Shown here: positions 1 through 64,000 of the stretch, one piece after another
How the letters are laid out: each line of letters opens with the position of its first letter
How positions within the stretch are numbered: position 1 is the first letter of the stretch
Origin: an uncultured Desulfobacterales bacterium
GTDB lineage: Bacteria > Desulfobacterota > Desulfobacteria > Desulfobacterales > JBDRRP01
Assembly: GCA_964446485.1 (NCBI GenBank)
Contig: CAYUOU010000008.1
Span: 2,262-66,261, forward strand
DNA: 64,000 nucleotides
Direction: 5' to 3'
Program-made: the position numbers and the translations under genes
Notes under the pieces: generated by a model
Told to the model about the DNA's origin: nothing
Databases searched by the model: none
Seen by the model: the letters and a program-made list of their open reading frames with translations, nothing else

Positions 1-82
1 CCCCGGCGATTTTGGCGAGCTGAAAACACCGCGTCGCCTTTTCGTTGTCATCCTCCGCCAAAGTGAACAAAAAATTTGCCAT
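1..82 (-). CDS. partial CDS (5' end only, runs off left edge); possibly DsrE/DsrF-like
   Basis: ATG at 82-80 with GGAGG (rc of 88-92) 5 nt upstream. It reads MANFLFTLAEDDNEKATRCFQLAKIAG to the window edge. The family guess is from memory of DsrE-like N-termini only. Confidence 0.4.
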   Translation of the reverse strand, partial: MANFLFTLAEDDNEKATRCFQLAKIAG

Positions 83-318
83 GGATGCCTCCCTCGGTTG
101 TTGGTGGGTTGCCATTGAAACGACCGCCCCGGCCGCTTGCAGGCCTGGCAAAACAAGTACAGGGGGGAACACGGCGGTGTCAACAATTATGAGCATAGGC
201 TTATTAGCGCCTGTGTCCACATGGCGCGGCGAATGGCTGAGTCAGAGCTGTGTAAACGGTGCGACATGGGCTCATCACTCGACCGGATTGACCAGCGGAG
301 CAAATGCCGGTGAGAGCA

Positions 319-1731
319 CTACTTGCGGCGCAGAAGGTTTTTGGCCGTGCTGATTTCCACGTAGGAAGCCCCGGCCTCGCTTCCGAAATTGCCCGCAAGG
401 ACGGTGACCAGGTCGTCTTCCGTAATGAGTTTTTCTTCCAGTAAACGGCTCACCGCCGCATTTAGAAATTCGTGAGTGCTGAGATCGGGCGTCATGTAGC
501 CGGCATGAACGCCGAATGAGAGGGATAGCTCCCGCATGACCCGGCGGCTGTAGCACTGACCAAAGATGGGGTTCTCGCCCCGGTAGGCCACCAGGCTGAG
601 GATGGTTTTTCCGCTGATGCTGTCCGCGATGAGGGCTTTGGAGTTGAGCCGCAGACCTGATTTGACGGCCGCCTTGGCCAGGTAGCTGGTGACGGTGTTT
701 TCGCTTTCATACGGGGTGTCGGAGAAGCCGACCTGGCTTGACTCCACCTCTTTGGCAATCTTCGCCATCATCTTTACCGACTCGACCGGATAACGGCCGT
801 TCGCGGTTTCACCGGAAAGCATGACAGCGTCGGTGTGATCGAGGATGGCATTGGCCACGTCGGAGACCTCAGCCCGGGTGGGCCGAGGGGCGGTAATCAT
901 GGACTGAAGCATCTGGGTGGCGATGATGACCGGTTTTCGCCGCTCAATGCACTTTCTGACGAGCTGCTTCTGGATGATGGGAATTTTCTCGGCGGGCAGT
1001 TCGATGGCCAGGTCCCCCCGGGCCACCATCACACCGTAGGCGTCATCAAGAATCTCTTCGATATTGGTGACGCCGGCCTCGTTTTCGATCTTGGCGATGA
1101 TCTTAATCTGGCTTCCCCGGGCATCGAGGAGATCCTGGACGGCGCGCACATCGTCTTTGGTGCGCACAAATGAATGCGCGATAAAATCAACCTCCTGGTC
1201 TATGGCAAATGCGATGAAGGCTTTGTCTTTCTCGTTGAGCGACGGCAGGTCGGCGATATGGACGCTGGGCAGGTTGATGCTTTTCTTGGCCTTTATGACA
1301 CCGCCGTTTTGGACTTCGCACTGGAGCGCATCCCCCGTCTTATCCACAACGAGCAGTTCGATGTCGCCGTCGTCAATGAGGATCCGATCGCCCGGATTCA
1401 GGTCTTCGACAAATCGGTCATAAGTGACGGTGATGCAGGGCCCGGTGGTTCCGAGAGAATGATCCACTCGGATGCAGACGATGTCCCGGGCCGCAACGGG
1501 GGTGTCCGGGGTCGCTACAGTGGTCCGGATTTCCGGCCCCTTGGTGTCGATGATGATGGCGATGCGATCCGAAACGGCGCGGACGTTTTCGATAATGGTG
1601 AGCGCCTCTTCGGTCGTTGCGTGGGCGGTGTTGATGCGCACGGCATCCATCCCGGCTTCGTGAAGTTGTTTCAGCAGGTGAGGATCGCACATGCGACTGG
1701 ATATGGTGGCGATGATTTTGGTTTTTTTCAT
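319..1731 (-). CDS. pyk: pyruvate kinase
   Basis: 470 aa starting MKKTKIIATI..., with GMDAVRINTAH and IIIDTKGPEIRT motifs. I trimmed the start from the ORF-track 1854 to the ATG at 1731. Confidence 0.95.
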   Translation of the reverse strand: MKKTKIIATISSRMCDPHLLKQLHEAGMDAVRINTAHATTEEALTIIENVRAVSDRIAIIIDTKGPEIRTTVATPDTPVAARDIVCIRVDHSLGTTGPCITVTYDRFVEDLNPGDRILIDDGDIELLVVDKTGDALQCEVQNGGVIKAKKSINLPSVHIADLPSLNEKDKAFIAFAIDQEVDFIAHSFVRTKDDVRAVQDLLDARGSQIKIIAKIENEAGVTNIEEILDDAYGVMVARGDLAIELPAEKIPIIQKQLVRKCIERRKPVIIATQMLQSMITAPRPTRAEVSDVANAILDHTDAVMLSGETANGRYPVESVKMMAKIAKEVESSQVGFSDTPYESENTVTSYLAKAAVKSGLRLNSKALIADSISGKTILSLVAYRGENPIFGQCYSRRVMRELSLSFGVHAGYMTPDLSTHEFLNAAVSRLLEEKLITEDDLVTVLAGNFGSEAGASYVEISTAKNLLRRK

Positions 1732-1816
1732 GGCGGCAGTTCCTGTTTGCGTTTCTTTTACCATTGCCAAACAATTTCGGGTTGGTCGGCGGTTTTTGCA
1801 ATATAGTGAGACCAGC

Positions 1817-2032
1817 ATGGACGAATCACAGATTATCGACGGACTGAAAATCATCTGCCAGTGCAGGGCCGTCCGTAAGCGGATCTTTCTTGGCCACTTG
1901 GCATCGGGCCATGTCAGTGTCGAGGCGCTTCAGCGGGTCACCGGCGCCGGTTCCGGCGATTGTGAGGGGAAGCGATGCACCCCGCGTATCGAGGCACTAC
2001 TGGCGCAACACCTGGCCAACACTGAGAAATAA
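1817..2032 (+). CDS. BFD-like (2Fe-2S)-binding domain protein
   Basis: 71 aa from the ATG at 1817. CxC (ICQC) and C-x4-C (GDCEGKRC) cysteine pairs are typical of BFD-like 2Fe-2S domains. Confidence 0.65.
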   Translation: MDESQIIDGLKIICQCRAVRKRIFLGHLASGHVSVEALQRVTGAGSGDCEGKRCTPRIEALLAQHLANTEK

Positions 2033-2067
2033 GCCCCACTGCGTTCGTGGTATCGTTTTGAAACGCG

Positions 2068-2826
2068 TCAGGTCTTGCCGGAGCACCTGCCGCACGGCAC
2101 TTCGGATCGACACGGCCGGCGGTGTGGGAGCAGCATGGGGACACACCGCTGATAGCGCAGATAGTCGCTGCCAAAACGGGCCAGCAGATCGCGCTCTTCG
2201 AAGTGTGCGCCCATGACGATCCACAGACTCCACAACAAGTTGAACATCAGTCGGTCCGTGGTCACCGCCGGGTGTGCCCAGATTAACACCAGAGATAGAA
2301 AATACAATGGGTGCCGGACCCAGCGATAAGGGCCCGTTACGGTCAGGAGCGTCGTGGCCCGGCGAATTGGCCCGCCGCTGCCGCGTGTCTGGCGCAAGCC
2401 CAATGGGTCGAAGTCATCCAGCGCCCTGACGCTGAGTGCGAAGCCGATGCCCGTGGCGAAAAACACGGCGCGAAAGGCGAAGTTCCAGGGGCTGGACACT
2501 CGGTATGCCCATTCGTTGCTGGGTTGCCAAAAGCCGACGACAACCAACAGTGCCATTCCGGAGAGAATGCTGTAGAGGGCACCATGCCAGCGCGCGTTGA
2601 GTAACGCAGACAGGCGTCGGCGAAACTCGGGACGGATCATGCCGCTGTGAAGGATAAAAAACGGCAGGCAGATGAAAGTGTCCCAGATGATGGCCCCGGC
2701 CGGGCTGAATCCGAGAGCCACAAAGGACATGGTGCCGGCGTAGAGAAATGCGCCAAAGGCGAGGAGCGATCCGCCGCCGATAATCAGGGACGCGGATAAG
2801 ATGAGGTTCTCTTTGGATAGCTTCAT
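2068..2826 (-). CDS. integral-membrane methyltransferase, ICMT/PEMT/NnrU-like family
   Basis: Multi-TM protein. The C-terminal GPYRWVRHPLYF...FEERDLLARFGSDYLRYQ matches the ICMT/phospholipid methyltransferase signature. Start chosen at the ATG at 2826 (MKLSKEN). Confidence 0.75.
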   Translation of the reverse strand: MKLSKENLILSASLIIGGGSLLAFGAFLYAGTMSFVALGFSPAGAIIWDTFICLPFFILHSGMIRPEFRRRLSALLNARWHGALYSILSGMALLVVVGFWQPSNEWAYRVSSPWNFAFRAVFFATGIGFALSVRALDDFDPLGLRQTRGSGGPIRRATTLLTVTGPYRWVRHPLYFLSLVLIWAHPAVTTDRLMFNLLWSLWIVMGAHFEERDLLARFGSDYLRYQRCVPMLLPHRRPCRSEVPCGRCSGKT

Positions 2827-2902
2827 GTGAGAAATACGTTTCGGTAATGAGCCCATTGGGTGACCGACCTGAACGGCGCGGTGCCGGTATTGCCATCCAA
2901 AA

Positions 2903-2943
2903 AGCAAAAAAAAGCGCTTTCCCACTGGGGGGAAAGCGCTTTT
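2903..2943 (-). terminator. rho-independent terminator downstream of csp
   Basis: Perfect stem AAAGCGCTTTCCC (2911-2923) / GGGAAAGCGCTTT (2930-2942). On the minus strand it is followed by a T8+ run (A-run 2903-2913 on plus). Confidence 0.85.
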
Positions 2944-2961
2944 CCAATCCGATCGGGAAGG

Positions 2962-3162
2962 TTAGACGACGGTGACGTTTTCTGCCGCCGGGCCTTTTTT
3001 ACCTTCAACGATGTCAAAGGTTACGCGGTCGCCCTCGTTGAGGGATTTGAAACCAGCGCCGTTGATGCCAGTGTGATGTACGAATACATCCGGCCCATCT
3101 TCTTGCTCGATGAAACCGAAACCCTTGGCGTCGTTAAACCATTTTACAATGCCGTTTGCCAT
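2962..3162 (-). CDS. cold-shock protein, CspA family
   Basis: 66 aa, [30 protein letters not shown], carrying RNP1/RNP2 motifs. AGGAGG RBS lies upstream. Confidence 0.97.
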
Positions 3163-3291
3163 GCTGCCATCCTCCTTTCATAATAATTTTCTCAAAGTCT
3201 CACACTGGAGGATGCCGCGCAAACAACATTGGGGTACCTTCAGACTGAAACCGGCCCGCCAACTCTGGCCGGACCTTTATTGATTGACGGA

Positions 3292-3320
3292 AAGATAATC
3301 GCTCTTTTTTCAAAATGCAA
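3292..3320 (-). promoter_or_regulatory. candidate sigma70 promoter for csp with ~130 nt 5' leader
   Basis: Minus strand TTGCAT (3320-3315), 17 nt spacer, TATCTT (3297-3292). The long leader contains the hairpin CCGGCC...GGCCGG, as is common for csp genes. Confidence 0.4.
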
Positions 3321-3692
3321 GCAAAAAGAGTGAGATGGATTGTTTCCCCCTCTGCAGCGGACGTACGGGTGCAATGCGCTTTTCGAAGAATTCCCGCCTG
3401 CGCGTTGACGGGACGCTTCACTGCGAAAGACTCCCCGCAGGGTACCGCATCGATTCCCGGTGTCGGTGTGGCGACGCGGGAGCGCCGCCGCGAGGTCTTT
3501 TTGTGTCGCTGCAAGGTCTTGTTTGCAGGCGGTCCGGCCAGTCCGGTGCGTTGTTTACCCCATAGCGGCAGCTGGGCAGTCTGGTCCAAACACAAGTTAC
3601 ATGCTAAGTTGATGCCCACTCAATCACATTGGATCAACGACTTGATTGACACGACTTCCGAAAACGCATCTCGATCTATCCAACCGCTACTG

Positions 3693-4463
3693 ATGGCTCG
3701 TGGAAGACTGGGCTTATGGGGGGTTGCCGTTACCATAGTACTGATGCTAACCGCATGTGTCGGGCCGCAGTCGGTGGCGCCGGCGCCGCAAAAGCCGCCC
3801 GCCGCCGCACCACCGGCACTGCCACTCGAAACCATTCGCTACACCATTCAGGTCGGGGCTTTTTCAACTCCGGAAAGGGCCGCCGCCTACGAGGAGAGAC
3901 TGGCGGCTGATGGTGTCGACGCCTACTACTTCATCGACACGGATCAACTCAGCAAGGTGCGCTTCGGCCGATTCGATTCCAAGGCGGCGGCGCAAAAGTA
4001 TGCCGGCGGTCTGGTCGCCAGAGGCGTCATCGACGATTTCTATATCGTCCGTCCCCGGTCAACAGGTACTGACAGCGCGTCGCATACCATCCTGCGGAAA
4101 AACCTCATTGCCACCGCTCGCCGCTTCATCGGCACCCCCTATCAATGGGGCGGCGCATCGGCCAGCGTTGGCTTCGACTGCAGCGGGTTGACCATGACGG
4201 TCTATCGTCTGAATGGGCTTGAGTTGCCCCGCACCGCGCGAGCTCAGTATCGCGCCGGGTCTGCCGTTGAAAAGGAAACCCTTCAGGCCGGTGATTTGGT
4301 ATTTTTCCGGACCGGCAGTTACGGTCGCATCTCCCACGTCGGTATTTACAGCGGCGGGGGGCGTTTCATTCACGCCCCTGGCAGCGGAAAGACCATCCGG
4401 AGCGCTTTTTTAGATAATGACTATTTTAAGTCACGATTCGCCGGGGCTTGCCGTTACTTTTGA
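3693..4463 (+). CDS. lipoprotein with SPOR domain and C-terminal NlpC/P60 peptidoglycan endopeptidase domain
   Basis: Signal peptide with lipobox LTAC. SPOR-like YTIQVGAFSTPERAAAYEERL. NlpC/P60 core YQWGGAS..GFDCSGL...HVGIY. Alternative start ATG at 3612; the ORF-track start at 3315 is unlikely. Confidence 0.85.
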   Translation: MARGRLGLWGVAVTIVLMLTACVGPQSVAPAPQKPPAAAPPALPLETIRYTIQVGAFSTPERAAAYEERLAADGVDAYYFIDTDQLSKVRFGRFDSKAAAQKYAGGLVARGVIDDFYIVRPRSTGTDSASHTILRKNLIATARRFIGTPYQWGGASASVGFDCSGLTMTVYRLNGLELPRTARAQYRAGSAVEKETLQAGDLVFFRTGSYGRISHVGIYSGGGRFIHAPGSGKTIRSAFLDNDYFKSRFAGACRYF

Positions 4464-4671
4464 GGACCGTTTCATATGTCGCATTCTGTGGCGGCAGTAC
4501 CTATCGGTTAATGTCCATTTCCCCGAAATCCGCCAGCAGGGAGTTCTCAGCCGATCCTTTCAACCGGTTGCGCGTCAGGAAAACAGCCATCGGGTGGCCT
4601 TTGCGAGCAATGACGTCGCCGTAAGTCCGCCGACCCACAAGGCTGAAAACCACAACCATTGGCGCTGCTTC

Positions 4672-5694
4672 TCAGTAAGCGCTCTCATGAGACGCCTTTC
4701 CTCTGAACAGGTAATAACAATAGGCCGTATACGCCAACACCACCGGGAGCATTACCGCCGTGCCCACCAACAGCAGCGACTGGGATTCGGGGGCCGCAGC
4801 GGCGCGGGTAAACGTTACGGCAAAGGGCACCAGGTATGGCCACATGCTGATGCCGATACCGAAGTAGCCGGCCAAAAAGATGCCAATGCTGAAAAAAAAC
4901 GGTCGGTATTCGTAGCCGCGGTGCAGGTCACGCCAGACGAAGATGAACAGTGCAGCGGTGAGTATCGGCACGGGCAGCAGGTAGAAAAAGGTGGGCACGC
5001 CAAACCACAATTCCCTCACCGTAATGTCCATTGTGGGCATGCTGATGGATACGACAGCCATGAATGCGGCCACCCACGCTAAAACGTACGCGGCGCTCTG
5101 GCGTGCCCAATGCTGAGTCTCCCCATCCGTCTTCATGACCAGCCACGTAGCCCCCAGCAGTGCGTATCCGAACACCAGAGCGGTTCCCGTCATAACGCTG
5201 TAGGCACTTAACCAGTCGAAGGCGCCGCCCGCGAAGCGTCGATCGGCGACTTCCACGCCCTGCACCACCGTTCCGATAATGACGCCCTGCATGAAGGCCG
5301 CCAGCAGTGACCCGATGTGAAAGGCCGCATCCCACGCGCGTCGGGAGCGGTGCGCTTTGAACCGAAATTCAAACGCCACGCCCCTGAAGATCAATCCCAG
5401 CAGCATAAAGGTCACCGGCAGGTAAAGGGCCGGCATCAGGATGGAATAGGCCAGCGGGAACGCCGCAAACAGACCGCCGCCCCCCAACACGAGCCAGGTT
5501 TCGTTGCCGTCCCAAAACGGGGCGATGGAATTCATCATTCGACTGCGGCAGTTCTCTGACGGCGCGAAGGGGAACAGAATGCCCACGCCAAGGTCGAATC
5601 CGTCCAAAATCACATACAGAATTATCGCGGTGATGATGAGTGCGTACCAGATGAGGGGCAGATTCAGGTAAGGCTCAAGACTGAACATGGTCAC
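4672..5694 (-). CDS. cydB: cytochrome bd ubiquinol oxidase subunit II
   Basis: 340 aa polytopic membrane protein with a typical CydB N-terminus (LPLIWYALIITAIILYVILDGFDLGVG). It overlaps the cydA stop. Alternative start ATG at 5688. Confidence 0.93.
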   Translation of the reverse strand: MTMFSLEPYLNLPLIWYALIITAIILYVILDGFDLGVGILFPFAPSENCRSRMMNSIAPFWDGNETWLVLGGGGLFAAFPLAYSILMPALYLPVTFMLLGLIFRGVAFEFRFKAHRSRRAWDAAFHIGSLLAAFMQGVIIGTVVQGVEVADRRFAGGAFDWLSAYSVMTGTALVFGYALLGATWLVMKTDGETQHWARQSAAYVLAWVAAFMAVVSISMPTMDITVRELWFGVPTFFYLLPVPILTAALFIFVWRDLHRGYEYRPFFFSIGIFLAGYFGIGISMWPYLVPFAVTFTRAAAAPESQSLLLVGTAVMLPVVLAYTAYCYYLFRGKASHESAY

Positions 5695-7084
5695 CTCCCT
5701 GCTCCGTCACGCGGGCGGTGACGATGGGCGGCGTTGCGACGCCGTGATCCCCGTAGGTTTCCGTCGCGGGCACCGGCCCCTTGGCGATGAGCTTTAGAAT
5801 GTAGTAGACGCCGGCGCCAAAGACGATGGCATAGGTGAAGACGAATGCCGACAGGGACAACACGATGGACGGCCCCAGCACCGGCGAGGCCGCCTCGGCG
5901 GTGCGCATGACGCCATAGACGATGTATGGCTGGCGGCCGATTTCGGTGACGAACCAGCCCGCGAGCACAGCGATGAAGCCTGATGGTGTCAACGCCATGC
6001 ACCACAGTTGAAACCACCGGGTGTCGAACAGCCGCTTTCTGTAGGTGAGCACCAAGGCCACCACACCGGTGGCGATCATGAGCATCCCGATGCCAACCAT
6101 GATCCGGAAACTCCAGAAAACCCAGGCCACCGGCGGGCGTTCATCCTTAGGCCATGCCTTCAATCCCTTCACCTCCCCGTCGAGATCATGGGTGAGGATG
6201 AAGCTGGAGAGTTTCGGGATGCTCACCGCATAGCGGGTGGTTTCCATCTCCTGATCCGGCCATCCGAAAAGCAGCAGCGGTGCGCCGCGCTGGGTTTCCC
6301 ACAGCCCTTCCATGGCCGCCACCTTGGCCGGCTGGTGCTTGAGCGTGTTGAGCCCGTGAAGATCGCCCATCACCAACTGAAGGGGGGCAACGAACACCGC
6401 CATGATCATGGCCATGGCAAACATGATGCGCGCATGTCGCCCGTGGCGTCGTCGCCACAGGTAAAACCCGGAAACACCGGCCACCACGAAAGCGGTGGTG
6501 AGGTATGCCGCGATGGTCATGTGGACAAACCGGTAAGGAAAAGATGGGTTGAAGATGACGGCAAGCCAGTCCGTGGGGTACAGAAGGCCGTCTTCGCCGG
6601 TCCGGAACCCCTGAGGGGTCTGCATCCAACTGTTGGCTGAAAGTATCCAGAATGCCGAGATGAGCGTCCCGGCGGCTACGATGACGGTGGATGCGAAATG
6701 CATCTTCGGGCTCACACGGTCCCATCCAAACAGCATGACGCCGAGAAAGGACGCCTCCAGAAAGAACGCCGTGAGGACCTCATAGCCCAGCAGCGGCCCC
6801 AAGACATTTCCCGCCCGATCACTGAAGGCCGACCAATTGGTTCCGAATTGGAAGCTCATGACCACGCCCGACACCACGCCCATACCAAAAGCCACGGCGA
6901 ATATCTTCACCCACATGCGGTAAATGTCGGCATACAGCGTGTTGCCGGTTTTGAGATATCGCCATTCAAGCACCGCCAGCCAGCTGGCGAGCCCGATGGT
7001 GAACGCCGGAAATAGGATGTGGAATGATATGGTGAAAGCGAATTGCAAGCGAGCTAAAATGAGTGGATCGATGCCGTCGATCAT
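5675..7084 (-). CDS. cydA: cytochrome bd ubiquinol oxidase subunit I
   Basis: 469 aa, LSRLQFAFTISFH-type N-terminus (ARLQFAFTISFHILFPAF) and GWFVTEIGRQPY motif. AGGAGG RBS at 7091-7096 (rc). Confidence 0.95.
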   Translation of the reverse strand: MIDGIDPLILARLQFAFTISFHILFPAFTIGLASWLAVLEWRYLKTGNTLYADIYRMWVKIFAVAFGMGVVSGVVMSFQFGTNWSAFSDRAGNVLGPLLGYEVLTAFFLEASFLGVMLFGWDRVSPKMHFASTVIVAAGTLISAFWILSANSWMQTPQGFRTGEDGLLYPTDWLAVIFNPSFPYRFVHMTIAAYLTTAFVVAGVSGFYLWRRRHGRHARIMFAMAMIMAVFVAPLQLVMGDLHGLNTLKHQPAKVAAMEGLWETQRGAPLLLFGWPDQEMETTRYAVSIPKLSSFILTHDLDGEVKGLKAWPKDERPPVAWVFWSFRIMVGIGMLMIATGVVALVLTYRKRLFDTRWFQLWCMALTPSGFIAVLAGWFVTEIGRQPYIVYGVMRTAEAASPVLGPSIVLSLSAFVFTYAIVFGAGVYYILKLIAKGPVPATETYGDHGVATPPIVTARVTEQGGDHVQS

Positions 7085-7096
7085 GAGCGCTCCTCC

Positions 7097-7151
7097 TTTT
7101 TAACCAACCCGGCGCCCGGTGCCGTTTTAACCACTCAGGCGCCCGGTGCCG
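7097..7151. repeat. tandem direct repeat (28 + 27 bp) in the cydAB 5' leader
   Basis: tttttaaccaacccggcgcccggtgccg (7097-7124) is followed by ttttaaccactcaggcgcccggtgccg (7125-7151). That is about 24/27 identical, and the repeat abuts the cydA RBS. Confidence 0.8.
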
Positions 7152-7197
7152 TGACCTCGGTTGGCCCGGCGCCGACTCACCGATTTGAAGTTAGGCA

Positions 7198-7226
7198 ACT
7201 ATTTGACAACACTTAGACAATGTCAA
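7198..7226 (-). promoter_or_regulatory. candidate sigma70 promoter for cydAB embedded in a TTGACA/TGTCAA dyad
   Basis: Minus strand TTGACA (7226-7221), 17 nt spacer, AATAGT (7203-7198). The plus strand carries a mirror TTGACA at 7203-7208, giving the dyad TTGACA-N12-TGTCAA. Confidence 0.45.
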
Positions 7227-7248
7227 GCCACGGCGCTACCGTTAACGC

Positions 7249-7659
7249 ATGACCCGGCAAACTCATGAAATTAAACACGTGGCCCGGCTCACGGGGCTCA
7301 ACCCGCATCGGATTCGTGCGTGGGAACGCCGCTACGGCGCGGTGAACCCAGGAATAAGTCCAACAAATAGAAGGTGTTACAATGAAAACGACATTAACCG
7401 CCTGTTGCTGCTGCGCCGTGCGGTGGCACCTGGCCACCGCATTGTCCGATTGGATGACAACGTTCTTGGAAACCTTGCCGGTGCCAATGAGGCGGTGTAT
7501 GAAGTCCTCAATTCAGGGCCCAAAAAATTAGATCAAACACTCCGCGATGCGGCCTTCGATGCGGCAAAAAATTCAGATATTCGGTGGTGTTGGGACCTGG
7601 ATGCTTTCCGTGGAGGGCTCGAAGCGTTGGCCCTTCAGGCCGAATCGAGGCCCGCATGA
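7249..7659 (+). CDS. MerR-family HTH transcriptional regulator
   Basis: 136 aa. The N-terminal IKHVARLTGLNPHRIRAWERRYG...RRCYNENDINRLLLLRR is a MerR-type HTH. Its stop overlaps the next start (ATGA at 7656-7659). Confidence 0.75.
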   Translation: MTRQTHEIKHVARLTGLNPHRIRAWERRYGAVNPGISPTNRRCYNENDINRLLLLRRAVAPGHRIVRLDDNVLGNLAGANEAVYEVLNSGPKKLDQTLRDAAFDAAKNSDIRWCWDLDAFRGGLEALALQAESRPA

Positions 7660-8183
7660 TAGTAGGCCCAGACGACCGTGCGGCCGGGGCCATCGCCGGC
7701 CTGTTTATCGGCGATGCGTTGGCCATGCCGGTTCACTGGTATTACGATACCGGGAGGCTGTTGGCGGATTATGGATGGGTGGCCGGTTACCTCGCGCCTA
7801 AAAATCCCCACCCGGACAGCATTTTGTGGCGATCGCGGTTTCCTTCGCCGGGAGCGGGATTCGACATCCTTCACGAGCAGCGCCAATATTGGGGGACGCC
7901 TGGAATCCACTACCACCAGTTTCTCGAAGCCGGCGAGAATACGCTCAACCTGCAGTGCGCGCGACTGCTCATGGACGTCCTGGAAGATAACGGCGAGTAC
8001 CGGCCAGAAGATTATCTGAACCGTTACATCGATTTTATGACTACCCCCGGGCGGTGCGATGAGCATCACCCCAAGGCGCGTGTCATGCCGGCCCGAAAGA
8101 TGCTTCGAAGAGCTGCCGCAGTGCCTGTCGTCCATCCTCGGAAAGATGTCGCGTGCCGGTTCCCACGAACGTTTTGTGGCTGA
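7656..8183 (+). pseudogene. ADP-ribosylglycohydrolase family, C-terminally truncated (only about the first 133 aa are family-like)
   Basis: DRAAGAIAGLFIGDALAMPVHWYY is a typical ARH N-terminus. Similarity ends near 8054 (..DFMTTPGR). The remaining 40 codons run antisense into the convergent gene (101 nt overlap). Full-length ARHs are about 280-350 aa. Confidence 0.55.
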
Positions 8184-8640
8184 CCACCGGTGTCTCTGGC
8201 TCCCATCGGCCTTCTTTCCAGGCGAACCACCCTTTGCGTTCCTGATCGTAGACGGAGATAGGGCGGTTGAAGAGCCTGGCGAGTTCCACGGCCCAGCCGG
8301 TGCCGCCTTTGACCGTGTCGTCATCCTGTATCCACCCAACCACCATCACCTGGTAGCCGTTGTTGACCATATGAAAAATGCTTTGGATGACTTTGCGGAT
8401 CTTGTCCGCTTGAGAAAAATTGCGGCCCAGTCGCGCAGAAACGATTTCCATGCTCACATTGCCTTTGTCGAGCTCTTGCGGACTCAGCACCCGAACCACC
8501 CCTCGGGTGCGCTCGATATTGTGCCCTTTGAATGAGAAATGAACCTCCTGGATGCCCCATTCTTCCGCCAACCGGCCGAATTCCGAATCGGCGCCCTTGT
8601 GCCCGCCGCTGTAAAGCGTGATCTCCTTGCGCGCTGCCAT
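8083..8640 (-). CDS. hypothetical protein with DprA/LOG/SLOG-like Rossmann loop
   Basis: 185 aa from the ATG at 8640, with GGGAG RBS. ITLYSGGHKGADSEFGRLAEEWGI resembles the GGxxGxD loop of DUF2493/SLOG-type proteins. This is recollection, not a search result. Confidence 0.6.
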   Translation of the reverse strand: MAARKEITLYSGGHKGADSEFGRLAEEWGIQEVHFSFKGHNIERTRGVVRVLSPQELDKGNVSMEIVSARLGRNFSQADKIRKVIQSIFHMVNNGYQVMVVGWIQDDDTVKGGTGWAVELARLFNRPISVYDQERKGWFAWKEGRWEPETPVVSHKTFVGTGTRHLSEDGRQALRQLFEASFGPA

Positions 8641-9000
8641 GTGTGTCTCCCTGTCGAATAACGGTTTTGATATGTTATCACCCCTGCCTCGCAAACGGGT
8701 GAAACCAAAAGGGACTACAATAAGGCGCGCGGTCGACATTACAACCGCCAAGCTTGCGATTTCGCAAAAAACATTATCCGGTTCTCTGTGAAGCACCAGC
8801 TGGGGAGGGGTATTGATGGATGGAGACAGCGTAAACAATTCGCTCGGATGGTTTCTGCCTGCACCGACAGTGGATTTGTCTTTTTTTTCTGTGCACCACG
8901 GCGGCAATGCATTAAAGTTGATGAAACGGTAAAAAGTAGCAAAGTTTATCCTGCCCGGGACGATGACGAAGATGACAAGACCCTTCTGGAGGTTGGCATC

Positions 9001-11184
9001 ATGAGAGGACCAGCACTGACGACATCCGCTGAGGCGGCGGCACGATACTGGCGGGAAGCCGTGGCCTATGGCGTGGACCGCTCACAGCGAAGTATCCTGT
9101 TCTGGGATACGCTCCGCCAACGCGGCAACGCCTATTTCGCTCATCTGGAGGCCGGCCAGCCCCCCGTACTGGTCTTTGACTACGAGATGGTGACGGACGG
9201 CCGCACCTTCGACCGGCCGGTGAACTATGCCCTGGCGAGGATCCTCGACCGGCGCAGGAAAAAAGCACGGCCGACGACCGATGCCGACCGGCGCCTCGGC
9301 GTTGTTGACGGCGGCGCTGTTCCCGGTCCCAGACGTCCCATCGTGGTCATTGATCCGCGGGCCGGGCATGGGCCCGGCATCGGGGGCTCCAAATTTGATT
9401 CACAGATCGGTGCGGCCCTGGAGCACGGGCATCCGGTGTATTTTGTCTTGTTTTACACCGAGCCGGAACCGGGCCAGAGCATTGCCGATGTGCAACAGGC
9501 TGAAATCCGATTTCTCGGGGTTGTTGCCGAGCGCCACCCGGAAGCTCCCAAGCCGGCCGTCATCGGCAACTGCCAGGCCGGGTGGGCGGCGACCCTATTG
9601 GCGGCGGACCGGCCGGACCTCACCGGCCCCATCATCTTAAATGGATCTCCCCTGTCCTATTGGGGCGGGGTCGACGGCGCCAACCCCATGAGATATCGCG
9701 GCGGACTGCTGGGCGGCGCATGGCTTACCTCCCTGAGCTGTGATCTGGGGAACGGGCGTTTCGACGGCGCCAATCTGGTCGCGGGTTTCGAAGACCTGAA
9801 TCCCGCCAATACGTTGTGGGAAAAGCATTACCACCTCTTTGCCAAGGTGGATACCGAGGCGCCCCGGTTTCTTAAGTTTGAAAAATGGTGGGGCGGATTC
9901 TTTCTCATGAATGCCGAAGAAATACACTTCATCGTGGATGGACTTTTCATCGGCAACGAGTTGGAGCAGGGAAAACTGCATCTGGGCGGCGATCACCGCA
10001 TCGACCTTAAGAACATCCAGGAACCGATACTGCTCTTTGCCTCCGGCGGGGACAACATCACCCCGCCGCCCCAGGCACTCAACTGGGTGGTCAAGGTTTA
10101 CGGCAGTGTCGCGGAGATCAAGCGGCAGGGGCAGGTGATCGTCTACATGATTCACGACACCGTTGGGCATCTGGGCATTTTCGTTTCCGGGAAGGTGGCG
10201 AAAAAGGAACACCAGCAGATCGTGGGCGGGGTGGATCTGCTGGAATACCTCGCCCCCGGCCTATATGAAATGGTGATCGACGACGACCGCGCAACTCCCG
10301 GGCGGGACAACTATACGGTTCGTTTCGAACCCCGGGAAATGGAAGACATCCTCAAGCTCGACGACGGGCTCGAAGACGAGGATGCTTTTGTTCCCGTCAA
10401 CGCGGCATCCCGAATGAATGATTGGTTCTACCGCACCTGGTGCCGGCCGGTCGTCCAGGCGCTGGTGAGCGAACCCGTAGCGGAGGCGCTGCGTCAACTG
10501 CATCCGTTGAGACTCCAGCGCAGCCTGATCTCAGACATGAACCCGCTTCTCTGGAGCCTGCCGCAGATGGCCGCAGCGGTCGTTCGCCATCGGCAGCCGG
10601 CGCCGTCGGAGAACCTCTTTGCTTCCCTGGAAACCACTTTTTCCAAAGCGGTCTCCGCCGGGTGGGATCTCTACCGCGATTACCGTGATGCCACCCACCA
10701 GTTCTGGTTCAACAGCCTTTACGCCAATCCGTGGTCCCGGATGTTCTTTCCAACGAAGGAGAAGGCGTCCACTGACATCGATGCTGCCGCGCCTCAGGAG
10801 ACCGCCCCCCTTGCCGCTTACCAGGGCGGTTTTGCCGAGGCGGTGGTGCGCATTATCATCGCCGTTGCCGGTGTGAACCGGATGCTGGATAAGCGCCAGA
10901 TCGAAGCGGCGGTGGCTGTTGTCGGGCAGCACCCTCAGCTTCGGCGCATCACACCGGCTCGATACCGAGCGATGGTGAGGGCGCAAGCCGCTGTCTTAGA
11001 TGCCGACAGCGAAATCGCTTTGACCAGCTTGGGGCGGTTGCTGCCCACGCCGGCGGAGCGCGCCGAGGCGATCGATATCGCCAGGCGGATTGCCCATGGG
11101 GACACCGTTCTGGATGACGACGAGAGATCGCTGCTGGGGCGTATCAAGGCAATTCTTGGGTTGACGGGACGGGAGGCGGATTGA
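9001..11184 (+). CDS. DUF3141-like large alpha/beta-hydrolase-related protein with TerB-like C-terminal region
   Basis: 727 aa from the ATG at 9001, with GGAGG 8-9 nt upstream. The N-terminal YWREAVAYGVDRSQRSILFWDTLRQRGN... matches my memory of DUF3141. The C-terminal ~110 aa are helical and TerB-like. Confidence 0.7.
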   Translation: MRGPALTTSAEAAARYWREAVAYGVDRSQRSILFWDTLRQRGNAYFAHLEAGQPPVLVFDYEMVTDGRTFDRPVNYALARILDRRRKKARPTTDADRRLGVVDGGAVPGPRRPIVVIDPRAGHGPGIGGSKFDSQIGAALEHGHPVYFVLFYTEPEPGQSIADVQQAEIRFLGVVAERHPEAPKPAVIGNCQAGWAATLLAADRPDLTGPIILNGSPLSYWGGVDGANPMRYRGGLLGGAWLTSLSCDLGNGRFDGANLVAGFEDLNPANTLWEKHYHLFAKVDTEAPRFLKFEKWWGGFFLMNAEEIHFIVDGLFIGNELEQGKLHLGGDHRIDLKNIQEPILLFASGGDNITPPPQALNWVVKVYGSVAEIKRQGQVIVYMIHDTVGHLGIFVSGKVAKKEHQQIVGGVDLLEYLAPGLYEMVIDDDRATPGRDNYTVRFEPREMEDILKLDDGLEDEDAFVPVNAASRMNDWFYRTWCRPVVQALVSEPVAEALRQLHPLRLQRSLISDMNPLLWSLPQMAAAVVRHRQPAPSENLFASLETTFSKAVSAGWDLYRDYRDATHQFWFNSLYANPWSRMFFPTKEKASTDIDAAAPQETAPLAAYQGGFAEAVVRIIIAVAGVNRMLDKRQIEAAVAVVGQHPQLRRITPARYRAMVRAQAAVLDADSEIALTSLGRLLPTPAERAEAIDIARRIAHGDTVLDDDERSLLGRIKAILGLTGREAD

Positions 11185-11246
11185 CGGCTGCCGGTGTTGT
11201 CCCGGCATCCCTCATCGACCCTGCCTGGACATTGTGCATGGCGTCG

Positions 11247-11294
11247 AAATCAAACAAGCGGCGCCCCGCCGGGTGCCGCTTGTTTTGATTTTTT
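11247..11294. terminator. bidirectional rho-independent terminator between the DUF3141 gene and htpG
   Basis: AAATCAAACAAGCGGC (11247-11262) pairs with GCCGCTTGTTTTGATTT (11275-11291). It is followed by a T-run on plus, with an A-run upstream that serves the minus strand. Confidence 0.8.
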
Positions 11295-11339
11295 CACCCG
11301 ATGGTCGGGGGGGGGGCTGGCAACAGAAGACTTCCTGCA

Positions 11340-13265
11340 TTACCCCGACACCGCCATGAGATCGCCCACCAGCTTGGAAAACCGGGACGGGTCAGACACT
11401 TTGCCGCCTTCGCCGATGACGGCCAGATCAAGCAGCAGCTGGGTGTAGTTACTGAGCGTGGCATCCTCTTTGTCTTTTTCGAACAAGGCTGCCATCTTCT
11501 CGATCACCGGGTGCCCGGTATTGAGCTCCAGTATGCGTTTGGCCTCGGGCGGCGTCTGACCGGCGGATCGCAGGATCTTTTCCATGTAGGCGCTCATGTC
11601 GTAGGCCTCTCCACTGAGACACGCCACCGAGTTTTTGAGACGGTTGGACGGGCGCACCTCTTTGACGGTGTCCTCCAGCGCGGCCCGGATGTATTTGAAC
11701 AGGGCTTCGAAACGCCCCTTGGTTGCTTCGTCCACCGGCGCGATGTCCAAATCGCCCTTTTCAGCGCTTTTGAGTGATTTGCCGTCGTATTCGGTGAGGC
11801 TTTGCACCACCCATTCATCCACCGGATCGGTCATGAGCAGCACCTCATAATCCTTTTCCTTGAGCTGCTCCAGCAAAGGGCTGTTGATGAGGGCTGCCAT
11901 ATTATCGCCGGTGATGTAGTAGATTTCTTTTTGATCCGGTTGCATACGCTTGACATATTCCCGCAGAGAAATCCAGGCACCATCGCTCTTTGTGGTCTTG
12001 TATCGGGCCAGATCGGCAATACGTTCCTTATTTTCATGGTCGCTGTGAATTCCCACCTTGAGCACAGGCCCGAACTCCTCCCAGAACGTTTTGTACGGGT
12101 CCGCTTCCATTTTACCCAGAAGTTCGAAGAGCTTTTTCACCAGGTTGCGGCGAATGTTTCTCACCAGGCGGTCCTGCTGAAGAATCTCACGGCTCACGTT
12201 CAAATTCAGATCCGGCGCATCCACCACGCCCCGGATGAACCGGAAGTATTCGGGTAGCAGGTCTTCGCAGTCATCCATGATGAATACCCGCTTACAGTAA
12301 AGATGGACGCCGTGCTTGGATTCCGGGTGAAACAGGTCGAAGGGGGCTTTTGACGGAATGTAGAGCAGGGCCGTGTATTCGGTGGTTCCCTCGAATTTCA
12401 TGTGCAGGTGCGTGAGCGGCGGGTTCCAGTCATGGCTGATATGCCGATAGAACTCCTCGTGCTCGGCTTGGGTGACATCGTCCTTGGCCTTGGCCCAAAT
12501 GGCCTTCATGGAATTGAGGGTTTCCTCTTTGATGACCTTTTGGGTGGTCTGGCCGATGGTCTTGCCATTTTTGTCTTTGATCTGCTCGGCATCAGGGATG
12601 GGCTCGTCGCGTTCGACGTCCATGACGATGGGGTAGTTGACGAAGTCCGAGTGCTGCTTGACGATGCTGCGGATGGTCCACTCTTCAGTGAAATCCGGGT
12701 CGTCTTTTTCCTTTTTCTTCAATGACAGGGTGATGACGGTGCCGCGGTCGGCCTTGTCGATCTCTTCGATGGTGAAGGTTCCGTCACCGGTGGAGGCCCA
12801 CTTGACCCCCTTTTCGGCGCCGGCGGCGCGGGTGGTCAGCGTCACTTTATCGGCCACGATGAACGCACTATAAAACCCCACGCCGAACTGTCCGATGAGT
12901 TCGGGGGGGACGCCCTCTCCATGCTGATGCTGGCTCATGGCCTCCAGAAAGGCCGCCGTGCCGCTTTGGGCGATGGTGCCGATGTTCTCGATGACATCAT
13001 CGTAGGTCATGCCGATGCCGTTGTCAGCGATTTCAAGCGTGTTCGCGATGCCGTCAGGGGCGATCTTGATCTTGAATTCGGTGTCATCACCCAGAACCGC
13101 AGGGTCGGTCTGGGACTTGAACCGCAGCTTGTCGATGGCATCCGACGCGTTGCTGATCAGTTCCCGCAAAAAGATTTCCTTATTGGAATACAGGGAATTG
13201 ATGATCAGGTTCAGCATCTGCTTGACTTCGGTCTTGAATTCACGTGTTTCTATCTTGGCGCTCAT
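11340..13265 (-). CDS. htpG: molecular chaperone HtpG (Hsp90)
   Basis: 641 aa, with the [22 protein letters not shown] ATPase motif and full-length Hsp90 architecture. Confidence 0.97.
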
Positions 13266-13307
13266 ACCCCCTCCTGTTTGTGATCAATGGTTGTTTTTGC
13301 GGCCTCT

Positions 13308-13336
13308 ATAATGGGTGCGATTTTTTAAATGTCAAG
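13308..13336 (-). promoter_or_regulatory. candidate sigma32 (RpoH)-type heat-shock promoter for htpG
   Basis: The minus strand reads CTTGACA (13336-13330), 14 nt, CCCATTAT (13315-13308). The consensus is CTTGAAA-N13-15-CCCCATnT. Confidence 0.55.
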
Positions 13337-13476
13337 AAGGTAAAGTGTTGATTTTCAATAGCAATTCGAATACGGTCCAATGCGCTGCCACAGGCCCCGG
13401 CACCGGTTGATCGAGCGCGGCGAATGCGCCGAACGGACGAGGTGCGATACGATGGGCCGCAGAGGAAAGGAACGAT

Positions 13477-13911
13477 ATGACAGAAGCGACGTTCGAGCGG
13501 GTTACCGATTCCGACAAGGCATTGTTTGGCGCTCCCAAGGTGATCTTTTGTGGTTTTCCGGCCAAGGCCTTTCCCGCATTGACCGCCCTCATGGAGATGG
13601 CGGGCCTCGGTGAGGTGCCCGCCATTTACGCCGGCGCCGCTCATCGCGACGCGACCCTGAGAGACCTTTTTGAATTGCCAACCGGCAGCGGTGCGGGGAT
13701 CGATTCCGATCTGCCGCGGGCCATCATCGTCGGCGGCATAACGGAAAAGGCGCTTCAGCAACTCATGGGCGCGGCACGGGCCTCGCGAATGCAGCCGCCG
13801 CTGTGGGCGGTGCTGACCCCGGTGTCTGAATCCTGGACCCTGGCCGACCTGCTGCGGGAACTGGCCGCCGAGCGCGAGGCACTGCAGGGGTCCGCGGCAA
13901 CAAGGTCATGA
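13477..13911 (+). CDS. DUF3783-like protein
   Basis: 144 aa with a good RBS (GAGGAAAGG). The C-terminal AVLTPVSESWTLADLLRELAAEREAL resembles the conserved end of DUF3783 proteins (recollection). Confidence 0.65.
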   Translation: MTEATFERVTDSDKALFGAPKVIFCGFPAKAFPALTALMEMAGLGEVPAIYAGAAHRDATLRDLFELPTGSGAGIDSDLPRAIIVGGITEKALQQLMGAARASRMQPPLWAVLTPVSESWTLADLLRELAAEREALQGSAATRS

Positions 13912-13979
13912 CGGTGCCGGCCGATCGACCCTGCCCTGTATTTTCAAATAGTTATATCGGCCGCTGAAGGCTTTTAACC

Positions 13980-14008
13980 TTGACGTTAAAACGCCTTTTC
14001 CCTACAGT
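13980..14008 (+). promoter_or_regulatory. candidate sigma70 promoter for the TRAP operon
   Basis: TTGACG (13980-13985), 17 nt spacer, TACAGT (14003-14008), about 60 nt upstream of dctQ. Confidence 0.4.
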
Positions 14009-14069
14009 CCGCCGGGATAATCGCGAGGTGTTTTGTGAATACGGATCAGTATGAAATGGCAAGGACGGT

Positions 14070-14600
14070 ATGAACGCTATCAAGTGGGTGGTAAACGCCA
14101 TCGACACGCTCAATCTTTGGGTGGGCCGTGCGGTCTCCTGGGCGACGGGTCTGGTCGTTGTCGTGGTTTTTACAGATGTGGTGATGCGTTACGCTTTTAA
14201 CACCAGTTTCGTGTTTACCCAGGAACTCGAATGGCATTTATTTGCCTTCATCTTTCTTATGGGTGCCGGCTTCACATTGCTCAAGGACGGTCACGTCAGG
14301 GTGGACATCATCTACCAGCGGTGCAGCCCCAAGGCGAAGGCCTGGATCAATTTCCTTGGGGTGATTTTTTTTCTTATCCCCGGTTGTTATCTCATCATTC
14401 ACACCTCCTCGCTGTGGGTGTTTAACTCCTGGGCGGTCATGGAAGGCTCGCCGGACCCGGGTGGCATCCCATACAGATTCGTCATTAAAGCCTGCGTACC
14501 GGTGGGTTTCACCCTGGTTTTACTGCAGGGTGTTTCCCTGGGGCTGAAAAGCATGATGACCATTCTGGGAAAAGAGATCGAAACCGGGGAGGTCGCCTGA
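14070..14600 (+). CDS. TRAP transporter small permease (DctQ family)
   Basis: 176 aa, 4 TM. It overlaps the next gene by 1 nt (TGATG). Confidence 0.88.
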   Translation: MNAIKWVVNAIDTLNLWVGRAVSWATGLVVVVVFTDVVMRYAFNTSFVFTQELEWHLFAFIFLMGAGFTLLKDGHVRVDIIYQRCSPKAKAWINFLGVIFFLIPGCYLIIHTSSLWVFNSWAVMEGSPDPGGIPYRFVIKACVPVGFTLVLLQGVSLGLKSMMTILGKEIETGEVA

Positions 14601-15937
14601 TGGAGATGTTTCACGAATACCTGCCGGCCTGGATGTTCTTGGCCCTGACGATTTTCCTGATGGCGGGCTTCCCGGTGACCTTCACCCTGCTGGGGACCTC
14701 CCTGTGTTTCGGTCTCATCGGCTTTGGCTGGGGGTTTTTCAACCTGCTGCCCCTGCGGATCTGGGGGGTTATGGGTAACGTGACCCTGTTGGCGGTGCCG
14801 TTGTTCGTCTTCATGGGGGTCATGCTGGAGCGCTCCGGTCTTGCCGAAGAGCTGTTAGATACCATGGGCCTGCTCTTTGGCCGCATCCGTGGCGGGCTGG
14901 CCGTGTCGGTCGTTCTCGTCGGCGCATTGCTGGGGGCATCCACCGGCATCGTGGGGGCCACGGTGGTCACCATGGGGCTGCTGGCCGTGCCCACCATGCT
15001 CAAGCGCGGGTACAACAAGGAACTGGCCTGCGGTACGGTATCCGCCTCGGGCACCCTGGGGCAGATCATCCCTCCCAGCATCGTTCTGGTGCTCATCGGC
15101 GACATCGTCGGGGTTCCCGTGGGCGATCTTTTCATGGGGGCCGTCTTGCCGGGAATGGTGCTGGTGGCGCTTTATGTCCTCTACATCTTTCTTGCCGCTT
15201 GGGTACGCCCCAAATGGGCACCGCCCATTCCACGGGAAGAACTGGCCGAGTTCACCGGAAAGGATATGTACCTGCGCATCGGCAGAGCGCTGTTTCCGCC
15301 CTTGTTTCTCATGGTGGCCGTGCTGGGCTCCATTTTTGCCGGAGTGGCGTCACCCACAGAAGCCGCCGCGGTGGGCGCCGTGGGGGCGACCCTACTGACG
15401 GTGGCCAATAAAAAGTTCAGCATCACCATTTTAAGGGAAGTCATGCAGGCCACCACACAGCTCACCTGTATGGTGTTCATCATCCTGGTGGGCGCCGCTG
15501 CCTTCGGCCTGGTGTTTCGGGGCATGGGCGGCGACGAGATCGTGCGAGGGTTCCTGGGCGGATTCGCCGAGACCCACGGCAAGTGGTTCGTCCTTTTGAT
15601 CGTCATGGGATTGATTTTCGTGATCGGGTTTTTTCTCGATTTTATCGAAATTACCTTCATTCACGTGCCGGTGCTGGCCCCCATTATGATCGAATTCGGT
15701 TTCGACCCCATATGGTTTTGTATTCTCATCGCTGTGAACCTGCAAACCTCTTTCATGACCCCGCCCTTCGGGTTCTCTCTGTTTTATCTGAAAGCGGTGA
15801 CGCCGCCCGAGATCAAGACCGGTCATATTTACAGGGGCATCATTCCTTTTGTCTTTTTCCAGCTCATCGGGTTGCTCATCGTGGTGTTTTTCCCGGAGCT
15901 GGTGACATGGCTGCCGAAAATAGTCTTTGGCGGTTAG
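14600..15937 (+). CDS. TRAP transporter large permease (DctM family)
   Basis: 445 aa polytopic membrane protein with typical DctM sequence (GLLFGRIRGGLA..., TLGQIIPPSI). Confidence 0.93.
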   Translation: MEMFHEYLPAWMFLALTIFLMAGFPVTFTLLGTSLCFGLIGFGWGFFNLLPLRIWGVMGNVTLLAVPLFVFMGVMLERSGLAEELLDTMGLLFGRIRGGLAVSVVLVGALLGASTGIVGATVVTMGLLAVPTMLKRGYNKELACGTVSASGTLGQIIPPSIVLVLIGDIVGVPVGDLFMGAVLPGMVLVALYVLYIFLAAWVRPKWAPPIPREELAEFTGKDMYLRIGRALFPPLFLMVAVLGSIFAGVASPTEAAAVGAVGATLLTVANKKFSITILREVMQATTQLTCMVFIILVGAAAFGLVFRGMGGDEIVRGFLGGFAETHGKWFVLLIVMGLIFVIGFFLDFIEITFIHVPVLAPIMIEFGFDPIWFCILIAVNLQTSFMTPPFGFSLFYLKAVTPPEIKTGHIYRGIIPFVFFQLIGLLIVVFFPELVTWLPKIVFGG

Positions 15938-15973
15938 CCGTGTCTTCTGGTAGTGTACACGTCTGCCCTAAAG

Positions 15974-15996
15974 GGGGGCGGCGCGGCTGCGCCCCC
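15974..15996 (+). other. GC-rich intercistronic hairpin between dctM and dctP
   Basis: GGGGGCG (15974-15980) pairs with CGCCCCC (15990-15996). No T-run follows, so this is more likely an mRNA stabiliser or attenuator than a terminator. Confidence 0.4.
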
Positions 15997-16145
15997 TCAC
16001 AATAGGCTTCAAACGCGCACCGGCGTGGCGTTCCGGCGGCGGCCGTCTGGGAAATCCGACCGCTGCCGCCTCAGCGTGCATCCCATTTGGGAACAACAAA
16101 CGCCGCCGCGGTCAGTCTTAACCCCAACGAAAGGAGTCTGGCGGA

Positions 16146-17249
16146 ATGAAAAGAAGAGACTTTCTGAAAACGACAGGTAAGGCAGCAGTAGCGGCCGCCG
16201 CCGCGACCACCATCGGTGCGCCGGCGGTTCACGCTGCGAAGAAGTATCGCTGGAAAATGGTCACCACCTGGCCACCGAATTTGCCAGTGCTTCAAACCGG
16301 CGCCGTGAGGTTTGCGAAACGTGTCGAGGAGGTCACCGACGGCCAGATCAAAATTCAGGTCTTTGCCGGCGGGGAGCTGGTTCCGCCATTGGGGGTTTTT
16401 GACGCTGTCTCTGACGGTACGGTGGAAGTGGGCTCCGGCGCCTCCTATTACTGGGCAGGGAAAGTGCCCGCGGCCCAATGGTTTGCGGCCGTGCCCTTCG
16501 GCTTCAATGCACAAGGGATCAATGCCTGGTTTTACAGCGCCGGCGGTCTCCAGCTGTGGGAAGAAGTCTACGCCCCCTTCAACCTCGTGCCGCGGCCCCA
16601 GGGCAACACGGGCGTGCAGATGGGCGGATGGTTCCGCAAGGAAATGAACAGCATCAGCGACTACAAGGGCCTTAAGATGCGTATCCCCGGCCTGGGCGGA
16701 AAGGTCATCGCTAAGGCGGGTGGCACGGTCGTGCTGCTGCCCGGCGGGGAGATCTTCACCTCCTTGGAGCGTGGTGTTCTCGACGCCACGGAGTGGGTCG
16801 GCCCCATGCACGATCTTCGGATGGGATTCTACAAAGCGGCCAAGTACTACTACTACCCCGGCTGGCATGAGCCCGGAACCTGCCTGGAAGTCATGTTCAA
16901 CAAAAAGGTCTATGACTCCCTGCCCAAGGGGCTCCAGGCGACCCTGGATGCTGTGGCCGCAGAGACGAACATGTGGAGCCTCAGCGAATTCGAGGCCGGC
17001 AACGGCGCGGCCCTCCAGGAACTGATCAGCAAGCACAACGTCAACCTGGTGCGGTTCCCGGAGCCGCTGCTTGACTCGTTGCGCGACTTGGCCAAGGAGA
17101 CGCTGGAAGAAGAGGCGGCCAAGGATGCCATGAGCAGAAAGGTCCACGAAGCGTTCAAGGCGTTCAAGGCGCAGGTCGGCGTCTGGGGATCCGTCTCCGA
17201 AAACGCCTACTACAACGTCATCGCAGACAAGTATAAACTCAAGATGTAA
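16146..17249 (+). CDS. TRAP transporter substrate-binding protein (DctP-type, Tat-like signal)
   Basis: 367 aa with the twin-arginine-like leader MKRRDFLKTTGKAAVAAAAA and AAGGAG RBS. It belongs to the family whose gene order is Q-M-P. Confidence 0.9.
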   Translation: MKRRDFLKTTGKAAVAAAAATTIGAPAVHAAKKYRWKMVTTWPPNLPVLQTGAVRFAKRVEEVTDGQIKIQVFAGGELVPPLGVFDAVSDGTVEVGSGASYYWAGKVPAAQWFAAVPFGFNAQGINAWFYSAGGLQLWEEVYAPFNLVPRPQGNTGVQMGGWFRKEMNSISDYKGLKMRIPGLGGKVIAKAGGTVVLLPGGEIFTSLERGVLDATEWVGPMHDLRMGFYKAAKYYYYPGWHEPGTCLEVMFNKKVYDSLPKGLQATLDAVAAETNMWSLSEFEAGNGAALQELISKHNVNLVRFPEPLLDSLRDLAKETLEEEAAKDAMSRKVHEAFKAFKAQVGVWGSVSENAYYNVIADKYKLKM

Positions 17250-17286
17250 CGCGGCGGCGAAAGCGCCGTTGCCATGTGACAAAAGT

Positions 17287-17313
17287 CCCCGTGAAAGATC
17301 GCGGGGGCTTTTT
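17287..17313 (+). terminator. rho-independent terminator after dctP
   Basis: CCCCGTG...CGCGGGG stem followed by GCTTTTT (17287-17313). Confidence 0.7.
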
Positions 17314-17443
17314 CGCCGTCTGCCAGTGAAACATCGGCACCCGGGCGATGAAAAAGTGGATTGCCTTTCAAAAATCAGCGCTGACGCACGCCGTGAATTA
17401 AAGATGTGATGTTGAAGGCATTCAACAGCGGTAGGAATAGCGG

Positions 17444-18148
17444 TCAGGAGGTTAGTGCCGCGGCATCCTTCTCTGACAACCCGCCGGTGATAAACAACGG
17501 TATGGGAGACGGGCACAGGCCGTTCATCCGGGCCAGGTCCTTTTCGCCGCAGTAGCCCTTGGCGGCGTATCCGGCGGCCAGGCCCTCGGCGGTGATGATC
17601 TGGATGTGCGTGTGATGGAACCAGTTGCCGTTTTCGTTGAAATCGCCGATCTCGGCAAATGCTTCCCCGGCCGAAAGCATTTTGCCGGTTGCCGGCAGCC
17701 GGCTTCCGCACAGATGGCCGTAAAAGCTGAAGAAGCTGTCCACGTTCGGGCTGTCGTGCCTTAACAGGACATAGCCGCCGTAGTTGCCTTCGCCGGCTTC
17801 GTAACCGGTTTCAGCCACTACGCTATCCAGCGGTGCCTGGAGCGTCGTGCCCAGTGGTACGATGACATCGAGCCCTAGGTGGAAAAACCGCTGCTCGGCC
17901 ACCATCTGCGGGCAGTCGCCAAGCAGGGTGTCGCGGCGCTCCAGGTAGGGCGCCACCCCCCATTGGTGTCCCCCGTTGGCCATTTCTTTGTTCAGTACCC
18001 CCTGAAACGATTTTTGATCACGCGCATCGCAGCCTTCCAGCAGGGGGCTCGTCAAAGAAAGATCCGCCACATAGGGGTCACCGGCCAGCCCCTTGAAAAC
18101 GGGGTGGTGCCGGACATTCGGACTGAAAAGACAAAATGGGTAATACAT
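17444..18148 (-). CDS. cytosolic peptidase M23 (LytM)-like domain protein
   Basis: 234 aa with no signal peptide or TM segment. Both zinc motifs are retained: HxxxD (FHLGLD) and HxH (HHTHIQ). There is a 14 nt gap to the upstream KamA-like gene. Confidence 0.8.
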   Translation of the reverse strand: MYYPFCLFSPNVRHHPVFKGLAGDPYVADLSLTSPLLEGCDARDQKSFQGVLNKEMANGGHQWGVAPYLERRDTLLGDCPQMVAEQRFFHLGLDVIVPLGTTLQAPLDSVVAETGYEAGEGNYGGYVLLRHDSPNVDSFFSFYGHLCGSRLPATGKMLSAGEAFAEIGDFNENGNWFHHTHIQIITAEGLAAGYAAKGYCGEKDLARMNGLCPSPIPLFITGGLSEKDAAALTS

Positions 18149-18162
18149 GCCGTTTCAAAGCC

Positions 18163-20622
18163 TCATGAAAGTGCGAAATCGGTTGTTTTCTTCAAGCCCG
18201 AGAGCGGGATGATCGGTTTTGCGTCCGCACTGACGGTCACGTTTTCGGGCCAGGTAAATGTCGAATCCATGCTTCGATAGTAATCCAGGTCGTAGGGCTG
18301 CAGTGTCACCGACAGGTCTTCGCCAGCACCGTTGATCACAGCGTTTAGACCGAAATCAACCTCACCAAGGGCCGTGTCGATGATGTAGCGGGGCACTTCC
18401 CGGCCGCTGCCTTCCCGGCGCACCCGGGTGGCGATGTCCACCACGTCGTAAAGGGCGACCGGATTGTCGGCATTCCAGGATTCCTGCACCGGCAGGCCGG
18501 CCACATAGAGATGATGATATTCGATACCGGCCTGACGGCACCGGTAGGCCAGTTCGTGGATGTCGTCGGGGGAGTCGTTGACCCGGCCCAGCAGCGGGGT
18601 ATTGGCGTACACGGTGATCCCCCGATTGGTGAGTCGGCGCACCACCGCGGTGTGCGTCGGCCGGAGCTCGTCGGCCTGCAGGAACTGGGTTTCGATCTCA
18701 AGGCGCAGCGGATTGACGATACTCAGCCGGTTCAGGGTGCCCATCCGGTCGATGACCGCCGGCGTAAAGGCTTCGGGGTGGTAGGCGAACTTGAGGCTGC
18801 GCAGCCTGACGGCATTGACGTGGTGTATCTGCCCAAGCGCGGTGACAACACGCGCGATATGAAACAAGGTGTCGACGGCGTCTTTTTCGGAGGCGATGAT
18901 GATATCGGTGATGCGCGCATCGGCGCGGATGTAATCCAGCGCCTCGCCGGCGGCTTCGGTGGTGACGGCCACCCGGGTCTCATGGAGCCGCGAAACGCCG
19001 GGGATGCCGGTACGGACAATGGACCGGGCGATCCGCTGATCCGTCATGAGTTCGGCCACGAAGTCTTGTGCGCGCGCCTTCACGCGTTCCGGCTCGCCCC
19101 CTGGCCGCAGCGGCCGGGCGCCGAGAAAAAGCGTCTCATCGCCGATCTTGGCCATGTACTTGATGTCGAGGGTCCCCTCCGCGTTGACCCGGATGTTGGT
19201 AAGCTCGTTGGCGATGGGGGCAAAAGATTTGAAATACGCTGGCGTGTACGGGCTGCGGATCCAGATGAAGTGATCGTTATCGGCCACCGGCGCCACCGCC
19301 CAGCCGCTGGTGTGCCAGTCCATTTTGCCGATGGGCGTGGCCGTGCAGATTCTCGGGATCACGCGGTCGGAGAGGTGGGCGCGCAGGTAGCTGCCCACGG
19401 CCAGCCCCTTGGAAATGGGCGACCAGTAAATGCTGTTGCCGTGGATGGGGCTGCAGGGGATGTAGATGTAGTGGAGCTCGGCGCCGGCCCCACGCAGCAG
19501 GCTGAACAGCGCTACCAGCTCGGGTCCGGTATCGTTGCAGTCGTTCAAAAAGGGTGTCTGAACATAGACGGCGACGCCGCTGTTGACCAGTTCGGTGATG
19601 ATGGACAGGCTCTGGGGCGATATCTCGTCCGGGTGGATAAAGTGGGTGGCCACCTCCATCCGTTTTCCCCGCTCCTGGAGCTCCAGGTGTTTTCGCTTCA
19701 GCCACGTGAGATAGGCGCCTTCGTTGGCGAGAAACATGTGGGGGTAGTAGGCGATGGCGCGGGTCGCCAGCCGTAGCGTCTGCACGTGGTCGACTTCCAT
19801 CAGGCCGTCGATGGCGGCGGCCATGTTGGTGCGACTCATGAAGGGGTCGCCCCCGGTGACGACGACTTCTTTGATGGACGGTGAACGCCTGACATGATCC
19901 ACCGCCTTTTTTACATCTTCGACGGTGGGGTTGGCCTCGTTTCGGGAATCCTTGTGCTTGCGGAAGCAAAACCGGCAGTACACCGGGCAGCTCATGTTGA
20001 GCAGGAAGATGACCCGGTTTTCGTACATCTGCTCCAGAAGCCCCTGGTGAAACTGTCCGATCCAGGTATTGGTGTGACCCACCTTACCCAGCTCCTCGAT
20101 GAAGGGCAGATACTGGTAGGCCACGTCGCGGGACACCCGCATTTGGCGGATGGTGTGCATGCTGAGTCGCACCGGGTAGGTGTCAATGACGCGCTGCATG
20201 TCGGTGCGCTCGGCTTCCGGCACGTGGATACTGGTCAGTTGCTCGAGCTGGTCGACGGTTTTCACCGAGATGAACCGATTCCCCGGCAGCACGATTTCCA
20301 GAACGGCCACAAGGAGCCGGTGCGGCATGGCAATGCCGTTGACGGTGATGTGCATCGCGCCGTCGGCCTTTGAGAGCGCTGCGAGCAGGGTCTGGAAGAA
20401 GCCTTCGGGCGCATCGGCAAACCCTGTCGCTTCAAGCAGGCGTGCCAGTTTGGCATCCCCGTCGCCGGTCTTGATCACGGCCGCGAATGCACTGCCAGTC
20501 AGAGACGTCTCACCGAACTGATCGAGAAATGCCGTGAGCCCGGTCACCAGGTCCGAAAGGGCCACGCGGCGAGGTTCGTCGTGGTCAAAGGAAACATCCA
20601 AATACGTATCTTCGTGTGACAT
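18163..20622 (-). CDS. KamA-family (lysine 2,3-aminomutase-like) radical SAM protein, 819 aa, with extra N-terminal domain and duplicated degenerate second core
   Basis: CPVYCRFC (19966-19989) is the KamA-type CxxxCxxC, and VVVTGGDP is the SAM motif. Residues ~545-757 repeat the ~205-436 core without the cysteines. Start is the ATG at 20622 (MSHEDTY). Confidence 0.88.
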   Translation of the reverse strand: MSHEDTYLDVSFDHDEPRRVALSDLVTGLTAFLDQFGETSLTGSAFAAVIKTGDGDAKLARLLEATGFADAPEGFFQTLLAALSKADGAMHITVNGIAMPHRLLVAVLEIVLPGNRFISVKTVDQLEQLTSIHVPEAERTDMQRVIDTYPVRLSMHTIRQMRVSRDVAYQYLPFIEELGKVGHTNTWIGQFHQGLLEQMYENRVIFLLNMSCPVYCRFCFRKHKDSRNEANPTVEDVKKAVDHVRRSPSIKEVVVTGGDPFMSRTNMAAAIDGLMEVDHVQTLRLATRAIAYYPHMFLANEGAYLTWLKRKHLELQERGKRMEVATHFIHPDEISPQSLSIITELVNSGVAVYVQTPFLNDCNDTGPELVALFSLLRGAGAELHYIYIPCSPIHGNSIYWSPISKGLAVGSYLRAHLSDRVIPRICTATPIGKMDWHTSGWAVAPVADNDHFIWIRSPYTPAYFKSFAPIANELTNIRVNAEGTLDIKYMAKIGDETLFLGARPLRPGGEPERVKARAQDFVAELMTDQRIARSIVRTGIPGVSRLHETRVAVTTEAAGEALDYIRADARITDIIIASEKDAVDTLFHIARVVTALGQIHHVNAVRLRSLKFAYHPEAFTPAVIDRMGTLNRLSIVNPLRLEIETQFLQADELRPTHTAVVRRLTNRGITVYANTPLLGRVNDSPDDIHELAYRCRQAGIEYHHLYVAGLPVQESWNADNPVALYDVVDIATRVRREGSGREVPRYIIDTALGEVDFGLNAVINGAGEDLSVTLQPYDLDYYRSMDSTFTWPENVTVSADAKPIIPLSGLKKTTDFALS

Positions 20623-20657
20623 TGCCGCCCCCTTTGAGATGCAGGAGAAATTAGGAA

Positions 20658-20723
20658 TTGACAAAAATTTTGCGGCCTGGCTATAACTATTATAGTAATG
20701 TCTTTCCCATAATAGTATGTCAA
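20658..20723. promoter_or_regulatory. divergent control region with inverted repeat (candidate IclR operator)
   Basis: Plus strand: TTGACA (20658-63), 18 nt, TATAAC (20682-87). Minus strand: perfect TATAAT (20694-20689) and TTGACA (20723-20718), but 23 nt apart. The inverted repeat ACTATTAT (20686-93) / ATAATAGT (20709-16) spans both. Confidence 0.5.
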
Positions 20724-20736
20724 TTATCCGCATGGA

Positions 20737-21531
20737 ATGACGATGTCAAAGGGAAAGTTCTATTTTTCAAAATCTTTGGAAAAAGGGCTGAAAATCCTTT
20801 CCCAGTTCAACAGGGAGACCCCCACCCTGACGCAGAGCGAAATCGCCAAGACATTGTCCCTGAACATGACCTCCACGTACCGCTACATCAACACGCTGGT
20901 GGAGCTAGGGTATCTGGAAAAGGATGCGAAGACCAAGGCGATCCGCCCGACGGTCCACTGCCTGATGTTTTGCACCAACCTCATCCGCGCCACCGACCAC
21001 CTGCGTCTGATGAAAGGGGTCGTCGACCGTATTCACGCCGAGCACAACATCAGCATCGAGGTGGCCTTTGTGGTGGATGACACGCTGGTGCGGTTTTACA
21101 ACAAGGAGGCGGCCGAAACACTCACCTACAGTCTGCCAGATTTCTCGAAAAACAGCCTTCACAACACGGCCCTCGGAAAGGCCTATCTGTCGAGTCTGCC
21201 CGCCGGGGTGATGGCGGAAAAAATCGACGGCCTGATCCTGAGTGGTAAGACGCAGCACACCATTTTGGACAAGAAGTCCCTGATGACGGAACTCACGGCG
21301 ACCCGGGCGCGCCGATACGCCATGTGCGTGGAGGAGTTTTTACCTGGCCTGATCGCCATCGGCGCCCCCCTGATTGATCCCCACAGCGGGCAGGGGGTCG
21401 GCGCGGTGTCGTTTGATTTTTCGGTGATCCAGAAAACCGCAGAGGACATCGAGGAAAAGTATGCCGGATTGATTGTCTCGGCGGCGGCCGCGCTCTCCGA
21501 GTTGCTGCCACCCGAGCGGCACCACGGATAA
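20737..21531 (+). CDS. IclR-family transcriptional regulator
   Basis: 264 aa. SLEKGLKILSQFNRETPTLTQSEIAKTLSLNMTSTYRYINTLVELGYLEKD is an IclR wHTH. The C-terminal portion is an effector domain. Confidence 0.9.
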   Translation: MTMSKGKFYFSKSLEKGLKILSQFNRETPTLTQSEIAKTLSLNMTSTYRYINTLVELGYLEKDAKTKAIRPTVHCLMFCTNLIRATDHLRLMKGVVDRIHAEHNISIEVAFVVDDTLVRFYNKEAAETLTYSLPDFSKNSLHNTALGKAYLSSLPAGVMAEKIDGLILSGKTQHTILDKKSLMTELTATRARRYAMCVEEFLPGLIAIGAPLIDPHSGQGVGAVSFDFSVIQKTAEDIEEKYAGLIVSAAAALSELLPPERHHG

Positions 21532-21618
21532 TCGCCGGTATCACAGTGAATGATTGATCGCAGCCCCATTGACAGGCTGAAACCAATCAACCCTAACCCA
21601 TCACCAAGGAGCGTTCAG

Positions 21619-22386
21619 ATGAGAAAGACAGTCGCAAGCCTACTAATCGTTTTGTTGTGCGGTTTTGCCGCGAGTACGGTCATGGCCGGAGACTTGGCCA
21701 ATGTCATCAAGACCGGGAAAATTTCCATGGCCATGAGCGGCCAGTACCCGCCGTTCAATTTTGTCAACGATAAGAACCAGTTGACCGGGTTTGACGTGGA
21801 AATCGGTCAGGCCGTGGCCAAACGCATCGGTATCAAGGCCATGCCGCTGTCCACCGCCTGGGATGGCATCATTGCCGGTCTGTTGGCGAATAAATATGAA
21901 TTGATCTGCGGCAGCATGGCCATCACGCCGGAGCGCCTCAAGTCCATCGATTTTTCCGATCCCTATTACCGCTCAGGCGCGCAGTTGTTCGTGAAGAAAG
22001 GCGCTGCCATCAGATCGGTGAAGGATCTCGCCGGGAAAAAGGTCGGCTGCACGCTAGGCACCACTTACGAGAAATGGGTGCGGGAGAATATCCCCAATGC
22101 CGACGTGAAGACATACAAAGGCGTTCCAGACATGATTCTCGAAGTGGGTTACGGCCGCATCGAGGGATTCATCACAGACAAGATTGTCGGCGCCCTGGCG
22201 ATCAAAGAAAAGGGCGCTCCCATCGCCCTGGCCGGTGATCTGCTCTACGAGGAGCGGATGGGCATCGCCCTGCGGCAGAACAACCCGGATCTGAAGGCCG
22301 CCATCAACGGCGCGCTGGCTGTCATGAAAAACGACGGTACCTACCACGAGATCTCCATGAAGTGGCTGGGTATCGACGTCCGATAG
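21619..22386 (+). CDS. amino-acid ABC transporter substrate-binding protein (polar amino acid, family 3)
   Basis: Signal peptide MRKTVASLLIVLLCGFAASTVMA, then YPPFNF and FDVEIGQAVAKRIG motifs. Start is the ATG at 21619, with AAGGA RBS. Confidence 0.9.
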   Translation: MRKTVASLLIVLLCGFAASTVMAGDLANVIKTGKISMAMSGQYPPFNFVNDKNQLTGFDVEIGQAVAKRIGIKAMPLSTAWDGIIAGLLANKYELICGSMAITPERLKSIDFSDPYYRSGAQLFVKKGAAIRSVKDLAGKKVGCTLGTTYEKWVRENIPNADVKTYKGVPDMILEVGYGRIEGFITDKIVGALAIKEKGAPIALAGDLLYEERMGIALRQNNPDLKAAINGALAVMKNDGTYHEISMKWLGIDVR

Positions 22387-22392
22387 GTTGGG

Positions 22393-22432
22393 CGCCCCAC
22401 CTGCCCTGCGCGAGGCCGCGCGGGGTGGGGCG
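22393..22432 (+). other. intercistronic hairpin after the binding-protein gene
   Basis: CGCCCCACC (22393-22401) pairs perfectly with GGTGGGGCG (22424-22432). This is typical of a differential-expression element between SBP and permease genes. Confidence 0.5.
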
Positions 22433-22500
22433 GGCGCGGCAATATGCCGCGTCCGCTCCCGCCATCACAGTCCTGACGTGAACGCCAAAGGATGCCGACT

Positions 22501-23157
22501 ATGTTAGACTGGGAAATCATCATTCATTACTTTCCCTTTCTGTTGAAAGGGGCGCTGCTGACGCTGGAGATTTCCATACTGTCGCTGATCCTCGGACTGG
22601 TGGCCGGGCTGAGCGCCGCGCTGCTGAAGCTGGGGAACAATTTTCTGCTGCGCAACCTTGCGGCGTTCTACATCTGGCTCATTCGGTCCACTCCGCTGCT
22701 GGTTCAGTTGTTCATCATTTACTTCGGGCTGCCCCAACTAGGAATCGACCTGGGCCCCTTCATGTCCGGGGTTTTGGGGCTGGGGCTCAACGTGGGGGCC
22801 TACAACGCGGAGACCATCCGGGGCGGCATCCAGTCCATCGACAGGGGCCAGCAGGAGGCGGCGCGCTCTTTGGGCATGAGCGGGGCGCTGACCATGCGGC
22901 GGATTATTCTTCCCCAGGCGCTGCGTATCATCGTCCCACCCCTGGGAAACAACTTCATCATCCTCATCAAGGATACTTCGCTGGTCTCCACCATCACACT
23001 CGTGGAATTGACGCTGACGGCCCAGCGTTTCATCGGGTCCACCTACAAGCCCTTTGAAATGTATGTCATGGCCGCCTTCCTGTATGCTGTTCTCACCACG
23101 ACGGCCAGCGTTCTTTTGGGCAAACTGGAAGCACGAACCAACAAGGGGCGTCGATAG
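22501..23157 (+). CDS. amino-acid ABC transporter permease (HisM/GlnP type)
   Basis: 5 TM with the EAA-like loop QSIDRGQQEAARSLGMS. The ATG at 22501 has better RBS spacing than the one at 22492. Confidence 0.9.
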   Translation: MLDWEIIIHYFPFLLKGALLTLEISILSLILGLVAGLSAALLKLGNNFLLRNLAAFYIWLIRSTPLLVQLFIIYFGLPQLGIDLGPFMSGVLGLGLNVGAYNAETIRGGIQSIDRGQQEAARSLGMSGALTMRRIILPQALRIIVPPLGNNFIILIKDTSLVSTITLVELTLTAQRFIGSTYKPFEMYVMAAFLYAVLTTTASVLLGKLEARTNKGRR

Positions 23158-23159
23158 CC

Positions 23160-23945
23160 ATGCAACCGGATAAAAATCGAAGTGAGACTGCGGTCCCCAT
23201 GGTCCGGATCGAAGCGCTTCACAAGCATTTCGGAACGTTGGAAGTATTGCGCGGGGTGGACATCACGGTGCCCCGCCAGCAGGTGCTGGTGATCATCGGT
23301 CCCAGCGGGTCGGGCAAAAGCACACTGCTCCGGTGCGTCAATCACCTGGAGCCCCCCACCGAGGGAAAGGTCTACCTTGACGGCGAGCTGGTCAACGACA
23401 CCACGCTGGGGCACAAGGCCTTCGAAAAACACCTCAACCGCATCCGCTGCAAGCTCGGCATGGTGTTTCAGCAGTTCAACCTGTTTCCCCATATGAGCGT
23501 CGTGGAGAACGTGATGGAGGCGCCGGTGCATGTGCTGGGGCAGGCCAAGGACCCGGCGCGGCAGACGGCTGAAGAACTCCTGGAAAAGGTCGGTCTTCTG
23601 GAAAAAGCCGACACCTATCCGGGGATGCTTTCCGGCGGCCAGCAGCAGCGGGTGGCCATCGCCCGGGCGCTGGCCATGTCGCCCAAGGCCATGCTGTTTG
23701 ACGAAGTCACCTCGGCGCTGGATCCCGAACTGGTGGGCGATGTGCTCCGGGTCATGGCGGACCTGGCCAAGGAGGGCATGACCATGTTGGTCGTGACTCA
23801 TGAAATGGGTTTTGCCGAGCAGGTGGGCGACCGGGTTATTTTCATGGCCGACGGCCTCGTGGTGGAAGACGCCGCGCCCCAGCAGATGTTTTCGGCGCCC
23901 CAAAAAGCCCGGACCCGTCAATTCCTTTCGGAAATATTAAAGTGA
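23160..23945 (+). CDS. amino-acid ABC transporter ATP-binding protein
   Basis: Walker A GPSGSGKST, signature LSGGQQQRVAIARAL, Walker B MLFDE. Alternative start at 23199. Confidence 0.95.
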   Translation: MQPDKNRSETAVPMVRIEALHKHFGTLEVLRGVDITVPRQQVLVIIGPSGSGKSTLLRCVNHLEPPTEGKVYLDGELVNDTTLGHKAFEKHLNRIRCKLGMVFQQFNLFPHMSVVENVMEAPVHVLGQAKDPARQTAEELLEKVGLLEKADTYPGMLSGGQQQRVAIARALAMSPKAMLFDEVTSALDPELVGDVLRVMADLAKEGMTMLVVTHEMGFAEQVGDRVIFMADGLVVEDAAPQQMFSAPQKARTRQFLSEILK

Positions 23946-24188
23946 ACGCCCCCGATGCCGGACGTCATCGAATATATTCACGGTTCCAAGGTTCAACATG
24001 GCTTCCTCAACCGCCGCATTTACATAATGCACCTGGACCCTCGGCGCGGCACCGGATGCGGTCGCGGGAAAGCGTCTGATCGAGACGGCCTCCGCCGCAC
24101 CCGCGGGTTGCGTGACGCGGTTGCGTTCGCTATCTCGTCAATTCCCAGGATGACCACAGAATTTCCAGTCCGGGCGGGTTGGAGAGGA

Positions 24189-24371
24189 TCAGGGGACCTG
24201 CTTGTCGGGATGGCCTTTTCGGCGGCGGATCACCCTGGGACCGCTGCCGCCGGCACCGGTGCTCCTTCCGGGATGGGTGGGTTTGGGCGGCGTGCCCTTT
24301 TCCCGGCTCAGCTCGCGCTCCAGAAGGTTCTGCAGCATTTCATCCAGCTTTTTCTTTTTGGCTTCGTCCAT
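24189..24371 (-). CDS. doubtful small ORF (60 aa, coiled-coil N-terminus then G/P/R-rich tail)
   Basis: MDEAKKKKLDEMLQNLLERELSREKG... There is no convincing SD, and it sits in a 0.9 kb stretch without other credible genes. Confidence 0.25.
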   Translation of the reverse strand: MDEAKKKKLDEMLQNLLERELSREKGTPPKPTHPGRSTGAGGSGPRVIRRRKGHPDKQVP

Positions 24372-24863
24372 GGTGAGTATTCTAAATACCGGCGCACCGC
24401 CGGATGCGGTGCCGTTAACGCGCGTTTACTACACTCGTCAGGTTGGTTTGAAACGGGAGTCCGTTACTCTTTTCGGTCGTTTGGAGGCAATCTTTAACGA
24501 ACCGTTTCGGTTATCCCTATGATTGCGGAGGTGGAAGACCCGGTTGTGATCCCGTCAACCTCAACGGAGGCAGGCGGCCGGCGATCGACGCTACCCTGCA
24601 GTGTTGCAGTGCCGGCGCGCTGATGTATGTTTATCTGCATCTAAATTGAATCGTCAAGGCCGATGTGGCTTTAATCGTGCGAATGGGCCATTATCACAGG
24701 CTTTACCTGAAAAAAAGCGATTTTCCCCGTTATTATGACTTAAGTTTGCCTTTGAGGGCTGCGGCCCGCGCCCATGCGGACCTTGAGGCACAACGCACGC
24801 GTAGGTCTACGGTTCTGCTGCCGTAATCGAAGACACGGTGGCCGGACGTTCAATGGGCCGCGA

Positions 24864-25577
24864 CTATAGGGCGGGCATTCGGGGCATCGCCCGCCGAATG
24901 CGCTGGTAGTGTTCCGCGGCCGTTCCGGAAAGCAGCACCGGCGACCATTTCCGGGGATTTGGAAGAATAGCCGCCAGCCGGGCAGCCTCGTCCGCCGTTA
25001 ACCGCAGGGCCGGCTTTTTAAAATACATCCAAGCCGCCGCCTCCGCCCCCATGATGCCCTCACCCCAATCCACCGTGTTGAGATACATCTCGAGGATGCG
25101 CCGCTTGGGCCACATCGCCTCCACCAGCAGGGTGTAATATGACTCCGCGATTTTTCTCAGCAGGGTGCGGCTTTGGGGTAGGAACACCGTCCTTGCCGTC
25201 TGCATGCTGATGGTGCTGGCACCGCGGACCCTCCCGTTGCTGGCCATCTCCTCCACGGCGTTCTTCATCTCGATGACGTCGAAGCCCCAATGCTCATGGA
25301 AGCGTTGGTCTTCGCCGGCCAGGACAGCCTGCTGCAAGCGCTTGCTGATCGAGTCCAATGGCCGCCACGAATAGGCGGGCGGACTGGCGTAGGGCACGCC
25401 GACGGCCTGAAGGCCGCGCTCCCATGCAGTGCTGGCGGTGAACGGCGGGTCCACATACCTCAGCAGGCCCACCTGCCCGATGGTCAGCAGCAGGATTCCA
25501 AAACAAATGATGCCGGCGGCAATAGCGATGCGCTGGTACCATTTAAAAGTCTTTTTTTTAGGTTTTCGTTTGGCCAT
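24864..25577 (-). CDS. mtgA: monofunctional biosynthetic peptidoglycan transglycosylase
   Basis: N-terminal TM anchor, then the GT51 motifs AVLAGEDQRFHEHWGFD and RKIAESYYTLLVE. Start is the ATG at 25577; the upstream TTG at 25613 is possible. Confidence 0.92.
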   Translation of the reverse strand: MAKRKPKKKTFKWYQRIAIAAGIICFGILLLTIGQVGLLRYVDPPFTASTAWERGLQAVGVPYASPPAYSWRPLDSISKRLQQAVLAGEDQRFHEHWGFDVIEMKNAVEEMASNGRVRGASTISMQTARTVFLPQSRTLLRKIAESYYTLLVEAMWPKRRILEMYLNTVDWGEGIMGAEAAAWMYFKKPALRLTADEAARLAAILPNPRKWSPVLLSGTAAEHYQRIRRAMPRMPAL

Positions 25578-25865
25578 GGATGGTCGGTGGTTCTCCGGGC
25601 GGGCTGTCGTCAATACGGTTATCCGCGTGTCCGCGATGGGGCAATCCGCAGGATGGCATTGACCGGTTGGTTATTGTTGTCGGCGACGGTCATTAGTGAA
25701 GTATACCAAAACCGGCCCGGTTTATGAAGGCCGTGTCCACCCCCGCCCTGGACCCCCATCACGGCATGCGCTAAGGCACTGGCTACGCGGCCTTCGATAG
25801 ATGGTTGTGAACCCTGCCGGCGCCGAATACCCCCCCCATCGTTGCATAAGCAATCTGGTATAAAA

Positions 25866-25894
25866 TTGACAAAACACTGATATTCTTGGAAAAT
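25866..25894 (+). promoter_or_regulatory. candidate sigma70 promoter upstream of the ada-like gene
   Basis: TTGACA (25866-71), 17 nt spacer, GAAAAT (25889-94). This implies a ~200 nt leader. Confidence 0.35.
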
Positions 25895-26101
25895 CATAAG
25901 AAGGAACCTATTTTTTCAGACATGACCGGCTGTGAATCCATATGATTGGAAATTTAGCCGCCATTTTGTTTACCCTCCGGCTTTTGCAGCCTTGGGGTAC
26001 CGTCAAGCGGGCGGTCCGGGTCACCATCGCAAGAATCGGGTTGCCGAACGGGTTGACCGCTCTTACTGTTACGCCGCATCGTTCATGAAAGGAAACGCTC
26101 C

Positions 26102-26986
26102 ATGGTCACCCTTGAACAATTGTGTGACGATTACCAGCGTGTAGAAAAAGCCATTGCCTATCTTGAAGCCAATGTTGACCGGCAGCCATCCCTCGGGGAG
26201 ATCGCCCATAGCGTCCATCTCAGCGCGTTTCACTTTCAGCGGCTTTTCAGCCGCTGGACCGGGATCAGCCCCAAGCGGTTCCTGCAGTTTCTTACCGTCG
26301 AATATGCCAAAAAGCTGCTGAATGACGCCCCCACCGTGATGGATGCGGCTTTTGATGCGGGACTTTCCGGGGCCGGGCGGCTTCACGATCTCATGGTTGT
26401 TTGCGAGGCGCTCACCCCTGGCGATGTCCGCCGACGGGGTGAAGGGATCACCATTGCCTATGGATTTCACCCCAGCCCTTTCGGTCAGTGCCTCATTGCC
26501 GCTACCGGGCGGGGGGTCTGCGCGCTGCGGTTTCTTTGGAATGTCGCACCGGAAGCGATGGTGTCGGACTTCCGCAGTCGTTGGCCGTTGGCCCGTGTCA
26601 TCGAAGACCCTCGCCGTATCGGCGCCTTGGCCAAACAGATCTTTGGGTTCTCCTTTCATGAGGCATCGGCACCGCTGCATCTTTATGTCAGGGGTACCAA
26701 TTTTCAGATTCAGGTCTGGCAGGCCCTTCTCAGAATACCGCTGGGGGCGGCCGTCACTTATGAAGATATTGCCCGACATATCGGCATGCCCCGGGCGGCC
26801 CGGGCCGTCGGTAATGCTGTGGGCAGCAACCCGATTCCGTTTCTCATCCCCTGCCATCGGGTCATTCGGAAAACCGGCGTTTTTGGCAATTACGGCGAGG
26901 GCCCCTTGAGAAAAAAGGCCATGCTTGGATGGGAGGCGGCCCTGCGGGCCGGAAACCCCTCATTTCAGGCATGTGCCGTTCGTTGA
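26102..26986 (+). CDS. AraC-type HTH fused to methylated-DNA-protein-cysteine methyltransferase (Ada/Ogt-like)
   Basis: N-terminal AraC HTH (SLGEIAHSVHLSAFHFQRLFSRWTGISPKRF). C-terminal MGMT active site IPCHRV. Confidence 0.9.
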   Translation: MVTLEQLCDDYQRVEKAIAYLEANVDRQPSLGEIAHSVHLSAFHFQRLFSRWTGISPKRFLQFLTVEYAKKLLNDAPTVMDAAFDAGLSGAGRLHDLMVVCEALTPGDVRRRGEGITIAYGFHPSPFGQCLIAATGRGVCALRFLWNVAPEAMVSDFRSRWPLARVIEDPRRIGALAKQIFGFSFHEASAPLHLYVRGTNFQIQVWQALLRIPLGAAVTYEDIARHIGMPRAARAVGNAVGSNPIPFLIPCHRVIRKTGVFGNYGEGPLRKKAMLGWEAALRAGNPSFQACAVR

Positions 26987-27514
26987 CCCGCCGCCGGCGT
27001 CTCCAGGACGCATCCAGGCCCAAAAAGCGCCCAAAATCTGTTTTGCACAGTGAAGGCTCACGAAGCGATCCAGCCGGCGAAATCGGCGTTTTACCAACCG
27101 GATCTCCCGGGCCACCATCGTGGTGTCCCCGCAGAATGTGGTGAGGCAGACCTGGGGCTTTGCATCGCCCGGGAAAATGCAGGGGCCGACGCCGTCTTGA
27201 AGAAAGACGCAATCGGCGCTGTAAAGTAGGGGTTCTTTTTCAACGCGGGCGGCCAATTCCTCGGCCAGCTCCGGATGGAGACACAGGATGTACACAAGAT
27301 CGCCTCGGCCAATGATGGTGTCCAGGTGGATGTTGCGGCAGCAGATTCCCTGGCAGGCCGTGGCGCAACTTTCCATCAGCGGCGCAGCCGCGTCGCGCAG
27401 CAGGCTTTCAGCCTGCTTTATTTCCCTGCAGAGGGTAACCAGTTTTTCCCGGTCATCTTGCGCGATGTCGGCGGTGATTTTCCGGGCCTGGCGGAAATCG
27501 TAACGGATAGCCAT
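26960..27514 (-). CDS. cysteine-cluster protein, YkgJ/UPF0153-like
   Basis: 184 aa from the ATG at 27514. It contains CATACQGICC plus further Cys pairs. 27 nt convergent overlap with the ada-like gene. Confidence 0.6.
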   Translation of the reverse strand: MAIRYDFRQARKITADIAQDDREKLVTLCREIKQAESLLRDAAAPLMESCATACQGICCRNIHLDTIIGRGDLVYILCLHPELAEELAARVEKEPLLYSADCVFLQDGVGPCIFPGDAKPQVCLTTFCGDTTMVAREIRLVKRRFRRLDRFVSLHCAKQILGAFWAWMRPGDAGGGSTNGTCLK

Positions 27515-27684
27515 AGTTGCTTGGACGACGGCGGCGCAGTACCCCCTGCGATGGGGCAAGCCGCCGCTCGACAACGATAATGAGGTTGTTCCTTTTCGGT
27601 TTCAGTATTTCCGGGACCATCAATGCTGGGTAACGAATTTTTATGAATTTGACAAGACGCAATGGCCTGACGGGGGCCCGGGGA

Positions 27685-29460
27685 TTAGAAGGGCCATATC
27701 CGGGGTATGAGCAGTGTCCCCATCACGATGACCAGCAGATTCAATGGAATGCCCAATTTAAGGTAGTCTGACGCCCGATACCCGCCGGGGCCATAGACCA
27801 GCAAATTGGTTTGATAACCGATGGGTGTGGCGAAGCAGGCACTGGCGCCGATACACACCCCCACGACAAACGGTTTGGGGTCGACGCCGAGTTGATAGGC
27901 CACAGAAAAGGCGATGGGGAACACCAACACCGCTGTGGCGTTGTTGCTGAGGATCTGGGTGCTCACGCTGGTCAGGGTAATGATGCCCCCCAGAATCACC
28001 GCCGGGGACGCCCCCTGAATCAAGCTCAGAAAGGCTTCGGCGTACAGACGGCTGGTGCCGGTTTTCTCCATGGCCGTGCCCAGGGCAATGGTGCCGGCGA
28101 TGAGGAGAAGGACGCCGCCCTCGAGAGCCCGGTAAGCATCTCGCATTTGCAGGCACCCGCTGGCCACCATGAGAAAACCTGCAGAGAGTGCGGCGATCAT
28201 GATGCCGGCGGCGCCGGTGGTGACGGTCGCGACCATCATGGCAAAAATGCCTATTGCCATCCAGGCTTTCCGCTTGTGCACGATCTCGTGGTGGATGTCC
28301 TCGATAATGATGAAATCGGCTTCGCTGCGCAGCTGGGGTAGCTTTTCGGCCGGGCACCAGACCAGAACAAGGTCACCGGTTTTGAGGCGGGCGTCTCGGA
28401 TTTGCCTTTCCGTAAAATGCAGTCCGCTTCGCTTGATGGCGATGAGGTGAACGTCGGCATTTCGCATCAGGCGGGTTTCCATCAGTCGCTGCCCCCGCAT
28501 CCGGGACTGGGGTGGAATGATGATTTCAATAACAACGGTTTCGCTGCCGCCCACTCCAAATGAGAGCCCTTTTTCGGACATTGGCAGATCCACCGCTTTG
28601 GCATTGAGGATATCCACCAGGTGAACGGCCTGCCCCTTTACCAGCAGGACGTCGTCGGGTGCGATTTTCACCCGGTCTCGGGCAGGGTGATAGATGTGGG
28701 TGTATCGGATCACTTCCAGCACTTCCAGTCCTGGATAGGCCCCGTTGAAGGGGTCGTCGGCGCGTCGCCCCACCAGGGGGCTGCCGGCAGCCACTCGCAA
28801 CTCGGCCAAATATCGCCGGTGATCGCTGTCCCTGACTTCGCAGGTCGGATTGGACAGCGCGGGCATGAGCCGGGGCGCGCTCACCAGCAGCAGGGCAATG
28901 CCGGCCACGGCAATGGGGACCCCCACTTTTGACAATTCAAACATGGTGAGGGCACCGATACCATACCGGGCGCTCAGATCACTGATGATAATGTTGGTCG
29001 ACGTGCCGATGAGGGTACAGGTACCGGCGAGAATGGAAGCATAAGACACCGGGATCAAATACTTGGAAGGACTGAGGCCAAATTCACAGCACATGGCCAT
29101 GACCACCGGAATAAACAGCACAACGACGGGGGTGTTGTTGATAAAAGCAGAGGAAACCGCCACCGCAACGATGATGATGAGCAGCGCCATTCCGGGGCTG
29201 CCGCCTGAATAATGGATCACCCGGCGTCCAATGAATTCAACCGCGCCGGTGCGAACCATGCCTTTGCTAATGATGAACATGGCGCCGACGGTAATGACCG
29301 CCGGATGGGCAAACCCGGACACCGCTTCTTCCGGGGTGAGGATGCCGGCAAGTGCAAGCACCGCCATGATGCCGATGGCGGTGAGATCCAGAGGGATTTT
29401 CTCCGTCACCAGCAAGAACAGGGTTACCACCAGCAATGATGAGACGATCCAGATTTCCAT
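27685..29460 (-). CDS. SLC13/DASS-family anion permease with two central TrkA-C domains
   Basis: 591 aa. Two transmembrane halves flank a soluble region with duplicated TrkA-C-like segments. Confidence 0.88.
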   Translation of the reverse strand: MEIWIVSSLLVVTLFLLVTEKIPLDLTAIGIMAVLALAGILTPEEAVSGFAHPAVITVGAMFIISKGMVRTGAVEFIGRRVIHYSGGSPGMALLIIIVAVAVSSAFINNTPVVVLFIPVVMAMCCEFGLSPSKYLIPVSYASILAGTCTLIGTSTNIIISDLSARYGIGALTMFELSKVGVPIAVAGIALLLVSAPRLMPALSNPTCEVRDSDHRRYLAELRVAAGSPLVGRRADDPFNGAYPGLEVLEVIRYTHIYHPARDRVKIAPDDVLLVKGQAVHLVDILNAKAVDLPMSEKGLSFGVGGSETVVIEIIIPPQSRMRGQRLMETRLMRNADVHLIAIKRSGLHFTERQIRDARLKTGDLVLVWCPAEKLPQLRSEADFIIIEDIHHEIVHKRKAWMAIGIFAMMVATVTTGAAGIMIAALSAGFLMVASGCLQMRDAYRALEGGVLLLIAGTIALGTAMEKTGTSRLYAEAFLSLIQGASPAVILGGIITLTSVSTQILSNNATAVLVFPIAFSVAYQLGVDPKPFVVGVCIGASACFATPIGYQTNLLVYGPGGYRASDYLKLGIPLNLLVIVMGTLLIPRIWPF

Positions 29461-29662
29461 TTAGCGTTCCAGGTGGGTTCAACGATATGTATGACTTATA
29501 TTTTTTGGGTTGGCAACCGGATGCCATTGGCGTAATGGGGGGCGGCAAGCCGGTGCGGCGGCATCATTCAACCCGCCGGCCCCGTCTCCGATGTGACGAT
29601 TCCGGCAATCGCTGTGGAAAGGGCCGGTCCTAAACCGTGGGTTTTATTCAGGGAGTCTCACC

Positions 29663-30091
29663 GTGTCTGAAAAATTTGATTTTTACCAGGACCATTCCAC
29701 GCGGTTTTTGGAAATGGCTTTGACCAACGATTATGCGGAGATGCCGCAAAAGGTCAGCGGATATGGTTTTAAACGCGGAGACTGTGAAGACGCCGTCGAA
29801 ATGACTGTGGTGATTGAAGGCGACACGCTGTCCTGGGTGGCCTCCGGCACCGATGGTTGCCTCAACACCCGTGCCTGTGCCAATTGCGTGGCCCACCTGA
29901 GCATCGGCAAATCCGTCGAAGAGGCGTGGAAAATTACCCCCGAGGGGGTCGCCGAATATCTGGAATCACTGCCGCCGGACCATTTTCACTGTGCCGAGCT
30001 GGCCGTCGGTGCCTTTTACCTGGCGCTGGCCGATTACCAGCGCTCAGGAGGAAAGTCCTGGAAGCGCCTTTATCGATCCAAGCTGAAATAA
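29663..30091 (+). CDS. NifU/IscU N-terminal-like Fe-S scaffold domain protein
   Basis: 142 aa with a GTG start and GGGAG RBS. Cys residues sit in GDCEDAV, GCLNTRACANC and HCAELAV contexts, as in IscU-like proteins. Confidence 0.7.
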   Translation: MSEKFDFYQDHSTRFLEMALTNDYAEMPQKVSGYGFKRGDCEDAVEMTVVIEGDTLSWVASGTDGCLNTRACANCVAHLSIGKSVEEAWKITPEGVAEYLESLPPDHFHCAELAVGAFYLALADYQRSGGKSWKRLYRSKLK

Positions 30092-30259
30092 TCGGTGGGT
30101 TTCAGTAAAAAACGCGTCGCTTTGGATCCCAGCCACCTGCCGCGGCCGGCGGTCGGGGTGCGCCTCGGGTCAGGCGGTAGCGGGGTGAACCCGCTGACAG
30201 CGCGACACCGAATTTCAATGGCCCCCTGGTCCGGGTCTGCGAAGCTGTGGATGCGCTGC

Positions 30260-30784
30260 TTAAGGATCTTCGGAGGATGCTTTTTCCTGGATGTCCCTGA
30301 AAAGTTGCTGGAACTCCGCATTGCCGGGGTCGGCGTCAAGGGCCATCTGTCCCCAGTAGACGGCCTGGCCCCATTCTTCCATCTTGCGGTAGTTTTCGGC
30401 CATGACATAGAGAATCAATTTGCGGGGCACCTTGAGTTGCTTTTTGGGCAGCTGAAGCAGCTTGTTGAGGTCACTGATGGCGTCATCGTGCCGGCCGCGA
30501 ACCGAATAGCAGCTTGCACGTCCGATCATGCTCTCTTCATCCAGCGGGTTGACGGCCAAAGCGCGACTGTATTGGATGACGGCCTTCTCGAGGTTGCCCT
30601 CCACCTCATGGATTTTCCCCAGGTAGAAATAGGGCGTGTCCCCGTCATCGTGTCGATACCGGGGATCCATGTCAATCACTGCCTGGAACGCTTTTACCGC
30701 CGCGATGCCATCGGGCTTGTGAAAGCAGTGACGGCCGCGTTCAAACCATTCGGAGATGGACAACGCTTCACCACGATCGTTCAT
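30260..30784 (-). CDS. tetratricopeptide-repeat protein
   Basis: TPR-like repeats (AVKAFQAVIDMDP..., YFYLGKIHEVEGNLEKAVIQYSRALAVNP...). The ATG at 30784 has a GGGGGG SD, so it is preferred over 30835. Confidence 0.75.
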   Translation of the reverse strand: MNDRGEALSISEWFERGRHCFHKPDGIAAVKAFQAVIDMDPRYRHDDGDTPYFYLGKIHEVEGNLEKAVIQYSRALAVNPLDEESMIGRASCYSVRGRHDDAISDLNKLLQLPKKQLKVPRKLILYVMAENYRKMEEWGQAVYWGQMALDADPGNAEFQQLFRDIQEKASSEDP

Positions 30785-30937
30785 TTGTTCCCCCCAAGGC
30801 TGAAATACCGAGGTGATACTATCAAGGGGGAGCATTGGGGGTCAAGTGCGCGCTTGACCCTCATTCCAACGGTATTAACATCATCAGGGTGACCGGTGGC
30901 CGGATAATCGAGTCAACCTCTATCATGGTGAACGGCG

Positions 30938-31615
30938 ATGATCGTATTGGTGGTGTTCCTTGTCCTGTCGGTAATTTTTGGACCCCACCTGTGGGCGAAA
31001 CGGGTGATGCACCGCTACGGCCGAGATGAGTACTTTTCCGGAAGCGGTATCGATCTGGCAAGATTGCTCATCGACCGGATGGCGCTTACCGGCGTCCGCG
31101 TGGAGGAAACCCTCTCCGGCGATCACTATGACCCTGTGGAAAAGGTTGTCCGCCTCTCACCCGAACGATGCGGTCGGCGGTCATTGACCGCCGTCGTCGT
31201 GGCCGCCCATGAAGTGGGGCACGCGCTTCAGGACCATACGAATTACGCCCCGCTGGCCGCCCGAAATCTAATGGTCACCCTTGCCGCTCGTATAGAGCGG
31301 ATTGGCGCTGCAATCATCCTGGTCATCCCCCTGGTGACGGCCTTGATGCGCATCCCCGCCGCCGGTCTAATTTTGGCGGCGGCAGGATTTGCGACCTTGT
31401 GCATTCCGGTGGTGGTGCACCTGCTGACATTGCCCACCGAGTTCGATGCCAGCTTCAACCGCGCGCTGCCCGTGTTGGCTGCCGGTGGATACATCCCCCG
31501 TGAAGACACCCCGGCGGCGCGCAAGATCCTCACTGCCTGTGCGTTGACCTACATTTCCACAGCGCTCATGAGTTTGCTGAACGTCTGGCGGTGGATCCGC
31601 ATTTTAAGAAGATGA
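30938..31615 (+). CDS. membrane zinc metallopeptidase (Zn_peptidase_2 / YugP-like)
   Basis: 225 aa with an N-terminal TM, HEVGHALQD zinc motif and C-terminal TM segments. Confidence 0.85.
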   Translation: MIVLVVFLVLSVIFGPHLWAKRVMHRYGRDEYFSGSGIDLARLLIDRMALTGVRVEETLSGDHYDPVEKVVRLSPERCGRRSLTAVVVAAHEVGHALQDHTNYAPLAARNLMVTLAARIERIGAAIILVIPLVTALMRIPAAGLILAAAGFATLCIPVVVHLLTLPTEFDASFNRALPVLAAGGYIPREDTPAARKILTACALTYISTALMSLLNVWRWIRILRR

Positions 31616-31712
31616 CGGCCCTTCACACTGCAAGGCCGTTATCAACCGTGGCGCCTCAAGCGGCTGCCCGTGATTGTTAAATACGGATCCACAGAAAGCA
31701 GGTGTGGAGGCA

Positions 31713-32153
31713 TCAGTGAAACTGACGAATGAAGCTGTCAGCAGGGGTAAATGGCGTTGATGGCAAACCGATTTCCTTGGCCACACGTCCGGGAACGGCG
31801 ATCCCGGATTCATACTCGGCATAGTTTGCGAAAGTGCGACCGTCGATGCGTACTTTCATCCCGGTAACCGGTGCTTTTATCGGGACAACGGCCTCCACGC
31901 CGCGAAGGCAGTGGCCAAGTTCGGTAAAACCCAGTTTTTGTGCCTCATGGCCTAAATCCAGCTCAAGGATATTCCTGGAGCCTTTTTGGATATCCTCTTT
32001 GTAGGTCTCACCCATGCGTGTGATGATTTCCGTCAATTGTGTGTCCATGCGGATGCTCTTTTCGATATGTGTCAGGTAGAAGACGGCGTGCGGTAGATAA
32101 ATTAACCCTACGCAAACGCCGTCGGCATTTTTGTTAAGAACCATGCCAACCAT
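31713..32153 (-). CDS. hypothetical protein
   Basis: 146 aa ORF with protein-like composition. I recognise no family, and the start is uncertain (32153, 32144 or 32048). Confidence 0.45.
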   Translation of the reverse strand: MVGMVLNKNADGVCVGLIYLPHAVFYLTHIEKSIRMDTQLTEIITRMGETYKEDIQKGSRNILELDLGHEAQKLGFTELGHCLRGVEAVVPIKAPVTGMKVRIDGRTFANYAEYESGIAVPGRVAKEIGLPSTPFTPADSFIRQFH

Positions 32154-32279
32154 AAAAATGGGATACGGAAAGGCAAGAAGGGATCAATAATGATAAATTA
32201 ATGGGTATAAACTCCCATTAACCCCTCCCCTCGAACCTGTGCCGCCGACCGAAACCCTGAGCAGAAAGCGTGAACTGCC

Positions 32280-32771
32280 GTGACAGAGGATGAACGGAGC
32301 CGTACCCAGAAAAAAAAAGCAGATCGTGAACTTCGGGAACTGGGAGAAGCGCTGACATCGCTTTCACCGGAGAACCTTACGAGGATGGATCTTCCTGAGG
32401 CCCTGCGGTCTGCCGTGGCGTTTTATCACCAAATTCCCAGTCTCAGTGCCCGGCGGCGCCAATGGAAAACTCTCGGTGCCCTGCTTCGCGGGATGGACCG
32501 CGCCCCAATCCGGGCGGCCTTGGAGAATGTTCAGCGGGGGGACCGCGCCCGGGCCCGTCGGCACCACCATATTGAACAGTGGCGGGATGCGCTGAAATCG
32601 GGCCAGACGGATGTGATCGAAGAAATTCTCAGGGCGTGCCCTACCGCTGAACGGCAGCGGTTGAGCCAGTTGGCGCGAAATGCCGCCAAAGAAGCCGCTG
32701 CCGGGGCCGGGGTCAAGGCATCCCGCACCCTGTTTCGTTATCTCAACGATAGGTTGGAGGACGCGGTGTAG
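32280..32771 (+). CDS. darP: ribosome-associated protein DarP/YjgA (DUF615)
   Basis: 163 aa. RTQKKKADRELRELGEALTSLSPENLTRMDLPEALRSAV...ARRRQWKTLGALLR matches the YjgA pattern. GTG start. Confidence 0.8.
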   Translation: MTEDERSRTQKKKADRELRELGEALTSLSPENLTRMDLPEALRSAVAFYHQIPSLSARRRQWKTLGALLRGMDRAPIRAALENVQRGDRARARRHHHIEQWRDALKSGQTDVIEEILRACPTAERQRLSQLARNAAKEAAAGAGVKASRTLFRYLNDRLEDAV

Positions 32772-32800
32772 CGGTAAGCGGCGCGGTTGGCCCACCCCCA

Positions 32801-33886
32801 TCAGTCACCATCGCGATGGGCGTCGAAATATTCCAGAAGTGAAGACATGGCCGATACCTCGTCACGCTGTGATAGCCAGCGCCGGGCTTCCACCACCGCC
32901 TCGTATTCCGCTTCGCTCATCAACAAATGCTCTTTGCGGGTTCCCGAGTCATTGATGTTGATGGCGGGCCACACGCGCTGTTCGGCGCATTTTCTGCTCA
33001 GTACCAGATCCATGTTCCCCGTGCCTTTGAACTCCTGATAAATGATGTCGTCCATTCGGCTGCCGGTATCGATAAGGATCGTGGCGATCACGGTGAGCGA
33101 CCCGCCGTCTTCAATGTTGCGGGCGGCTCCGAAGATCCGCCGGGGGATTTCGAGTGCATTGGCGGCAATCCCGCCGCTCATCGTGCGACCGTAGCTTCGG
33201 GTGTCTGCATTGAAGGCTCGGGCCATCCGGGTCAAGGAGTCAATCAGAACCATGGCGTCTTGACCGGCCTCGGCGCATCGGATGGCGATGTTCATGGCAA
33301 AGCGGGCGATCCGCTTGTGCTGCGTGATGCCCTGGTCGGCCGATGAGTGCAGCACACATGCGCCTTCCATGGATCGCTTGAAGTCGGTGACTTCTTCCGG
33401 GCGCTCATCCACCAGCAACACGTAAACCTGTGTTTCAGGGTGGTTGGCCAAGATGGATCCCGCCATGTGCTTCAGGATTGTCGTCTTTCCGGTTTTCGGT
33501 GGAGAGATCACCAGGCCGCGCTGACCGCGCCCCACCGGAACGATCCAGTCCAAAGCTCGCCCTATGAGATCATCGGGCCCACGGCTCATTCGCAATCGCG
33601 ATAGCGGATCGATGCTGGTCCCGTCCTGGAGCGCGCGCACACTGCGGTGACGCTCAGGCGAAGCGCCGTTGACCGTATCGATTCGTGACAGCTTGAGATT
33701 TGTGTTCTTCCCACGGCCCTTCGTGCCGGCACCCTGGATGGATGCGCCCTCGGCGAGGCCCCATTTTTTGATAAACTGGGCCGGCACGAAAGGGTCATCG
33801 GATGAAGGGCGCAGGTTGTCCTCGATGCTACGGAGAAATCCGTAACCCTTATCAAAAACTTCAAGATATCCGCTTATTGGTGTCAC
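32801..33886 (-). CDS. rho: transcription termination factor Rho-like, lacking the N-terminal helix bundle
   Basis: 361 aa. It begins at the CSD-like OB fold (GYLEVFDKGYGFLR). Walker A PPKTGKTT, then VDERPEEV, and the full C-terminal ATPase aligns with E. coli Rho. The only in-frame start is the GTG at 33886. Confidence 0.88.
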   Translation of the reverse strand: MTPISGYLEVFDKGYGFLRSIEDNLRPSSDDPFVPAQFIKKWGLAEGASIQGAGTKGRGKNTNLKLSRIDTVNGASPERHRSVRALQDGTSIDPLSRLRMSRGPDDLIGRALDWIVPVGRGQRGLVISPPKTGKTTILKHMAGSILANHPETQVYVLLVDERPEEVTDFKRSMEGACVLHSSADQGITQHKRIARFAMNIAIRCAEAGQDAMVLIDSLTRMARAFNADTRSYGRTMSGGIAANALEIPRRIFGAARNIEDGGSLTVIATILIDTGSRMDDIIYQEFKGTGNMDLVLSRKCAEQRVWPAININDSGTRKEHLLMSEAEYEAVVEARRWLSQRDEVSAMSSLLEYFDAHRDGD

Positions 33887-34245
33887 GGCACGGCTTTTGA
33901 GAGGGATGATAGTGGATATTGGGGTGATGGGTGACCCAAACAGTGACGCACAAGGAGCCTAACACAACCCGCCGCCTCGCGTCCACTGCCAGTTTGTAGA
34001 CGGAACCCAGAGGGTATGCTACATTTTTGCAGCTTTTGCCCCATTGCGCCGGACGACGATGCTGGCTACCATAGCCCCAACGTCGTCAACAGGCAATCCA
34101 GTCGGTGCCCATGTTGGCTTTTTAAGGAAAGCAGGTGGTGATGATATCGCTTACCGCGACGTATATCGTCTTTTCGACGATTCTGGTGATCTACGGCGCC
34201 CAGGTCTGACCGTTTCTGGACGGCCTCGGGTATACAAAGGCCGCA

Positions 34246-35604
34246 ATGAATACGTTTGGCCCCATGTTTTGCATCCTTCCCTTTCGATATGCGGTCCAAC
34301 GAAAGGAGCAGCGCGTTCTCGCCCTGACGCCGCCGGACGGTTCCCAACTGGTGCAACTGCCCGGCAGGGCATTCAAGGCGGACCTAACTTCCTGGACAGC
34401 CATCGGGTTGCTCATGCTGGTGGTCTATTACAGCCAGTACTCCCCTCACCTTAGCACGGGGATCAAGATTGCCGTTTCCTGCCTTGGTTTTGGTTTGTTT
34501 GCCGGCATGATTCACTATCTGGATGCGGAACATCGTCTCATCGAAGCTCTCGAAAAAACCCCTGTCCAAGCCTTTGCAGCAGGTTTCGAAGTCTCGGTCA
34601 GTCGAAAGATCACAATCATGATGGTGATCATGCTGGCGACCATATCCCTGTCCATTCTCCTGATGATGACCTACGATGTTTACTACCTCCTTGAGCACCG
34701 AGAAATGGGCGGTGCGCCCATGTACTGGAGTGTTTTCAAGGAGATCGTATTTGCTTTTGTCGTGTTGGTGGGGGTCAGTCTTGTCATCATCCGACGTTTT
34801 ACAAGAAATCTCCGGCGGACCATTTCCAATCAACTGGCGGTTATGGAAGATATCAGCCACGGGCATCTGGAGAAACGCGTGCCGGTACAAAGCAACGATG
34901 AGTTCGCCATTTTCGCCCAGAAGACCAACGAGATGATTCAGGGACTGCAGGACCGGGACTTCTGCCGGGCGAGTTTTGACAAGTACGTTTCCCCGGAAGT
35001 CAGTAGAAAAATCCTTGAAGATAAAATCTCGCCCAGGGGTGAATTATACGATGTCACCATTCTCTTCTGCGATCTGCGCGGTTACACCGGCTTTGTGGAG
35101 CGCAGAGACCCGGTGGCCGTTGTGGATTTCATGAACCGTTATTTTTCCGAGATGGAGGGGATCATCCACGATCACCATGGGCTGGTGTTGCAGTACATCG
35201 GTGACGAGATCGAGGCGGTCTTTGGCGCACCGGAACCCCTCGACCGTCACCCGGACCGGGCGGTGGCCGCGGCCAGGGCAATGCGGGCGGCACTGGCCCG
35301 CATGAACGAAGCCATCAGGGCGGCGGGTGGCGACATCGTGGCCCATGGGATCGGCATCCATTCGGGAACCGTACTGGCAGGAGACGTGGGCAGTGAGCGG
35401 CGGAAGGTCTACGCCATGGTCGGCGACACCGTCAATACGGCATCGCGGCTTCAAGTCCTCAACAAAACCTGCGGCACGGATATTCTCATCAGCCGCAGCA
35501 GCGTTGATCGCCTCACCGGGGACCGGAGCTTTCTTGAAAGCCTTGGGACTTTTCCCATCAAAGGCAAAAGAGAAGCGGTGGAGGTTTTCACCATCATCTC
35601 TTGA
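34246..35604 (+). CDS. membrane-bound class III adenylate/guanylate cyclase with HAMP domain
   Basis: At least 4 TM segments, a HAMP linker, and the cyclase core ILFCDLRGYT...QYIGDEIEAVFGAP...GTVLAGDVGS..YAMVGDTVNTASRL. The N-terminus is uncertain (see the in-frame TGA finding). Confidence 0.88.
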   Translation: MNTFGPMFCILPFRYAVQRKEQRVLALTPPDGSQLVQLPGRAFKADLTSWTAIGLLMLVVYYSQYSPHLSTGIKIAVSCLGFGLFAGMIHYLDAEHRLIEALEKTPVQAFAAGFEVSVSRKITIMMVIMLATISLSILLMMTYDVYYLLEHREMGGAPMYWSVFKEIVFAFVVLVGVSLVIIRRFTRNLRRTISNQLAVMEDISHGHLEKRVPVQSNDEFAIFAQKTNEMIQGLQDRDFCRASFDKYVSPEVSRKILEDKISPRGELYDVTILFCDLRGYTGFVERRDPVAVVDFMNRYFSEMEGIIHDHHGLVLQYIGDEIEAVFGAPEPLDRHPDRAVAAARAMRAALARMNEAIRAAGGDIVAHGIGIHSGTVLAGDVGSERRKVYAMVGDTVNTASRLQVLNKTCGTDILISRSSVDRLTGDRSFLESLGTFPIKGKREAVEVFTIIS

Positions 35605-35809
35605 GTGGCAAGGGCGTCGGCGTACCGGCGACGGCGGCCACCACAGCCTAAAAGCGCTTTTCCAATCGGCAAAATGCGATACAGCCTTCTATGCCGACGA
35701 AATGCTCAAAGGCATTGTCTGCGCAGGGGTCTCGGTTGCTTTTATGCCCCCGCCCCATTACCTTACCGATGACGATGAATGAATTGACTGCTTTTCTTAA
35801 GGAGCTGCC

Positions 35810-36289
35810 ATGCTGGGACGGTTGAAACAGTTTTTTGACAAACGCGCCAACGACGGTTCCGGGTCACCGTCATCAAGATCAACTGACGACATTCTGGTGG
35901 CGGTCTGCGCGCTTTTTGTTGAGATGGCGCGTATCGATGACGCTTTCACCGTGGAGGAGATGGAGACCATCATCGAGATGCTCATCGATCAGTATGCCCT
36001 GCCCCGGGAGAATGCCCAGGACATCGTTGCGGCGGCGGGCAAGGCCCTCAAAGAGAGCGTCGACCTCTGGCAGTTTGCCCGGCAGATCAATGAGAATTAC
36101 ACTATTTCCGACAAGCTCGACCTCGTGGACATGTTGTGGCGTATGGTCTACCTGGATGGGCATATGGATGCCCACGAGCATTACCTCATGGGCAAGCTCA
36201 AGAACCTGCTGCGCCTTGACCAAGACCAACTGATCGCATCAAAATTGAAAATTAAGGCCGAATTGTCTGATAACAGCACTGGCGCATAG
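35810..36289 (+). CDS. TerB-family (tellurite-resistance-like) protein
   Basis: 159 aa with AAGGAG RBS. Contains ILVAVCALFVEMARIDDAFTVEEMETI...MLWRMVYLDGHMDAHEHYLMGKL. Confidence 0.8.
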   Translation: MLGRLKQFFDKRANDGSGSPSSRSTDDILVAVCALFVEMARIDDAFTVEEMETIIEMLIDQYALPRENAQDIVAAAGKALKESVDLWQFARQINENYTISDKLDLVDMLWRMVYLDGHMDAHEHYLMGKLKNLLRLDQDQLIASKLKIKAELSDNSTGA

Positions 36290-36330
36290 GCGTTGGCCGG
36301 CACAACAAATCGAATGCAAAGGAGATCAAG

Positions 36331-36528
36331 ATGGCCGAGAAAACCTTAAAGAAAGTCTGTTCCTGCGTCAACTGTGGAAACGAGGCCGAAATGGTAGTCA
36401 CTTGCACCTTGGAAGAGGTTGAATCTTCGCCGGCGCCCGGAACGAAAGTAAAAGGTCACGGTGTCTGTACCACGTGCGGCAATGAGGCCGACATGTGGAT
36501 CGATGCGGATGAACTCTCCGGCGTTTGA
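36331..36528 (+). CDS. small zinc-ribbon protein
   Basis: 65 aa with a strong RBS (AAAGGAG). Two CxxC pairs (CVNCGNEAEM / CTTCGNEADM) form an internal repeat. Confidence 0.65.
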   Translation: MAEKTLKKVCSCVNCGNEAEMVVTCTLEEVESSPAPGTKVKGHGVCTTCGNEADMWIDADELSGV

Positions 36529-36582
36529 CGCGGCTGCGCGCCGCACACGCCCCTTCGGCAACCCCATTCCCCGAGGTTAGCC

Positions 36583-36678
36583 ATGCACCCTCCATCCTTC
36601 ATTGAAGGCTATGAGACGGAGTTCGGCGGTCATCTCATCGCGTTGTGTCCCGACGGCGATCGTATTTCGACCGGATGA
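36583..36678 (+). CDS. possible 31-codon ORF
   Basis: ATG at 36583 with GAGG 7 nt upstream, MHPPSFIEGYETEFGGHLIALCPDGDRISTG. There is no supporting similarity. Confidence 0.2.
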   Translation: MHPPSFIEGYETEFGGHLIALCPDGDRISTG

Positions 36679-36873
36679 GCTGGACAGGAAGGTCGGCGGC
36701 TGCAAAATACTCGCCGCAGCCCCTCTTTGCGGTATCTTTGCTTCGCTGCGACAAGCTATTGGGAATGGGCTCGCCGTCTGGTTCGAGCCATCCGTGAGAG
36801 ATCACCGCGGCCATTTTACAAAAGAATTACAAGCCGGGCGCCGGCCCTTCAGCGCCTCGGGAATGGAACCGCC

Positions 36874-38085
36874 ATGTTCGACTACCAGCAGTCCGGTCGT
36901 TATTTTGTGCAGTGGGCGCAGGGCTTCGACGAGATGGCCATCGATGAAATGACCGGTCTCGGCGCCGGCGATGTCACGCCGGCGTATCGGGGGGCGCACT
37001 TTTCAGCCGACCCGGCGACCCTGTACGGGCTGGTCTACCGGTCCCGCCTGGTGATGCGGGTGCTGGCGCCGCTGGCCGCTTTCGACTGTCGAAACCGAGA
37101 TGACCTCTACCGCGGCGGGCGCGCCGTCGACTGGGGCGGGCTGTTTTGCGCAGGACATACCTTTGCCATTGTGGCCAATGTGTTCGGCAATACCAACCTC
37201 CGGCATTCGCAGTTTGCGGCCATGGTGCTGAAGGATGCCATCGCCGATGCATTCCGAAGCCGCATTGGGGCGCGGCCGTCAGTGGACCGTGCCGACCCCG
37301 ATCTCTGGCTCAATTTGCACATCAATGGCCCCCGCGCCACCATCAGCCTGGATGTTTCTGGCGGATCCCTTCACCGCCGGGGGTATCGTCAGCAGACCGT
37401 GGCCGCCCCCATGCAGGAAACGCTGGCCGCAGCCATGGTGGCGCTTTCGCAATGGCAGGGGGATCGACCGCTGGTCGACCCCATGTGTGGTTCGGGAACC
37501 CTGCTCTGCGAAGCCCTCATGGCGTATTGCCGGATTCCTGCCGGCTATTTGCGGCAAGGATTCGGCTGCGGCCGTCTTCCAGATTTTGACGATGGCTTGT
37601 GGCGGCAGGTGAAGCAGAAGGCCGATGCCGCCATTCGCCCGCTGCCGGCGGGGCTCGTCGCGGGGTGGGATGTGGACCCGGCTGCCGTCAAGGCGTCGGC
37701 CGCCAATTGCCGGCTGCTCCCGGGTGGGGACAAGGTCGCGCTACATTGCGGCGACTGCCTGGAGCACAAAGGGTTCCCCGATCATGCAATCGTCACCAAC
37801 CCGCCCTATGGTGTGCGGTTGGGCCGTAACGATGACCTGGCCCGGTTTTATAGGCAGTTGGGCGATTTCTTTAAACGGCGGTGCGCCGGTTCCCGTGCCG
37901 CGCTGTTTTTTGGCGACAAAACAATGCTCAAATGCATCGGTCTCAAGCCGTCATGGAAAAGAGCGCTGAAAAATGCGGCGATGGATGGGTGCGTGGCGGG
38001 ATTTGATCTCTTCAAGGGTTATCGTCAACCGGAAAAAGGCCTGCGCCGCGGTGGAAAAAAGAAGCCCCCGCAGCGTCGGGCTTGA
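36874..38085 (+). CDS. THUMP-domain class I SAM-dependent RNA methyltransferase (RlmL/RlmK-like)
   Basis: 403 aa from the ATG at 36874, with DPMCGSGTLLCEA SAM motif and NPPYGVRLG catalytic motif. Confidence 0.88.
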   Translation: MFDYQQSGRYFVQWAQGFDEMAIDEMTGLGAGDVTPAYRGAHFSADPATLYGLVYRSRLVMRVLAPLAAFDCRNRDDLYRGGRAVDWGGLFCAGHTFAIVANVFGNTNLRHSQFAAMVLKDAIADAFRSRIGARPSVDRADPDLWLNLHINGPRATISLDVSGGSLHRRGYRQQTVAAPMQETLAAAMVALSQWQGDRPLVDPMCGSGTLLCEALMAYCRIPAGYLRQGFGCGRLPDFDDGLWRQVKQKADAAIRPLPAGLVAGWDVDPAAVKASAANCRLLPGGDKVALHCGDCLEHKGFPDHAIVTNPPYGVRLGRNDDLARFYRQLGDFFKRRCAGSRAALFFGDKTMLKCIGLKPSWKRALKNAAMDGCVAGFDLFKGYRQPEKGLRRGGKKKPPQRRA

Positions 38086-38253
38086 CAATATTGGAAGGTT
38101 CCGGTTATTCGACGCGCTTTGTCGATCACCGAAAACGATGTCGTGATCCGCGAGCCACGGCATTAACACACACCGCTTCTCTTCGGCGTCGCAATGACAC
38201 GGGCGCCGTAACCCACACCAAGGGGCGAAGCCAACAAAAAAAGGAGATATCCC

Positions 38254-38757
38254 ATGGTCAAACTGGAAACCAGCATGGGGGACATTGTTTTGGAACTCAA
38301 CGAGGAAAAGGCACCCAAGACGGCCGCCAATTTTTTGTCCTACGTCAACAACGGCCACTATGACGGCACGATTTTTCACCGGGTCATCGACGGTTTCATG
38401 GTCCAGGGCGGCGGCATGGATGCAGACATGAAGGAGAAGGCCACGGGCGCGCCCGTCGAGAACGAGGCGGACAACGGTCTCACCAATGACGCCTACACGG
38501 TGGCCATGGCCCGCACCATGGACCCCCACAGCGCCACGGCCCAGTTTTTCATCAACGTGAAAAACAACGCCTTTCTCAACCACACCGGGAAAAACCCGCA
38601 GGGATGGGGGTATGCCGTTTTCGGCAAGGTCGTCAAAGGCCACGGCGTCGTCAACAAGATGAAGGCCATCGCCACTAGCCGTACCGGCGTGCATGACGAC
38701 GTGCCCAAGGATCCCATCGTCATCGAAAAGGCCACGGTCGTCGACACTGCCGAGTAG
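38254..38757 (+). CDS. ppiB: peptidyl-prolyl cis-trans isomerase (cyclophilin type)
   Basis: 167 aa, FHRVIDGFMVQGGG and the full cyclophilin fold. AAGGAG RBS. Confidence 0.96.
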   Translation: MVKLETSMGDIVLELNEEKAPKTAANFLSYVNNGHYDGTIFHRVIDGFMVQGGGMDADMKEKATGAPVENEADNGLTNDAYTVAMARTMDPHSATAQFFINVKNNAFLNHTGKNPQGWGYAVFGKVVKGHGVVNKMKAIATSRTGVHDDVPKDPIVIEKATVVDTAE

Positions 38758-38811
38758 TTTCGACCATCTCCAATGATGCCCGCAGCAGCATTTCCGCGTC
38801 CGGGGGTCTCA

Positions 38812-38991
38812 TCAGACGTCCTCCCCCAGGGCCCTGAGTTTTTTCACCACGGCCTCCCGGGCCGCCTCCAGATCGAACAGCGCCATCATGATGGGCGGCT
38901 TTACCGAGTGCGCCGGCATTCGGGCTTCGGTGTCTTTGATGTCGGCGTCGATTCTCGCCAGTTCTTTACGCAGGCTGTCAATGGTTTCCAT
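38812..38991 (-). CDS. small conserved hypothetical protein
   Basis: 59 aa from the ATG at 38991, METIDSLRKELARIDADIKDTEARMPAHSVKPPIMMAL... The helical PAHSVKP motif is recalled from small proteins of anaerobes. Confidence 0.5.
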   Translation of the reverse strand: METIDSLRKELARIDADIKDTEARMPAHSVKPPIMMALFDLEAAREAVVKKLRALGEDV

Positions 38992-39070
38992 GGCGTCCGT
39001 TCTCAATGGCGGGGTGAGCGGGTACGATGTCTTAATCGTTTCAACCCCATGAGCATCCTTGTGGCTTGAT

Positions 39071-39883
39071 CTATTCCGGAACCGATAGCGGGCAGTTGAC
39101 GCCGGCGCCAGTGGCGAGGGTGTTGTCTGTCGGCGCCGTCAAGCGTTCCTCGTGCCTGACATGCGCATCGACATGGGGGGCGATTCTACCCCGGACCATG
39201 TCGGCGGTGTCTTCCACCGAAAGATCCTTGAAGGCGTCGTAGGGGATTTCCTCCAAAACGGTGAGGCTGATCCGGTGCCGGCCGTGGAAGTTGAGGCTTT
39301 TTTTGGGCAGTGCCTTGTGCGTGCCGTTGATGGCCAGGGCAAGAATGGGGGTCTTCATTTTATGGGCGGTGGCGAAAGCGCCCGGCTTGAAACTTCTCAG
39401 CACGCCGGTCTTTGAACGCGTTCCCTCGGGAAAGAACCAGACGGAACATCCCTGACGAATGGCGTCTTCGCAGGCGGTGAGCATTTTCGATACGCTTTCT
39501 TTGTCGCCCCGTTTCAATGGAATGTATCGGTTCAGTCGCATGTTCCAGCCGATCAGGGGTACTCTGAACATCTCGATTTTCGAGACCCATTTGAAAGGGT
39601 AGAATAGATGAAACGCCACCAGGATGTCTAGGCCTGACTGGTGGTTGGAGACGATGACATAGGGACCCCTGCCGAGCTTTTCCCGACCGAGGACCCGGAC
39701 GGACCAGGCTGGCGTGGTCCACAGATAAAAGCACGCCCAAAAGGACGTGAACCGGTGTAAAATGGCCAGGCGCCGGTCAAAGGGTCCCGTGACGACGCGA
39801 ATAACCACTGCCACCAGGAAAAAGACCACGCTGGTTACGGCAATATTGGTTAGGATGAGGGCCGCGACGAGTCGGTTTTGCAT
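39071..39883 (-). CDS. plsC: 1-acyl-sn-glycerol-3-phosphate acyltransferase
   Basis: 270 aa with an N-terminal TM, the NHQSGLD acyltransferase motif and FPEGTRS. Confidence 0.9.
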   Translation of the reverse strand: MQNRLVAALILTNIAVTSVVFFLVAVVIRVVTGPFDRRLAILHRFTSFWACFYLWTTPAWSVRVLGREKLGRGPYVIVSNHQSGLDILVAFHLFYPFKWVSKIEMFRVPLIGWNMRLNRYIPLKRGDKESVSKMLTACEDAIRQGCSVWFFPEGTRSKTGVLRSFKPGAFATAHKMKTPILALAINGTHKALPKKSLNFHGRHRISLTVLEEIPYDAFKDLSVEDTADMVRGRIAPHVDAHVRHEERLTAPTDNTLATGAGVNCPLSVPE

Positions 39884-40028
39884 GGAAGATTTTTAGGGCA
39901 TCAACCGTTGCCTGTCAATTGGCAAAGGGGTCAAGTCTGCCCTTGACGCCTTACTGTTGTCCCTCGGGGGATCCTCTTTGATTCTTGTCCGGCTGAGGTA
40001 ACGCCTGCATGGGGCGTGTTTCATCGCA

Positions 40029-40943
40029 TCATGGCAGATGTTTTTGAAGGAATGATTCCATGGCGCGGATCAGAGATTCCGGGGGCGGTCCGGCGTCGGC
40101 GTTTGGATCGGTTCTTTGATGCCGATTGTGGAAGGCGATTTTGACCCCGGGCGCGCCGTGGACTTCAGGGTGCCCATAGATTTCGCTGCCGTCGCCCATC
40201 TCCCAAAAATGGGCCGGAAGCAGCGGCGGGGTAAAAGACCTTCGAGACCCGTCGATCTGAATCCAGAACTGGTAGACGCGTCGGGGCGAGAGGGGAACGC
40301 CCGCGCCGTCAAGGAGCTTGGCCGCCCAGGCGCCGGGGGTGACCACCAGGCGGTCTGCGGTGAAATCCCCGGCGGCGGTGTGGACCCGCACCCTTCGCGA
40401 GGGGTTCTCCACGGACCACGACTGCACCGGCGTCCCGGTGATGAGTGTGGCGCCGCGTGCCCGGGCTGCTTCGAGATGTTCACGAATGCAAATCTCCGGG
40501 TACAGCACCCCCGCCGTTGGTTCGAAGAGCGCGGCCTGGCCGGCGTGCATTGCCAACGCCGGGAACCGGCCCTTTATCTCATCGATATCCAACATCTCAT
40601 GGGCGAGGTGGTGCTTTTCGGCGCTCCGCCTGGCGCCGGACACGGCGGGACCGTCCGGGCGGCCGATGGTCAGCCCACCGGTGGTGGTGAGGAGCCGTTT
40701 TCCGCTGATTGTCTCCAATTCACGCCAGAGGTGGTGGGCGCGCTTCACCAGGGGGACGTAGCCGCTGCCTTCCGCATAGGCAAAGCGAATGGTCCGGGTA
40801 TGGCCGTGGCTTGAGCCGAGTGCATGGGGCGGGGCGAGGCGGTCCAGCCCAAGTACCGCCACCCGCTGCCTGGCCAGGTGAAAAACCGTGGCGCTGCCCA
40901 TGGCCCCGAGGCCGGCAACGATGACATCCCAATGCCGTTTCAT
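40029..40943 (-). pseudogene. sarcosine/N-methyltryptophan oxidase (SolA/MSOX)-like FAD oxidoreductase, C-terminally truncated
   Basis: WDVIVAGLGAMGSA dinucleotide fold. It aligns with MSOX up to about residue 304 and then stops. The last ~80 aa, including the flavinylation Cys and GHGFKF, are absent, and downstream frames show no remnant. Confidence 0.6.
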
Positions 40944-41073
40944 GGATAAGAAATTACCTTTTCAAACACTGTCGATCACATCGTGCATCACCGAAAGGTA
41001 CGGGTGCCTGCAGTATGCACGGCGCGGCCAGCGGGTGCAACCATCATCGATCGCCATGATGCAACAGACGGCA

Positions 41074-41099
41074 AGCTCCGATCCGGGCGGATCGGAGCT
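41074..41099 (-). terminator. hairpin downstream of the ABM-domain gene
   Basis: Perfect 11 bp stem AGCTCCGATCC / GGATCGGAGCT with a 4 nt loop. Only a weak U-tract follows on the minus strand. Confidence 0.5.
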
Positions 41100-41147
41100 G
41101 TGGCTGCCCGGTTCTCCCGAGCAGCTTCATCCAGGGGTGTTTCCCGA

Positions 41148-41447
41148 TCAATGCGGGTAAAGGCCCAGCTCGTAAATTTCGTAAGTGGTTTCACCATCCA
41201 GGTATACACTGATCTTCTCGTCGATGTCCCTCCGCGCTTCGCTGTTCTTCCAGACGTTCCACTCCTTCATGGTTCGCCAGTTGGATGCCACCACCACGAG
41301 GTAGGGGTCTTTGGCATCCCACAGCGTCTCTGAAGAAATGTAGCCGTCCTGATTCATGGCGCCGTAACGGTGTTTCTTGATCATTTCGCTGATTTCGGTG
41401 AAGAATTTTTCCTTGAACCGCCTTTTGATAAGAACCTTGACTGCCAT
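41148..41447 (-). CDS. antibiotic-biosynthesis-monooxygenase (ABM)-like domain protein
   Basis: 99 aa from the ATG at 41447 with AAAGGAGGG RBS. Size and the ferredoxin-like beta-alpha-beta pattern fit ABM/DUF-type proteins. Confidence 0.65.
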   Translation of the reverse strand: MAVKVLIKRRFKEKFFTEISEMIKKHRYGAMNQDGYISSETLWDAKDPYLVVVASNWRTMKEWNVWKNSEARRDIDEKISVYLDGETTYEIYELGLYPH

Positions 41448-41761
41448 GATGCCCTCCTTTCGTGCCATGTTGGCCCAAACCCTCGGGCTAAAGCCGAACA
41501 GAGCAAGCTGTCGGCGACCAATGGTCAAAGATTATGGGGCGACGTGAACGCCGTTTTTAGCATACCGGGTGGCGATGGTGTCTCGGCGGGGCGCGAGGAG
41601 GGTTGGGCTCAAATCGATGAGGAGGTCAGATGGCGGTGGTTTAGGCGGTGTTGAATCGATCCATTGCGTCATAGCGCGGTCATGGTATCGCGTCCCACTG
41701 AACAAATTGTATCGTCGTTACGCGCGCTTGTCAATTTGGCATCGACGCCTGAAATATAACC

Positions 41762-41820
41762 TTGACATCCGGGTACGCGCCTCGGATGATGCTTTTTCGA
41801 TGCCGAAAGGCATCAGCATC
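41762..41820 (+). promoter_or_regulatory. candidate promoter plus 5' leader hairpin upstream of metF
   Basis: TTGACA (41762-67), 17 nt spacer, GATGAT (41785-90). A hairpin follows: GATGCC-GAAA-GGCATC (41799-41814, GNRA loop), extended by GATGC/GCATC (41788-92 / 41816-20). Confidence 0.4.
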
Positions 41821-41877
41821 CTACGATGCGTTGTCTTTTGCCCGAACGCTTCGCTCACCTTACCAGGACGCCTCGCC

Positions 41878-43428
41878 ATGCTGCGCGTATTTCAAAACGA
41901 CATCCTGGACCCGGAGCAATTCGTCGTGACGCTGGAGCTGGTGCCGGGACGGGAGTCCACCGGCCGTGTTGTGGACACCGTGATGGGTGTTGCCACTGAC
42001 GCCTTTTCCGACGGTCGGGTGTCCGCGGTGTCCATGACGGACAATCCCGGCGGCAATCCGTCTCTAAGCCCGGATGCCATCGGCCATCGAATATTTTCCA
42101 TCGGCATGGACGTCATCGTGCATTTCACCTGCCGCGACATGAACCGGGCGGGGATGGAAAGCCGGGCCCTTCAGCTGGCCATGATGGGGATGAAGAATAT
42201 TCTGGCGCTGACCGGAGACTACGCGGGGCAGGGTTTCGGCGGGCAGGGTGCCCCGGTGTTTGACCTTGATTCCGTGACGGTTCAGATTATGCTGGAACTC
42301 ATCAGCGGGCGGATCAAGGCCGCCGGTGACCCCGACGGCTTTTTCACCGGTTGCGCCGTTTCCCCCTTCAAGCGCACCGAGGGGGAAACCTTTGCCCAGT
42401 ACGCCAAGCTGAGCCGCAAGGTGGCGGCGGGCGCCAAGTTTGTCATCACGCAGCTTGGCTATGACGCCGGCAAATTCCATGAACTCATGGGCATTCAGGC
42501 CCGGATGGGCATCGACGTGCCGACCCTGGGGTCCGTTTACCTGCTCACCCCCGGTGCGGCGCGCATGATGAATCTGGGGCGCGTGCCGGGCGCGGTGGTT
42601 TCCGACAAACTCCTTCACACCGTTGAAAAGGAGTGGGCGGATAAAAAGGCGGGAAGGGACGCGGCCGTAGAACGAGCGGCACGGCTGGGCGCCGTTCTCC
42701 GGGGGCTGGGATATCGGGGGATCCACATCGGGGGCGTTCATAAACAGTTTGATACGGTTGGACGCATCCTGGATCGCATGGAAGTGATCAAGAACGACTG
42801 GCGGCACTTCATTCCCTTTTTCAACAACCCGCAGCCCGGTGGGTTTTACGCTTTTCGTGAACCGCCCCCGGCAGCGGTGACCACGACCCGGTTCGGAGAG
42901 TGTCGGCCAACACTTTCAGGGGCAGATCGTGCACTGTATGCCTTTCTGGCCGGATCGCACCGGATCTTCTTCAATTTTGATGCGCCCTTTGCACCGGTGT
43001 TTCGCGCCTTGTGTGCCCGATTGACCAATGGATTCTGGGGGCGGTTGTTTTTTCACTTGGCCGAGCACCCCGTCAAGCGATTGTTGCTGGGCTGCCGACA
43101 GTGCGGCGACTGCGCCATCCAGCACGTGGGGTTTCTCTGCCCTGAGTCCGGGTGCCCCAAACACACACGAAACGGCGCCTGCGGCGGGAGCAGAGACAGC
43201 ATGTGCGAAGTGAACCCGGATCGGCCCTGTGTGTGGTTTCGGGCCCACAACCGGTGGGCGGCGGAAGGAAAAGCGAAGGAGATGTGCAATGGGTGTGTGC
43301 CGCCGCGCATGTGGGAGCTCGACCGCACCAGTTCGTGGATCAACTTTCATCTGCGCCGGGACCATCACAGCGCCGGCTCTGAAATTGCCCACTTCTGCCG
43401 GGAGACGACGTGCCGCCTCATCGCGTAA
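41878..43428 (+). CDS. metF: methylenetetrahydrofolate reductase fused to a MetV-like C-terminal zinc-ribbon/Cys domain
   Basis: 516 aa from the ATG at 41878, with a MetF TIM-barrel region (VVTLELVPGR...HFTCRDMN...LALTGDY). The C-terminal GCRQCGDCAI...CPESGCPKHTRNGACGGS matches the MTHFR_C (MetV) pattern. Confidence 0.85.
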   Translation: MLRVFQNDILDPEQFVVTLELVPGRESTGRVVDTVMGVATDAFSDGRVSAVSMTDNPGGNPSLSPDAIGHRIFSIGMDVIVHFTCRDMNRAGMESRALQLAMMGMKNILALTGDYAGQGFGGQGAPVFDLDSVTVQIMLELISGRIKAAGDPDGFFTGCAVSPFKRTEGETFAQYAKLSRKVAAGAKFVITQLGYDAGKFHELMGIQARMGIDVPTLGSVYLLTPGAARMMNLGRVPGAVVSDKLLHTVEKEWADKKAGRDAAVERAARLGAVLRGLGYRGIHIGGVHKQFDTVGRILDRMEVIKNDWRHFIPFFNNPQPGGFYAFREPPPAAVTTTRFGECRPTLSGADRALYAFLAGSHRIFFNFDAPFAPVFRALCARLTNGFWGRLFFHLAEHPVKRLLLGCRQCGDCAIQHVGFLCPESGCPKHTRNGACGGSRDSMCEVNPDRPCVWFRAHNRWAAEGKAKEMCNGCVPPRMWELDRTSSWINFHLRRDHHSAGSEIAHFCRETTCRLIA

Positions 43429-43479
43429 GAAAAGAAAAGGGCAGACGCACCCTTTCAGACCCCTTCAGGAGCAACGGCA

Positions 43480-44388
43480 ATGGGAAAAACGGTTACCGCG
43501 GGCTGGATCACGCAGGCCATTGAGGCATTTATCGCCACGGCGCCCGAGAACACCATGGACACCGGTGATGGTGAGCCGGCGTGGGACTCGGCCCTGGTGG
43601 GTTTTGCTTCCGGCGCCGATCAGATTTGGCAGCAGTACAAGGAATATGTCGGCGCCTTTCATTGGACGCCCTGGGAGGTTTTCAACCAGCACCGGCCGGA
43701 GAGCAATGCCAGTGCGGACCAATTGACCGTCATTTCCTGGGTCCTCCCCCAGCGAGAGGCCGTGCGACAGGCCAACCGCCGATCACGCAAGTACCCCGCC
43801 GAAGCGTGGGCGCGGATCAGGGTTTACGGTGAAGCATTCAACGCCGCACTGCGGCAGCACGTGGTGACATGTTTGTCGCAGACCGGACACGCCGCGGTCG
43901 CCCCGATGCTGACACCCAACTGGACCATCGTCCAATCGAGGCGATTCTCTTATGCGTCTTCCTGGTCGGAACGCCATGCCGCCTATGCCGCCGGCCTGGG
44001 GACCTTCGGCCTCTGTGATGGACTCATCACGGCCAGGGGCAAAGCCATGCGAACCGGATCGGTGGTCGCCAAATTGGCCATCGCCCCCACCCCGCGACCT
44101 TATACCGATCACCACGCCTACTGCCTATATTATACCAACGGAAACTGCGGAAAATGCATTGACCGCTGTCCCGTTCGCGCCATCTCCGGCGCCGGGCACG
44201 ACAAGGAGAAGTGCCGGCAGCATTTGGCCCGCTCAAGCGCATATGTGAAGCGAGCCTATCGGTTCGAGGGATACGGGTGCGGTCTATGCCAGGTGGGCGT
44301 TCCCTGCGAGGCGGGCATACCGGTCAAGGCCGCGAGGGAAGCGCTGGAACGCGGTGAATTGCCGCCACCCCCGCCGCCGCTGGCTTGA
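43480..44388 (+). CDS. QueG/reductive-dehalogenase-like Fe-S protein (epoxyqueuosine-reductase family)
   Basis: 302 aa, WSERHAAYAAGLGTFG..., with two Cys clusters: NGNCGKCIDRCPVRAI and GYGCGLCQVGVPC. Confidence 0.7.
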   Translation: MGKTVTAGWITQAIEAFIATAPENTMDTGDGEPAWDSALVGFASGADQIWQQYKEYVGAFHWTPWEVFNQHRPESNASADQLTVISWVLPQREAVRQANRRSRKYPAEAWARIRVYGEAFNAALRQHVVTCLSQTGHAAVAPMLTPNWTIVQSRRFSYASSWSERHAAYAAGLGTFGLCDGLITARGKAMRTGSVVAKLAIAPTPRPYTDHHAYCLYYTNGNCGKCIDRCPVRAISGAGHDKEKCRQHLARSSAYVKRAYRFEGYGCGLCQVGVPCEAGIPVKAAREALERGELPPPPPPLA

Positions 44389-44404
44389 CCCCGTTTTACC
44401 CCCC

Positions 44405-46108
44405 CTACAGGTGGTACATGGTCTTTTTCCGCCAGAGGGTCACGCGGGAAATGCCCAGGGCCTTGGCGGCCGCGGTCTGGTTGCCGTCGTGCTCGTCCAA
44501 CGCGTCGGCAATGGCCCGACGTTCCTTGGCCAGCTTTCGTTCGCGACCGGATGGGAGCGGCCCTGCGGGGCCATGATCGACCGGCGATGATGCGGCTTCT
44601 GGAACGATGACGTTGAGCGGAAAGCAATCGGGGAAGATTTCGGACCCCGTACTCATGGCGAGGGCATGCTCGATGGCATTTTCCAGTTCACGGATGTTGC
44701 CGGGCCAGTGATAGCGGTGCAGCATTTGCTGACTGGCGAGATTGAGTTTCTTGGGATGTCTGGGGTCTTTTTTCTGGTGTTTGCGGATGAAATGATTGGC
44801 CAAGGTGAAGATATCTTGTGACCGATCCCTCAGGGGGGGGATCGTCAGGGGGATTACCGCCACCCGGTAGTAAAGGTCCAGGCGAAAGGCGCCTTGCCGC
44901 GCCACAGCCGGCAGGTCGTGGTTGGTGGCGCAGATGATGCGAACGTCTACCGGATAGGAGCGGTCCGATCCCACCGGCCGAACCTCCCGCTCCTGAAGTG
45001 CGCGCAACAGCTTGACTTGCATGGCCTTGTCCAGTTCACCAATTTCATCCAGAAACAGCGTGCCCTCCTGGGCTTCCCGGAAAAGCCCGGCCCGATCGGA
45101 AATGGCCCCGGTAAACGCGCCTTTCACGTGCCCGAACAATTCTGACTCTATGAGTGCCTCCGGCAGCGCGCCGCAATTGACGGAAACAAATGGGTTTTCC
45201 TTACGGTGGCTTTGGGCGTGAATCGCCCGGGCCGCCACCTCTTTGCCCACACCGGTCTCCCCCATGATCAAAACGCTCGAATCCACTTCCGCACACCGGA
45301 GAATCGTTTCGAAAACCAGTTGCATCCTTTTGCCGGAGCCGATCATCTCTGTCTGCAATGCGTTGCGCCGCAGTTGCCGCCGGAAGTGGAACAGCTCCCG
45401 CTCCCGTTCGGCCAAGCGGATGTTATCGGTGATGTCGGTGAGGGTTTCGGCGTGGGCAAACAAACGCCCCGTGTGGTCGTAGATCGGACGGATTTCTCCC
45501 ACGAACTGGCGATTCTGGCCCGCCACCGTCAATTCCAGCTTGACCGGGCCTACGGTATCAAGGGGCAGCATGGGCGTTTCACGGCTTGTATGCAGGGCCG
45601 TGCTTTCGGCGTTGCCAAACATGAAGCACCCCCGATCATCGAAGATGGATACGCCGTCCCGGATGCCGAAAAGAATGCTTTGAAGCATTTTCTTTTCCTT
45701 CTCCAGGTCATCGCGGATCCGTTTTTGTTCGCTCACATCCACGAGCAGTACGTTGGCCGAGGCCGGCCGCCCCTCGGTGGTGTGATTGATGGACAGGTGA
45801 AAGAGCACCGGAATTTTTTCCATGTGTTGGCGACCGTACACATAGAGCTCAAATTGAAGGGACTCCGCTTCGCCGTTGATGAGACGCATGACGATCTTTT
45901 CTACCTTGATGCGCTCTTCTCCACTGATCAGCGTGAGCATGTTCTTGCCGATCATGTTGTCTCGCTTGGCACCGGTAAGTTTCAGAAAGGTCTCGTTGAC
46001 ATCCTGCAGGATGAAATCGAGATCTACCAGCCAGTAGCTGATTTTCAGGTAATCCAGGATGCGCTTCAGGTTGTCGTTTTCGGCCGGCGACAGAGGGTGT
46101 CGTTTCAT
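44405..46108 (-). CDS. sigma54-dependent transcriptional activator (PAS-PAS-AAA+-Fis HTH)
   Basis: 567 aa with GETGVGKE Walker A, the GAFTGA sigma54-contact loop, and a C-terminal HTH ([18 protein letters not shown]). Confidence 0.95.
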
Positions 46109-46130
46109 GAAGACGCCTTGATGTTTTCCG

Positions 46131-46180
46131 AATTCGTTTCAACGATGTTGCAACATTGTTCACACTATTTGAAACAATTC
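46131..46180. promoter_or_regulatory. nested palindromes, candidate enhancer (UAS) for the sigma54 activator
   Basis: AACGATGTTGCAACATTGTT (46141-46160) has the perfect 12 bp core ATGTTGCAACAT. It is flanked by GAATTCGTTTCAA (46130-46142) and TTGAAACAATTC (46169-46180). Confidence 0.5.
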
Positions 46181-46250
46181 GAGTTGTCAATAAATCCAGA
46201 CCATCAGAATAATAATGTAAAATCAATAAGGTGAGCGCCCGCAGAACAAC

Positions 46251-46266
46251 TGGCACCATTCTTGTT
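46251..46266 (+). promoter_or_regulatory. candidate sigma54 (-24/-12) promoter of the carboxylase operon
   Basis: TGGCAC (46251-56), N5, TTGT (46262-65). The consensus is TGGCAC-N5-TTGC. It lies ~115 nt upstream of the first gene and ~100 nt downstream of the palindromes. Confidence 0.55.
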
Positions 46267-46382
46267 GCGTTTGCCCACTGCGCCGGCCTCTGTCGCCGAC
46301 ATCGCCTGTCAGATAGCCCTCCACCAACAGGAACCATGCACATCCCCCTTGCCGGAGATGCAGCAGGAGAGGATTCACCGGA

Positions 46383-47999
46383 ATGACCGTGATCGAAACC
46401 CAGATCGATACCCGATCGGATGCTTATCGGGAAAACTACGACACGATGGCGGAGCTCGTGGGGGACTTGAATGCGGAATTGAAAAAGTCATTGGAAGCGC
46501 GTTCGGAAAAATCCCTGAATCGGCTCAAGGAAACGGGCAAACTGTCCGTGCCGAAGAAACTGGCCCTGCTTCTCGACCCGAACACCCCCTTTCTCGAGAT
46601 CGGTCCCCTTGCCGCCAAGGGGATGTACGATGGCAAGATCCACAAGGCCGGCGTCATCATCGGCATCGGTGTCGTGGCCGGCAGAGAAGTACTGGTGTTT
46701 GCCAATGACCCCACCATCAAGGGCGGCGCCTCCTACCCCATGACCGTAAAAAAATCGCTTCGCGGCCAGACCATCGCCATGGAGAACCGACTGCCCATGG
46801 TCAATCTGTTGGATTCCGCCGGTGCGTTTCTGCCGATGCAATCCGAAATTTTCCCAGACGCCGACGATGGCGGCCGCGTTTTTTACAACCAGGCCCGCAT
46901 GAGCAAGATGGGCATCCCCCAGATCACCGCGGTCATGGGGCTTTGTACCGCTGGCGGTGCCTATATACCGGCCATGAGCGATGAGGTGGTCCACGTGCGG
47001 GGCCACGGTGCGATATTCCTTGGCGGGCCACCGCTGGTCAAAGCGGCCACGGGGGAAGAAGTCTCGGCGGACGAGCTGGGTGGCGCGGAGTTGCACTGTG
47101 CGGAATCGGGCGTTTCGGACTATTACGCCGATGACGACGCCCACGCCATAGAGATTATGCGGCAGATCGTTTCGCACTTGCCGGAAACACCAAAGACGCG
47201 GCTGACGAACCGGGTCCCGGCACCGCCAATCTATGACTCCAAAGAGATTTACGGCATTGTGCCCAGGGACATTGCCGCCCCTTACGATATCCGGGAGGTC
47301 ATCGCCCGCATTGTGGACGGCAGTGAATTCATCGAGTTCAAGGAAATGTACGGCGCGACCTTGGTCTGCGGGGTTGCCCACATCCATGGCTACCCGGTGG
47401 GCATCCTTGGCAACAACGGGATACTCTTCTCCGAAAGTGCCTTGAAGGGGACCCAGTTCATCCAGTTGTGCGACCGCCGTCAAATCCCCCTGGTTTTTTT
47501 GCAGAACATCACCGGCTTCATCATCGGTCGCGACTACGAGCGCGGCGGCATAACCAAGAACGGCCACAAGATGGTCAATGCCGTCTCCACGGCCACGGTG
47601 CCCAAATTCACGATCATGGTGGGCGCCTCCTTTGGCGCCGGCAACTACGCCATGTGCGGCCGTGCCTACAGCCCGCGGTTTCTCTGGACATGGCCCAACC
47701 ACCAGATCGGTGTGATGGGCGGGCAGCAGGCGGCCGACGTCCTGATCACCCTGCAAAACGACCAGCGGGCCAGGGCAGGTCAGCCGCCCCTCACCGATGA
47801 AGAAGTGGCCTTTATCCGGGAGCCGGTCACCGAAGCGGCCCTGAAAGAGGGCAATGCGTATCACAGCACGGCCAATCTTTGGGATGACGGCATTATCGAT
47901 CCGGCAAAGACCCGTGATGTTCTCGGGTTGAGCATTTCCGCCGCCCTTAATGCGCCTATTCGGGACGACCTCCCGGGTTATGGCATTTTCAGGATGTAA
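46383..47999 (+). CDS. acyl-CoA carboxylase carboxyltransferase (beta) subunit, methylcrotonyl-/geranyl-CoA carboxylase type
   Basis: 538 aa. It aligns along its length with remembered LiuB/AtuC sequences (LLDPNTPFLEIG, TVKGG, PQITAVMGLCTAGGAYIPAMSDE, IFLGGPPLVKAATGE). Confidence 0.93.
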   Translation: MTVIETQIDTRSDAYRENYDTMAELVGDLNAELKKSLEARSEKSLNRLKETGKLSVPKKLALLLDPNTPFLEIGPLAAKGMYDGKIHKAGVIIGIGVVAGREVLVFANDPTIKGGASYPMTVKKSLRGQTIAMENRLPMVNLLDSAGAFLPMQSEIFPDADDGGRVFYNQARMSKMGIPQITAVMGLCTAGGAYIPAMSDEVVHVRGHGAIFLGGPPLVKAATGEEVSADELGGAELHCAESGVSDYYADDDAHAIEIMRQIVSHLPETPKTRLTNRVPAPPIYDSKEIYGIVPRDIAAPYDIREVIARIVDGSEFIEFKEMYGATLVCGVAHIHGYPVGILGNNGILFSESALKGTQFIQLCDRRQIPLVFLQNITGFIIGRDYERGGITKNGHKMVNAVSTATVPKFTIMVGASFGAGNYAMCGRAYSPRFLWTWPNHQIGVMGGQQAADVLITLQNDQRARAGQPPLTDEEVAFIREPVTEAALKEGNAYHSTANLWDDGIIDPAKTRDVLGLSISAALNAPIRDDLPGYGIFRM

Positions 48000-48005
48000 C
48001 TCGGC

Positions 48006-48116
48006 TCCGTAAAAAGCCCGATATCTGCGTTACGCGCATCCCTCGTCATTGCGGCGTACCATGCGTACGCCGCAGTCCTCGGGATTCGCAAGCCTTGATA
48101 TCGAACCTTTTACGGA
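48006..48116. repeat. 111 nt inverted-repeat element (MITE/REP-like or structured RNA) between operon genes 1 and 2
   Basis: 20 nt terminal arms TCCGTAAAAAGCCCGATATC (48006-25) and GATATCGAACCTTTTACGGA (48097-116). Central perfect hairpin TGCGGCGTAC-CATGC-GTACGCCGCA (48050-74). Confidence 0.75.
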
Positions 48117-48166
48117 ACCGTCTGGGATGCAACGTTTTGCGCCGCCATCAATGTAAAGGAAATTGC

Positions 48167-49657
48167 ATGTTTAAGAAAATACTGGTTGCCAATCGCGGTG
48201 AGATCGCCCTTCGCATAATGCGCACCTGCCGGGAGATGGGCATTGGCACCGTGGCCGTCCATTCTGACGCTGACGCGGCGGCACTGCACACACTCAGCGC
48301 CGACGAAGCGTTTCATATCGGCCCGGCCGAACCGGCCCAAAGCTATTTAAGTATGGCGCGTGTCATCGATGCCGCACGGCGTACCGGTGCCGAGGCCATA
48401 CATCCGGGCTATGGTTTTTTGGCGGAAAATGCCGAATTCGCCAAGCAATGCGACACGGCGGGCATTGTCTTCATCGGACCACCGGCGCAGGTGATCCAAG
48501 ACTTGGGAGACAAAATCAAGGCTCGGGAGATCATGCGGCATGGTGGGGTGCCGGTGATTCCCGGCATGAGCGCAGCGGCGAGCGAGCCTGCCGAGCTGGC
48601 GACCCACGCCGAAGCCATCGGCTATCCGGTCCTCATCAAGGCCTCGGCCGGCGGCGGTGGCAAGGGAATGCGTATCGTAGCAGCGCCGGCCGACCTCGCC
48701 AATGCCTGCGAAGCGGCCTCACGGGAAGCCGACGCCGCCTTCGGCAGCGGCGTTGTTTATCTGGAGAAGTATCTGGTTAAATCCCGGCATGTGGAGATTC
48801 AGATTCTTGCCGACGGCCATGGCAATGCCATTCACCTTTTCGAGCGGGAATGCTCCATCCAGCGGCGGTATCAGAAGATCATCGAAGAGACACCCAGCCC
48901 GGCGCTCACGCCGGACCTGCGCGACGCCATGGGACGCGCCGCGGTGGCGGCTGCGCGGGCATCGGGCTATGTGAATGCGGGCACCGTGGAATTCATTCTG
49001 GGCCCGGAAGGCGAATTTTACTTTCTCGAAGTCAACACGCGGCTTCAGGTGGAGCACCCCATCACGGAAATGATCACCGGCGTGGATCTGGTGCGCCATC
49101 AGATTGAAATTGCCGCGGGGAGCCCGTTGCGCATCGCCCAGGAAGACCTCTTTGCCCGTGGACATGCCATCGAGTGCCGCATTTACGCCGAGGACCCGGA
49201 GCAGCGATTTCTCCCATCACCGGGAAGGATCGTCTTTCTCCAGGAGCCGGCGGGACCCGGCATCCGGAACGACTGCGGCGTGTATGGCGGATGCGATGTC
49301 CCCGTGGAATACGACCCCATCCTCTCCAAACTGGTGGTTCATGCCGAAAACCGTGAACTGGCCATCCAGCGGATGATCCGCGCGTTGGAATCCTATGCCA
49401 TTCTCGGGGTGAAAACACCCATCGGGTTTCTTATCGATGTCATTTCTTCGCAGCCCTTTAAAGACGGAGAGACCACCACCGATTTCATCGATGTGCATTT
49501 TGGAGACTGGTCGCCGGATCGCGGCGGTCTGGATCTGGCCGTCCTTGCCCATGCCGCCGATGCCATGGCGCCGAAGGGTTTCGGGCCCCAGGTCGCCGGG
49601 GTGGCTAAAAGGCTCCATGTCGGCCCCTGGCAGGCTCTGGGACACTGGCGGCATTGA
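48167..49657 (+). CDS. biotin carboxylase subunit (alpha-subunit N-terminal part, no BCCP domain)
   Basis: 496 aa from the ATG at 48167 with AAAGGA RBS, MFKKILVANRGEIALRI and a full ATP-grasp. It ends ~45 aa after the BC domain. Confidence 0.93.
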   Translation: MFKKILVANRGEIALRIMRTCREMGIGTVAVHSDADAAALHTLSADEAFHIGPAEPAQSYLSMARVIDAARRTGAEAIHPGYGFLAENAEFAKQCDTAGIVFIGPPAQVIQDLGDKIKAREIMRHGGVPVIPGMSAAASEPAELATHAEAIGYPVLIKASAGGGGKGMRIVAAPADLANACEAASREADAAFGSGVVYLEKYLVKSRHVEIQILADGHGNAIHLFERECSIQRRYQKIIEETPSPALTPDLRDAMGRAAVAAARASGYVNAGTVEFILGPEGEFYFLEVNTRLQVEHPITEMITGVDLVRHQIEIAAGSPLRIAQEDLFARGHAIECRIYAEDPEQRFLPSPGRIVFLQEPAGPGIRNDCGVYGGCDVPVEYDPILSKLVVHAENRELAIQRMIRALESYAILGVKTPIGFLIDVISSQPFKDGETTTDFIDVHFGDWSPDRGGLDLAVLAHAADAMAPKGFGPQVAGVAKRLHVGPWQALGHWRH

Positions 49658-49827
49658 CATTGGACACACCCTCCGGGACCGGTACATATCGGGTCGCACG
49701 GGCTATTCTCGTTCAGGCGGGATCACCGCTGACCACGGGATACAAAATGACCCAAACAATGCCGGAAACCGCTCTCGGAAGTTGACGACTACCAAACAGG
49801 CTGCCTACACACGTGGAGACCCACACC

Positions 49828-50349
49828 GTGGAATACAAGCTCAAACACAATGAAGACATGATTGCGCTATCCGTCAAATCCGACGGCGAGGCCCGGTTCA
49901 CGGCGGTTATCGGGGAAACGTCATTCGACGTGGCGTACCGTCGGATTTCCAATCACGAGATTCACCTGACCGTCGACGGTCGGCAAGTCGCGGCTTTCGT
50001 GGCCGATACGCCGGATGGCACGGCCGTGATGGTAAAGGGCCGTGCTTGGCTACTCCAGGAGGCTCCCGCGCGAGGCGCCCGCCCCGGGAAGGGGCTGAAG
50101 GGCGGCCCTTTGACGGTGAGCCCCCCCATGCCCGCGGTGGTCACCAAGATTCTGGTTGCCGAGGGCGAAACCGTAGAAAAAGGCCAGGGCGTGGTGGTGG
50201 TGTCCGCCATGAAAATGGATACGACGCTGGCGGCACCCTTTGACGGCGTGGTTGCCCGCATCAACGTGGCCGAGGGCGACAAAGTCACCCCCAAACAGGT
50301 GCTGGTGGATATCACGCCGGTGCCTGCCAATGAATCGGCTGAACCTTAG
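49828..50349 (+). CDS. biotin carboxyl carrier protein with N-terminal BT-like beta domain
   Basis: C-terminal biotinyl domain with VVVSAMKMDT (AMKM). The GTG at 49828 has a GGAGA SD; the ORF-track start is at 49813. Confidence 0.85.
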   Translation: MEYKLKHNEDMIALSVKSDGEARFTAVIGETSFDVAYRRISNHEIHLTVDGRQVAAFVADTPDGTAVMVKGRAWLLQEAPARGARPGKGLKGGPLTVSPPMPAVVTKILVAEGETVEKGQGVVVVSAMKMDTTLAAPFDGVVARINVAEGDKVTPKQVLVDITPVPANESAEP

Positions 50350-50416
50350 ACCGGCTGTTGAAAAAAAATATTGCGCTTGGCTATATGGCATTCAATCGGA
50401 GAAAGGAGACCCGGAT

Positions 50417-51184
50417 ATGGCTGACAAGGATTTGCTCTACCGTGTCGAGGGCCACGTGGCCATGATCACCGTCAACCGCGAAGCCTCACGCAACGCCATC
50501 ACTCCCGATGCGCTGGTGTTGTTTCATGAGGCGCTGGACCAGGCCCAGGCGGATGATGCCGTGCGTGTGGTCTGCCTCACCGGTGCCGGGGACAAGGCGT
50601 TTTGCTCCGGGGCCGATCTCGGCGGCGTATCAACGGACAATCTGGGCGTTTTCGAAACCTACGCCAGACTCATCAGCCGCTTGACCCGGTTCCCCAAACC
50701 CACGGTGGCCCGGATCAACGGGCATTGCATGGCCGGCGGCACGGGGCTCATGCTGGGCTGCGATATCGTCATCGCCAAAGACACGGCCAAATTCGGCACA
50801 CCGGAAGTCAACGTCGGGCTGTTCCCCATGATGATCGGGGCGCTGATTTTCAGGAATGTGCCTCGTAAAAAGGCCATGGAAATGATCCTGCTGGGTGAGA
50901 CGCTGACGGCTGACCAAGCCCTCGACATGGGCCTAGTCACCCGCGTGGCGCCGCCAACGGATTTCGATGCGGAAGTAGAACGGGTGTTGTCGGCGCTGGC
51001 GGAGAAAAGCCCCATCGGCATGCGACTGGGAAAGGCGGCGTTTGCCGGCGCGGAAGCCATGCCGCTGGAAGGCGCGGTGCACTTTCTTGCGGGAAAGCTT
51101 GCCGAGGTGGCCGCCACCGAAGACGCCAGGGAAGGCATCACCGCCTTTCTGGAAAGGCGGCGCCCCGCGTTCACGGGAAAGTAA
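50417..51184 (+). CDS. enoyl-CoA hydratase/isomerase (crotonase) family, methylglutaconyl-/isohexenylglutaconyl-CoA hydratase-like
   Basis: 255 aa from the ATG at 50417 with AAAGGAG RBS, and the GAGDKAFCSGADLGG oxyanion-hole region. Confidence 0.9.
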   Translation: MADKDLLYRVEGHVAMITVNREASRNAITPDALVLFHEALDQAQADDAVRVVCLTGAGDKAFCSGADLGGVSTDNLGVFETYARLISRLTRFPKPTVARINGHCMAGGTGLMLGCDIVIAKDTAKFGTPEVNVGLFPMMIGALIFRNVPRKKAMEMILLGETLTADQALDMGLVTRVAPPTDFDAEVERVLSALAEKSPIGMRLGKAAFAGAEAMPLEGAVHFLAGKLAEVAATEDAREGITAFLERRRPAFTGK

Positions 51185-51309
51185 TCCCCACCGTTGAGCG
51201 GCTGCCATCGAAAAGAAACGATGTGAACGACATGGCCCGTGGAGATCGCGAAGAACGGCAGGAGATGAAAAGGCCGCCCCCACACAAGGACGCTAATAGA
51301 GGCAAACCC

Positions 51310-53088
51310 ATGCCACACCCAACAGCCGGCGACCCCCTGATTGTCGCCAATTGCAGCGGATTTTTTGGTGACCGACTGACAGCGGCCAGAGAAATGGTTT
51401 GCGGCGGCCCCATCCATGTGCTCACCGGGGACTACCTGGCCGAACTGACCATGGCACTGCTCTTCAAAAAGAAACTCAAGGCCCCGGACGCAGGATACGT
51501 ACCCACATTTCTCGGCCAGATGGAAGACATCATGGGCATGTGCCTGGAGAAGCAGATTCGGGTTGTGACCAATGCCGGTGGGTTGAACCCCGCCGGTATG
51601 GTCCAGGCCCTGACCACCCTGGCGGGAACGTTGGGACTGGCACCCAAGATCGCCTATATCGACGGAGACGATCTGATGCCGCGTTTGGCGGAGCTCCAGG
51701 CCGCAGGAGAGGCGTTCGCTCACCTGGACAAGGGCATCGAACTGGCCGCGTCACAGGCCATGCCCATCACCGCCAATGCCTACCTGGGCGGCTGGGGCAT
51801 CGCTGACGCCCTGGAACGTGGTGCGGACATCGTTGTCTGCGGCAGGGTCGCCGACGCGGCGTTGGCGGCCGGCCCTGCGGCCTGGCATTTCGGCTGGAGT
51901 CGCACCGACTGGGATCGTCTGGCGGGCGCCTACGCCGCCGGTCATATCATCGAATGCGGCGCCCAGGCCTCAGGCGGCAATTATTCCTTCATCCACGAAG
52001 TGCCGTCTTTTCACAACGTGGGATTCCCCATCGCCGAGATTCACGCGGACGGCAGCTTCGTTATCACCAAGCACCCGGGCACCGGCGGCCGGGTCTCGGT
52101 GGGCACGGTGACGGCCCAACTTCTTTACGAAATCGACGCGCCGCGCTACCTGACGCCGGACGTGGTCGTGCGCTTCGACACCCTAGCACTGGAGCAAGAA
52201 GGCCCCGACCGGGTTCGGGTAGAGGGCACACGGGGAGCGCCGCCCCCGGAAACCGCCAAGGTCTGCATCAACACCCTGGGGGGGCATAAAAATGCCATGA
52301 CGGTGATCCTCACGGGGCTCGATATCGAGAAAAAAGCCGAAATCGTCACCGAGACCCTGTTCGAGAGTCTGGGGGGGCGCGACCGGTTTCAGACCGTGGA
52401 CGTGCAGCTCGTGCGATCCGACAAAGTCGATCCGCCGTCCAACGACGAAGCCTTTGCTTTCTTGCGCATCACGGTCATGGACCCCGACGCCAATAAGGCG
52501 GGAAAATCCTTTTCGGCCGCCGTTGTGGAGATGGCCCTGGCCAGCATCCCCGGCTTTACGCTGACCGCCCCGCCGACGGCAGGCTCCCCGGCCGTGGTTC
52601 ATTGGCCCGCGCTGGTATCCGCCCGGCACGTTTCTCAGCAGGTGCATGTAAACGGCGACACCGTTTCCGTGGAAGCCACACCGGCGGGTCACGGATCGTC
52701 GTCAGTGGCGCCGACCGTGCGGCAGCTCCCCCCCGTTCCCGGGGGCCGCATGGTGCAAGTGCCCCTGGGCCATGCCTTTGCCACCCGCGCGGGCGACAAA
52801 GGGGGAAATGCCAACCTGGGTATCTGGGCGCAGACACCCGAGGCGTATGCGTTTCTGGCAACATTTCTGACCACGGAAAAGCTACGGGCGCTACTGCGGG
52901 ACTGCACCCCCTTCGCCATCGACCGGTATGAACTGCCCAATTTGCTGGCGCTGAATTTCACTATTCGAGGCCTTTTGGGCGAGGGCGTGGCCGCCTCGGT
53001 GCGAAGCGACCCCCAGGCCAAAACCCTTGGGGAGTACTTGCGGGCAAAAATCATCGACATGCCGGCGTCGATCCTCGTCATAAAATAA
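51310..53088 (+). CDS. atuA: acyclic terpene utilisation AtuA-family protein (DUF1446 with fused DUF4387-like C-terminus)
   Basis: IVANCSGFFGDRLTAAREMV...VLTGDYLAELTM is the DUF1446 N-terminus. The C-terminal ~100 aa (AGDKGGNANLGIWA...) resembles the small partner domain. Alternative starts at 51223 and 51232. Confidence 0.85.
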   Translation: MPHPTAGDPLIVANCSGFFGDRLTAAREMVCGGPIHVLTGDYLAELTMALLFKKKLKAPDAGYVPTFLGQMEDIMGMCLEKQIRVVTNAGGLNPAGMVQALTTLAGTLGLAPKIAYIDGDDLMPRLAELQAAGEAFAHLDKGIELAASQAMPITANAYLGGWGIADALERGADIVVCGRVADAALAAGPAAWHFGWSRTDWDRLAGAYAAGHIIECGAQASGGNYSFIHEVPSFHNVGFPIAEIHADGSFVITKHPGTGGRVSVGTVTAQLLYEIDAPRYLTPDVVVRFDTLALEQEGPDRVRVEGTRGAPPPETAKVCINTLGGHKNAMTVILTGLDIEKKAEIVTETLFESLGGRDRFQTVDVQLVRSDKVDPPSNDEAFAFLRITVMDPDANKAGKSFSAAVVEMALASIPGFTLTAPPTAGSPAVVHWPALVSARHVSQQVHVNGDTVSVEATPAGHGSSSVAPTVRQLPPVPGGRMVQVPLGHAFATRAGDKGGNANLGIWAQTPEAYAFLATFLTTEKLRALLRDCTPFAIDRYELPNLLALNFTIRGLLGEGVAASVRSDPQAKTLGEYLRAKIIDMPASILVIK

Positions 53089-53168
53089 TATCGAAGCGCA
53101 AACGCATTTTGCGTGGTCTTCGGGCACTTGGCGTATAATCGGGCGGTTAGGCATGAAAGGGATCGACA

Positions 53169-53960
53169 ATGAAAGCGATCTGCAGCGATCTGGCCTGGGA
53201 GCAGCATTCCCTGGATGACCTGGTGAGCGGACTGGACGGGTCCGGGTGGGCGGCCGTCACCCGGTGCGCCGGGTGGACCGTCAAAGATGAGATCTGCCAT
53301 CTGGCATATTTCGATGCCACCGCTCGGCTGGCGGCCACCGACGCCGATGCGTTCACCCGTCACCTCATCGAGGACTTCGGTAAGATCAAAAGCATGGACG
53401 AGGTTGCCGAGATCACCCTGTCTCGGGGGCGCGCCATGGCCGTCGACGACCTGCTGGCGTGGTGGCGGGAGGAGCGCCGACGGCTCTTGGCGGCGTTGAC
53501 GGCACTGCGCCCCAAAGACCGTCTCGCCTGGTATGGTCCGCCCATGAGCGCTTTGTCGTTTGCCACGGCGCGACTCATGGAAACCTGGGCCCACGGGCAG
53601 GATGTCTACGATGTCCTGGGGCGTCGGCGGTCGGCGAGCCCGGGCCTCAGGCACATCGCGCATTTGGGTGTTTCCACCTTTGGCTGGAGTTTTTCCGTTC
53701 GCGGCCTGGAAGTCCCCGATACGCCGGTGCGTGTCGAATTGACGTCGCCTGCCGGCGAGCCATGGGTCTGGGGAGATGCGGCCTCCGTGGAGGCCATCGC
53801 CGGGGTGGCCGAAGACTTCTGCCTGGTGGTGACCCAGCGACGGCATGTGGACGACACCGACCTGGTCCTTACCGGCGATACGGCGCGCCAATGGATGCTG
53901 GTGGCGCAGGCCTTTGCGGGGCCGCCGGATAACGGGCCGCCCGCGGGAACTTTCGCATAG
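53169..53960 (+). CDS. DinB/MDMPI-like metal-binding protein, TIGR03084-type
   Basis: 263 aa with the N-terminal four-helix DinB-like pattern (GWTVKDEICHLAYFD...METWAHGQDV). The family assignment is from memory. Confidence 0.7.
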   Translation: MKAICSDLAWEQHSLDDLVSGLDGSGWAAVTRCAGWTVKDEICHLAYFDATARLAATDADAFTRHLIEDFGKIKSMDEVAEITLSRGRAMAVDDLLAWWREERRRLLAALTALRPKDRLAWYGPPMSALSFATARLMETWAHGQDVYDVLGRRRSASPGLRHIAHLGVSTFGWSFSVRGLEVPDTPVRVELTSPAGEPWVWGDAASVEAIAGVAEDFCLVVTQRRHVDDTDLVLTGDTARQWMLVAQAFAGPPDNGPPAGTFA

Positions 53961-53991
53961 ACCGCCTCAGGACGGATTAAGGAGACGCAGC

Positions 53992-55143
53992 ATGACCAAG
54001 AATTTATATTTCACCAAGGAACATGAACAGGTGCGCAAAGCGGTCCGGGATTTCGTGAACAAGCGTATCAACCCGTTTGTCGACGAATGGGAGGAAAACG
54101 GTATCGCCCCCCTGCACGATCTCTTCAAAGAGATGGGGGAACTCGGGTTTCTGGGCATTCGCTACGATCCGAAATACGGCGGAGAGGGCCTCGACTTCTG
54201 GTATGAAACGGTGATGCTGGAAGAAATCTCCCATATCCACTGCGGTGGCATCCCCATGGCCATCGCGGTTCAGACCAATATGGCCACCCCGGCCATCGCC
54301 GAATTCGGCAGCGAGCACCTGAAGGAAACCTATCTGAAGGCGGCCATACGAGGCGAGATGGTGGGGGCCATCGCCGTCACCGAGCCGGACGCCGGCTCCG
54401 ATGTGGCGGCCCTGAAATCATTTGCCAAAAAAGAGGGCGATGTCTACGTACTGAACGGATCTAAAACCTATATCACCAACGGCACGCAGGCGGATTTCCT
54501 CATGCTGCTGGCCCGGACCAGTGACGCGCCGGGTTACCACTGCTTCAGCTTGTTCGTCGTTCCCACCGACTTGCCGGGGTTCAAAGTCAGCAAAAAACTG
54601 GACAAGCTCGGTATGCGCAGCAGCGACACGGCAGAGCTTTACTTTGACAACGTGCGCATCCCCGCCGAGAATCTCATCGGCCAAGAGGGCGAGGGATTCA
54701 TCTACCAGATGCAGCAGTTCCAGCACGAACGCTTTGCCGCGCTGCCCATGAGCTACATCGGCGCGGAAGACATCATCCGGGATACCGTCGCTTATTTGAA
54801 GGGGCGGGTGGTTTTCGGAAAGCCGCTGATCAAAAAGCAGGTTTTGCGTCACCGCCTGGTGAACTGGCTCAGCGAGATCGAATGCCTTCGCCAGTTGACC
54901 TACCACATCGTGCGCATGAAAACCGCCGGCATGGATGCCACACGGGAGATTTCCATGGGCAAACTCATGGGCGGCCGGGTGTTGAACGCCGTTGCCGACG
55001 GATGCCTGCAGATGTTCGGCGGCATGGGGTTTATGAACGACATGCGGATATCCCGGGCCTTTCGGGATGCGCGGCTCATTTCCATCGGCGGCGGCGCGAG
55101 CGAAGTCATGAGCGACGTGTTGGCCAAGCTGGAAGGCTTTTAA
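53992..55143 (+). CDS. acyl-CoA dehydrogenase
   Basis: 383 aa with AAGGAG RBS, VTEPDAGSD, YITNG and the C-terminal catalytic region. Confidence 0.93.
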   Translation: MTKNLYFTKEHEQVRKAVRDFVNKRINPFVDEWEENGIAPLHDLFKEMGELGFLGIRYDPKYGGEGLDFWYETVMLEEISHIHCGGIPMAIAVQTNMATPAIAEFGSEHLKETYLKAAIRGEMVGAIAVTEPDAGSDVAALKSFAKKEGDVYVLNGSKTYITNGTQADFLMLLARTSDAPGYHCFSLFVVPTDLPGFKVSKKLDKLGMRSSDTAELYFDNVRIPAENLIGQEGEGFIYQMQQFQHERFAALPMSYIGAEDIIRDTVAYLKGRVVFGKPLIKKQVLRHRLVNWLSEIECLRQLTYHIVRMKTAGMDATREISMGKLMGGRVLNAVADGCLQMFGGMGFMNDMRISRAFRDARLISIGGGASEVMSDVLAKLEGF

Positions 55144-55203
55144 GCCAGGGGCCGGGAAACGACGCCTCGGTGCCTGCGGTGGTGGTTTCACGTAGGAGAG
55201 AAA

Positions 55204-56364
55204 ATGATGGCAACAAGCGGGAAGACGGCCGCGGGCCTCGACTACTTCACCAAGGAGCAGGAGCGGTTGCGTCAAACGGTTCTCGAAGTGGTAAAAAAAG
55301 AGGTGCTGCCCCACATCGACGACTGGGAAGAGGCCGGTGAATTCCCGCGATCCATTTACGCCCTGTTCGGGGATTTGGGATTTCTGGGGGTGGGCTTCCC
55401 CGAAGCGCTGGGGGGCTCCGGCGGCGATGTGTTCGATATCATCGCGGTCAGCGAAGCGTTGATGCGTGCCGGATCGGGCGGATTTGCCGCCGGTATCGGC
55501 TCCTTAAACATTGCCCTGCCGCCCATCGTCCAAAAAGGGACTGAGGCGCAAAAGGAGCGGTTCGTGAAGCCGGTGCTGGCGGGACGGCGCATCGCCGCAT
55601 TGGGCGTCACCGAGCCAGGCGGAGGTTCCGATGTGGCCAACCTCCAGACCACGGCCGTACGCGACGGGGGGTGTTACATCGTCAACGGCAGCAAGACCTT
55701 TATCACCAGCGGCGTCCGGGCCGACCAGTTGACCTGTGCGGTGCGCACCGGGGGGGACGGGGCTCACGGCATCAGTTTCTTGATCATCGAGAAAGACGCA
55801 CCCGGCTATTCGGTGGGTAAACCTTTGAAAAAGACCGGCTGGTGGGCTTCGGATACCGCCGAAATCTTTTTTGACAACTGTCGGGTGCCGGTTGAAAATC
55901 TCATCGGTGAAGAAAACCAGGGATTTTACACCATCATGGAGAACTTCCAGATGGAGCGCCTCCAGTTGTGCATCATGGCCAACATGACCGCACAACTCGC
56001 CCTGGAAGCAGCCCTCGAATACACCCAGTCGCGCACCGCCTTCGGCAAGCCGTTGCAGGGCTTCCAGGTCACCCGCCACAAGCTGGCCGATATGGCCACC
56101 CTGGCGACGGTGAGCCGGGAGTTCACCTATCGGGTGGCCGCAAAGATCAACGCCGGCATCGACCAGGTAAGAGAGATCTCAATGGCCAAAAACTTCGCCT
56201 GCAGCGTCGGCGACCGGGTCACCTACGATGCAGTGCAGTTTTTCGGCGGTTACGGATATATGCGCGGCACTCTGGTGGAGCGGCTCTACCGTGACAACCG
56301 CATCCTCTCCATCGGCGGCGGCACCACTGAGATAATGAAAGAAATCATTTCGAAACTGCTGTAG
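55204..56364 (+). CDS. acyl-CoA dehydrogenase (second paralogue)
   Basis: 386 aa, VTEPGGGSD, FITSG. It is paralogous to the preceding gene. Confidence 0.93.
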   Translation: MMATSGKTAAGLDYFTKEQERLRQTVLEVVKKEVLPHIDDWEEAGEFPRSIYALFGDLGFLGVGFPEALGGSGGDVFDIIAVSEALMRAGSGGFAAGIGSLNIALPPIVQKGTEAQKERFVKPVLAGRRIAALGVTEPGGGSDVANLQTTAVRDGGCYIVNGSKTFITSGVRADQLTCAVRTGGDGAHGISFLIIEKDAPGYSVGKPLKKTGWWASDTAEIFFDNCRVPVENLIGEENQGFYTIMENFQMERLQLCIMANMTAQLALEAALEYTQSRTAFGKPLQGFQVTRHKLADMATLATVSREFTYRVAAKINAGIDQVREISMAKNFACSVGDRVTYDAVQFFGGYGYMRGTLVERLYRDNRILSIGGGTTEIMKEIISKLL

Positions 56365-56451
56365 CGGTTTTCATTGTCCATCAACATTGAGCAGTAAATT
56401 CGACCGATTGCTCCTTTTTGCCAACCAAACACGATCACCCGAAAGGCCCCC

Positions 56452-57420
56452 ATGCCCGAGGCACTGTTTCCCGACCTGTTTCGCATCCGGATCCCGCTGC
56501 CCGAGAGCCCGCTCAAGTATCTCAATGCCTATGTCATCAAGTCCGATGACAAAAATCTGCTGGTGGATACGGGGCTCAACCGCCAAGAGTGCTTCGATGC
56601 CATGACCGCCGGCCTCACGGACCTGAATGTCGATCTGACGCGCACCGATTTTTTTATCACCCATTTGCATGCGGATCATTTCGGGCTGGTCAACCGGCTG
56701 GCGACCCCCTCTTCAAAAATCTATTTCAACCGCCCGGACAGCGAACTTATCGAATCCTGGGAAGGGTTCGACCCCATGATCGCCTACGGCGGCCAAAACG
56801 GGTTCCCGGAAGACGAACTGCGTGCGGCGCTCCACAATCACCCGGGATACAAGCATGGCTCGGAGTGGATGCCGGCGCTGAGCATCATCAATGACGGATA
56901 TGTCTTCGATATCGGAGGCTACCGGTTTGAATGCGTCCTGACGCCCGGTCACACTGCCGGGCACATGTGCCTCTACGAACCCACCCACAAAATTTTGATC
57001 GCCGGCGATCACCTGCTCATCGACATTACCCCGAACATCCAGTGCTGGTCCGATGACGACAACCCTTTGAAAAGCTATCTGGCCAGCCTGGACAAGGTGC
57101 GCGCGCTGGACGTGGAACACGTGCTGCCGGGGCATCGCCGACTTTTCACCGACCACCGCCGCCGCATCGATGAATTGAAACGCCACCATGCCGTCAGGGC
57201 GGAAGAAGCCCTCAAGATCCTGGGCGATGGTCCCATGAGCGCCTATGCGGTGGCTTCGAAGATGCGGTGGGACATCCGCTGCGATACCTGGGAGGCCTTT
57301 CCCGTGGCCCAGCGCTGGTTTGCCACCGGCGAGGCCATTTCCCATTTACGCTATCTTGAGGACGAAGGGCGCCTTGTCCGCCAACGTATCGGCAATGCTA
57401 CTATCTACAGCCTTTCCTGA
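56452..57420 (+). CDS. MBL-fold metallo-hydrolase with C-terminal wHTH-like tail
   Basis: 322 aa with the THLHADHFG (HxHxDH) motif. It is the last gene of the operon. Confidence 0.85.
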   Translation: MPEALFPDLFRIRIPLPESPLKYLNAYVIKSDDKNLLVDTGLNRQECFDAMTAGLTDLNVDLTRTDFFITHLHADHFGLVNRLATPSSKIYFNRPDSELIESWEGFDPMIAYGGQNGFPEDELRAALHNHPGYKHGSEWMPALSIINDGYVFDIGGYRFECVLTPGHTAGHMCLYEPTHKILIAGDHLLIDITPNIQCWSDDDNPLKSYLASLDKVRALDVEHVLPGHRRLFTDHRRRIDELKRHHAVRAEEALKILGDGPMSAYAVASKMRWDIRCDTWEAFPVAQRWFATGEAISHLRYLEDEGRLVRQRIGNATIYSLS

Positions 57421-57630
57421 TTTTCAGTGACCGGTTGTTTTTTTCACAGACTAGATCGGTGTTTCCAATCTCGAATCCGTGACTGTGTTGCCTACCGTAC
57501 AGAAATGCATTTACGTTAGGAGGCAACCATATGATCAACGCATACGCAGTTTTTGAATCCCGTGGGAAGCGGTGACAACGTTCACCTCCAGTGAGGACAA
57601 AAAAAGGCCGCCCTGAACAAGGATGGCGTC

Positions 57631-58236
57631 TCATCCGTGCGGTGAGCAGGGCAGATGTTTCTCACCCATGACAACCGGATCGTAAAGATCAGGAAAATAA
57701 TACGGAAGCACCGGCAGGAGCAGCCCGATGGTGAGCGGCGCCCGGTGATTGTCTGATTGAAGCAGCCCTTCGCTCAGCAGCGCACTGACCGTTCGCCGGG
57801 CGGTGCGCTCGCTCATGTTCAGAATGCCCACGGCCTTTCCGCGGGCGATGGCGCCGCGCACAAAGACCGCTTTGAGGAGCGCGGCCAGAAACAGGCCCGA
57901 AAAGAGACGCGCCACCCGGCCGTTGCCGTCTCTGAACGGGTGGAGCCAGGTGAGCCGGTGGTGGCTTGCCGCCATGGCCATCAGCCGCTCGTCACCGTGA
58001 AAACGCCCGGGGCTGTAGATTTGTGCAAAGGCGTTCATCAGCGCCGACTGGATCTCCGGAATGGTGGTTTTGTGTCCCTCGATCAGGTTGCTGTAATAGC
58101 TGTTGACAAGCCGCAGGCGATCACCGATGGCGCGAGCGGTTTCCGGCGCCACCCGGCCCTCCAGCCGGAATGACGCACAAACGATCTCCTGGGCCATGTC
58201 CTTGATAAGTCCGCTGTCGTCTGTTCCGGGCAACAC
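57631..58236 (-). pseudogene. Fic-family protein, short/degenerate
   Basis: The core motif HPFRDGNGRVARL is present, but the protein is only 201 aa, against about 330-380 aa for typical Fic-plus-wHTH proteins. It has a GTG start with no SD, and the frame is closed by a TAA at 58282-84 just upstream. Confidence 0.55.
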
Positions 58237-58260
58237 CGGTGTCAGCGTCAGCTCGATATT

Positions 58261-58284
58261 TTTGGCCGGTTCTTTGGCCGGTTA
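58261..58284. repeat. 12 bp tandem duplication
   Basis: tttggccggttc tttggccggtta (11/12 identical), immediately upstream of the Fic remnant. In the fic frame it encodes PAKE-PAKN. Confidence 0.7.
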
Positions 58285-58560
58285 TTCACACCCATTTTTT
58301 GACTGTTTATCGAGTTTGCAACTGCGGGTGTTTCCTGCCAAACAGCTTTTCACGGCAGGTAAGAATGCGCAGTGAAAAGTGATCTCGCGGCACCCTGGAC
58401 AAGAGGTGGTAGCCACTGTACCTTGCATCCTGTGCGAACCGTTGTCAGCTCCACGGATAATCATTTCGTCATTGAGTGGAAGTTGCCCAAAACGCATTGG
58501 CGGTTTAAAAGACGGATAGCGTCGTCCATCGCCCACGCGACGTTACTGGGAAACCCAAAC

Positions 58561-60201
58561 ATGAAAAGCAGCGATCCTCCCAATCCCCGTGAAATCGACC
58601 CGAAGGCTTTCGAGCCGGTAGTGATCACCAATGAGAAGGAACATGTCATCCTTCACGGCGGCGATCAGGGTCGCCCAAAACTGCTGCGCCAAGCCTACAG
58701 TGAAACTGCCGGATCACGGGTGATCGACGATGAGTCGCTAAAAATGATTCAGGTGCTTCGGCTCCATGAGGCAGTGGATCATACAGCGAGCGCCACCGGT
58801 TCGGCGGTTCTTTTGAGATCGCTCATCCAGCCCAGCACCGATCTCCACCATATCCAATCCAAGCAGGAATCCCTGAGAGAAATTGCCGCCAATGATTCGC
58901 TGCAACAGGGGCTGCGGGAGTGCGTCCACGCGTTCTGCAAGCGGGAGGACGCCCTATACAAATTTTTCAACAAGGGCCTCTATGCCCTGTTTCCCTATCC
59001 CGATTTCAAGCGGGCAAGAAAAGCGTCAACCCAACTCGGCACCATGATGCGGCATGTCCCCCCGGCCGCGTCACCCTATCTGCAATCCCTGATGGCAGGG
59101 CTTGAGGCGTACCGGGACACGCCCATCGATCGGATGATGACCGGCGCGGTTTACAAAACCCTCGGCGGGTTGAAATCGGGGCGCGAGGTGGGATTTTTTA
59201 CCCCTAAGATCAAGTTTATCCCCCGCCGGTTCACGAAGTGGCTGCTCGCAGGGCCCGCGGTGGCACTGGCACCCCTGGCCCTTTCCAAGCTGGGTTTCGC
59301 TGACGCCGTCTCGCCGATGCTGACCACGATCGGGCTCGCGTGGACAGGGGTGTATGCGTTTTATGCCGGACTGATGAAACCGCTTAGAGACACCGACCAC
59401 TTCATTGACCCTTTCAGGGAGCAATGCATTCACGACCCTGCATTCAGCCGCGCCGTCGACGCCGTCGGGATGATCGATGAACTGTTGTCCTGCCACGACT
59501 TCGCCAAGGAGATGCCCCACGCCACCACCCTGCCCGCGATCGCGGATGAACCCCACCACGCCTTCGAGGCGACGGGCCTGAGGAATCCGGTCATCGCCAA
59601 GGCTAACCCGGATTTCGTGCCGAACGATGTAAAGATGAACGGCGCGCGGCTCACCTTCATCAGCGGGCCCAACAGCGGCGGGAAGACGACCATCTGCAAG
59701 AGCATTGTTCACAATCAACTGCTGGCGCAGATGGGGTGCTACGTGGTTGCTGAAAAGGCCGCCATCAATATCGCCGACATGGTCAGCTACCAGGCCCCGA
59801 AATTCGATGGACTGGAGGATGAGGAAGGTCGTTTCGGTACTGAACTCAGCCGCACGCGGGACATCTTCTACGCTACCGGCCCGAAGAGCCTGGTGATTCT
59901 CGATGAACTGGCGGAAGGCACGACGGTTGAAGAGCGGCTTCAGGAGTCCTTTGGAATCATGAGCGATTTCCATGTGATCGGCAACAATACGGTCCTCGTC
60001 ACGCACAACCATTCCCTGGTGGACGGATTCATGGCTGAGAACAAGGGGCAGTGCCTGATGGTTGCCTTCGACGAAGACGCGCCCACCTACAAAATCGTGC
60101 CCGGTATTTCACGGGTGTCCCACGCGGCCAAAATCGCTGAGAAAATCAAGTTTTCCCCAGCGGACAGACGTCGACACCTGAAAGAAAAGGGGTATCTGTA
60201 A
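58561..60201 (+). CDS. MutS-related ATPase (domains III and V only) with a central TM hairpin
   Basis: 546 aa from the ATG at 58561. Domain III-like ATGSAVLLRSLIQPSTDLHHIQSKQESLREI. Two hydrophobic helices at about aa 225-273 (59233-59379). Walker A GPNSGGKT (59665-59688), Walker B LVILDE. No mismatch-binding domain. Confidence 0.8.
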   Translation: MKSSDPPNPREIDPKAFEPVVITNEKEHVILHGGDQGRPKLLRQAYSETAGSRVIDDESLKMIQVLRLHEAVDHTASATGSAVLLRSLIQPSTDLHHIQSKQESLREIAANDSLQQGLRECVHAFCKREDALYKFFNKGLYALFPYPDFKRARKASTQLGTMMRHVPPAASPYLQSLMAGLEAYRDTPIDRMMTGAVYKTLGGLKSGREVGFFTPKIKFIPRRFTKWLLAGPAVALAPLALSKLGFADAVSPMLTTIGLAWTGVYAFYAGLMKPLRDTDHFIDPFREQCIHDPAFSRAVDAVGMIDELLSCHDFAKEMPHATTLPAIADEPHHAFEATGLRNPVIAKANPDFVPNDVKMNGARLTFISGPNSGGKTTICKSIVHNQLLAQMGCYVVAEKAAINIADMVSYQAPKFDGLEDEEGRFGTELSRTRDIFYATGPKSLVILDELAEGTTVEERLQESFGIMSDFHVIGNNTVLVTHNHSLVDGFMAENKGQCLMVAFDEDAPTYKIVPGISRVSHAAKIAEKIKFSPADRRRHLKEKGYL

Positions 60202-60271
60202 CCGATTCTGCTGCCCCATCGTTCTTTTTGGTAATTTTTACCGTTTCATCAAATTTAATGGGGTCACTTTC

Positions 60272-60793
60272 ATGGACAAACCATTCATACTCCTTGCAAT
60301 AACATTGCTTCTATTCAGTTTTGGCTGCCAAACACTGCCACCCATCGAAACGGTGGACCATGTGGATCTGAACCGTTTTATGGGGGACTGGTATGTGATT
60401 GCCGTCATCCCCACCGTATTTGAAAAAGAGGTTTACAACGGGATTGAATCGTATCGGTTGGCAGAAGACGGTACCGTGGAGACCACGTTCACCTTCAACA
60501 AAGGCGGGTTCGACGGTCCCGTCAAGGTGTACCGGCCACGGGGGTTTGTGCGCGACCCGGATTCCAATGCGGTGTGGGGCATGCAGTTTGTGTGGCCGTT
60601 CAAAGCAGAGTATCGCATCGTCTATCTGGATGATGATTACGCCACCACGGTTATCGGCCGTACCAAGCGCGACTACGTCTGGATCATGGCGCGTGCCCCC
60701 GAGATCCCCCAAGCCGATTACGAGCGCATCCTGTCGTTTATCGGGGAACAGGGGTACGACCTGTCAAAGGTTCAAAAAATCCCCCATCAGTGA
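60272..60793 (+). CDS. blc: bacterial lipocalin (Blc-like outer-membrane lipoprotein)
   Basis: Lipobox LFSFGC, then VDLNRFMGDWYVIA and the lipocalin SCR motifs. Confidence 0.9.
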   Translation: MDKPFILLAITLLLFSFGCQTLPPIETVDHVDLNRFMGDWYVIAVIPTVFEKEVYNGIESYRLAEDGTVETTFTFNKGGFDGPVKVYRPRGFVRDPDSNAVWGMQFVWPFKAEYRIVYLDDDYATTVIGRTKRDYVWIMARAPEIPQADYERILSFIGEQGYDLSKVQKIPHQ

Positions 60794-60869
60794 TGTGGCC
60801 CGGCGACGATCGCACCATAAACGACGAAAGGCGGGAGTCCGGCGGCGATGCCCTGCGAGCAGCAGCGGT

Positions 60870-62051
60870 TTAGATAAAGGCCTTCGCGTCAGTGGGGGGA
60901 TGAGTTTCGGATAAGGGCGCTATCGGCGCTTTTCGTGGTAACTGGATGCAGAACCGGGATCCTTGACCGAGATTGGACGCCACGGTGATGTCGCCCCCAT
61001 GCTGGCGAATGATTGTGTCTGCGATGAACAACCCGAGGCCGGTCCCCTGTATGCCTTTGGTGGAGTAAAACACCGTGAAGAGTTTTTTCAGTTGCTCCGG
61101 CGTCATTCCCGTGCCGTTATCTTCCACGGAAAACCCGACGGCGTCCGATGTCCCTTGCGCCATCAGCAGGACCCGGTGTTCGCGTTCCGGCTGTTTATGC
61201 GCCACGCAGGCGTCCAGTGCGTTCTCGAGCACATTGACCAATGCCGCCTTCAAGAGCCCCGCGTTCGCTTCGAAAGCCCCGTCACAGTCGCCGGTGTCCG
61301 TGATCAGCGTGACGCCCCGTCTTTCAAACCGGGGCCGGACGGCCTCATTCAGATCGAGGACAAAAGCGGCAATGTCAACGAGTGACTGCTGGAGTTTTCT
61401 TTCTTTGGCGTAGAAGAGAATGTCCAGCGTAATCTTCCGTATCCTTTCGGACATGTGCGCAACCAGTTCCATGCCCTCACGAATCTGATCCGCGTCACCG
61501 GCGCTAATAGCCCGGTCAAGGGTATAGACACCGGCATCCAGGCCGGCCAGCACGCCCTTAATGCTGTGGGATATGGAGGCGATCATCAGCCCCAAAAACG
61601 TCAGGTTGTTTTGAAGATTCCGGATCTGCGTAATGTCCATGAAGATCAGCATGACCTGGAGCAGTTTGCCGGCAGCAGAAGCCATGGGCGATGTCCAGAC
61701 CATCATTTCATAACGACGCCAGCTCTCCGGGATCAGGGTCATTTCGCCGTGATGGGGCATGCCGTCGGTGTAGGTTTCCATCAGGGGGGTCTCGGACAGG
61801 TGCTTGCCTTCAATTGAAAAATACTCGAGGAAGGCGACGCCGGTTTGGTCGCCGAATTCGTCGGAGAAGTGGCGATTGGTTGCCGTGAACCGCATATCGC
61901 GATCCAAAACGGCCACGTGGCATGGAACGGCGTCAAAAAGCTGCTGGTACCGCTGCTGGGTGGTGCCGAGGTCTTTGCGCAGTTGGTGGATGTCGCGGGT
62001 GCCGGCGGTCAAAACGGTTTTTGACTCTGCGGGCAATGCCTCGTTTTTCAA
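60870..62051 (-). CDS. PAS-domain sensor histidine kinase
   Basis: PAS region, HisKA with ISHSIKG, and HATPase_c (N, G1, G2 boxes: VLENALDA, DNGTGM, GTGLGL). It has a TTG start and looks like the 3' part of a frameshifted REC-PAS-HK gene. Confidence 0.85.
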   Translation of the reverse strand: MKNEALPAESKTVLTAGTRDIHQLRKDLGTTQQRYQQLFDAVPCHVAVLDRDMRFTATNRHFSDEFGDQTGVAFLEYFSIEGKHLSETPLMETYTDGMPHHGEMTLIPESWRRYEMMVWTSPMASAAGKLLQVMLIFMDITQIRNLQNNLTFLGLMIASISHSIKGVLAGLDAGVYTLDRAISAGDADQIREGMELVAHMSERIRKITLDILFYAKERKLQQSLVDIAAFVLDLNEAVRPRFERRGVTLITDTGDCDGAFEANAGLLKAALVNVLENALDACVAHKQPEREHRVLLMAQGTSDAVGFSVEDNGTGMTPEQLKKLFTVFYSTKGIQGTGLGLFIADTIIRQHGGDITVASNLGQGSRFCIQLPRKAPIAPLSETHPPTDAKAFI

Positions 62052-62436
62052 TGATGGATCGGCGTTTTAACTGAATGCGCTCCGAGGCAATGCGCAAAAG
62101 GAGTTCCAATTCCCGGCGGTCGGGCGGCTGCTGGCCGGCACCGCAGATGGTCCTGCCCAGATCGGCTTCTCTGTGGTGGATGTTTTCTGGCGACGTCAGG
62201 ACGATGCACTCGAGTGCCGGACGGATTTTCTTCAGGGCCTGCAAGTGCTCAACCAATTGCAGTTCGGTGTCATTGTCTGAAATGATGGCGATATCGGCGG
62301 TGATGATTGCTTTGGGCTGCAGCGCATCGGTGATGTCAGGGAACATTTGGGAGCGAAAGCCCAGTGATTCAACGATTTCCGCCGCCGCATCGACTGACGA
62401 TGCGGGCGATCCCATCAAAAGAACCAACAATGCCAT
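61933..62436 (-). CDS. receiver-like (pseudo-receiver) domain ORF overlapping the kinase by 119 nt
   Basis: The first ~125 aa have a REC-like alternating pattern, but the acidic pocket and conserved Lys are replaced. The last ~35 codons are R/P/H-rich out-of-frame-looking sequence. Confidence 0.5.
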   Translation of the reverse strand: MALLVLLMGSPASSVDAAAEIVESLGFRSQMFPDITDALQPKAIITADIAIISDNDTELQLVEHLQALKKIRPALECIVLTSPENIHHREADLGRTICGAGQQPPDRRELELLLRIASERIQLKRRSIIEKRGIARRVKNRFDRRHPRHPPTAQRPRHHPAAVPAAF

Positions 62437-62515
62437 GGACGTGCCGCTTCCTTTGGTGATGTGGCGATGGCCGTTGACCGGATGGCCGGGTTCAACGGGA
62501 AACGAGATCGAAGGG

Positions 62516-62555
62516 CAAGAAAGGGCATTCCCCGAAGCGGAAATGCCCTTTCTTG
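62516..62555. terminator. strong hairpin downstream of rubrerythrin
   Basis: Perfect 14 bp stem CAAGAAAGGGCATT (62516-29) / AATGCCCTTTCTTG (62542-55) with a 12 nt loop. Confidence 0.7.
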
Positions 62556-62568
62556 AATGGCTAGGTGG

Positions 62569-63144
62569 CTACCAGTTTTCGCACAGCAATTCGAAATAGC
62601 CCTGGGGTTTGACGCAGGCCGGGCATTTTTCCGGGGCGGTGTCCCCCATGTGCAGGTATCCGCAGTTGCGGCAGCGCCACACCATCTCTTGATTTCTGGC
62701 GAATGCACGGTCAGCCAGGAGATTGGCGGCCAGTTCCCGGTAGCGCTTTTCGTGCTGCTTTTCGGACACGCTGATGGCGTTCCAGGTGTCAGCTGCCCGT
62801 GCGAATCCTTCATCTTCGGCTATTTTGGCAAACCCGGGGTAGAGTTCGGTGTGCTCGAACCGTTCACCGTCGGCCGCCGCCAGCAGGTTGGCGTGGGTGT
62901 CGCCGATCACCCCAGAGGGGTAGCTGGCCGTGATTTCAAGCTCCCCTCCATTGAAGAACTTGAAGAACCTCAGGGCGTGCTCGCATTCCTGGTTGGCGGT
63001 CTCCTCGAAAATGTCGGCAATTTGGACAAGCCCTTCTTCCGAGGCACGACGGGCGAAGTAGGTGTAGCGGTTTCTGGCCTGAGACTCTCCGGCGAAGGCG
63101 GCCAGCAGGTTTTTGGCCGTCCGGCTTTCCCTGAATGTTCCCAC
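62569..63144 (-). CDS. rbr: rubrerythrin
   Basis: 191 aa from the GTG at 63144, with a GGGGG SD placed just after the upstream stop. Diiron ExxH motifs (EECEH-like QECEHA, EKQHEKR) and a C-terminal rubredoxin-like CRNCG...CPAC. Confidence 0.92.
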   Translation of the reverse strand: MGTFRESRTAKNLLAAFAGESQARNRYTYFARRASEEGLVQIADIFEETANQECEHALRFFKFFNGGELEITASYPSGVIGDTHANLLAAADGERFEHTELYPGFAKIAEDEGFARAADTWNAISVSEKQHEKRYRELAANLLADRAFARNQEMVWRCRNCGYLHMGDTAPEKCPACVKPQGYFELLCENW

Positions 63145-63154
63145 GGTTGCCCCC

Positions 63155-63346
63155 TTAATCTTCGATTTCAATGGCATCGGCGCCGCATTCTGCAGCCGCC
63201 TGCCGCACGATGGCCTCCAAATGCGCGGGGATGACGTCGACCTGGACTACGGAGAGCAGCTGGTCTTCGTCGTATTGGAACACTTCGGGGCACAGCTTGT
63301 TGCAGTTGCGATCTCCCATGCACTGACTGGTGACGGTTGCTTTCAT
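63155..63346 (-). CDS. small single-cluster ferredoxin (Fer4_13/15-like)
   Basis: 63 aa from the ATG at 63346 with AAAGGAGG RBS. QCMGDRNCNKLCPEVFQYDED plus a C-terminal Cys (AAECGADAI). Confidence 0.8.
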   Translation of the reverse strand: MKATVTSQCMGDRNCNKLCPEVFQYDEDQLLSVVQVDVIPAHLEAIVRQAAAECGADAIEIED

Positions 63347-63694
63347 TAACGCCTCCTTTGATAAGGTGAGTGGTGTAGTTGTTATGCTTGTGGCGGGCGA
63401 AAAAACCACCACCGCAGCGAACCTCCTGAGATGTTTTTTAAAAGTTCCCTGAGAGCGGTCGGCCAAAGCCTAATGATGTTGGGGGCGTTGTGTCAATCCC
63501 AAATAATACCCTATGGTTCTGATATTGAATGGCCTATGGCGTGAACCGGGCGAGAATACCCATTTGGGCAAGTGCAGGGCAAAATTTCCCTTTCACGCAT
63601 CTTTGAAAAAGTGTATTGCGTCAGCGATTGTGTGGCAGACAATCTATCACGATGTCGCGCCGGCCCTGCATATTCAGAGGGCTGCCTGAAAAGC

Positions 63695-63733
63695 AAAACC
63701 GGCATTGCGCAACTGCGGCGCAATGTCGGTTTT
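63695..63733 (-). terminator. rho-independent terminator (bidirectional) after the 56-aa ORF
   Basis: AAAACCGGCATTGCGC (63695-710) pairs 15/16 with GCGCAATGTCGGTTTT (63718-733). U-tracts are present on both strands. Confidence 0.8.
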
Positions 63734-63780
63734 GGTGAATTTTCAAGCTACTGCAGAACCGCTGCCGCCAACGCCGCTGG

Positions 63781-63951
63781 CTACTCGTCATTCACACTGG
63801 CATATCGTCCCGTTACATCCGCGTCGACGCACGCCTCCGTGTCAGCAGCGGAAACATGCCCGTCAGTGCCGGCCACATCGGTGGGGCAGAAGTATTCCTT
63901 GCCGTCATCATCCTTGGTAGGGATATAGGTTGCATTCTCAATGGTAATCAT
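63781..63951 (-). CDS. small acidic Cys-containing hypothetical protein (56 aa; below the ORF-track size cut-off)
   Basis: ATG at 63951 with AAGGAG 6 nt upstream, MITIENATYIPTKDDDGKEYFCPTDVAGTDGHVSAADTEACVDADVTGRYASVNDE. It is followed by a strong terminator. Confidence 0.6.
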   Translation of the reverse strand: MITIENATYIPTKDDDGKEYFCPTDVAGTDGHVSAADTEACVDADVTGRYASVNDE

Positions 63952-64000
63952 AATGCGCTCCTTAGCTTGTTTTTAATAGGGTGTCAGTCGCCGAGCGCCC

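Follow-up and report, generated by a model that had tools for sequence, protein, structure and literature searches.

A KamA-type radical SAM protein with one complete and one degenerate core in tandem, encoded in a conserved gene cluster of Desulfobacterales

Aminomutases of the KamA type are a textbook case of radical SAM enzymes and a source of beta-amino acids. To our knowledge, only few substrate specificities have been defined for them, and every member characterised so far is a homo-oligomer whose chains contain one core each. In lysine 2,3-aminomutase (LAM), the dimer is stabilised by the LAM_C domain with its zinc-binding cysteines, and the epsilon-ammonium group of lysine is reportedly bound by an acidic pair, Asp293 and Asp330. 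In methanogens, a lysine 2,3-aminomutase (AblA) and a beta-lysine N-acetyltransferase (AblB) synthesise N-epsilon-acetyl-beta-lysine, and the gene order in Bacillus is yodP-kamA. The combination of a competent radical SAM module with a homologous partner that has lost its cofactor ligands is represented by the Dph1-Dph2 type. The LAM of Clostridium subterminale (KamA/AblA; PDB 2A5H) is a protein of about 416 aa that forms a homotetramer of domain-swapped dimers (PMC6411801).

The window examined here, a stretch of 64,000 nucleotides from an uncultured Desulfobacterales bacterium, contains a gene for a protein that we refer to as rSAM2x. This protein is built of four parts, namely an N-terminal domain, a complete KamA core (copy 1), a variable linker and a degenerate KamA core (copy 2). 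The features of the gene, all on the minus strand, are:

18163..20622, minus: rSAM2x gene for an 819-aa tandem KamA-type radical SAM protein, stop codon included (ORF list)
20269..20622, minus: N-terminal domain, small alpha/beta, aa 1-118 (AF2 and family searches)
20023..20268, minus: KamA-type N-terminal helices, aa 119-200 (start of the TIGR03820 alignment; they align with the N-termini of single-domain KamA relatives)
19315..20022, minus: copy 1, complete KamA core, aa 201-436 (match to 2a5h)
19966..19989, minus: CPVYCRFC, [4Fe-4S] cluster motif C212/C216/C219 (Pfam Radical_SAM and Fer4_12 matches)
19846..19854, minus: G257-G258-D259, SAM-binding 'GGE-type' motif (aligns with SGGD of LAM)
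19324..19326, minus: K433, predicted PLP (Schiff-base) lysine (invariant)
19153..19314, minus: copy 1 C-terminal tail, aa 437-490, W-I-R-S-P-Y-T...F (aligned with P0169, P0171, P0175 and P0185)
19003..19152, minus: variable linker, aa 491-540 (low conservation, 0.50)
18352..19002, minus: copy 2, degenerate KamA core, aa 541-757 (BLASTP, hhalign, shuffle tests and KamA-model matches)
18166..18351, minus: copy 2 C-terminal tail, aa 758-819, L-Q-P-Y-D...Y, duplicate of the copy 1 tail (alignments)

An alternative, longer reading of the same ORF yields 856 aa from the ATG at 20733. However, the homologues of rSAM2x are 818-823 aa long and start at the same place as the reading from the ATG at 20622, which has the strong Shine-Dalgarno sequence AAAGGGGG on its 5' side. 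The ATG at 20622, which had also been chosen in a first-pass annotation of this DNA, is therefore the correct start. The same annotation had described the product as a radical SAM protein of the KamA type that has an additional N-terminal domain and a degenerate internal duplicate, and this description holds, as do the positions given for CPVYCRFC and VVVTGGDP. Its author knew of no account of such an active-plus-degenerate tandem for the KamA family; likewise, in the part of the literature covered and among curated family models and solved structures, we found none that describes this architecture. The whole-chain pTM of 0.73 in the AF2 model suggests a defined arrangement of the domains.

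Copy 1 resembles LAM in both sequence and fold. Residues 197-432 match LAM (2a5h) with an E-value of 1.9e-22, the best sequence match, and Foldseek ranks the same structure first by fold (E 8.6e-11). The copy 1 core is also the most conserved segment of rSAM2x (0.77). Across the 232 members of the family alignment, which extends down to 37% identity, the cysteines C212, C216 and C219 of the CxxxCxxC motif are invariant, as are G257, G258 and R221, the latter being located at the position of the carboxylate-binding arginine of LAM. K433, likewise invariant in these members, lies in a P-x-G-K column that is common to the seven complete KamA-family sequences of the alignment; we take it to be the equivalent of LAM Lys337, the aligned LAM fragment stopping just before that column. 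Copy 1 and LAM thus have in common the fold, the CxxxCxxC and GGD/E motifs, an arginine two residues past the third cysteine and the lysine of the PLP column. Unlike LAM, rSAM2x has two cores per chain, only one of which is competent, and an extra N-terminal domain. It gave no match to the LAM_C domain (PF12544), and its invariant cysteines are those of the cluster motif only, the LAM-type zinc-binding cysteines not being conserved.

All curated KamA-family models score rSAM2x below their cut-offs. With TIGR00238 (KamA family) it reaches 149.5 bits (E 1e-43) against a cut-off of 199.2, so that rSAM2x falls outside the curated family boundary despite clear homology. The equivalog cut-off of TIGR03820 (AblA/KamA) was missed as well (163.2 versus 525.4 bits), and the same is true for the NCBIfam models for glutamate 2,3-aminomutase (139 bits versus 650) and arginine 2,3-aminomutase (BlsG; 131 bits versus 600). 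These enzymes and EpmB belong to the same family as rSAM2x, but have a single core. An identity as EpmB was rejected on the grounds of a score far under the TIGR03821 cut-off (128.3 versus 369.3 bits) and the absence of efp and epmA genes from the neighbourhood, both in the window and in 83 clustered loci. The positions of the lysine-binding aspartates of LAM are occupied by S391 and A428 in rSAM2x and in 83 of 83 locus-encoded proteins; this replacement makes free lysine an unlikely substrate.

Among single-domain proteins, copy 1 is closest to an uncharacterised KamA clade (P0169, P0171, P0175 and P0185; 370-412 aa; 29-34% identity). They share with copy 1 the C-terminal tail motif W/Y-I-R/K-T/S-P-Y/F-T...F, which is common to single-domain KamA relatives, and three of the four, like rSAM2x, are without the lysine-binding Asp pair. 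These proteins have one core and no N-terminal domain of the rSAM2x type, and they have the appearance of the ancestral unit from which the duplication started. Long KamA fusions of 690-702 aa also exist, in which the core is joined to an LD-carboxypeptidase S66 (P0235) or a D-Ala-D-Ala-ligase-like ATP-grasp domain (P0264). This joining to amide-cleaving or amide-forming enzymes parallels the pairing of rSAM2x with an M23-type hydrolase described below, but the extra domain is an unrelated enzyme rather than a second KamA core, and both proteins have kept LAM_C and the Asp pair.

The N-terminal domain had been described as about 135 aa of unrelated sequence. An extra domain devoid of detectable relatives is indeed present, but its length is about 118 aa, because KamA-type homology already begins near aa 119 (the TIGR03820 alignment spans aa 119-432). 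The domain had no Pfam or NCBIfam match, no similarity to either KamA core (z about 0 in a shuffle test) and no PDB match by Foldseek (best E 0.89). It is the least conserved part of rSAM2x (mean top-residue frequency 0.50) and folds with moderate confidence in the AF2 model (pLDDT 73). The linker is rich in indels in the family alignment, and its model confidence falls below a pLDDT of 50 at aa 493-512.

The similarity between the two cores, upon which the first-pass annotation had made its proposal depend, is highly significant by three approaches. BLASTP of aa 136-470 against aa 471-818 gave 26% identity over 238 aa (88 bits, E 3e-24), and the three segment pairs that had been compared by eye all fall within this alignment. 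The Smith-Waterman score of copy 1 against copy 2 was 223, as compared to 32.8 +/- 4.9 (maximum 52) for 500 shuffles (z = 39). Lastly, hhalign of family profile against family profile gave a probability of 98.8% (E 1.2e-16) over 237 columns, aa 225-469 against 548-787. The C-terminal half alone also matches KamA-family models (TIGR03822, E 2.6e-12), but the match begins only at profile position 118, meaning that this half is without the N-terminal helices and the cluster loop. In agreement with what had been noted before, the self-alignment and the model matches show that copy 2 has no CxxxCxxC motif, and that ASEKD is found where copy 1 has TGGD. The PLP lysine, which had not been considered earlier, is lost as well, E754 being found opposite K433.

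The copy 2 half is conserved. It holds 21 near-invariant positions in the family alignment, mostly polar or charged, 20 of which lie in aa 541-757 (examples are R545, H547, D573, R606, E642, E644, N682, R696, Q713, R735, S739, G740, R741 and D756). To judge from this pattern, copy 2 is under strong purifying selection. It is also well folded in the AF2 model, with block-mean pLDDT values of mostly 75-95 for aa 511-730. Apart from orthologous copy 2 regions, the best matches of copy 2 are copies 1 of the rSAM2x family (88-94 bits), as compared to 77-86 bits for the nearest single-domain KamA proteins and only about 40-55 bits for LAM-like proteins. Since copy 2 scores highest against copy 1, and since the tail motif was duplicated along with the core, these data argue for duplication in tandem within the lineage and against the joining of distant paralogues. 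The search for copy 2 as a separate protein gave no convincing case; of the four candidates checked, two had no initial Met and two start at a possibly internal Met.

The reading that we favour, with a probability of roughly 0.55, is that rSAM2x belongs to the lineage of PLP-dependent radical SAM aminomutases (KamA) and represents a pseudo-heterodimer within a single chain. Copy 1 with its flanking segments (aa ~119-490) would carry all that is needed for KamA chemistry: a [4Fe-4S] cluster on C212/C216/C219 would reductively cleave SAM bound at G257-G258-D259, and PLP on K433 would carry the amino group of the substrate, with R221 placed as the putative carboxylate ligand. Copy 2 (aa ~541-819) would have arisen by tandem duplication of the whole unit, core and tail. 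Its cluster loop, SAM motif and PLP lysine would then have disappeared, which is why it should be incapable of catalysing the reaction. Most likely, it would replace the second subunit of an obligate KamA-type dimer by packing on copy 1, whose active site it would close or shape. The packing may differ from that in the LAM dimer, because rSAM2x has neither LAM_C nor the zinc-binding cysteines. By analogy, the Dph1-Dph2 type embodies the same concept, yet it belongs to another fold family, consists of separate polypeptides and does not involve PLP.

The earlier designation of copy 2 as a 'pseudo-enzyme or substrate-binding half' is plausible. An alternative that we consider rather unlikely is that copy 2 is a ligand-binding domain with a pocket of its own rather than mainly a dimer mimic. 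Copy 2 might then accommodate a second substrate or an allosteric effector, hand over the substrate, or even contain a new non-radical catalytic site (H547, E642, E644, D573 and D756), which would make rSAM2x bifunctional or regulated. This view draws on the mostly polar or charged nature of the near-invariant positions and on residues that are specific for copy 2, that is R545, H547, E644 (A325 in copy 1) and Q713 (H394). According to the AF2 secondary structure, the copy-2-specific residues and the invariant charged residues R545, H547, E642, E644 and R606 map to the C-terminal strand ends, the usual ligand-binding face of the barrel. So placed, the charged residues would suit a pocket no less than an interface. 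However, R606, E642, N682, R696, R735, S739, R741, P744, T750, G753 and D756 coincide with invariant positions of copy 1, so that most of the copy 2 invariants may just maintain the fold, and we recognised no known ligand motif in this half, which had no Pfam match either.

The neighbourhood of rSAM2x in the window comprises the following features:

14070..17249, plus: TRAP transporter DctQ/DctM/DctP, convergent with the operon (Pfam)
17376..17393, minus: terminator-like hairpin after the M23-like gene (consensus match only)
17444..18148, minus: gene for a 234-aa M23-type zinc hydrolase, 14 nt past the rSAM2x stop codon (Pfam Peptidase_M23, above cut-off)
20687..20716, minus: paired operator-like boxes ACTATTATGG-N10-TTACTATAATAG, candidate IclR site (divergent intergenic region)
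20737..21531, plus: divergent IclR-family regulator (Pfam HTH_IclR and IclR_C)
21550..23945, plus: polar-amino-acid-type ABC importer (binding protein 21550-22386, permease 22492-23157, ATPase 23160-23945)
23955..24044, plus: remnant of an AblB-like N-acetyltransferase gene, first ~30 codons (tblastn)

Across the related loci, a conserved cluster includes an IclR or sigma-54 regulator, an ABC importer, an Amidohydro_3 enzyme, a Cys/Cys proline-racemase-like enzyme and a downstream partner gene. In 34 loci the IclR regulator is located upstream and divergent of rSAM2x, and 28 of the 34 intergenic regions contain the boxes, which overlap -10-like hexamers. The boxes have only 31 matches on both strands of 1.3 Mb of loci. 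The importer arrangement of the window recurs in L002, L003 and L045, and most other loci have a PotABCD-like importer instead. The Amidohydro_3 and AblB genes of L002, the closest full locus, are missing from the window. Membership of the TRAP transporter in the system is doubtful, because it is not conserved beside rSAM2x elsewhere: among 83 related loci there was no DctP or DctQ homologue and there were only two DctM matches. The proline-racemase-like enzyme sits oddly in an aminomutase-centred pathway, and we count this against our main proposal, as we do the sub-threshold scores with all curated KamA-family models.

An M23-type gene directly follows rSAM2x in 57 of 73 assessable loci, and the hairpin behind it in the window is the probable end of the operon. 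The partner has the HxxxD and HxH zinc ligands and the catalytic histidine of peptidase M23, and this site is intact, with H90xxxD94, H145 and H179xH181 being at least 97% conserved in 177 members. A further similarity (E 1e-28) is to the middle domain of kinase/aminotransferase fusion proteins of the PRK06148 type. Its N-terminus, MYYPFCLFSPNVRHHPVFKG..., shows no hydrophobic leader by eye, and for this reason a cytoplasmic role on a small amide seems more likely than cell-wall cleavage. Under our favoured reading of rSAM2x as an aminomutase, the enzyme would probably convert an alpha-amino acid into its beta-isomer or back, as part of a substrate-inducible pathway (IclR or sigma-54) that would also employ the ABC importer, the Amidohydro_3 amidohydrolase and the Cys/Cys proline-racemase-like enzyme. 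The M23-type hydrolase would probably split an amide conjugate of the amino acid, and in some genomes the AblB-like N-acetyltransferase would take its place.

The latter enzyme raises the question of direction. We regard it as unlikely that the system is biosynthetic rather than catabolic, with rSAM2x and the AblB-like enzyme making an N-acetyl-beta-amino-acid compatible solute by analogy to AblA/AblB, and with the M23 hydrolase and the amidohydrolase serving turnover of this solute. Some loci do have an AblB-like acetyltransferase instead of the M23-type hydrolase, and in at least six an AblB-family gene is directly upstream of rSAM2x, which is the yodP-kamA order of Bacillus. The full-length AblB-like protein of L081 exceeds the equivalog cut-off of TIGR03827 (334.1 versus 205.1 bits), the window has kept a remnant of such a gene, and the largely marine or saline origin of the hosts would suit a compatible solute. 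In contrast, the commonest layout has no AblB gene but an importer, a substrate-responsive regulator (IclR or sigma-54/PAS) and two hydrolases, as one expects of an inducible utilisation locus; most loci have the M23 hydrolase in place of AblB. Unlike AblA, rSAM2x is a tandem, is devoid of the lysine-specific residues and is encoded beside importer, amidohydrolase and racemase genes. The rSAM2x proteins of AblB-type and M23-type loci share all candidate active-site residues, and one reversible reaction could therefore serve both directions.

A different PLP/radical reaction, or a reaction on a peptide- or protein-bound residue instead of a small-molecule 2,3-aminomutase reaction, appears distinctly unlikely. 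It would explain why the curated aminomutase models score so far below their cut-offs and why the specificity residues are unlike those of every characterised aminomutase. The partner from a peptidase family and a 108-120-aa protein, encoded just upstream of or overlapping the rSAM2x start in sigma-54-type loci, would then be substrate-processing partners. However, this small gene is absent from the window and from IclR-type loci, the invariance of R221 and of the PLP lysine is what a free amino acid as substrate would lead one to expect, and solute importers and small-molecule enzymes predominate in the cluster.

Among the matches listed, relatives of ~820 aa were found in 80 species genomes of Desulfobacterales, Desulfobulbales and kin, plus many metagenomes. 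The carriers include the cultured Desulfocicer vacuolatum (protein WP_084071245.1). The hosts are largely marine or saline sulfate reducers. That the long ORF is an assembly or gene-fusion artefact, a worry voiced in the first-pass annotation, or a decaying duplicate is virtually inconceivable and was rejected, because nothing but the unusual length speaks for it, the 818-823-aa architecture is seen again in hundreds of assemblies made independently, among them complete chromosomes and that of a cultured type strain, full-length relatives are found down to 37% identity, and copy 2 is under purifying selection.

Desulfobacterales and Desulfobulbales are key mineralisers of carbon and nitrogen in anoxic sediments. 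Since the cluster is tightly conserved, regulated and present in many of them, it probably marks an unknown route for the use of an organic nitrogen compound or for osmolyte turnover. A conserved pairing of active and degenerate cores in one chain would offer a natural experiment on the contribution of the second subunit of the dimer, and rSAM2x would add a new example of a dead duplicate that is retained and reused. It is possible, but in our view doubtful, that rSAM2x defines a new radical SAM/PLP class in which the degenerate barrel has been repurposed as a new substrate pocket or second functional site, and which moves the amino group of a substrate that no natural aminomutase is known to use, such as a neutral amino acid or a diamino acid that is N-acylated or short-chain. 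The extension of this idea, that such an enzyme performs the key step of a widespread, uncharacterised pathway for the use of an abundant organic nitrogen compound by marine sulfate reducers, is put forward just as tentatively. The system is directly testable, as the full cluster is present in the cultured type strain Desulfocicer vacuolatum DSM 3385. Lastly, it should be noted that public labels for these proteins are misleading: they include 'lysine 2,3-aminomutase', 'peptidoglycan DD-metalloendopeptidase' for the partner and, in one public record on the Desulfocicer protein, 'EF-P beta-lysylation pathway'.

The minus-strand open reading frame that ends at position 18163 has two possible starts, ATG 20733 (856 aa) and ATG 20622 (819 aa). 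Nearly all of the 120 best relatives found in a database protein search are 818-823 aa long and align with rSAM2x, the tandem KamA-type radical SAM protein, from residue 1. In addition, a strong Shine-Dalgarno sequence, AAAGGGGG, lies immediately 5' of ATG 20622. The coordinates of the first-pass annotation, 18163-20622, are therefore right, and the motif CPVYCRFC at 19966-19989, followed by VVVTGGDP, is present as it had reported. In Pfam, rSAM2x matches just a short Radical_SAM/Fer4_12 stretch (aa 206-268). All KamA-type models of NCBIfam match it over aa ~119-437, each with two matched stretches, but the scores (163 bits for lysine 2,3-aminomutase, 149 bits for TIGR00238, and 128-139 bits for the glutamate and arginine 2,3-aminomutases and EpmB) are far under the curated cut-off of every one of these models. 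The sole solved relative is lysine 2,3-aminomutase (LAM; PDB 2a5h), which matches aa 197-432 with an E-value of 1.9e-22.

The second core of rSAM2x had been proposed to be an internal duplicate of the first, and three significant comparisons bear this out. BLASTP aligned aa 136-470 with aa 471-818 at 26% identity across 238 aa (E 3e-24), the Smith-Waterman score of copy 1 against copy 2 was 223 compared to 32.8 +/- 4.9 for 500 shuffles (z = 39), and the family profiles of the two halves matched with 98.8% probability (E 1.2e-16, 237 columns). The C-terminal 349 aa alone match KamA models (TIGR03822, E 2.6e-12), from position 118 of the 321 profile positions onward only, which indicates that the N-terminal helices and the cluster-binding loop are missing from this half. 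Indeed, the joint alignment with copy 1 showed that copy 2 is devoid of the CxxxCxxC and GGD motifs, as had been claimed, with ASEKD in place of the TGGD of copy 1. The column of the PLP-binding lysine, which is K433 in copy 1 and a lysine in the 7 complete KamA-family sequences aligned, is occupied by E754 in copy 2.

The duplicated unit also takes in the C-terminal tail (IWIRSPYTPAYFKSF versus VTLQPYDLDYYRSM), and the tail of copy 1 is common to an uncharacterised clade of single-domain KamA proteins of 370-412 aa (P0169, P0171, P0175 and P0185 in our search of cluster representatives). Orthologous copy 2 regions aside, copy 2 scores best against copy 1 of the rSAM2x family (88-94 bits), followed by the single-domain clade (77-86 bits) and LAM-like proteins (~40-55 bits). 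As judged from this ranking, the simplest history would be a tandem duplication inside this sub-lineage, after which the cofactor sites were lost from the second copy.

More than 1000 proteins match rSAM2x, and the best 120 of these are full-length with 67-100% identity. In an exhaustive search of cluster representatives, relatives covering the full length (808-850 aa) were still recovered at identities as low as 37%. Scanning a single genome for each species revealed 564 stretches encoding relatives, the best 80 of which all hold full-length genes, several of them on megabase contigs. The hosts of these 80 are Desulfobacterales, Desulfobulbales, Desulfotignum, Desulfobacula, Desulfosarcina and related MAGs, and the carriers in culture include Desulfocicer vacuolatum DSM 3385 (WP_084071245.1) and Desulfoferrobacter suflitae. 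Conservation was expressed as the frequency of the most common residue, averaged over columns, among 232 full-length members:

Copy 1 core (aa 201-436): 0.77
Copy 2 core (aa 541-757): 0.65
N-terminal domain: 0.50
Linker: 0.50

In copy 2, 21 residues are near-invariant among these members (R545, H547, D573, R606, E642, E644, G668, Y672, N682, R696, G709, Q713, R735, S739, G740, R741, P744, T750, G753, D756 and P792), and this pattern of conservation indicates that copy 2 is under purifying selection. On the MAG contig L021, two paralogous rSAM2x genes are convergent, one followed by an M23-like gene and the other preceded by an AblB-like gene; locus L071 likewise has two rSAM2x-type ORFs.

No sequence feature expected of an aminomutase that uses PLP and SAM is missing from copy 1: it has the cluster cysteines, R221 two positions after the third of them, the GGD motif and the invariant K433. 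Copy 2 can neither bind a cluster nor form a PLP aldimine, and it therefore does not constitute another active site of this type. The full-length AlphaFold2 model (mean pLDDT 72, pTM 0.73) has LAM as its top structural match (Foldseek E 8.6e-11). Its most confident region is copy 2, with block-mean pLDDT values mostly of 75-95 over aa 511-730, and its least confident part is the cofactor loops of copy 1, which is expected because the model was built without cofactors. The most economical reading of these sequence features is that rSAM2x is a pseudo-heterodimer, in which copy 2 would stand in for the partner subunit within one chain and contribute to closing or shaping the copy 1 active site. 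Covariation between the copies (mutual information with APC, 305 sequences, Neff 120) gave a signal dominated by phylogeny and gappy linker columns. Alternatively, copy 2 may form a real ligand pocket or have acquired a new function, as R545, H547, E644 and Q713 are charged, invariant and specific to copy 2. For a split heterodimer with stand-alone copy 2 genes, there was no convincing example among the matches covering only aa ~480-819: P0165 and P0157 have no initial Met, and P0141 and P0182, whose first Met may be an internal one, resemble truncated gene calls. A second Fe-S or zinc site is unlikely, since the three cluster cysteines are the only invariant cysteines among the 232 members and none is conserved outside CxxxCxxC. 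Lastly, a mis-assembly, fusion artefact or decaying duplicate, the first two of which had been named as possible refutations of the long form, is ruled out by the recurrence of the same architecture in hundreds of assemblies, down to 37% identity, and by the selection on copy 2.

With respect to the substrate, the LAM arginine at the position equivalent to R221 binds the substrate carboxylate. The LAM residues Asp293 and Asp330, which hold the lysine epsilon-ammonium group, align with S391 and A428 of rSAM2x, and KamA relatives with a LAM_C domain retain both aspartates. Because of this replacement, it is unlikely that the substrate is free lysine. Speculatively, a side chain that is shorter, neutral or N-acylated would fit better.

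ORFs were called and clustered in 83 related loci and the recurrent clusters were annotated. This revealed a single conserved gene set around rSAM2x in three layouts:

Layout A: Amidohydro_3, proline-racemase-like, PotABCD-like ABC importer and IclR genes on one strand; rSAM2x followed by the M23-like gene, divergent
Layout B: the layout A genes all oriented alike, plus a sigma-54/PAS activator; a small gene (108-120 aa) immediately precedes the rSAM2x start or overlaps it
Layout C: AblB-like acetyltransferase gene followed by rSAM2x, beside the Amidohydro_3, racemase-like and importer genes; no M23 gene

The racemase-like protein is of the Cys/Cys type and nearest to proline racemase (390 bits), and the AblB-like acetyltransferase scores 334 bits against TIGR03827 (cut-off 205 bits). 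In 11 loci an MppQ-like aminotransferase is an additional member, and in 5 loci a CN-hydrolase. In 57 of the 73 loci with enough flank, rSAM2x is directly followed by the M23-like gene. Its product has a complete LytM-type zinc site (H90xxxD94, H145, H179xH181; conservation of at least 97% across 177 members) and no obvious signal peptide. The M23-like protein of the window matches the middle segment of the NCBIfam model PRK06148 (positions 388-570, E 1e-28). PRK06148 and PRK06149 describe proteins of ~1000 aa, which are kinase/class-III aminotransferase fusions; this likeness would connect the unusual, probably cytoplasmic M23 domain with enzymes whose targets are non-alpha amino groups. The small protein of layout B (L034, L035, L048, L062, L069 and L085) has no match in Pfam or NCBIfam and is missing from the window and the IclR-type loci. 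In the layout B locus of Desulfocicer vacuolatum, there is a 4-nt overlap between the stop of its gene and the start of rSAM2x. The idea that M23-neighboured and AblB-neighboured rSAM2x proteins differ at candidate active-site positions was rejected, as these residues are all identical, and both types therefore probably catalyse the same reaction.

The window locus is a reduced version of the type seen in L002, the closest full locus:

17444-18148, minus strand: M23-like gene
18163-20622, minus strand: rSAM2x
20687-20716, minus strand: paired A/T-rich boxes, ACTATwATAG-N(5-14)-TTACTATwATAGT, in the divergent IclR/rSAM2x intergenic region
20737-21531, plus strand: IclR-family regulator gene
21550-23945: polar-amino-acid ABC importer
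23955-24044, plus strand: AblB-like N-acetyltransferase gene (TIGR03827 family) reduced to its first ~30 codons, behind the ABC ATPase gene

An Amidohydro_3 gene is absent. L002 has Amidohydro_3 and a complete AblB-like gene at the equivalent place, and the window locus thus appears to have lost both. The TRAP transporter beside the window operon is not conserved elsewhere and is probably unrelated. Paired ACTATwATAG boxes occur in 28 of the 34 IclR-type loci (intergenic regions of L001-L075) and almost nowhere else in 1.3 Mb, and they are followed by a conserved (A)ATGTCAAT. They are likely to be an IclR operator overlapping promoter elements (-10-like hexamers). No Rfam match was found in the whole window that would represent a riboswitch or other RNA element naming a ligand. 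The binding protein of the window is nearest to cystine and Lys/Arg/Orn types, and its ATPase and permease to ectoine, glutamine and cystine types. However, all these matches are under the cut-offs and the majority of rSAM2x loci have a PotD-like importer instead, so that the transporters were rejected as a guide to the substrate.

The regulators, importers and hydrolases in the cluster argue for an inducible utilisation pathway, in which Amidohydro_3 or M23 would open an amide-linked or cyclic precursor and rSAM2x would interconvert an alpha- and a beta-amino acid. The AblB-type loci suggest that the reaction can also feed N-acetylation. Pairing with amide-bond enzymes appears to be a recurrent theme, because two KamA fusions from the representative search join an LD-carboxypeptidase (Peptidase_S66; P0235, 690 aa) or a D-Ala-D-Ala-ligase-like ATP-grasp domain (P0264, 702 aa). 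Such fusions suggest that ligation into amide conjugates, or release from them, is a common fate of the beta-amino acids that KamA enzymes produce.

We infer that rSAM2x acts like the KamA-family aminomutases, yet it fails the curated threshold of every named family and lacks the LAM-specific Asp pair, LAM_C domain and zinc-binding cysteines. Public records call it 'lysine 2,3-aminomutase', 'EF-P beta-lysylation pathway' or 'radical SAM protein', names that are either generic or probably incorrect. No description of a tandem KamA protein or of the gene cluster was found among NCBIfam models, Pfam (beyond the generic Radical_SAM), the PDB and the literature searched. The class of chemistry is familiar; the single-chain pairing of an active with a degenerate core, the N-terminal domain, which has no detectable relatives, and the gene cluster seem not to have been described before. 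The finding has a sound basis and concerns a widespread protein that can be tested in a cultured strain, but the function assigned to it is inferred.

Elsewhere in the window, a 546-aa ORF (16071-17711, minus strand) was rejected as spurious since it overlaps both the M23-like gene and the real DctP gene (16146-17249, plus strand); long antisense ORFs of this kind are typical of DNA with ~60% G+C. A DUF3141 protein of 798 aa (8788-11184, plus strand; E 6e-231) adjoins HtpG and is unrelated to rSAM2x.

Follow-up and report, generated by a model that had tools for sequence, protein, structure and literature searches.

The Atu system of Pseudomonas (atuABCDEFGH) combines an acyl-CoA dehydrogenase (ACAD), a γ-carboxylating biotin carboxylase, a crotonase, and a two-domain AtuA, and further encodes the AtuB/AtuG SDRs, the AtuH ligase, and the TetR-type repressor AtuR. 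The β subunit of geranyl-CoA carboxylase (GCC), AtuC, follows the rule of Jurado 2015, with Gly in place of Phe191 of methylcrotonoyl-CoA carboxylase (MCC), and carries a 3-residue deletion relative to MCC. Residue 191 of MCC gates substrate size: the F191G variant of PaMCC shows practically no turnover of 3-methylcrotonyl-CoA and acquires activity on geranyl-CoA (PMC4673880). The Liu pathway proceeds through MCC and an HMGL-type lyase that yields acetyl-CoA. The Atu/Liu pathway runs anaerobically in denitrifiers according to the literature, and isovalerate breakdown in Desulfococcus multivorans goes by way of MCC (PMC5109826).

Two further systems contain AtuA-like lyases. Citramalate lyase CmlAB (PDB 9erq/9evf; E. 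coli O157 ECs_0760/ECs_0759), encoded in a glutamate-fermentation gene context, cleaves a tertiary β-hydroxy acid as the free acid, not a CoA ester, with release of acetate. The two-subunit ThnQ/ThnS belongs to the thn operon for anaerobic naphthalene degradation in culture N47, a sulfate-reducing deltaproteobacterium, and cleaves a tertiary-hydroxy acyl-CoA according to unpublished work cited in a review (PMC12016498). In Mycobacterium tuberculosis, the operon Rv0971c-Rv0976c (echA7-fadE12-accA2-accD2-fadE13-Rv0976c), to which the literature assigns no role, groups carboxylase genes with a crotonase and a pair of ACADs. Rv0976c is presumably an AtuA-family protein.

The window analyzed here, a 64-kb stretch of DNA from a Desulfobacterales-like host, contains nine co-directional genes at 46383-57420 that lie divergent from a PAS/sigma-54 activator (Table 1). 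The operon shares its enzyme logic with Atu, namely the ACADs, γ-carboxylating biotin carboxylase, crotonase, and two-domain AtuA, and differs from it in lacking the AtuB/AtuG SDRs and AtuH ligase, in having a sigma-54 activator instead of AtuR, and in adding TIGR03084 and MBL-fold genes. It resembles the Liu pathway in reaction type and order of chemical steps, and departs from it in having no HMGL-type lyase and an AtuA that would free acetate, not acetyl-CoA. We consider it probable that the operon is a β-decarboxymethylation module, in an anaerobe, for 3-methyl-branched acyl-CoAs that exceed C5 in size, for example those of isoprenoid-type acids.

Table 1. Genes and regulatory elements of the operon region in window coordinates
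Feature	Coordinates	Strand	Domains and evidence
Sigma-54 enhancer-binding activator	44405..46108	-	N-terminal PAS, ~120-aa segment, AAA+ with GAFTGA, HTH_8 (Pfam)
Candidate activator-binding site	46136..46176		Inverted repeat GTTTCAA...TTGAAAC around palindrome TGTTGCAACA (sequence reading, repeat search)
-24/-12-type promoter	46251..46266	+	Candidate TGGCAC-N5-TTGT motif, ~117 nt 5' of the CT start codon
Carboxyltransferase (CT) β subunit of predicted γ-carboxylating acyl-CoA carboxylase	46383..47999	+	PF01039, 472 bits
Biotin carboxylase (BC)	48167..49657	+	All three domains (Pfam, NCBIfam)
BT-BCCP	49813..50349	+	Partial BT domain and biotin carboxyl carrier protein; Biotin_lipoyl, 59 bits
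Crotonase-family enoyl-CoA hydratase (ECH; proposed alkylglutaconyl-CoA hydratase)	50417..51184	+	ECH_1, 187 bits
AtuA-family protein (proposed 3-hydroxy-3-alkylglutaryl-CoA:acetate lyase)	51310..53088	+	PF07287 and ferredoxin-like PF23544
TIGR03084 metal-binding protein	53169..53960	+	DinB/MDMPI N-domain and C-domain
Acyl-CoA dehydrogenase 1 (ACAD1)	53992..55143	+	Pfam
Acyl-CoA dehydrogenase 2 (ACAD2)	55204..56364	+	Pfam
MBL-fold metallo-hydrolase	56452..57420	+	Lactamase_B, 76 bits

Operon organization and conservation

The ten families that the earlier note had called for the activator and the nine genes were all recovered with Pfam and NCBIfam profiles. Gaps between the operon genes measure 31-167 nt, with no terminator-like site in any of them, and four genes (BC, 48167; ECH, 50417; AtuA, 51310; ACAD1, 53992) start downstream of their ORF limits. 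Related loci, 19 in total, were found in Desulfobacterales-type MAGs, Desulfarculus, and Spirochaetota. All 19 keep CT, BC, BCCP, ECH, and AtuA in synteny, and 17 contain ACADs, so the arrangement is beyond chance. Related clusters add acyl-CoA ligases and FadH-like (dienoyl-CoA-reductase-like) genes, and TetR-family regulators occur in relatives in place of the sigma-54 activator.

Among the ~50 larger ORFs scanned across the window, none encodes an SDR, a ligase, an HMGL-type lyase, or a counterpart of AtuB/AtuG, AtuH, or the TetR repressor AtuR; the window likewise holds no thiolase, ETF, ring reductase, hydrolase, or CoA-transferase genes. The lack of SDRs, an acyl-CoA synthetase, and an HMG-CoA-type lyase described earlier thus holds for these ORFs. 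The missing ligase is a property of the window and not of the cluster, since relatives encode ligases inside it.

Activator and promoter region

The activator contains a AAA+ domain (Sigma54_activat, 231 bits) with its GAFTGA motif at residues 330-335. The AAA+ domain and one PAS domain of the PAS-PAS-AAA+ architecture proposed earlier are present; Pfam detects no second PAS, and residues 125-255 have no Pfam match even at E<=10. Divergent activator orthologues of 61-75% identity accompany five related loci (L001 and L003-L006).

The -24/-12-type promoter proposed earlier retains the GG of the -24 element, and its -12 element reads TTGT, without the consensus C of TTGC. The motif TGGCA[CT]-N5-TTG is invariant and identically placed in the window and in three orthologous intergenic regions (L001, L004, and L005), where flanking sequence diverges. 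A sigma-70-like site lies at 46184-46213. The inverted repeat upstream, whose blocks are partly kept in L001 and L004, is a candidate activator-binding site. The PAS-containing activator would switch the operon on from the candidate -24/-12 promoter in response to a signal.

The carboxylase combines an MCC-like scaffold with a changed selectivity residue

Characterized MCC-β subunits are the nearest sequence relatives of the CT, at 55-57% identity, with the CT scoring 668 bits against PaMCC-β versus 471 bits against PaGCC-β, and its best PDB match is MCC. At the position of human MCCB Phe191, a gap-free alignment places Gly163, and the MCC HFGR motif is replaced by DDGGR. Gly occupies this position in 120 of the 120 closest CT homologues (DDGGR in 119) and in 20 linked CT orthologues. 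The CT shares the selectivity Gly with AtuC and lacks the AtuC-type deletion: its PDADDGGR segment has MCC length and retains the 3-residue MCC insertion, and the deletion before the selectivity position is confined to CTs of 42-49% identity.

A tree including four characterized MCC-β references, and not PaGCC-β, AtuC, or AccD2, recovers the CT clade as monophyletic (50/50 bootstraps). The four references group without the window CT (49/50), which joins them and L063 (44/50) as sister to the Gly/Ser-plus-deletion clade (50/50); no grouping with GCC-type CTs was found in this tree, which lacks PaGCC-β. By sequence, the CT represents a lineage next to true MCC that is changed at the selectivity residue. 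Tight clustering with LiuB, which the earlier note had named among the grounds for refuting its reading, is not seen, as the CT stands beside the MCC clade and not inside it. C5 specificity may nevertheless have been kept, because other residues could refill the pocket.

The α subunit, a single BC-BT-BCCP polypeptide in MCC and GCC, is split here into two ORFs 155 nt apart, a division that differs from Pseudomonas Atu and recurs in L082 as well as in each of the 19 related loci. BT-BCCP carries the biotinylation motif AMKM at residue 132 (Lys134). Its BT_MCC_alpha match (24.8 bits, below the cutoff of 31) spans only model positions 42-117, and the BT domain may begin within the ~50-aa C-terminal tail of BC.

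AtuA is a candidate lyase

AtuA matches PF07287 at 543.8 bits (cutoff 22.8), and its C-terminal domain is PF23544 (64.5 bits), not the DUF4387 suggested earlier. The AF2 model (pLDDT 79, pTM 0.81) has one significant Foldseek match in the PDB, citramalate lyase 9evf_A (E 4e-17, TM 0.65). Because this protein, CmlA, is itself a PF07287 member, AtuA becomes a candidate for the lyase that the operon otherwise misses, and the earlier statements on a missing lyase and on an AtuA function not yet established are not supported: CmlA cleaves citramalate and the AtuA-like ThnQS a tertiary-hydroxy acyl-CoA. Citramalate cleavage and the proposed AtuA reaction are alike in that acetate is released from a tertiary carbinol. 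The two proteins share the fold, with 16% identity by structural alignment and 25% over the hhalign-aligned core (probability 82% against ECs_0760). They differ in that CmlAB has DUF4387 as its own small subunit, whereas the window AtuA has a fused PF23544 domain.

Hydratase, dehydrogenases, and accessory proteins

PDB matches of the crotonase are generic and do not single out known methylglutaconyl-CoA hydratases. Both ACADs match mycobacterial ACAD structures best: ACAD1 matches 3r7k and 3oib above isovaleryl-CoA dehydrogenase (IVD), and ACAD2 scores 394 bits against 3r7k_A versus 226 against IVD, with LCAD clearly above IVD for ACAD2 only. The likeness to the mycobacterial accA2/accD2 operon that was pointed out earlier is real and concerns gene content and the ACAD matches. 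The C-terminal motifs are IGGGA in ACAD1 and IGGGT in ACAD2, each with Gly at the position of the MCAD catalytic Glu, which we take to be the IVD/LCAD type.

The TIGR03084 protein (318.8 bits; NCBIfam cutoff 247.95) contains an invariant His/Glu/His metal triad (H44, E138, and H142). Its AF2 model (pLDDT 94) finds its best fold match, over both domains, in mycothiol-dependent maleylpyruvate isomerase (2nsf/2nsg), and the protein thus models as a two-domain maleylpyruvate-isomerase-like metalloprotein, for which we propose double-bond isomerization or some other accessory role. Since the gene is missing from about half of the orthologous clusters, its step must be dispensable. The MBL-fold gene has no tblastn match in 80 AtuA-anchored loci, and the orthologous cluster of the hydrocarbon degrader Desulfosarcina alkanivorans ends in a copy of 67% identity. 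The gene likely belongs to the operon, with patchy membership.

Proposed pathway and alternatives

From the gene families, conserved synteny, selectivity-residue change, and fold matches, we infer a substrate class, a series of catalytic steps, and a mode of control. The two ACADs would oxidize a 3-methylacyl-CoA to the 3-methyl-2-enoyl-CoA, whose double-bond geometry might be set by the TIGR03084 protein, the weakest inference of the series. BC, BT-BCCP, and CT would carboxylate the 3-methyl group using ATP and bicarbonate, the crotonase would hydrate the product to a 3-hydroxy-3-alkylglutaryl-CoA, and AtuA would release free acetate to leave a 3-oxoacyl-CoA suited to ordinary β-oxidation. 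Most likely, the operon serves to strip isoprenoid-like fatty acids of methyl branches that block their breakdown. The earlier proposal that its operation without oxygen would be new biology is not supported: none of the steps requires O2, and Atu/Liu chemistry is already in use among denitrifiers and sulfate reducers. The operon is a variant of the known Atu/Liu-type pathway. The earlier description as an Atu-like, sigma-54/PAS-controlled operon distinct from a standard leucine (Liu) operon is supported in all three respects.

A leucine/isovalerate operon, with a true MCC and with AtuA replacing HMG-CoA lyase to convert HMG-CoA to acetate and acetoacetyl-CoA, is unlikely. The MCC-β identity, PDB match, and bit scores of the CT, the name methylcrotonoyl-CoA carboxylase given by NCBI to several of its orthologues, and the presumed IVD/LCAD type of both ACADs all point that way. 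So does isovalerate breakdown through MCC in sulfate reducers, although the D. multivorans isovalerate cluster has HmgL instead of AtuA (PMC5109826). Against it, the gating Phe191 is Gly across the whole CT clade, the ACADs score closer to mycobacterial ACADs than to IVD, and C5 catabolism has no role for the FadH-like reductases of related clusters. Alicyclic or ring-derived acyl-CoAs (naphthenic-acid-like compounds or terpenoid ring-cleavage products), with AtuA opening or trimming a tertiary-hydroxy intermediate like ThnQS, would suit the D. alkanivorans cluster and the close CT homologues in Smithella. This is quite improbable, as a γ-carboxylase requires a 3-methyl-2-enoyl-CoA-type substrate, the window lacks the ring reductases, hydrolases, and CoA-transferase, and the review table lists no biotin carboxylase for the thn operon (PMC12016498). 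That the genes are neighbors without a shared pathway, the carboxylase being anaplerotic or biosynthetic or the sigma-54 control spurious, is very improbable: the non-consensus -12 element, the sigma-70-like site, and the TetR-family regulators of relatives fit such an arrangement, but gene order is kept in 19 loci, the gaps are short and terminator-free, and the divergent activator recurs in five relatives alongside the conserved promoter motif.

A broader version of the β-decarboxymethylation reading, which we regard as doubtful when taken jointly, holds that the operon encodes an uncharacterized, widely misannotated three-part enzyme set for isoprenoid lipids in anoxic settings. Its parts would be an MCC-sister carboxylase re-tooled by the Phe-to-Gly change for long 3-methyl-enoyl-CoAs, an acetate-releasing AtuA lyase, and a TIGR03084 protein acting as an E/Z enoyl-CoA isomerase with a metal or thiol requirement. 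If true, sulfate reducers and syntrophs would mineralize phytol, archaeal lipids, and terpenoids in anoxic sediments by this route, and the module would also account for Rv0971c-Rv0976c of M. tuberculosis, an operon induced by hypoxia. Actinobacterial loci link CT, BC, TIGR03084, and AtuA (L080).

Organization and control of the operon

Nine co-directional genes and a divergent activator gene occupy 44405-57420, and all ten families that the earlier note proposed there were confirmed with Pfam and NCBIfam models. Intergenic gaps across the nine genes range from 31 to 167 nt, with no terminator-like site in any of them. The activator is a sigma-54 activator with PAS, as described, but only one PAS domain was detectable where two had been claimed; AtuA ends in a PF23544 domain rather than in DUF4387, and the -12 element reads TTGT, not TTGC. 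The reported absence of SDR and ligase genes held, with no ligase, thiolase, SDR or HMGL-type lyase found among the window ORFs scanned. Outside the operon the window carries housekeeping genes, and an Rfam search of the window returned zero matches.

Coordinates and family assignments of the operon and neighboring features
Feature	Position (strand)	Details
Cytochrome bd oxidase	4672-7084 (-)	subunits I and II
MTHFR-like protein, then 4Fe-4S protein	41569-44388	619 aa with DUF5981 C-terminal domain; directly upstream of the activator gene
Activator	44405-46108 (-)	divergent; PAS, Sigma54_activat (231 bits), HTH_8; GAFTGA at residues 330-335
Inverted repeat and palindrome	46136-46176	GTTTCAA/TTGAAAC; TGTTGCAACA
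Sigma-70-like site	46184-46213	TTGTCA-18-AATAAT, 10/12 matches
Nine-gene operon	46383-57420 (+)	
Carboxyltransferase (CT)		PF01039, 472 bits
GC-rich stem	48050-48074	perfect 10 bp, TGCGGCGTAC / GTACGCCGCA, 5-nt loop; 167-nt CT-BC gap
Biotin carboxylase (BC) and biotin carrier protein (BT-BCCP)	48167-50349	BC start moved inward to 48167; AMKM at BCCP residue 132
Crotonase (ECH)	from 50417	start moved inward
AtuA	from 51310	start moved inward; PF07287 (544 bits), PF23544
TIGR03084 protein		318.8 bits (cutoff 248)
Two acyl-CoA dehydrogenases (ACADs)	ACAD1 from 53992	ACAD1 start moved inward
MBL-fold hydrolase		
Fic-domain gene and MutS domain III/V-only protein	57631-60201 (- and +)	divergent; MutS-type protein 609 aa; just downstream of the operon

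The promoter motif TGGCA[CT]-N5-TTG lies in the same place and is invariant in the window and in three related loci (L001, L004 and L005), with diverged flanks. The inverted repeat and palindrome lie upstream of this -24/-12 motif, and their blocks are partly kept in L001 and L004. Given the conserved motif, the upstream repeat blocks and the GAFTGA motif of the activator, the operon is likely under sigma-54 control. The sigma-70-like site, which could drive basal transcription, separates the inverted repeat and palindrome (the candidate activator-binding site) from the -24/-12 motif. The stem in the CT-BC gap has no T-run on its 3' side and may serve mRNA stability or processing.

A carboxyltransferase lineage with a GCC-like gate

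The CT scores 668 bits to the β subunit of P. aeruginosa 3-methylcrotonyl-CoA carboxylase (PaMCC), 649 to M. tuberculosis AccD1, 645 to human MCCB and 471 to the β subunit of P. aeruginosa geranyl-CoA carboxylase (PaGCC). Geranyl-CoA is blocked by Phe191 of MCC (human numbering), which is replaced in GCC by Gly together with a three-residue deletion (Jurado et al., PMC4673880). A gap-free alignment places Gly163 of the window CT at human Phe191, and the MCC motif HFGR is replaced by DDGGR. The gate Gly is present in all 20 linked orthologues listed and in all of the best 120 database homologues (at least 74% identical), 119 of which also carry DDGGR. The DDGGR clade retains the MCC-length segment; the three-residue deletion occurs in AtuA-linked CTs of 42-49% identity.

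We rejected a plain MCC identity based on bit score alone: a Gly-bearing CT of the deletion type likewise matches PaMCC with a higher score than PaGCC, so raw closeness to PaMCC cannot settle the matter. An exhaustive representative search gave no discrimination, its 50%-identity clustering merging the DDGGR clade into MCC. In a neighbor-joining CT tree (50 bootstraps; PaGCC-β (5ikl_B), AtuC and AccD2 left out), the DDGGR clade was monophyletic in 50/50 bootstraps, and the four MCC references were monophyletic without it in 49/50. The two groups formed one clade with the CT of locus L063 in 44/50, to which the deletion-type clade was sister in 50/50. Judged from sequence, the window CT is a separate lineage beside MCC with a GCC-like gate, and the substrate of the whole DDGGR clade probably differs from that implied by the methylcrotonyl-CoA label. 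Four database homologues (P0138, P0149, P0152 and P0154) are publicly named methylcrotonoyl-CoA carboxylase despite DDGGR and the absence of HFGR; DDGGR orthologues have probably been systematically misannotated with this name.

Two separate proteins, BC and BT-BCCP, make up the alpha subunit, and this split is kept in 19/19 related loci and in L082, the Desulfosarcina alkanivorans locus. Only positions 42-117 of the BT model are matched in the BCCP protein, which puts the apparent break between the two proteins within the BT domain.

AtuA as a candidate lyase

A sequence search of the PDB with AtuA, as a single sequence or a 43-sequence profile, gave no match. The AF2 model (pLDDT 79, pTM 0.81) has one significant PDB fold neighbor, 9evf_A (E 4e-17, target TM-score 0.65), titled 'Citramalate lyase - ADP - pyruvate complex'; 9erq and 9evf are deposited as 'AtuA family protein | Citramalate lyase, subunit A (cmlA)'. 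E. coli O157:H7 ECs_0760, a 456-aa protein encoded downstream of methylaspartate ammonia-lyase and flagged DUF1446 (PMC4682846), matches 9erq_A/9evf at 970 bits. ECs_0760 is a PF07287 member (68 bits), its neighbor ECs_0759 is a DUF4387 protein, and hhalign related the AtuA profile to ECs_0760 with 82% probability and found no relation to the DUF4387 small subunit.

In the proposed AtuA reaction acetate would leave a tertiary carbinol, as it does in citramalate lyase. The fold match, this common chemistry and the PF07287 membership of CmlA make AtuA, by model and analogy, a candidate for the lyase that the earlier note held to be missing, and connect the family with a lyase of known structure. 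A review (PMC12016498) cites unpublished work in which ThnQS, an AtuA-like pair of a sulfate-reducing culture, splits a tertiary-hydroxy acyl-CoA; this thn operon was the only literature found on AtuA or such a cluster in sulfate reducers.

Acyl-CoA dehydrogenases and crotonase

The best structure matches of both ACADs are mycobacterial 3r7k and 3oib (283 bits for ACAD1, 394 for ACAD2), with lower scores to isovaleryl-CoA dehydrogenase (IVD; 226-233 bits). Both ACADs carry IGGG[AT], placing Gly where MCAD has Glu376, which we take to be the IVD/LCAD arrangement from ACAD structures; this Gly fits bulky or branched substrates without identifying one. Comparison of the crotonase with solved structures gave no discrimination.

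Relation to known pathways

Isoprenoid lipids make up a large pool of carbon in anoxic sediments, and to our knowledge the genes by which strict anaerobes handle isoprenoid methyl branches are poorly defined. We lean towards reading the operon as a β-decarboxymethylation module for 3-methyl-branched acyl-CoA larger than C5, which would work by analogy with the Pseudomonas acyclic-terpene (Atu) pathway. The window operon departs in several membership tests from Atu, and in several from the leucine-isovalerate (Liu) pathway. Oxygen-free operation, regarded as new biology in the earlier note, is already known for Atu/Liu chemistry: both pathways run under denitrifying conditions in Thauera (PMC4847356), and Desulfococcus multivorans degrades isovalerate via Mcc and HmgL (PMC5109826). 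The suggested likeness to mycobacterial accA2/accD2 has literature backing as a likeness of gene set; M. tuberculosis Rv0971c-Rv0976c encodes AccA2-AccD2 without assigned role and is strongly induced by hypoxia (PMC9283954), and our result may bear on its role.

The nearest relatives of AtuA are encoded by Desulfobacterales MAGs (identity up to 81%), and the cultured strains Desulfatitalea tepidiphila and Desulfosarcina alkanivorans each encode a homologue of AtuA or of the TIGR03084 protein. The operon is a testable candidate for methyl-branch handling in strict anaerobes. Among 19 loci with a CT at least 69% identical to that of the window, CT, BC, BCCP, ECH and AtuA are syntenic in all, ACADs occur in 17, the TIGR03084 gene in eight and the sigma-54 activator in six; a TetR-family gene lies upstream in clusters without the activator. 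AMP-binding acyl-CoA ligases occur in L003, L022, L043 and L082, with a putative counterpart in L006 (602-aa ORF), and FadH-like OYE/Pyr_redox_2 reductases in L021 and L032, with a putative counterpart in L023 (666-aa ORF). The last gene of the D. alkanivorans cluster encodes an MBL-fold protein and shares 67% identity with its window counterpart, so the MBL gene, absent from the other loci, is probably part of the operon unit.

In L082:1-17848 (D. alkanivorans AP021874.1, 4140511-4161302), AtuA is present as two paralogues and an acyl-CoA ligase is encoded twice; a hexapeptide-repeat protein takes the place expected for crotonase, and a 111-aa fragment of a sigma-54 activator is possibly a relic. 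In Desulfobacterales-related L009, L018 and L030, AtuA is linked to a third CT type (40-41% identity) with Ser at the gate position, so several AtuA-based modules coexist in the group; L009 and L018 have the order AtuA-ECH-TIGR03084. The relatives of the genome are sulfate reducers, and its cytochrome bd genes fit a role in protection from oxygen rather than one in aerobic growth.

The TIGR03084 protein

A literature search for TIGR03084 found no paper. The protein, with invariant H44, E138 and H142, was modeled at pLDDT 94 and resembles mycothiol-dependent maleylpyruvate isomerase (2nsf/2nsg) over both domains (E about 1e-6), its C-terminal part showing a weak likeness to sterol carrier protein 2. 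Distant TIGR03084 genes (56-58% identity; L085:517-10971, L087:1-10756 and L086:1410-9795) adjoin GT4 glycosyltransferase, PIG-L deacetylase, FemAB-like and double-GNAT genes, a set that we take to resemble low-molecular-weight thiol (mycothiol- or bacillithiol-type) biosynthesis. In L085 and L087 the distant gene also adjoins a different biotin carboxylase/BKACE/ECH cluster; in L086 its neighbors include two ACADs and an OYE-type reductase. There are hints here of a thiol-dependent family tied to acyl-CoA carboxylation, a concrete hypothesis for TIGR03084.
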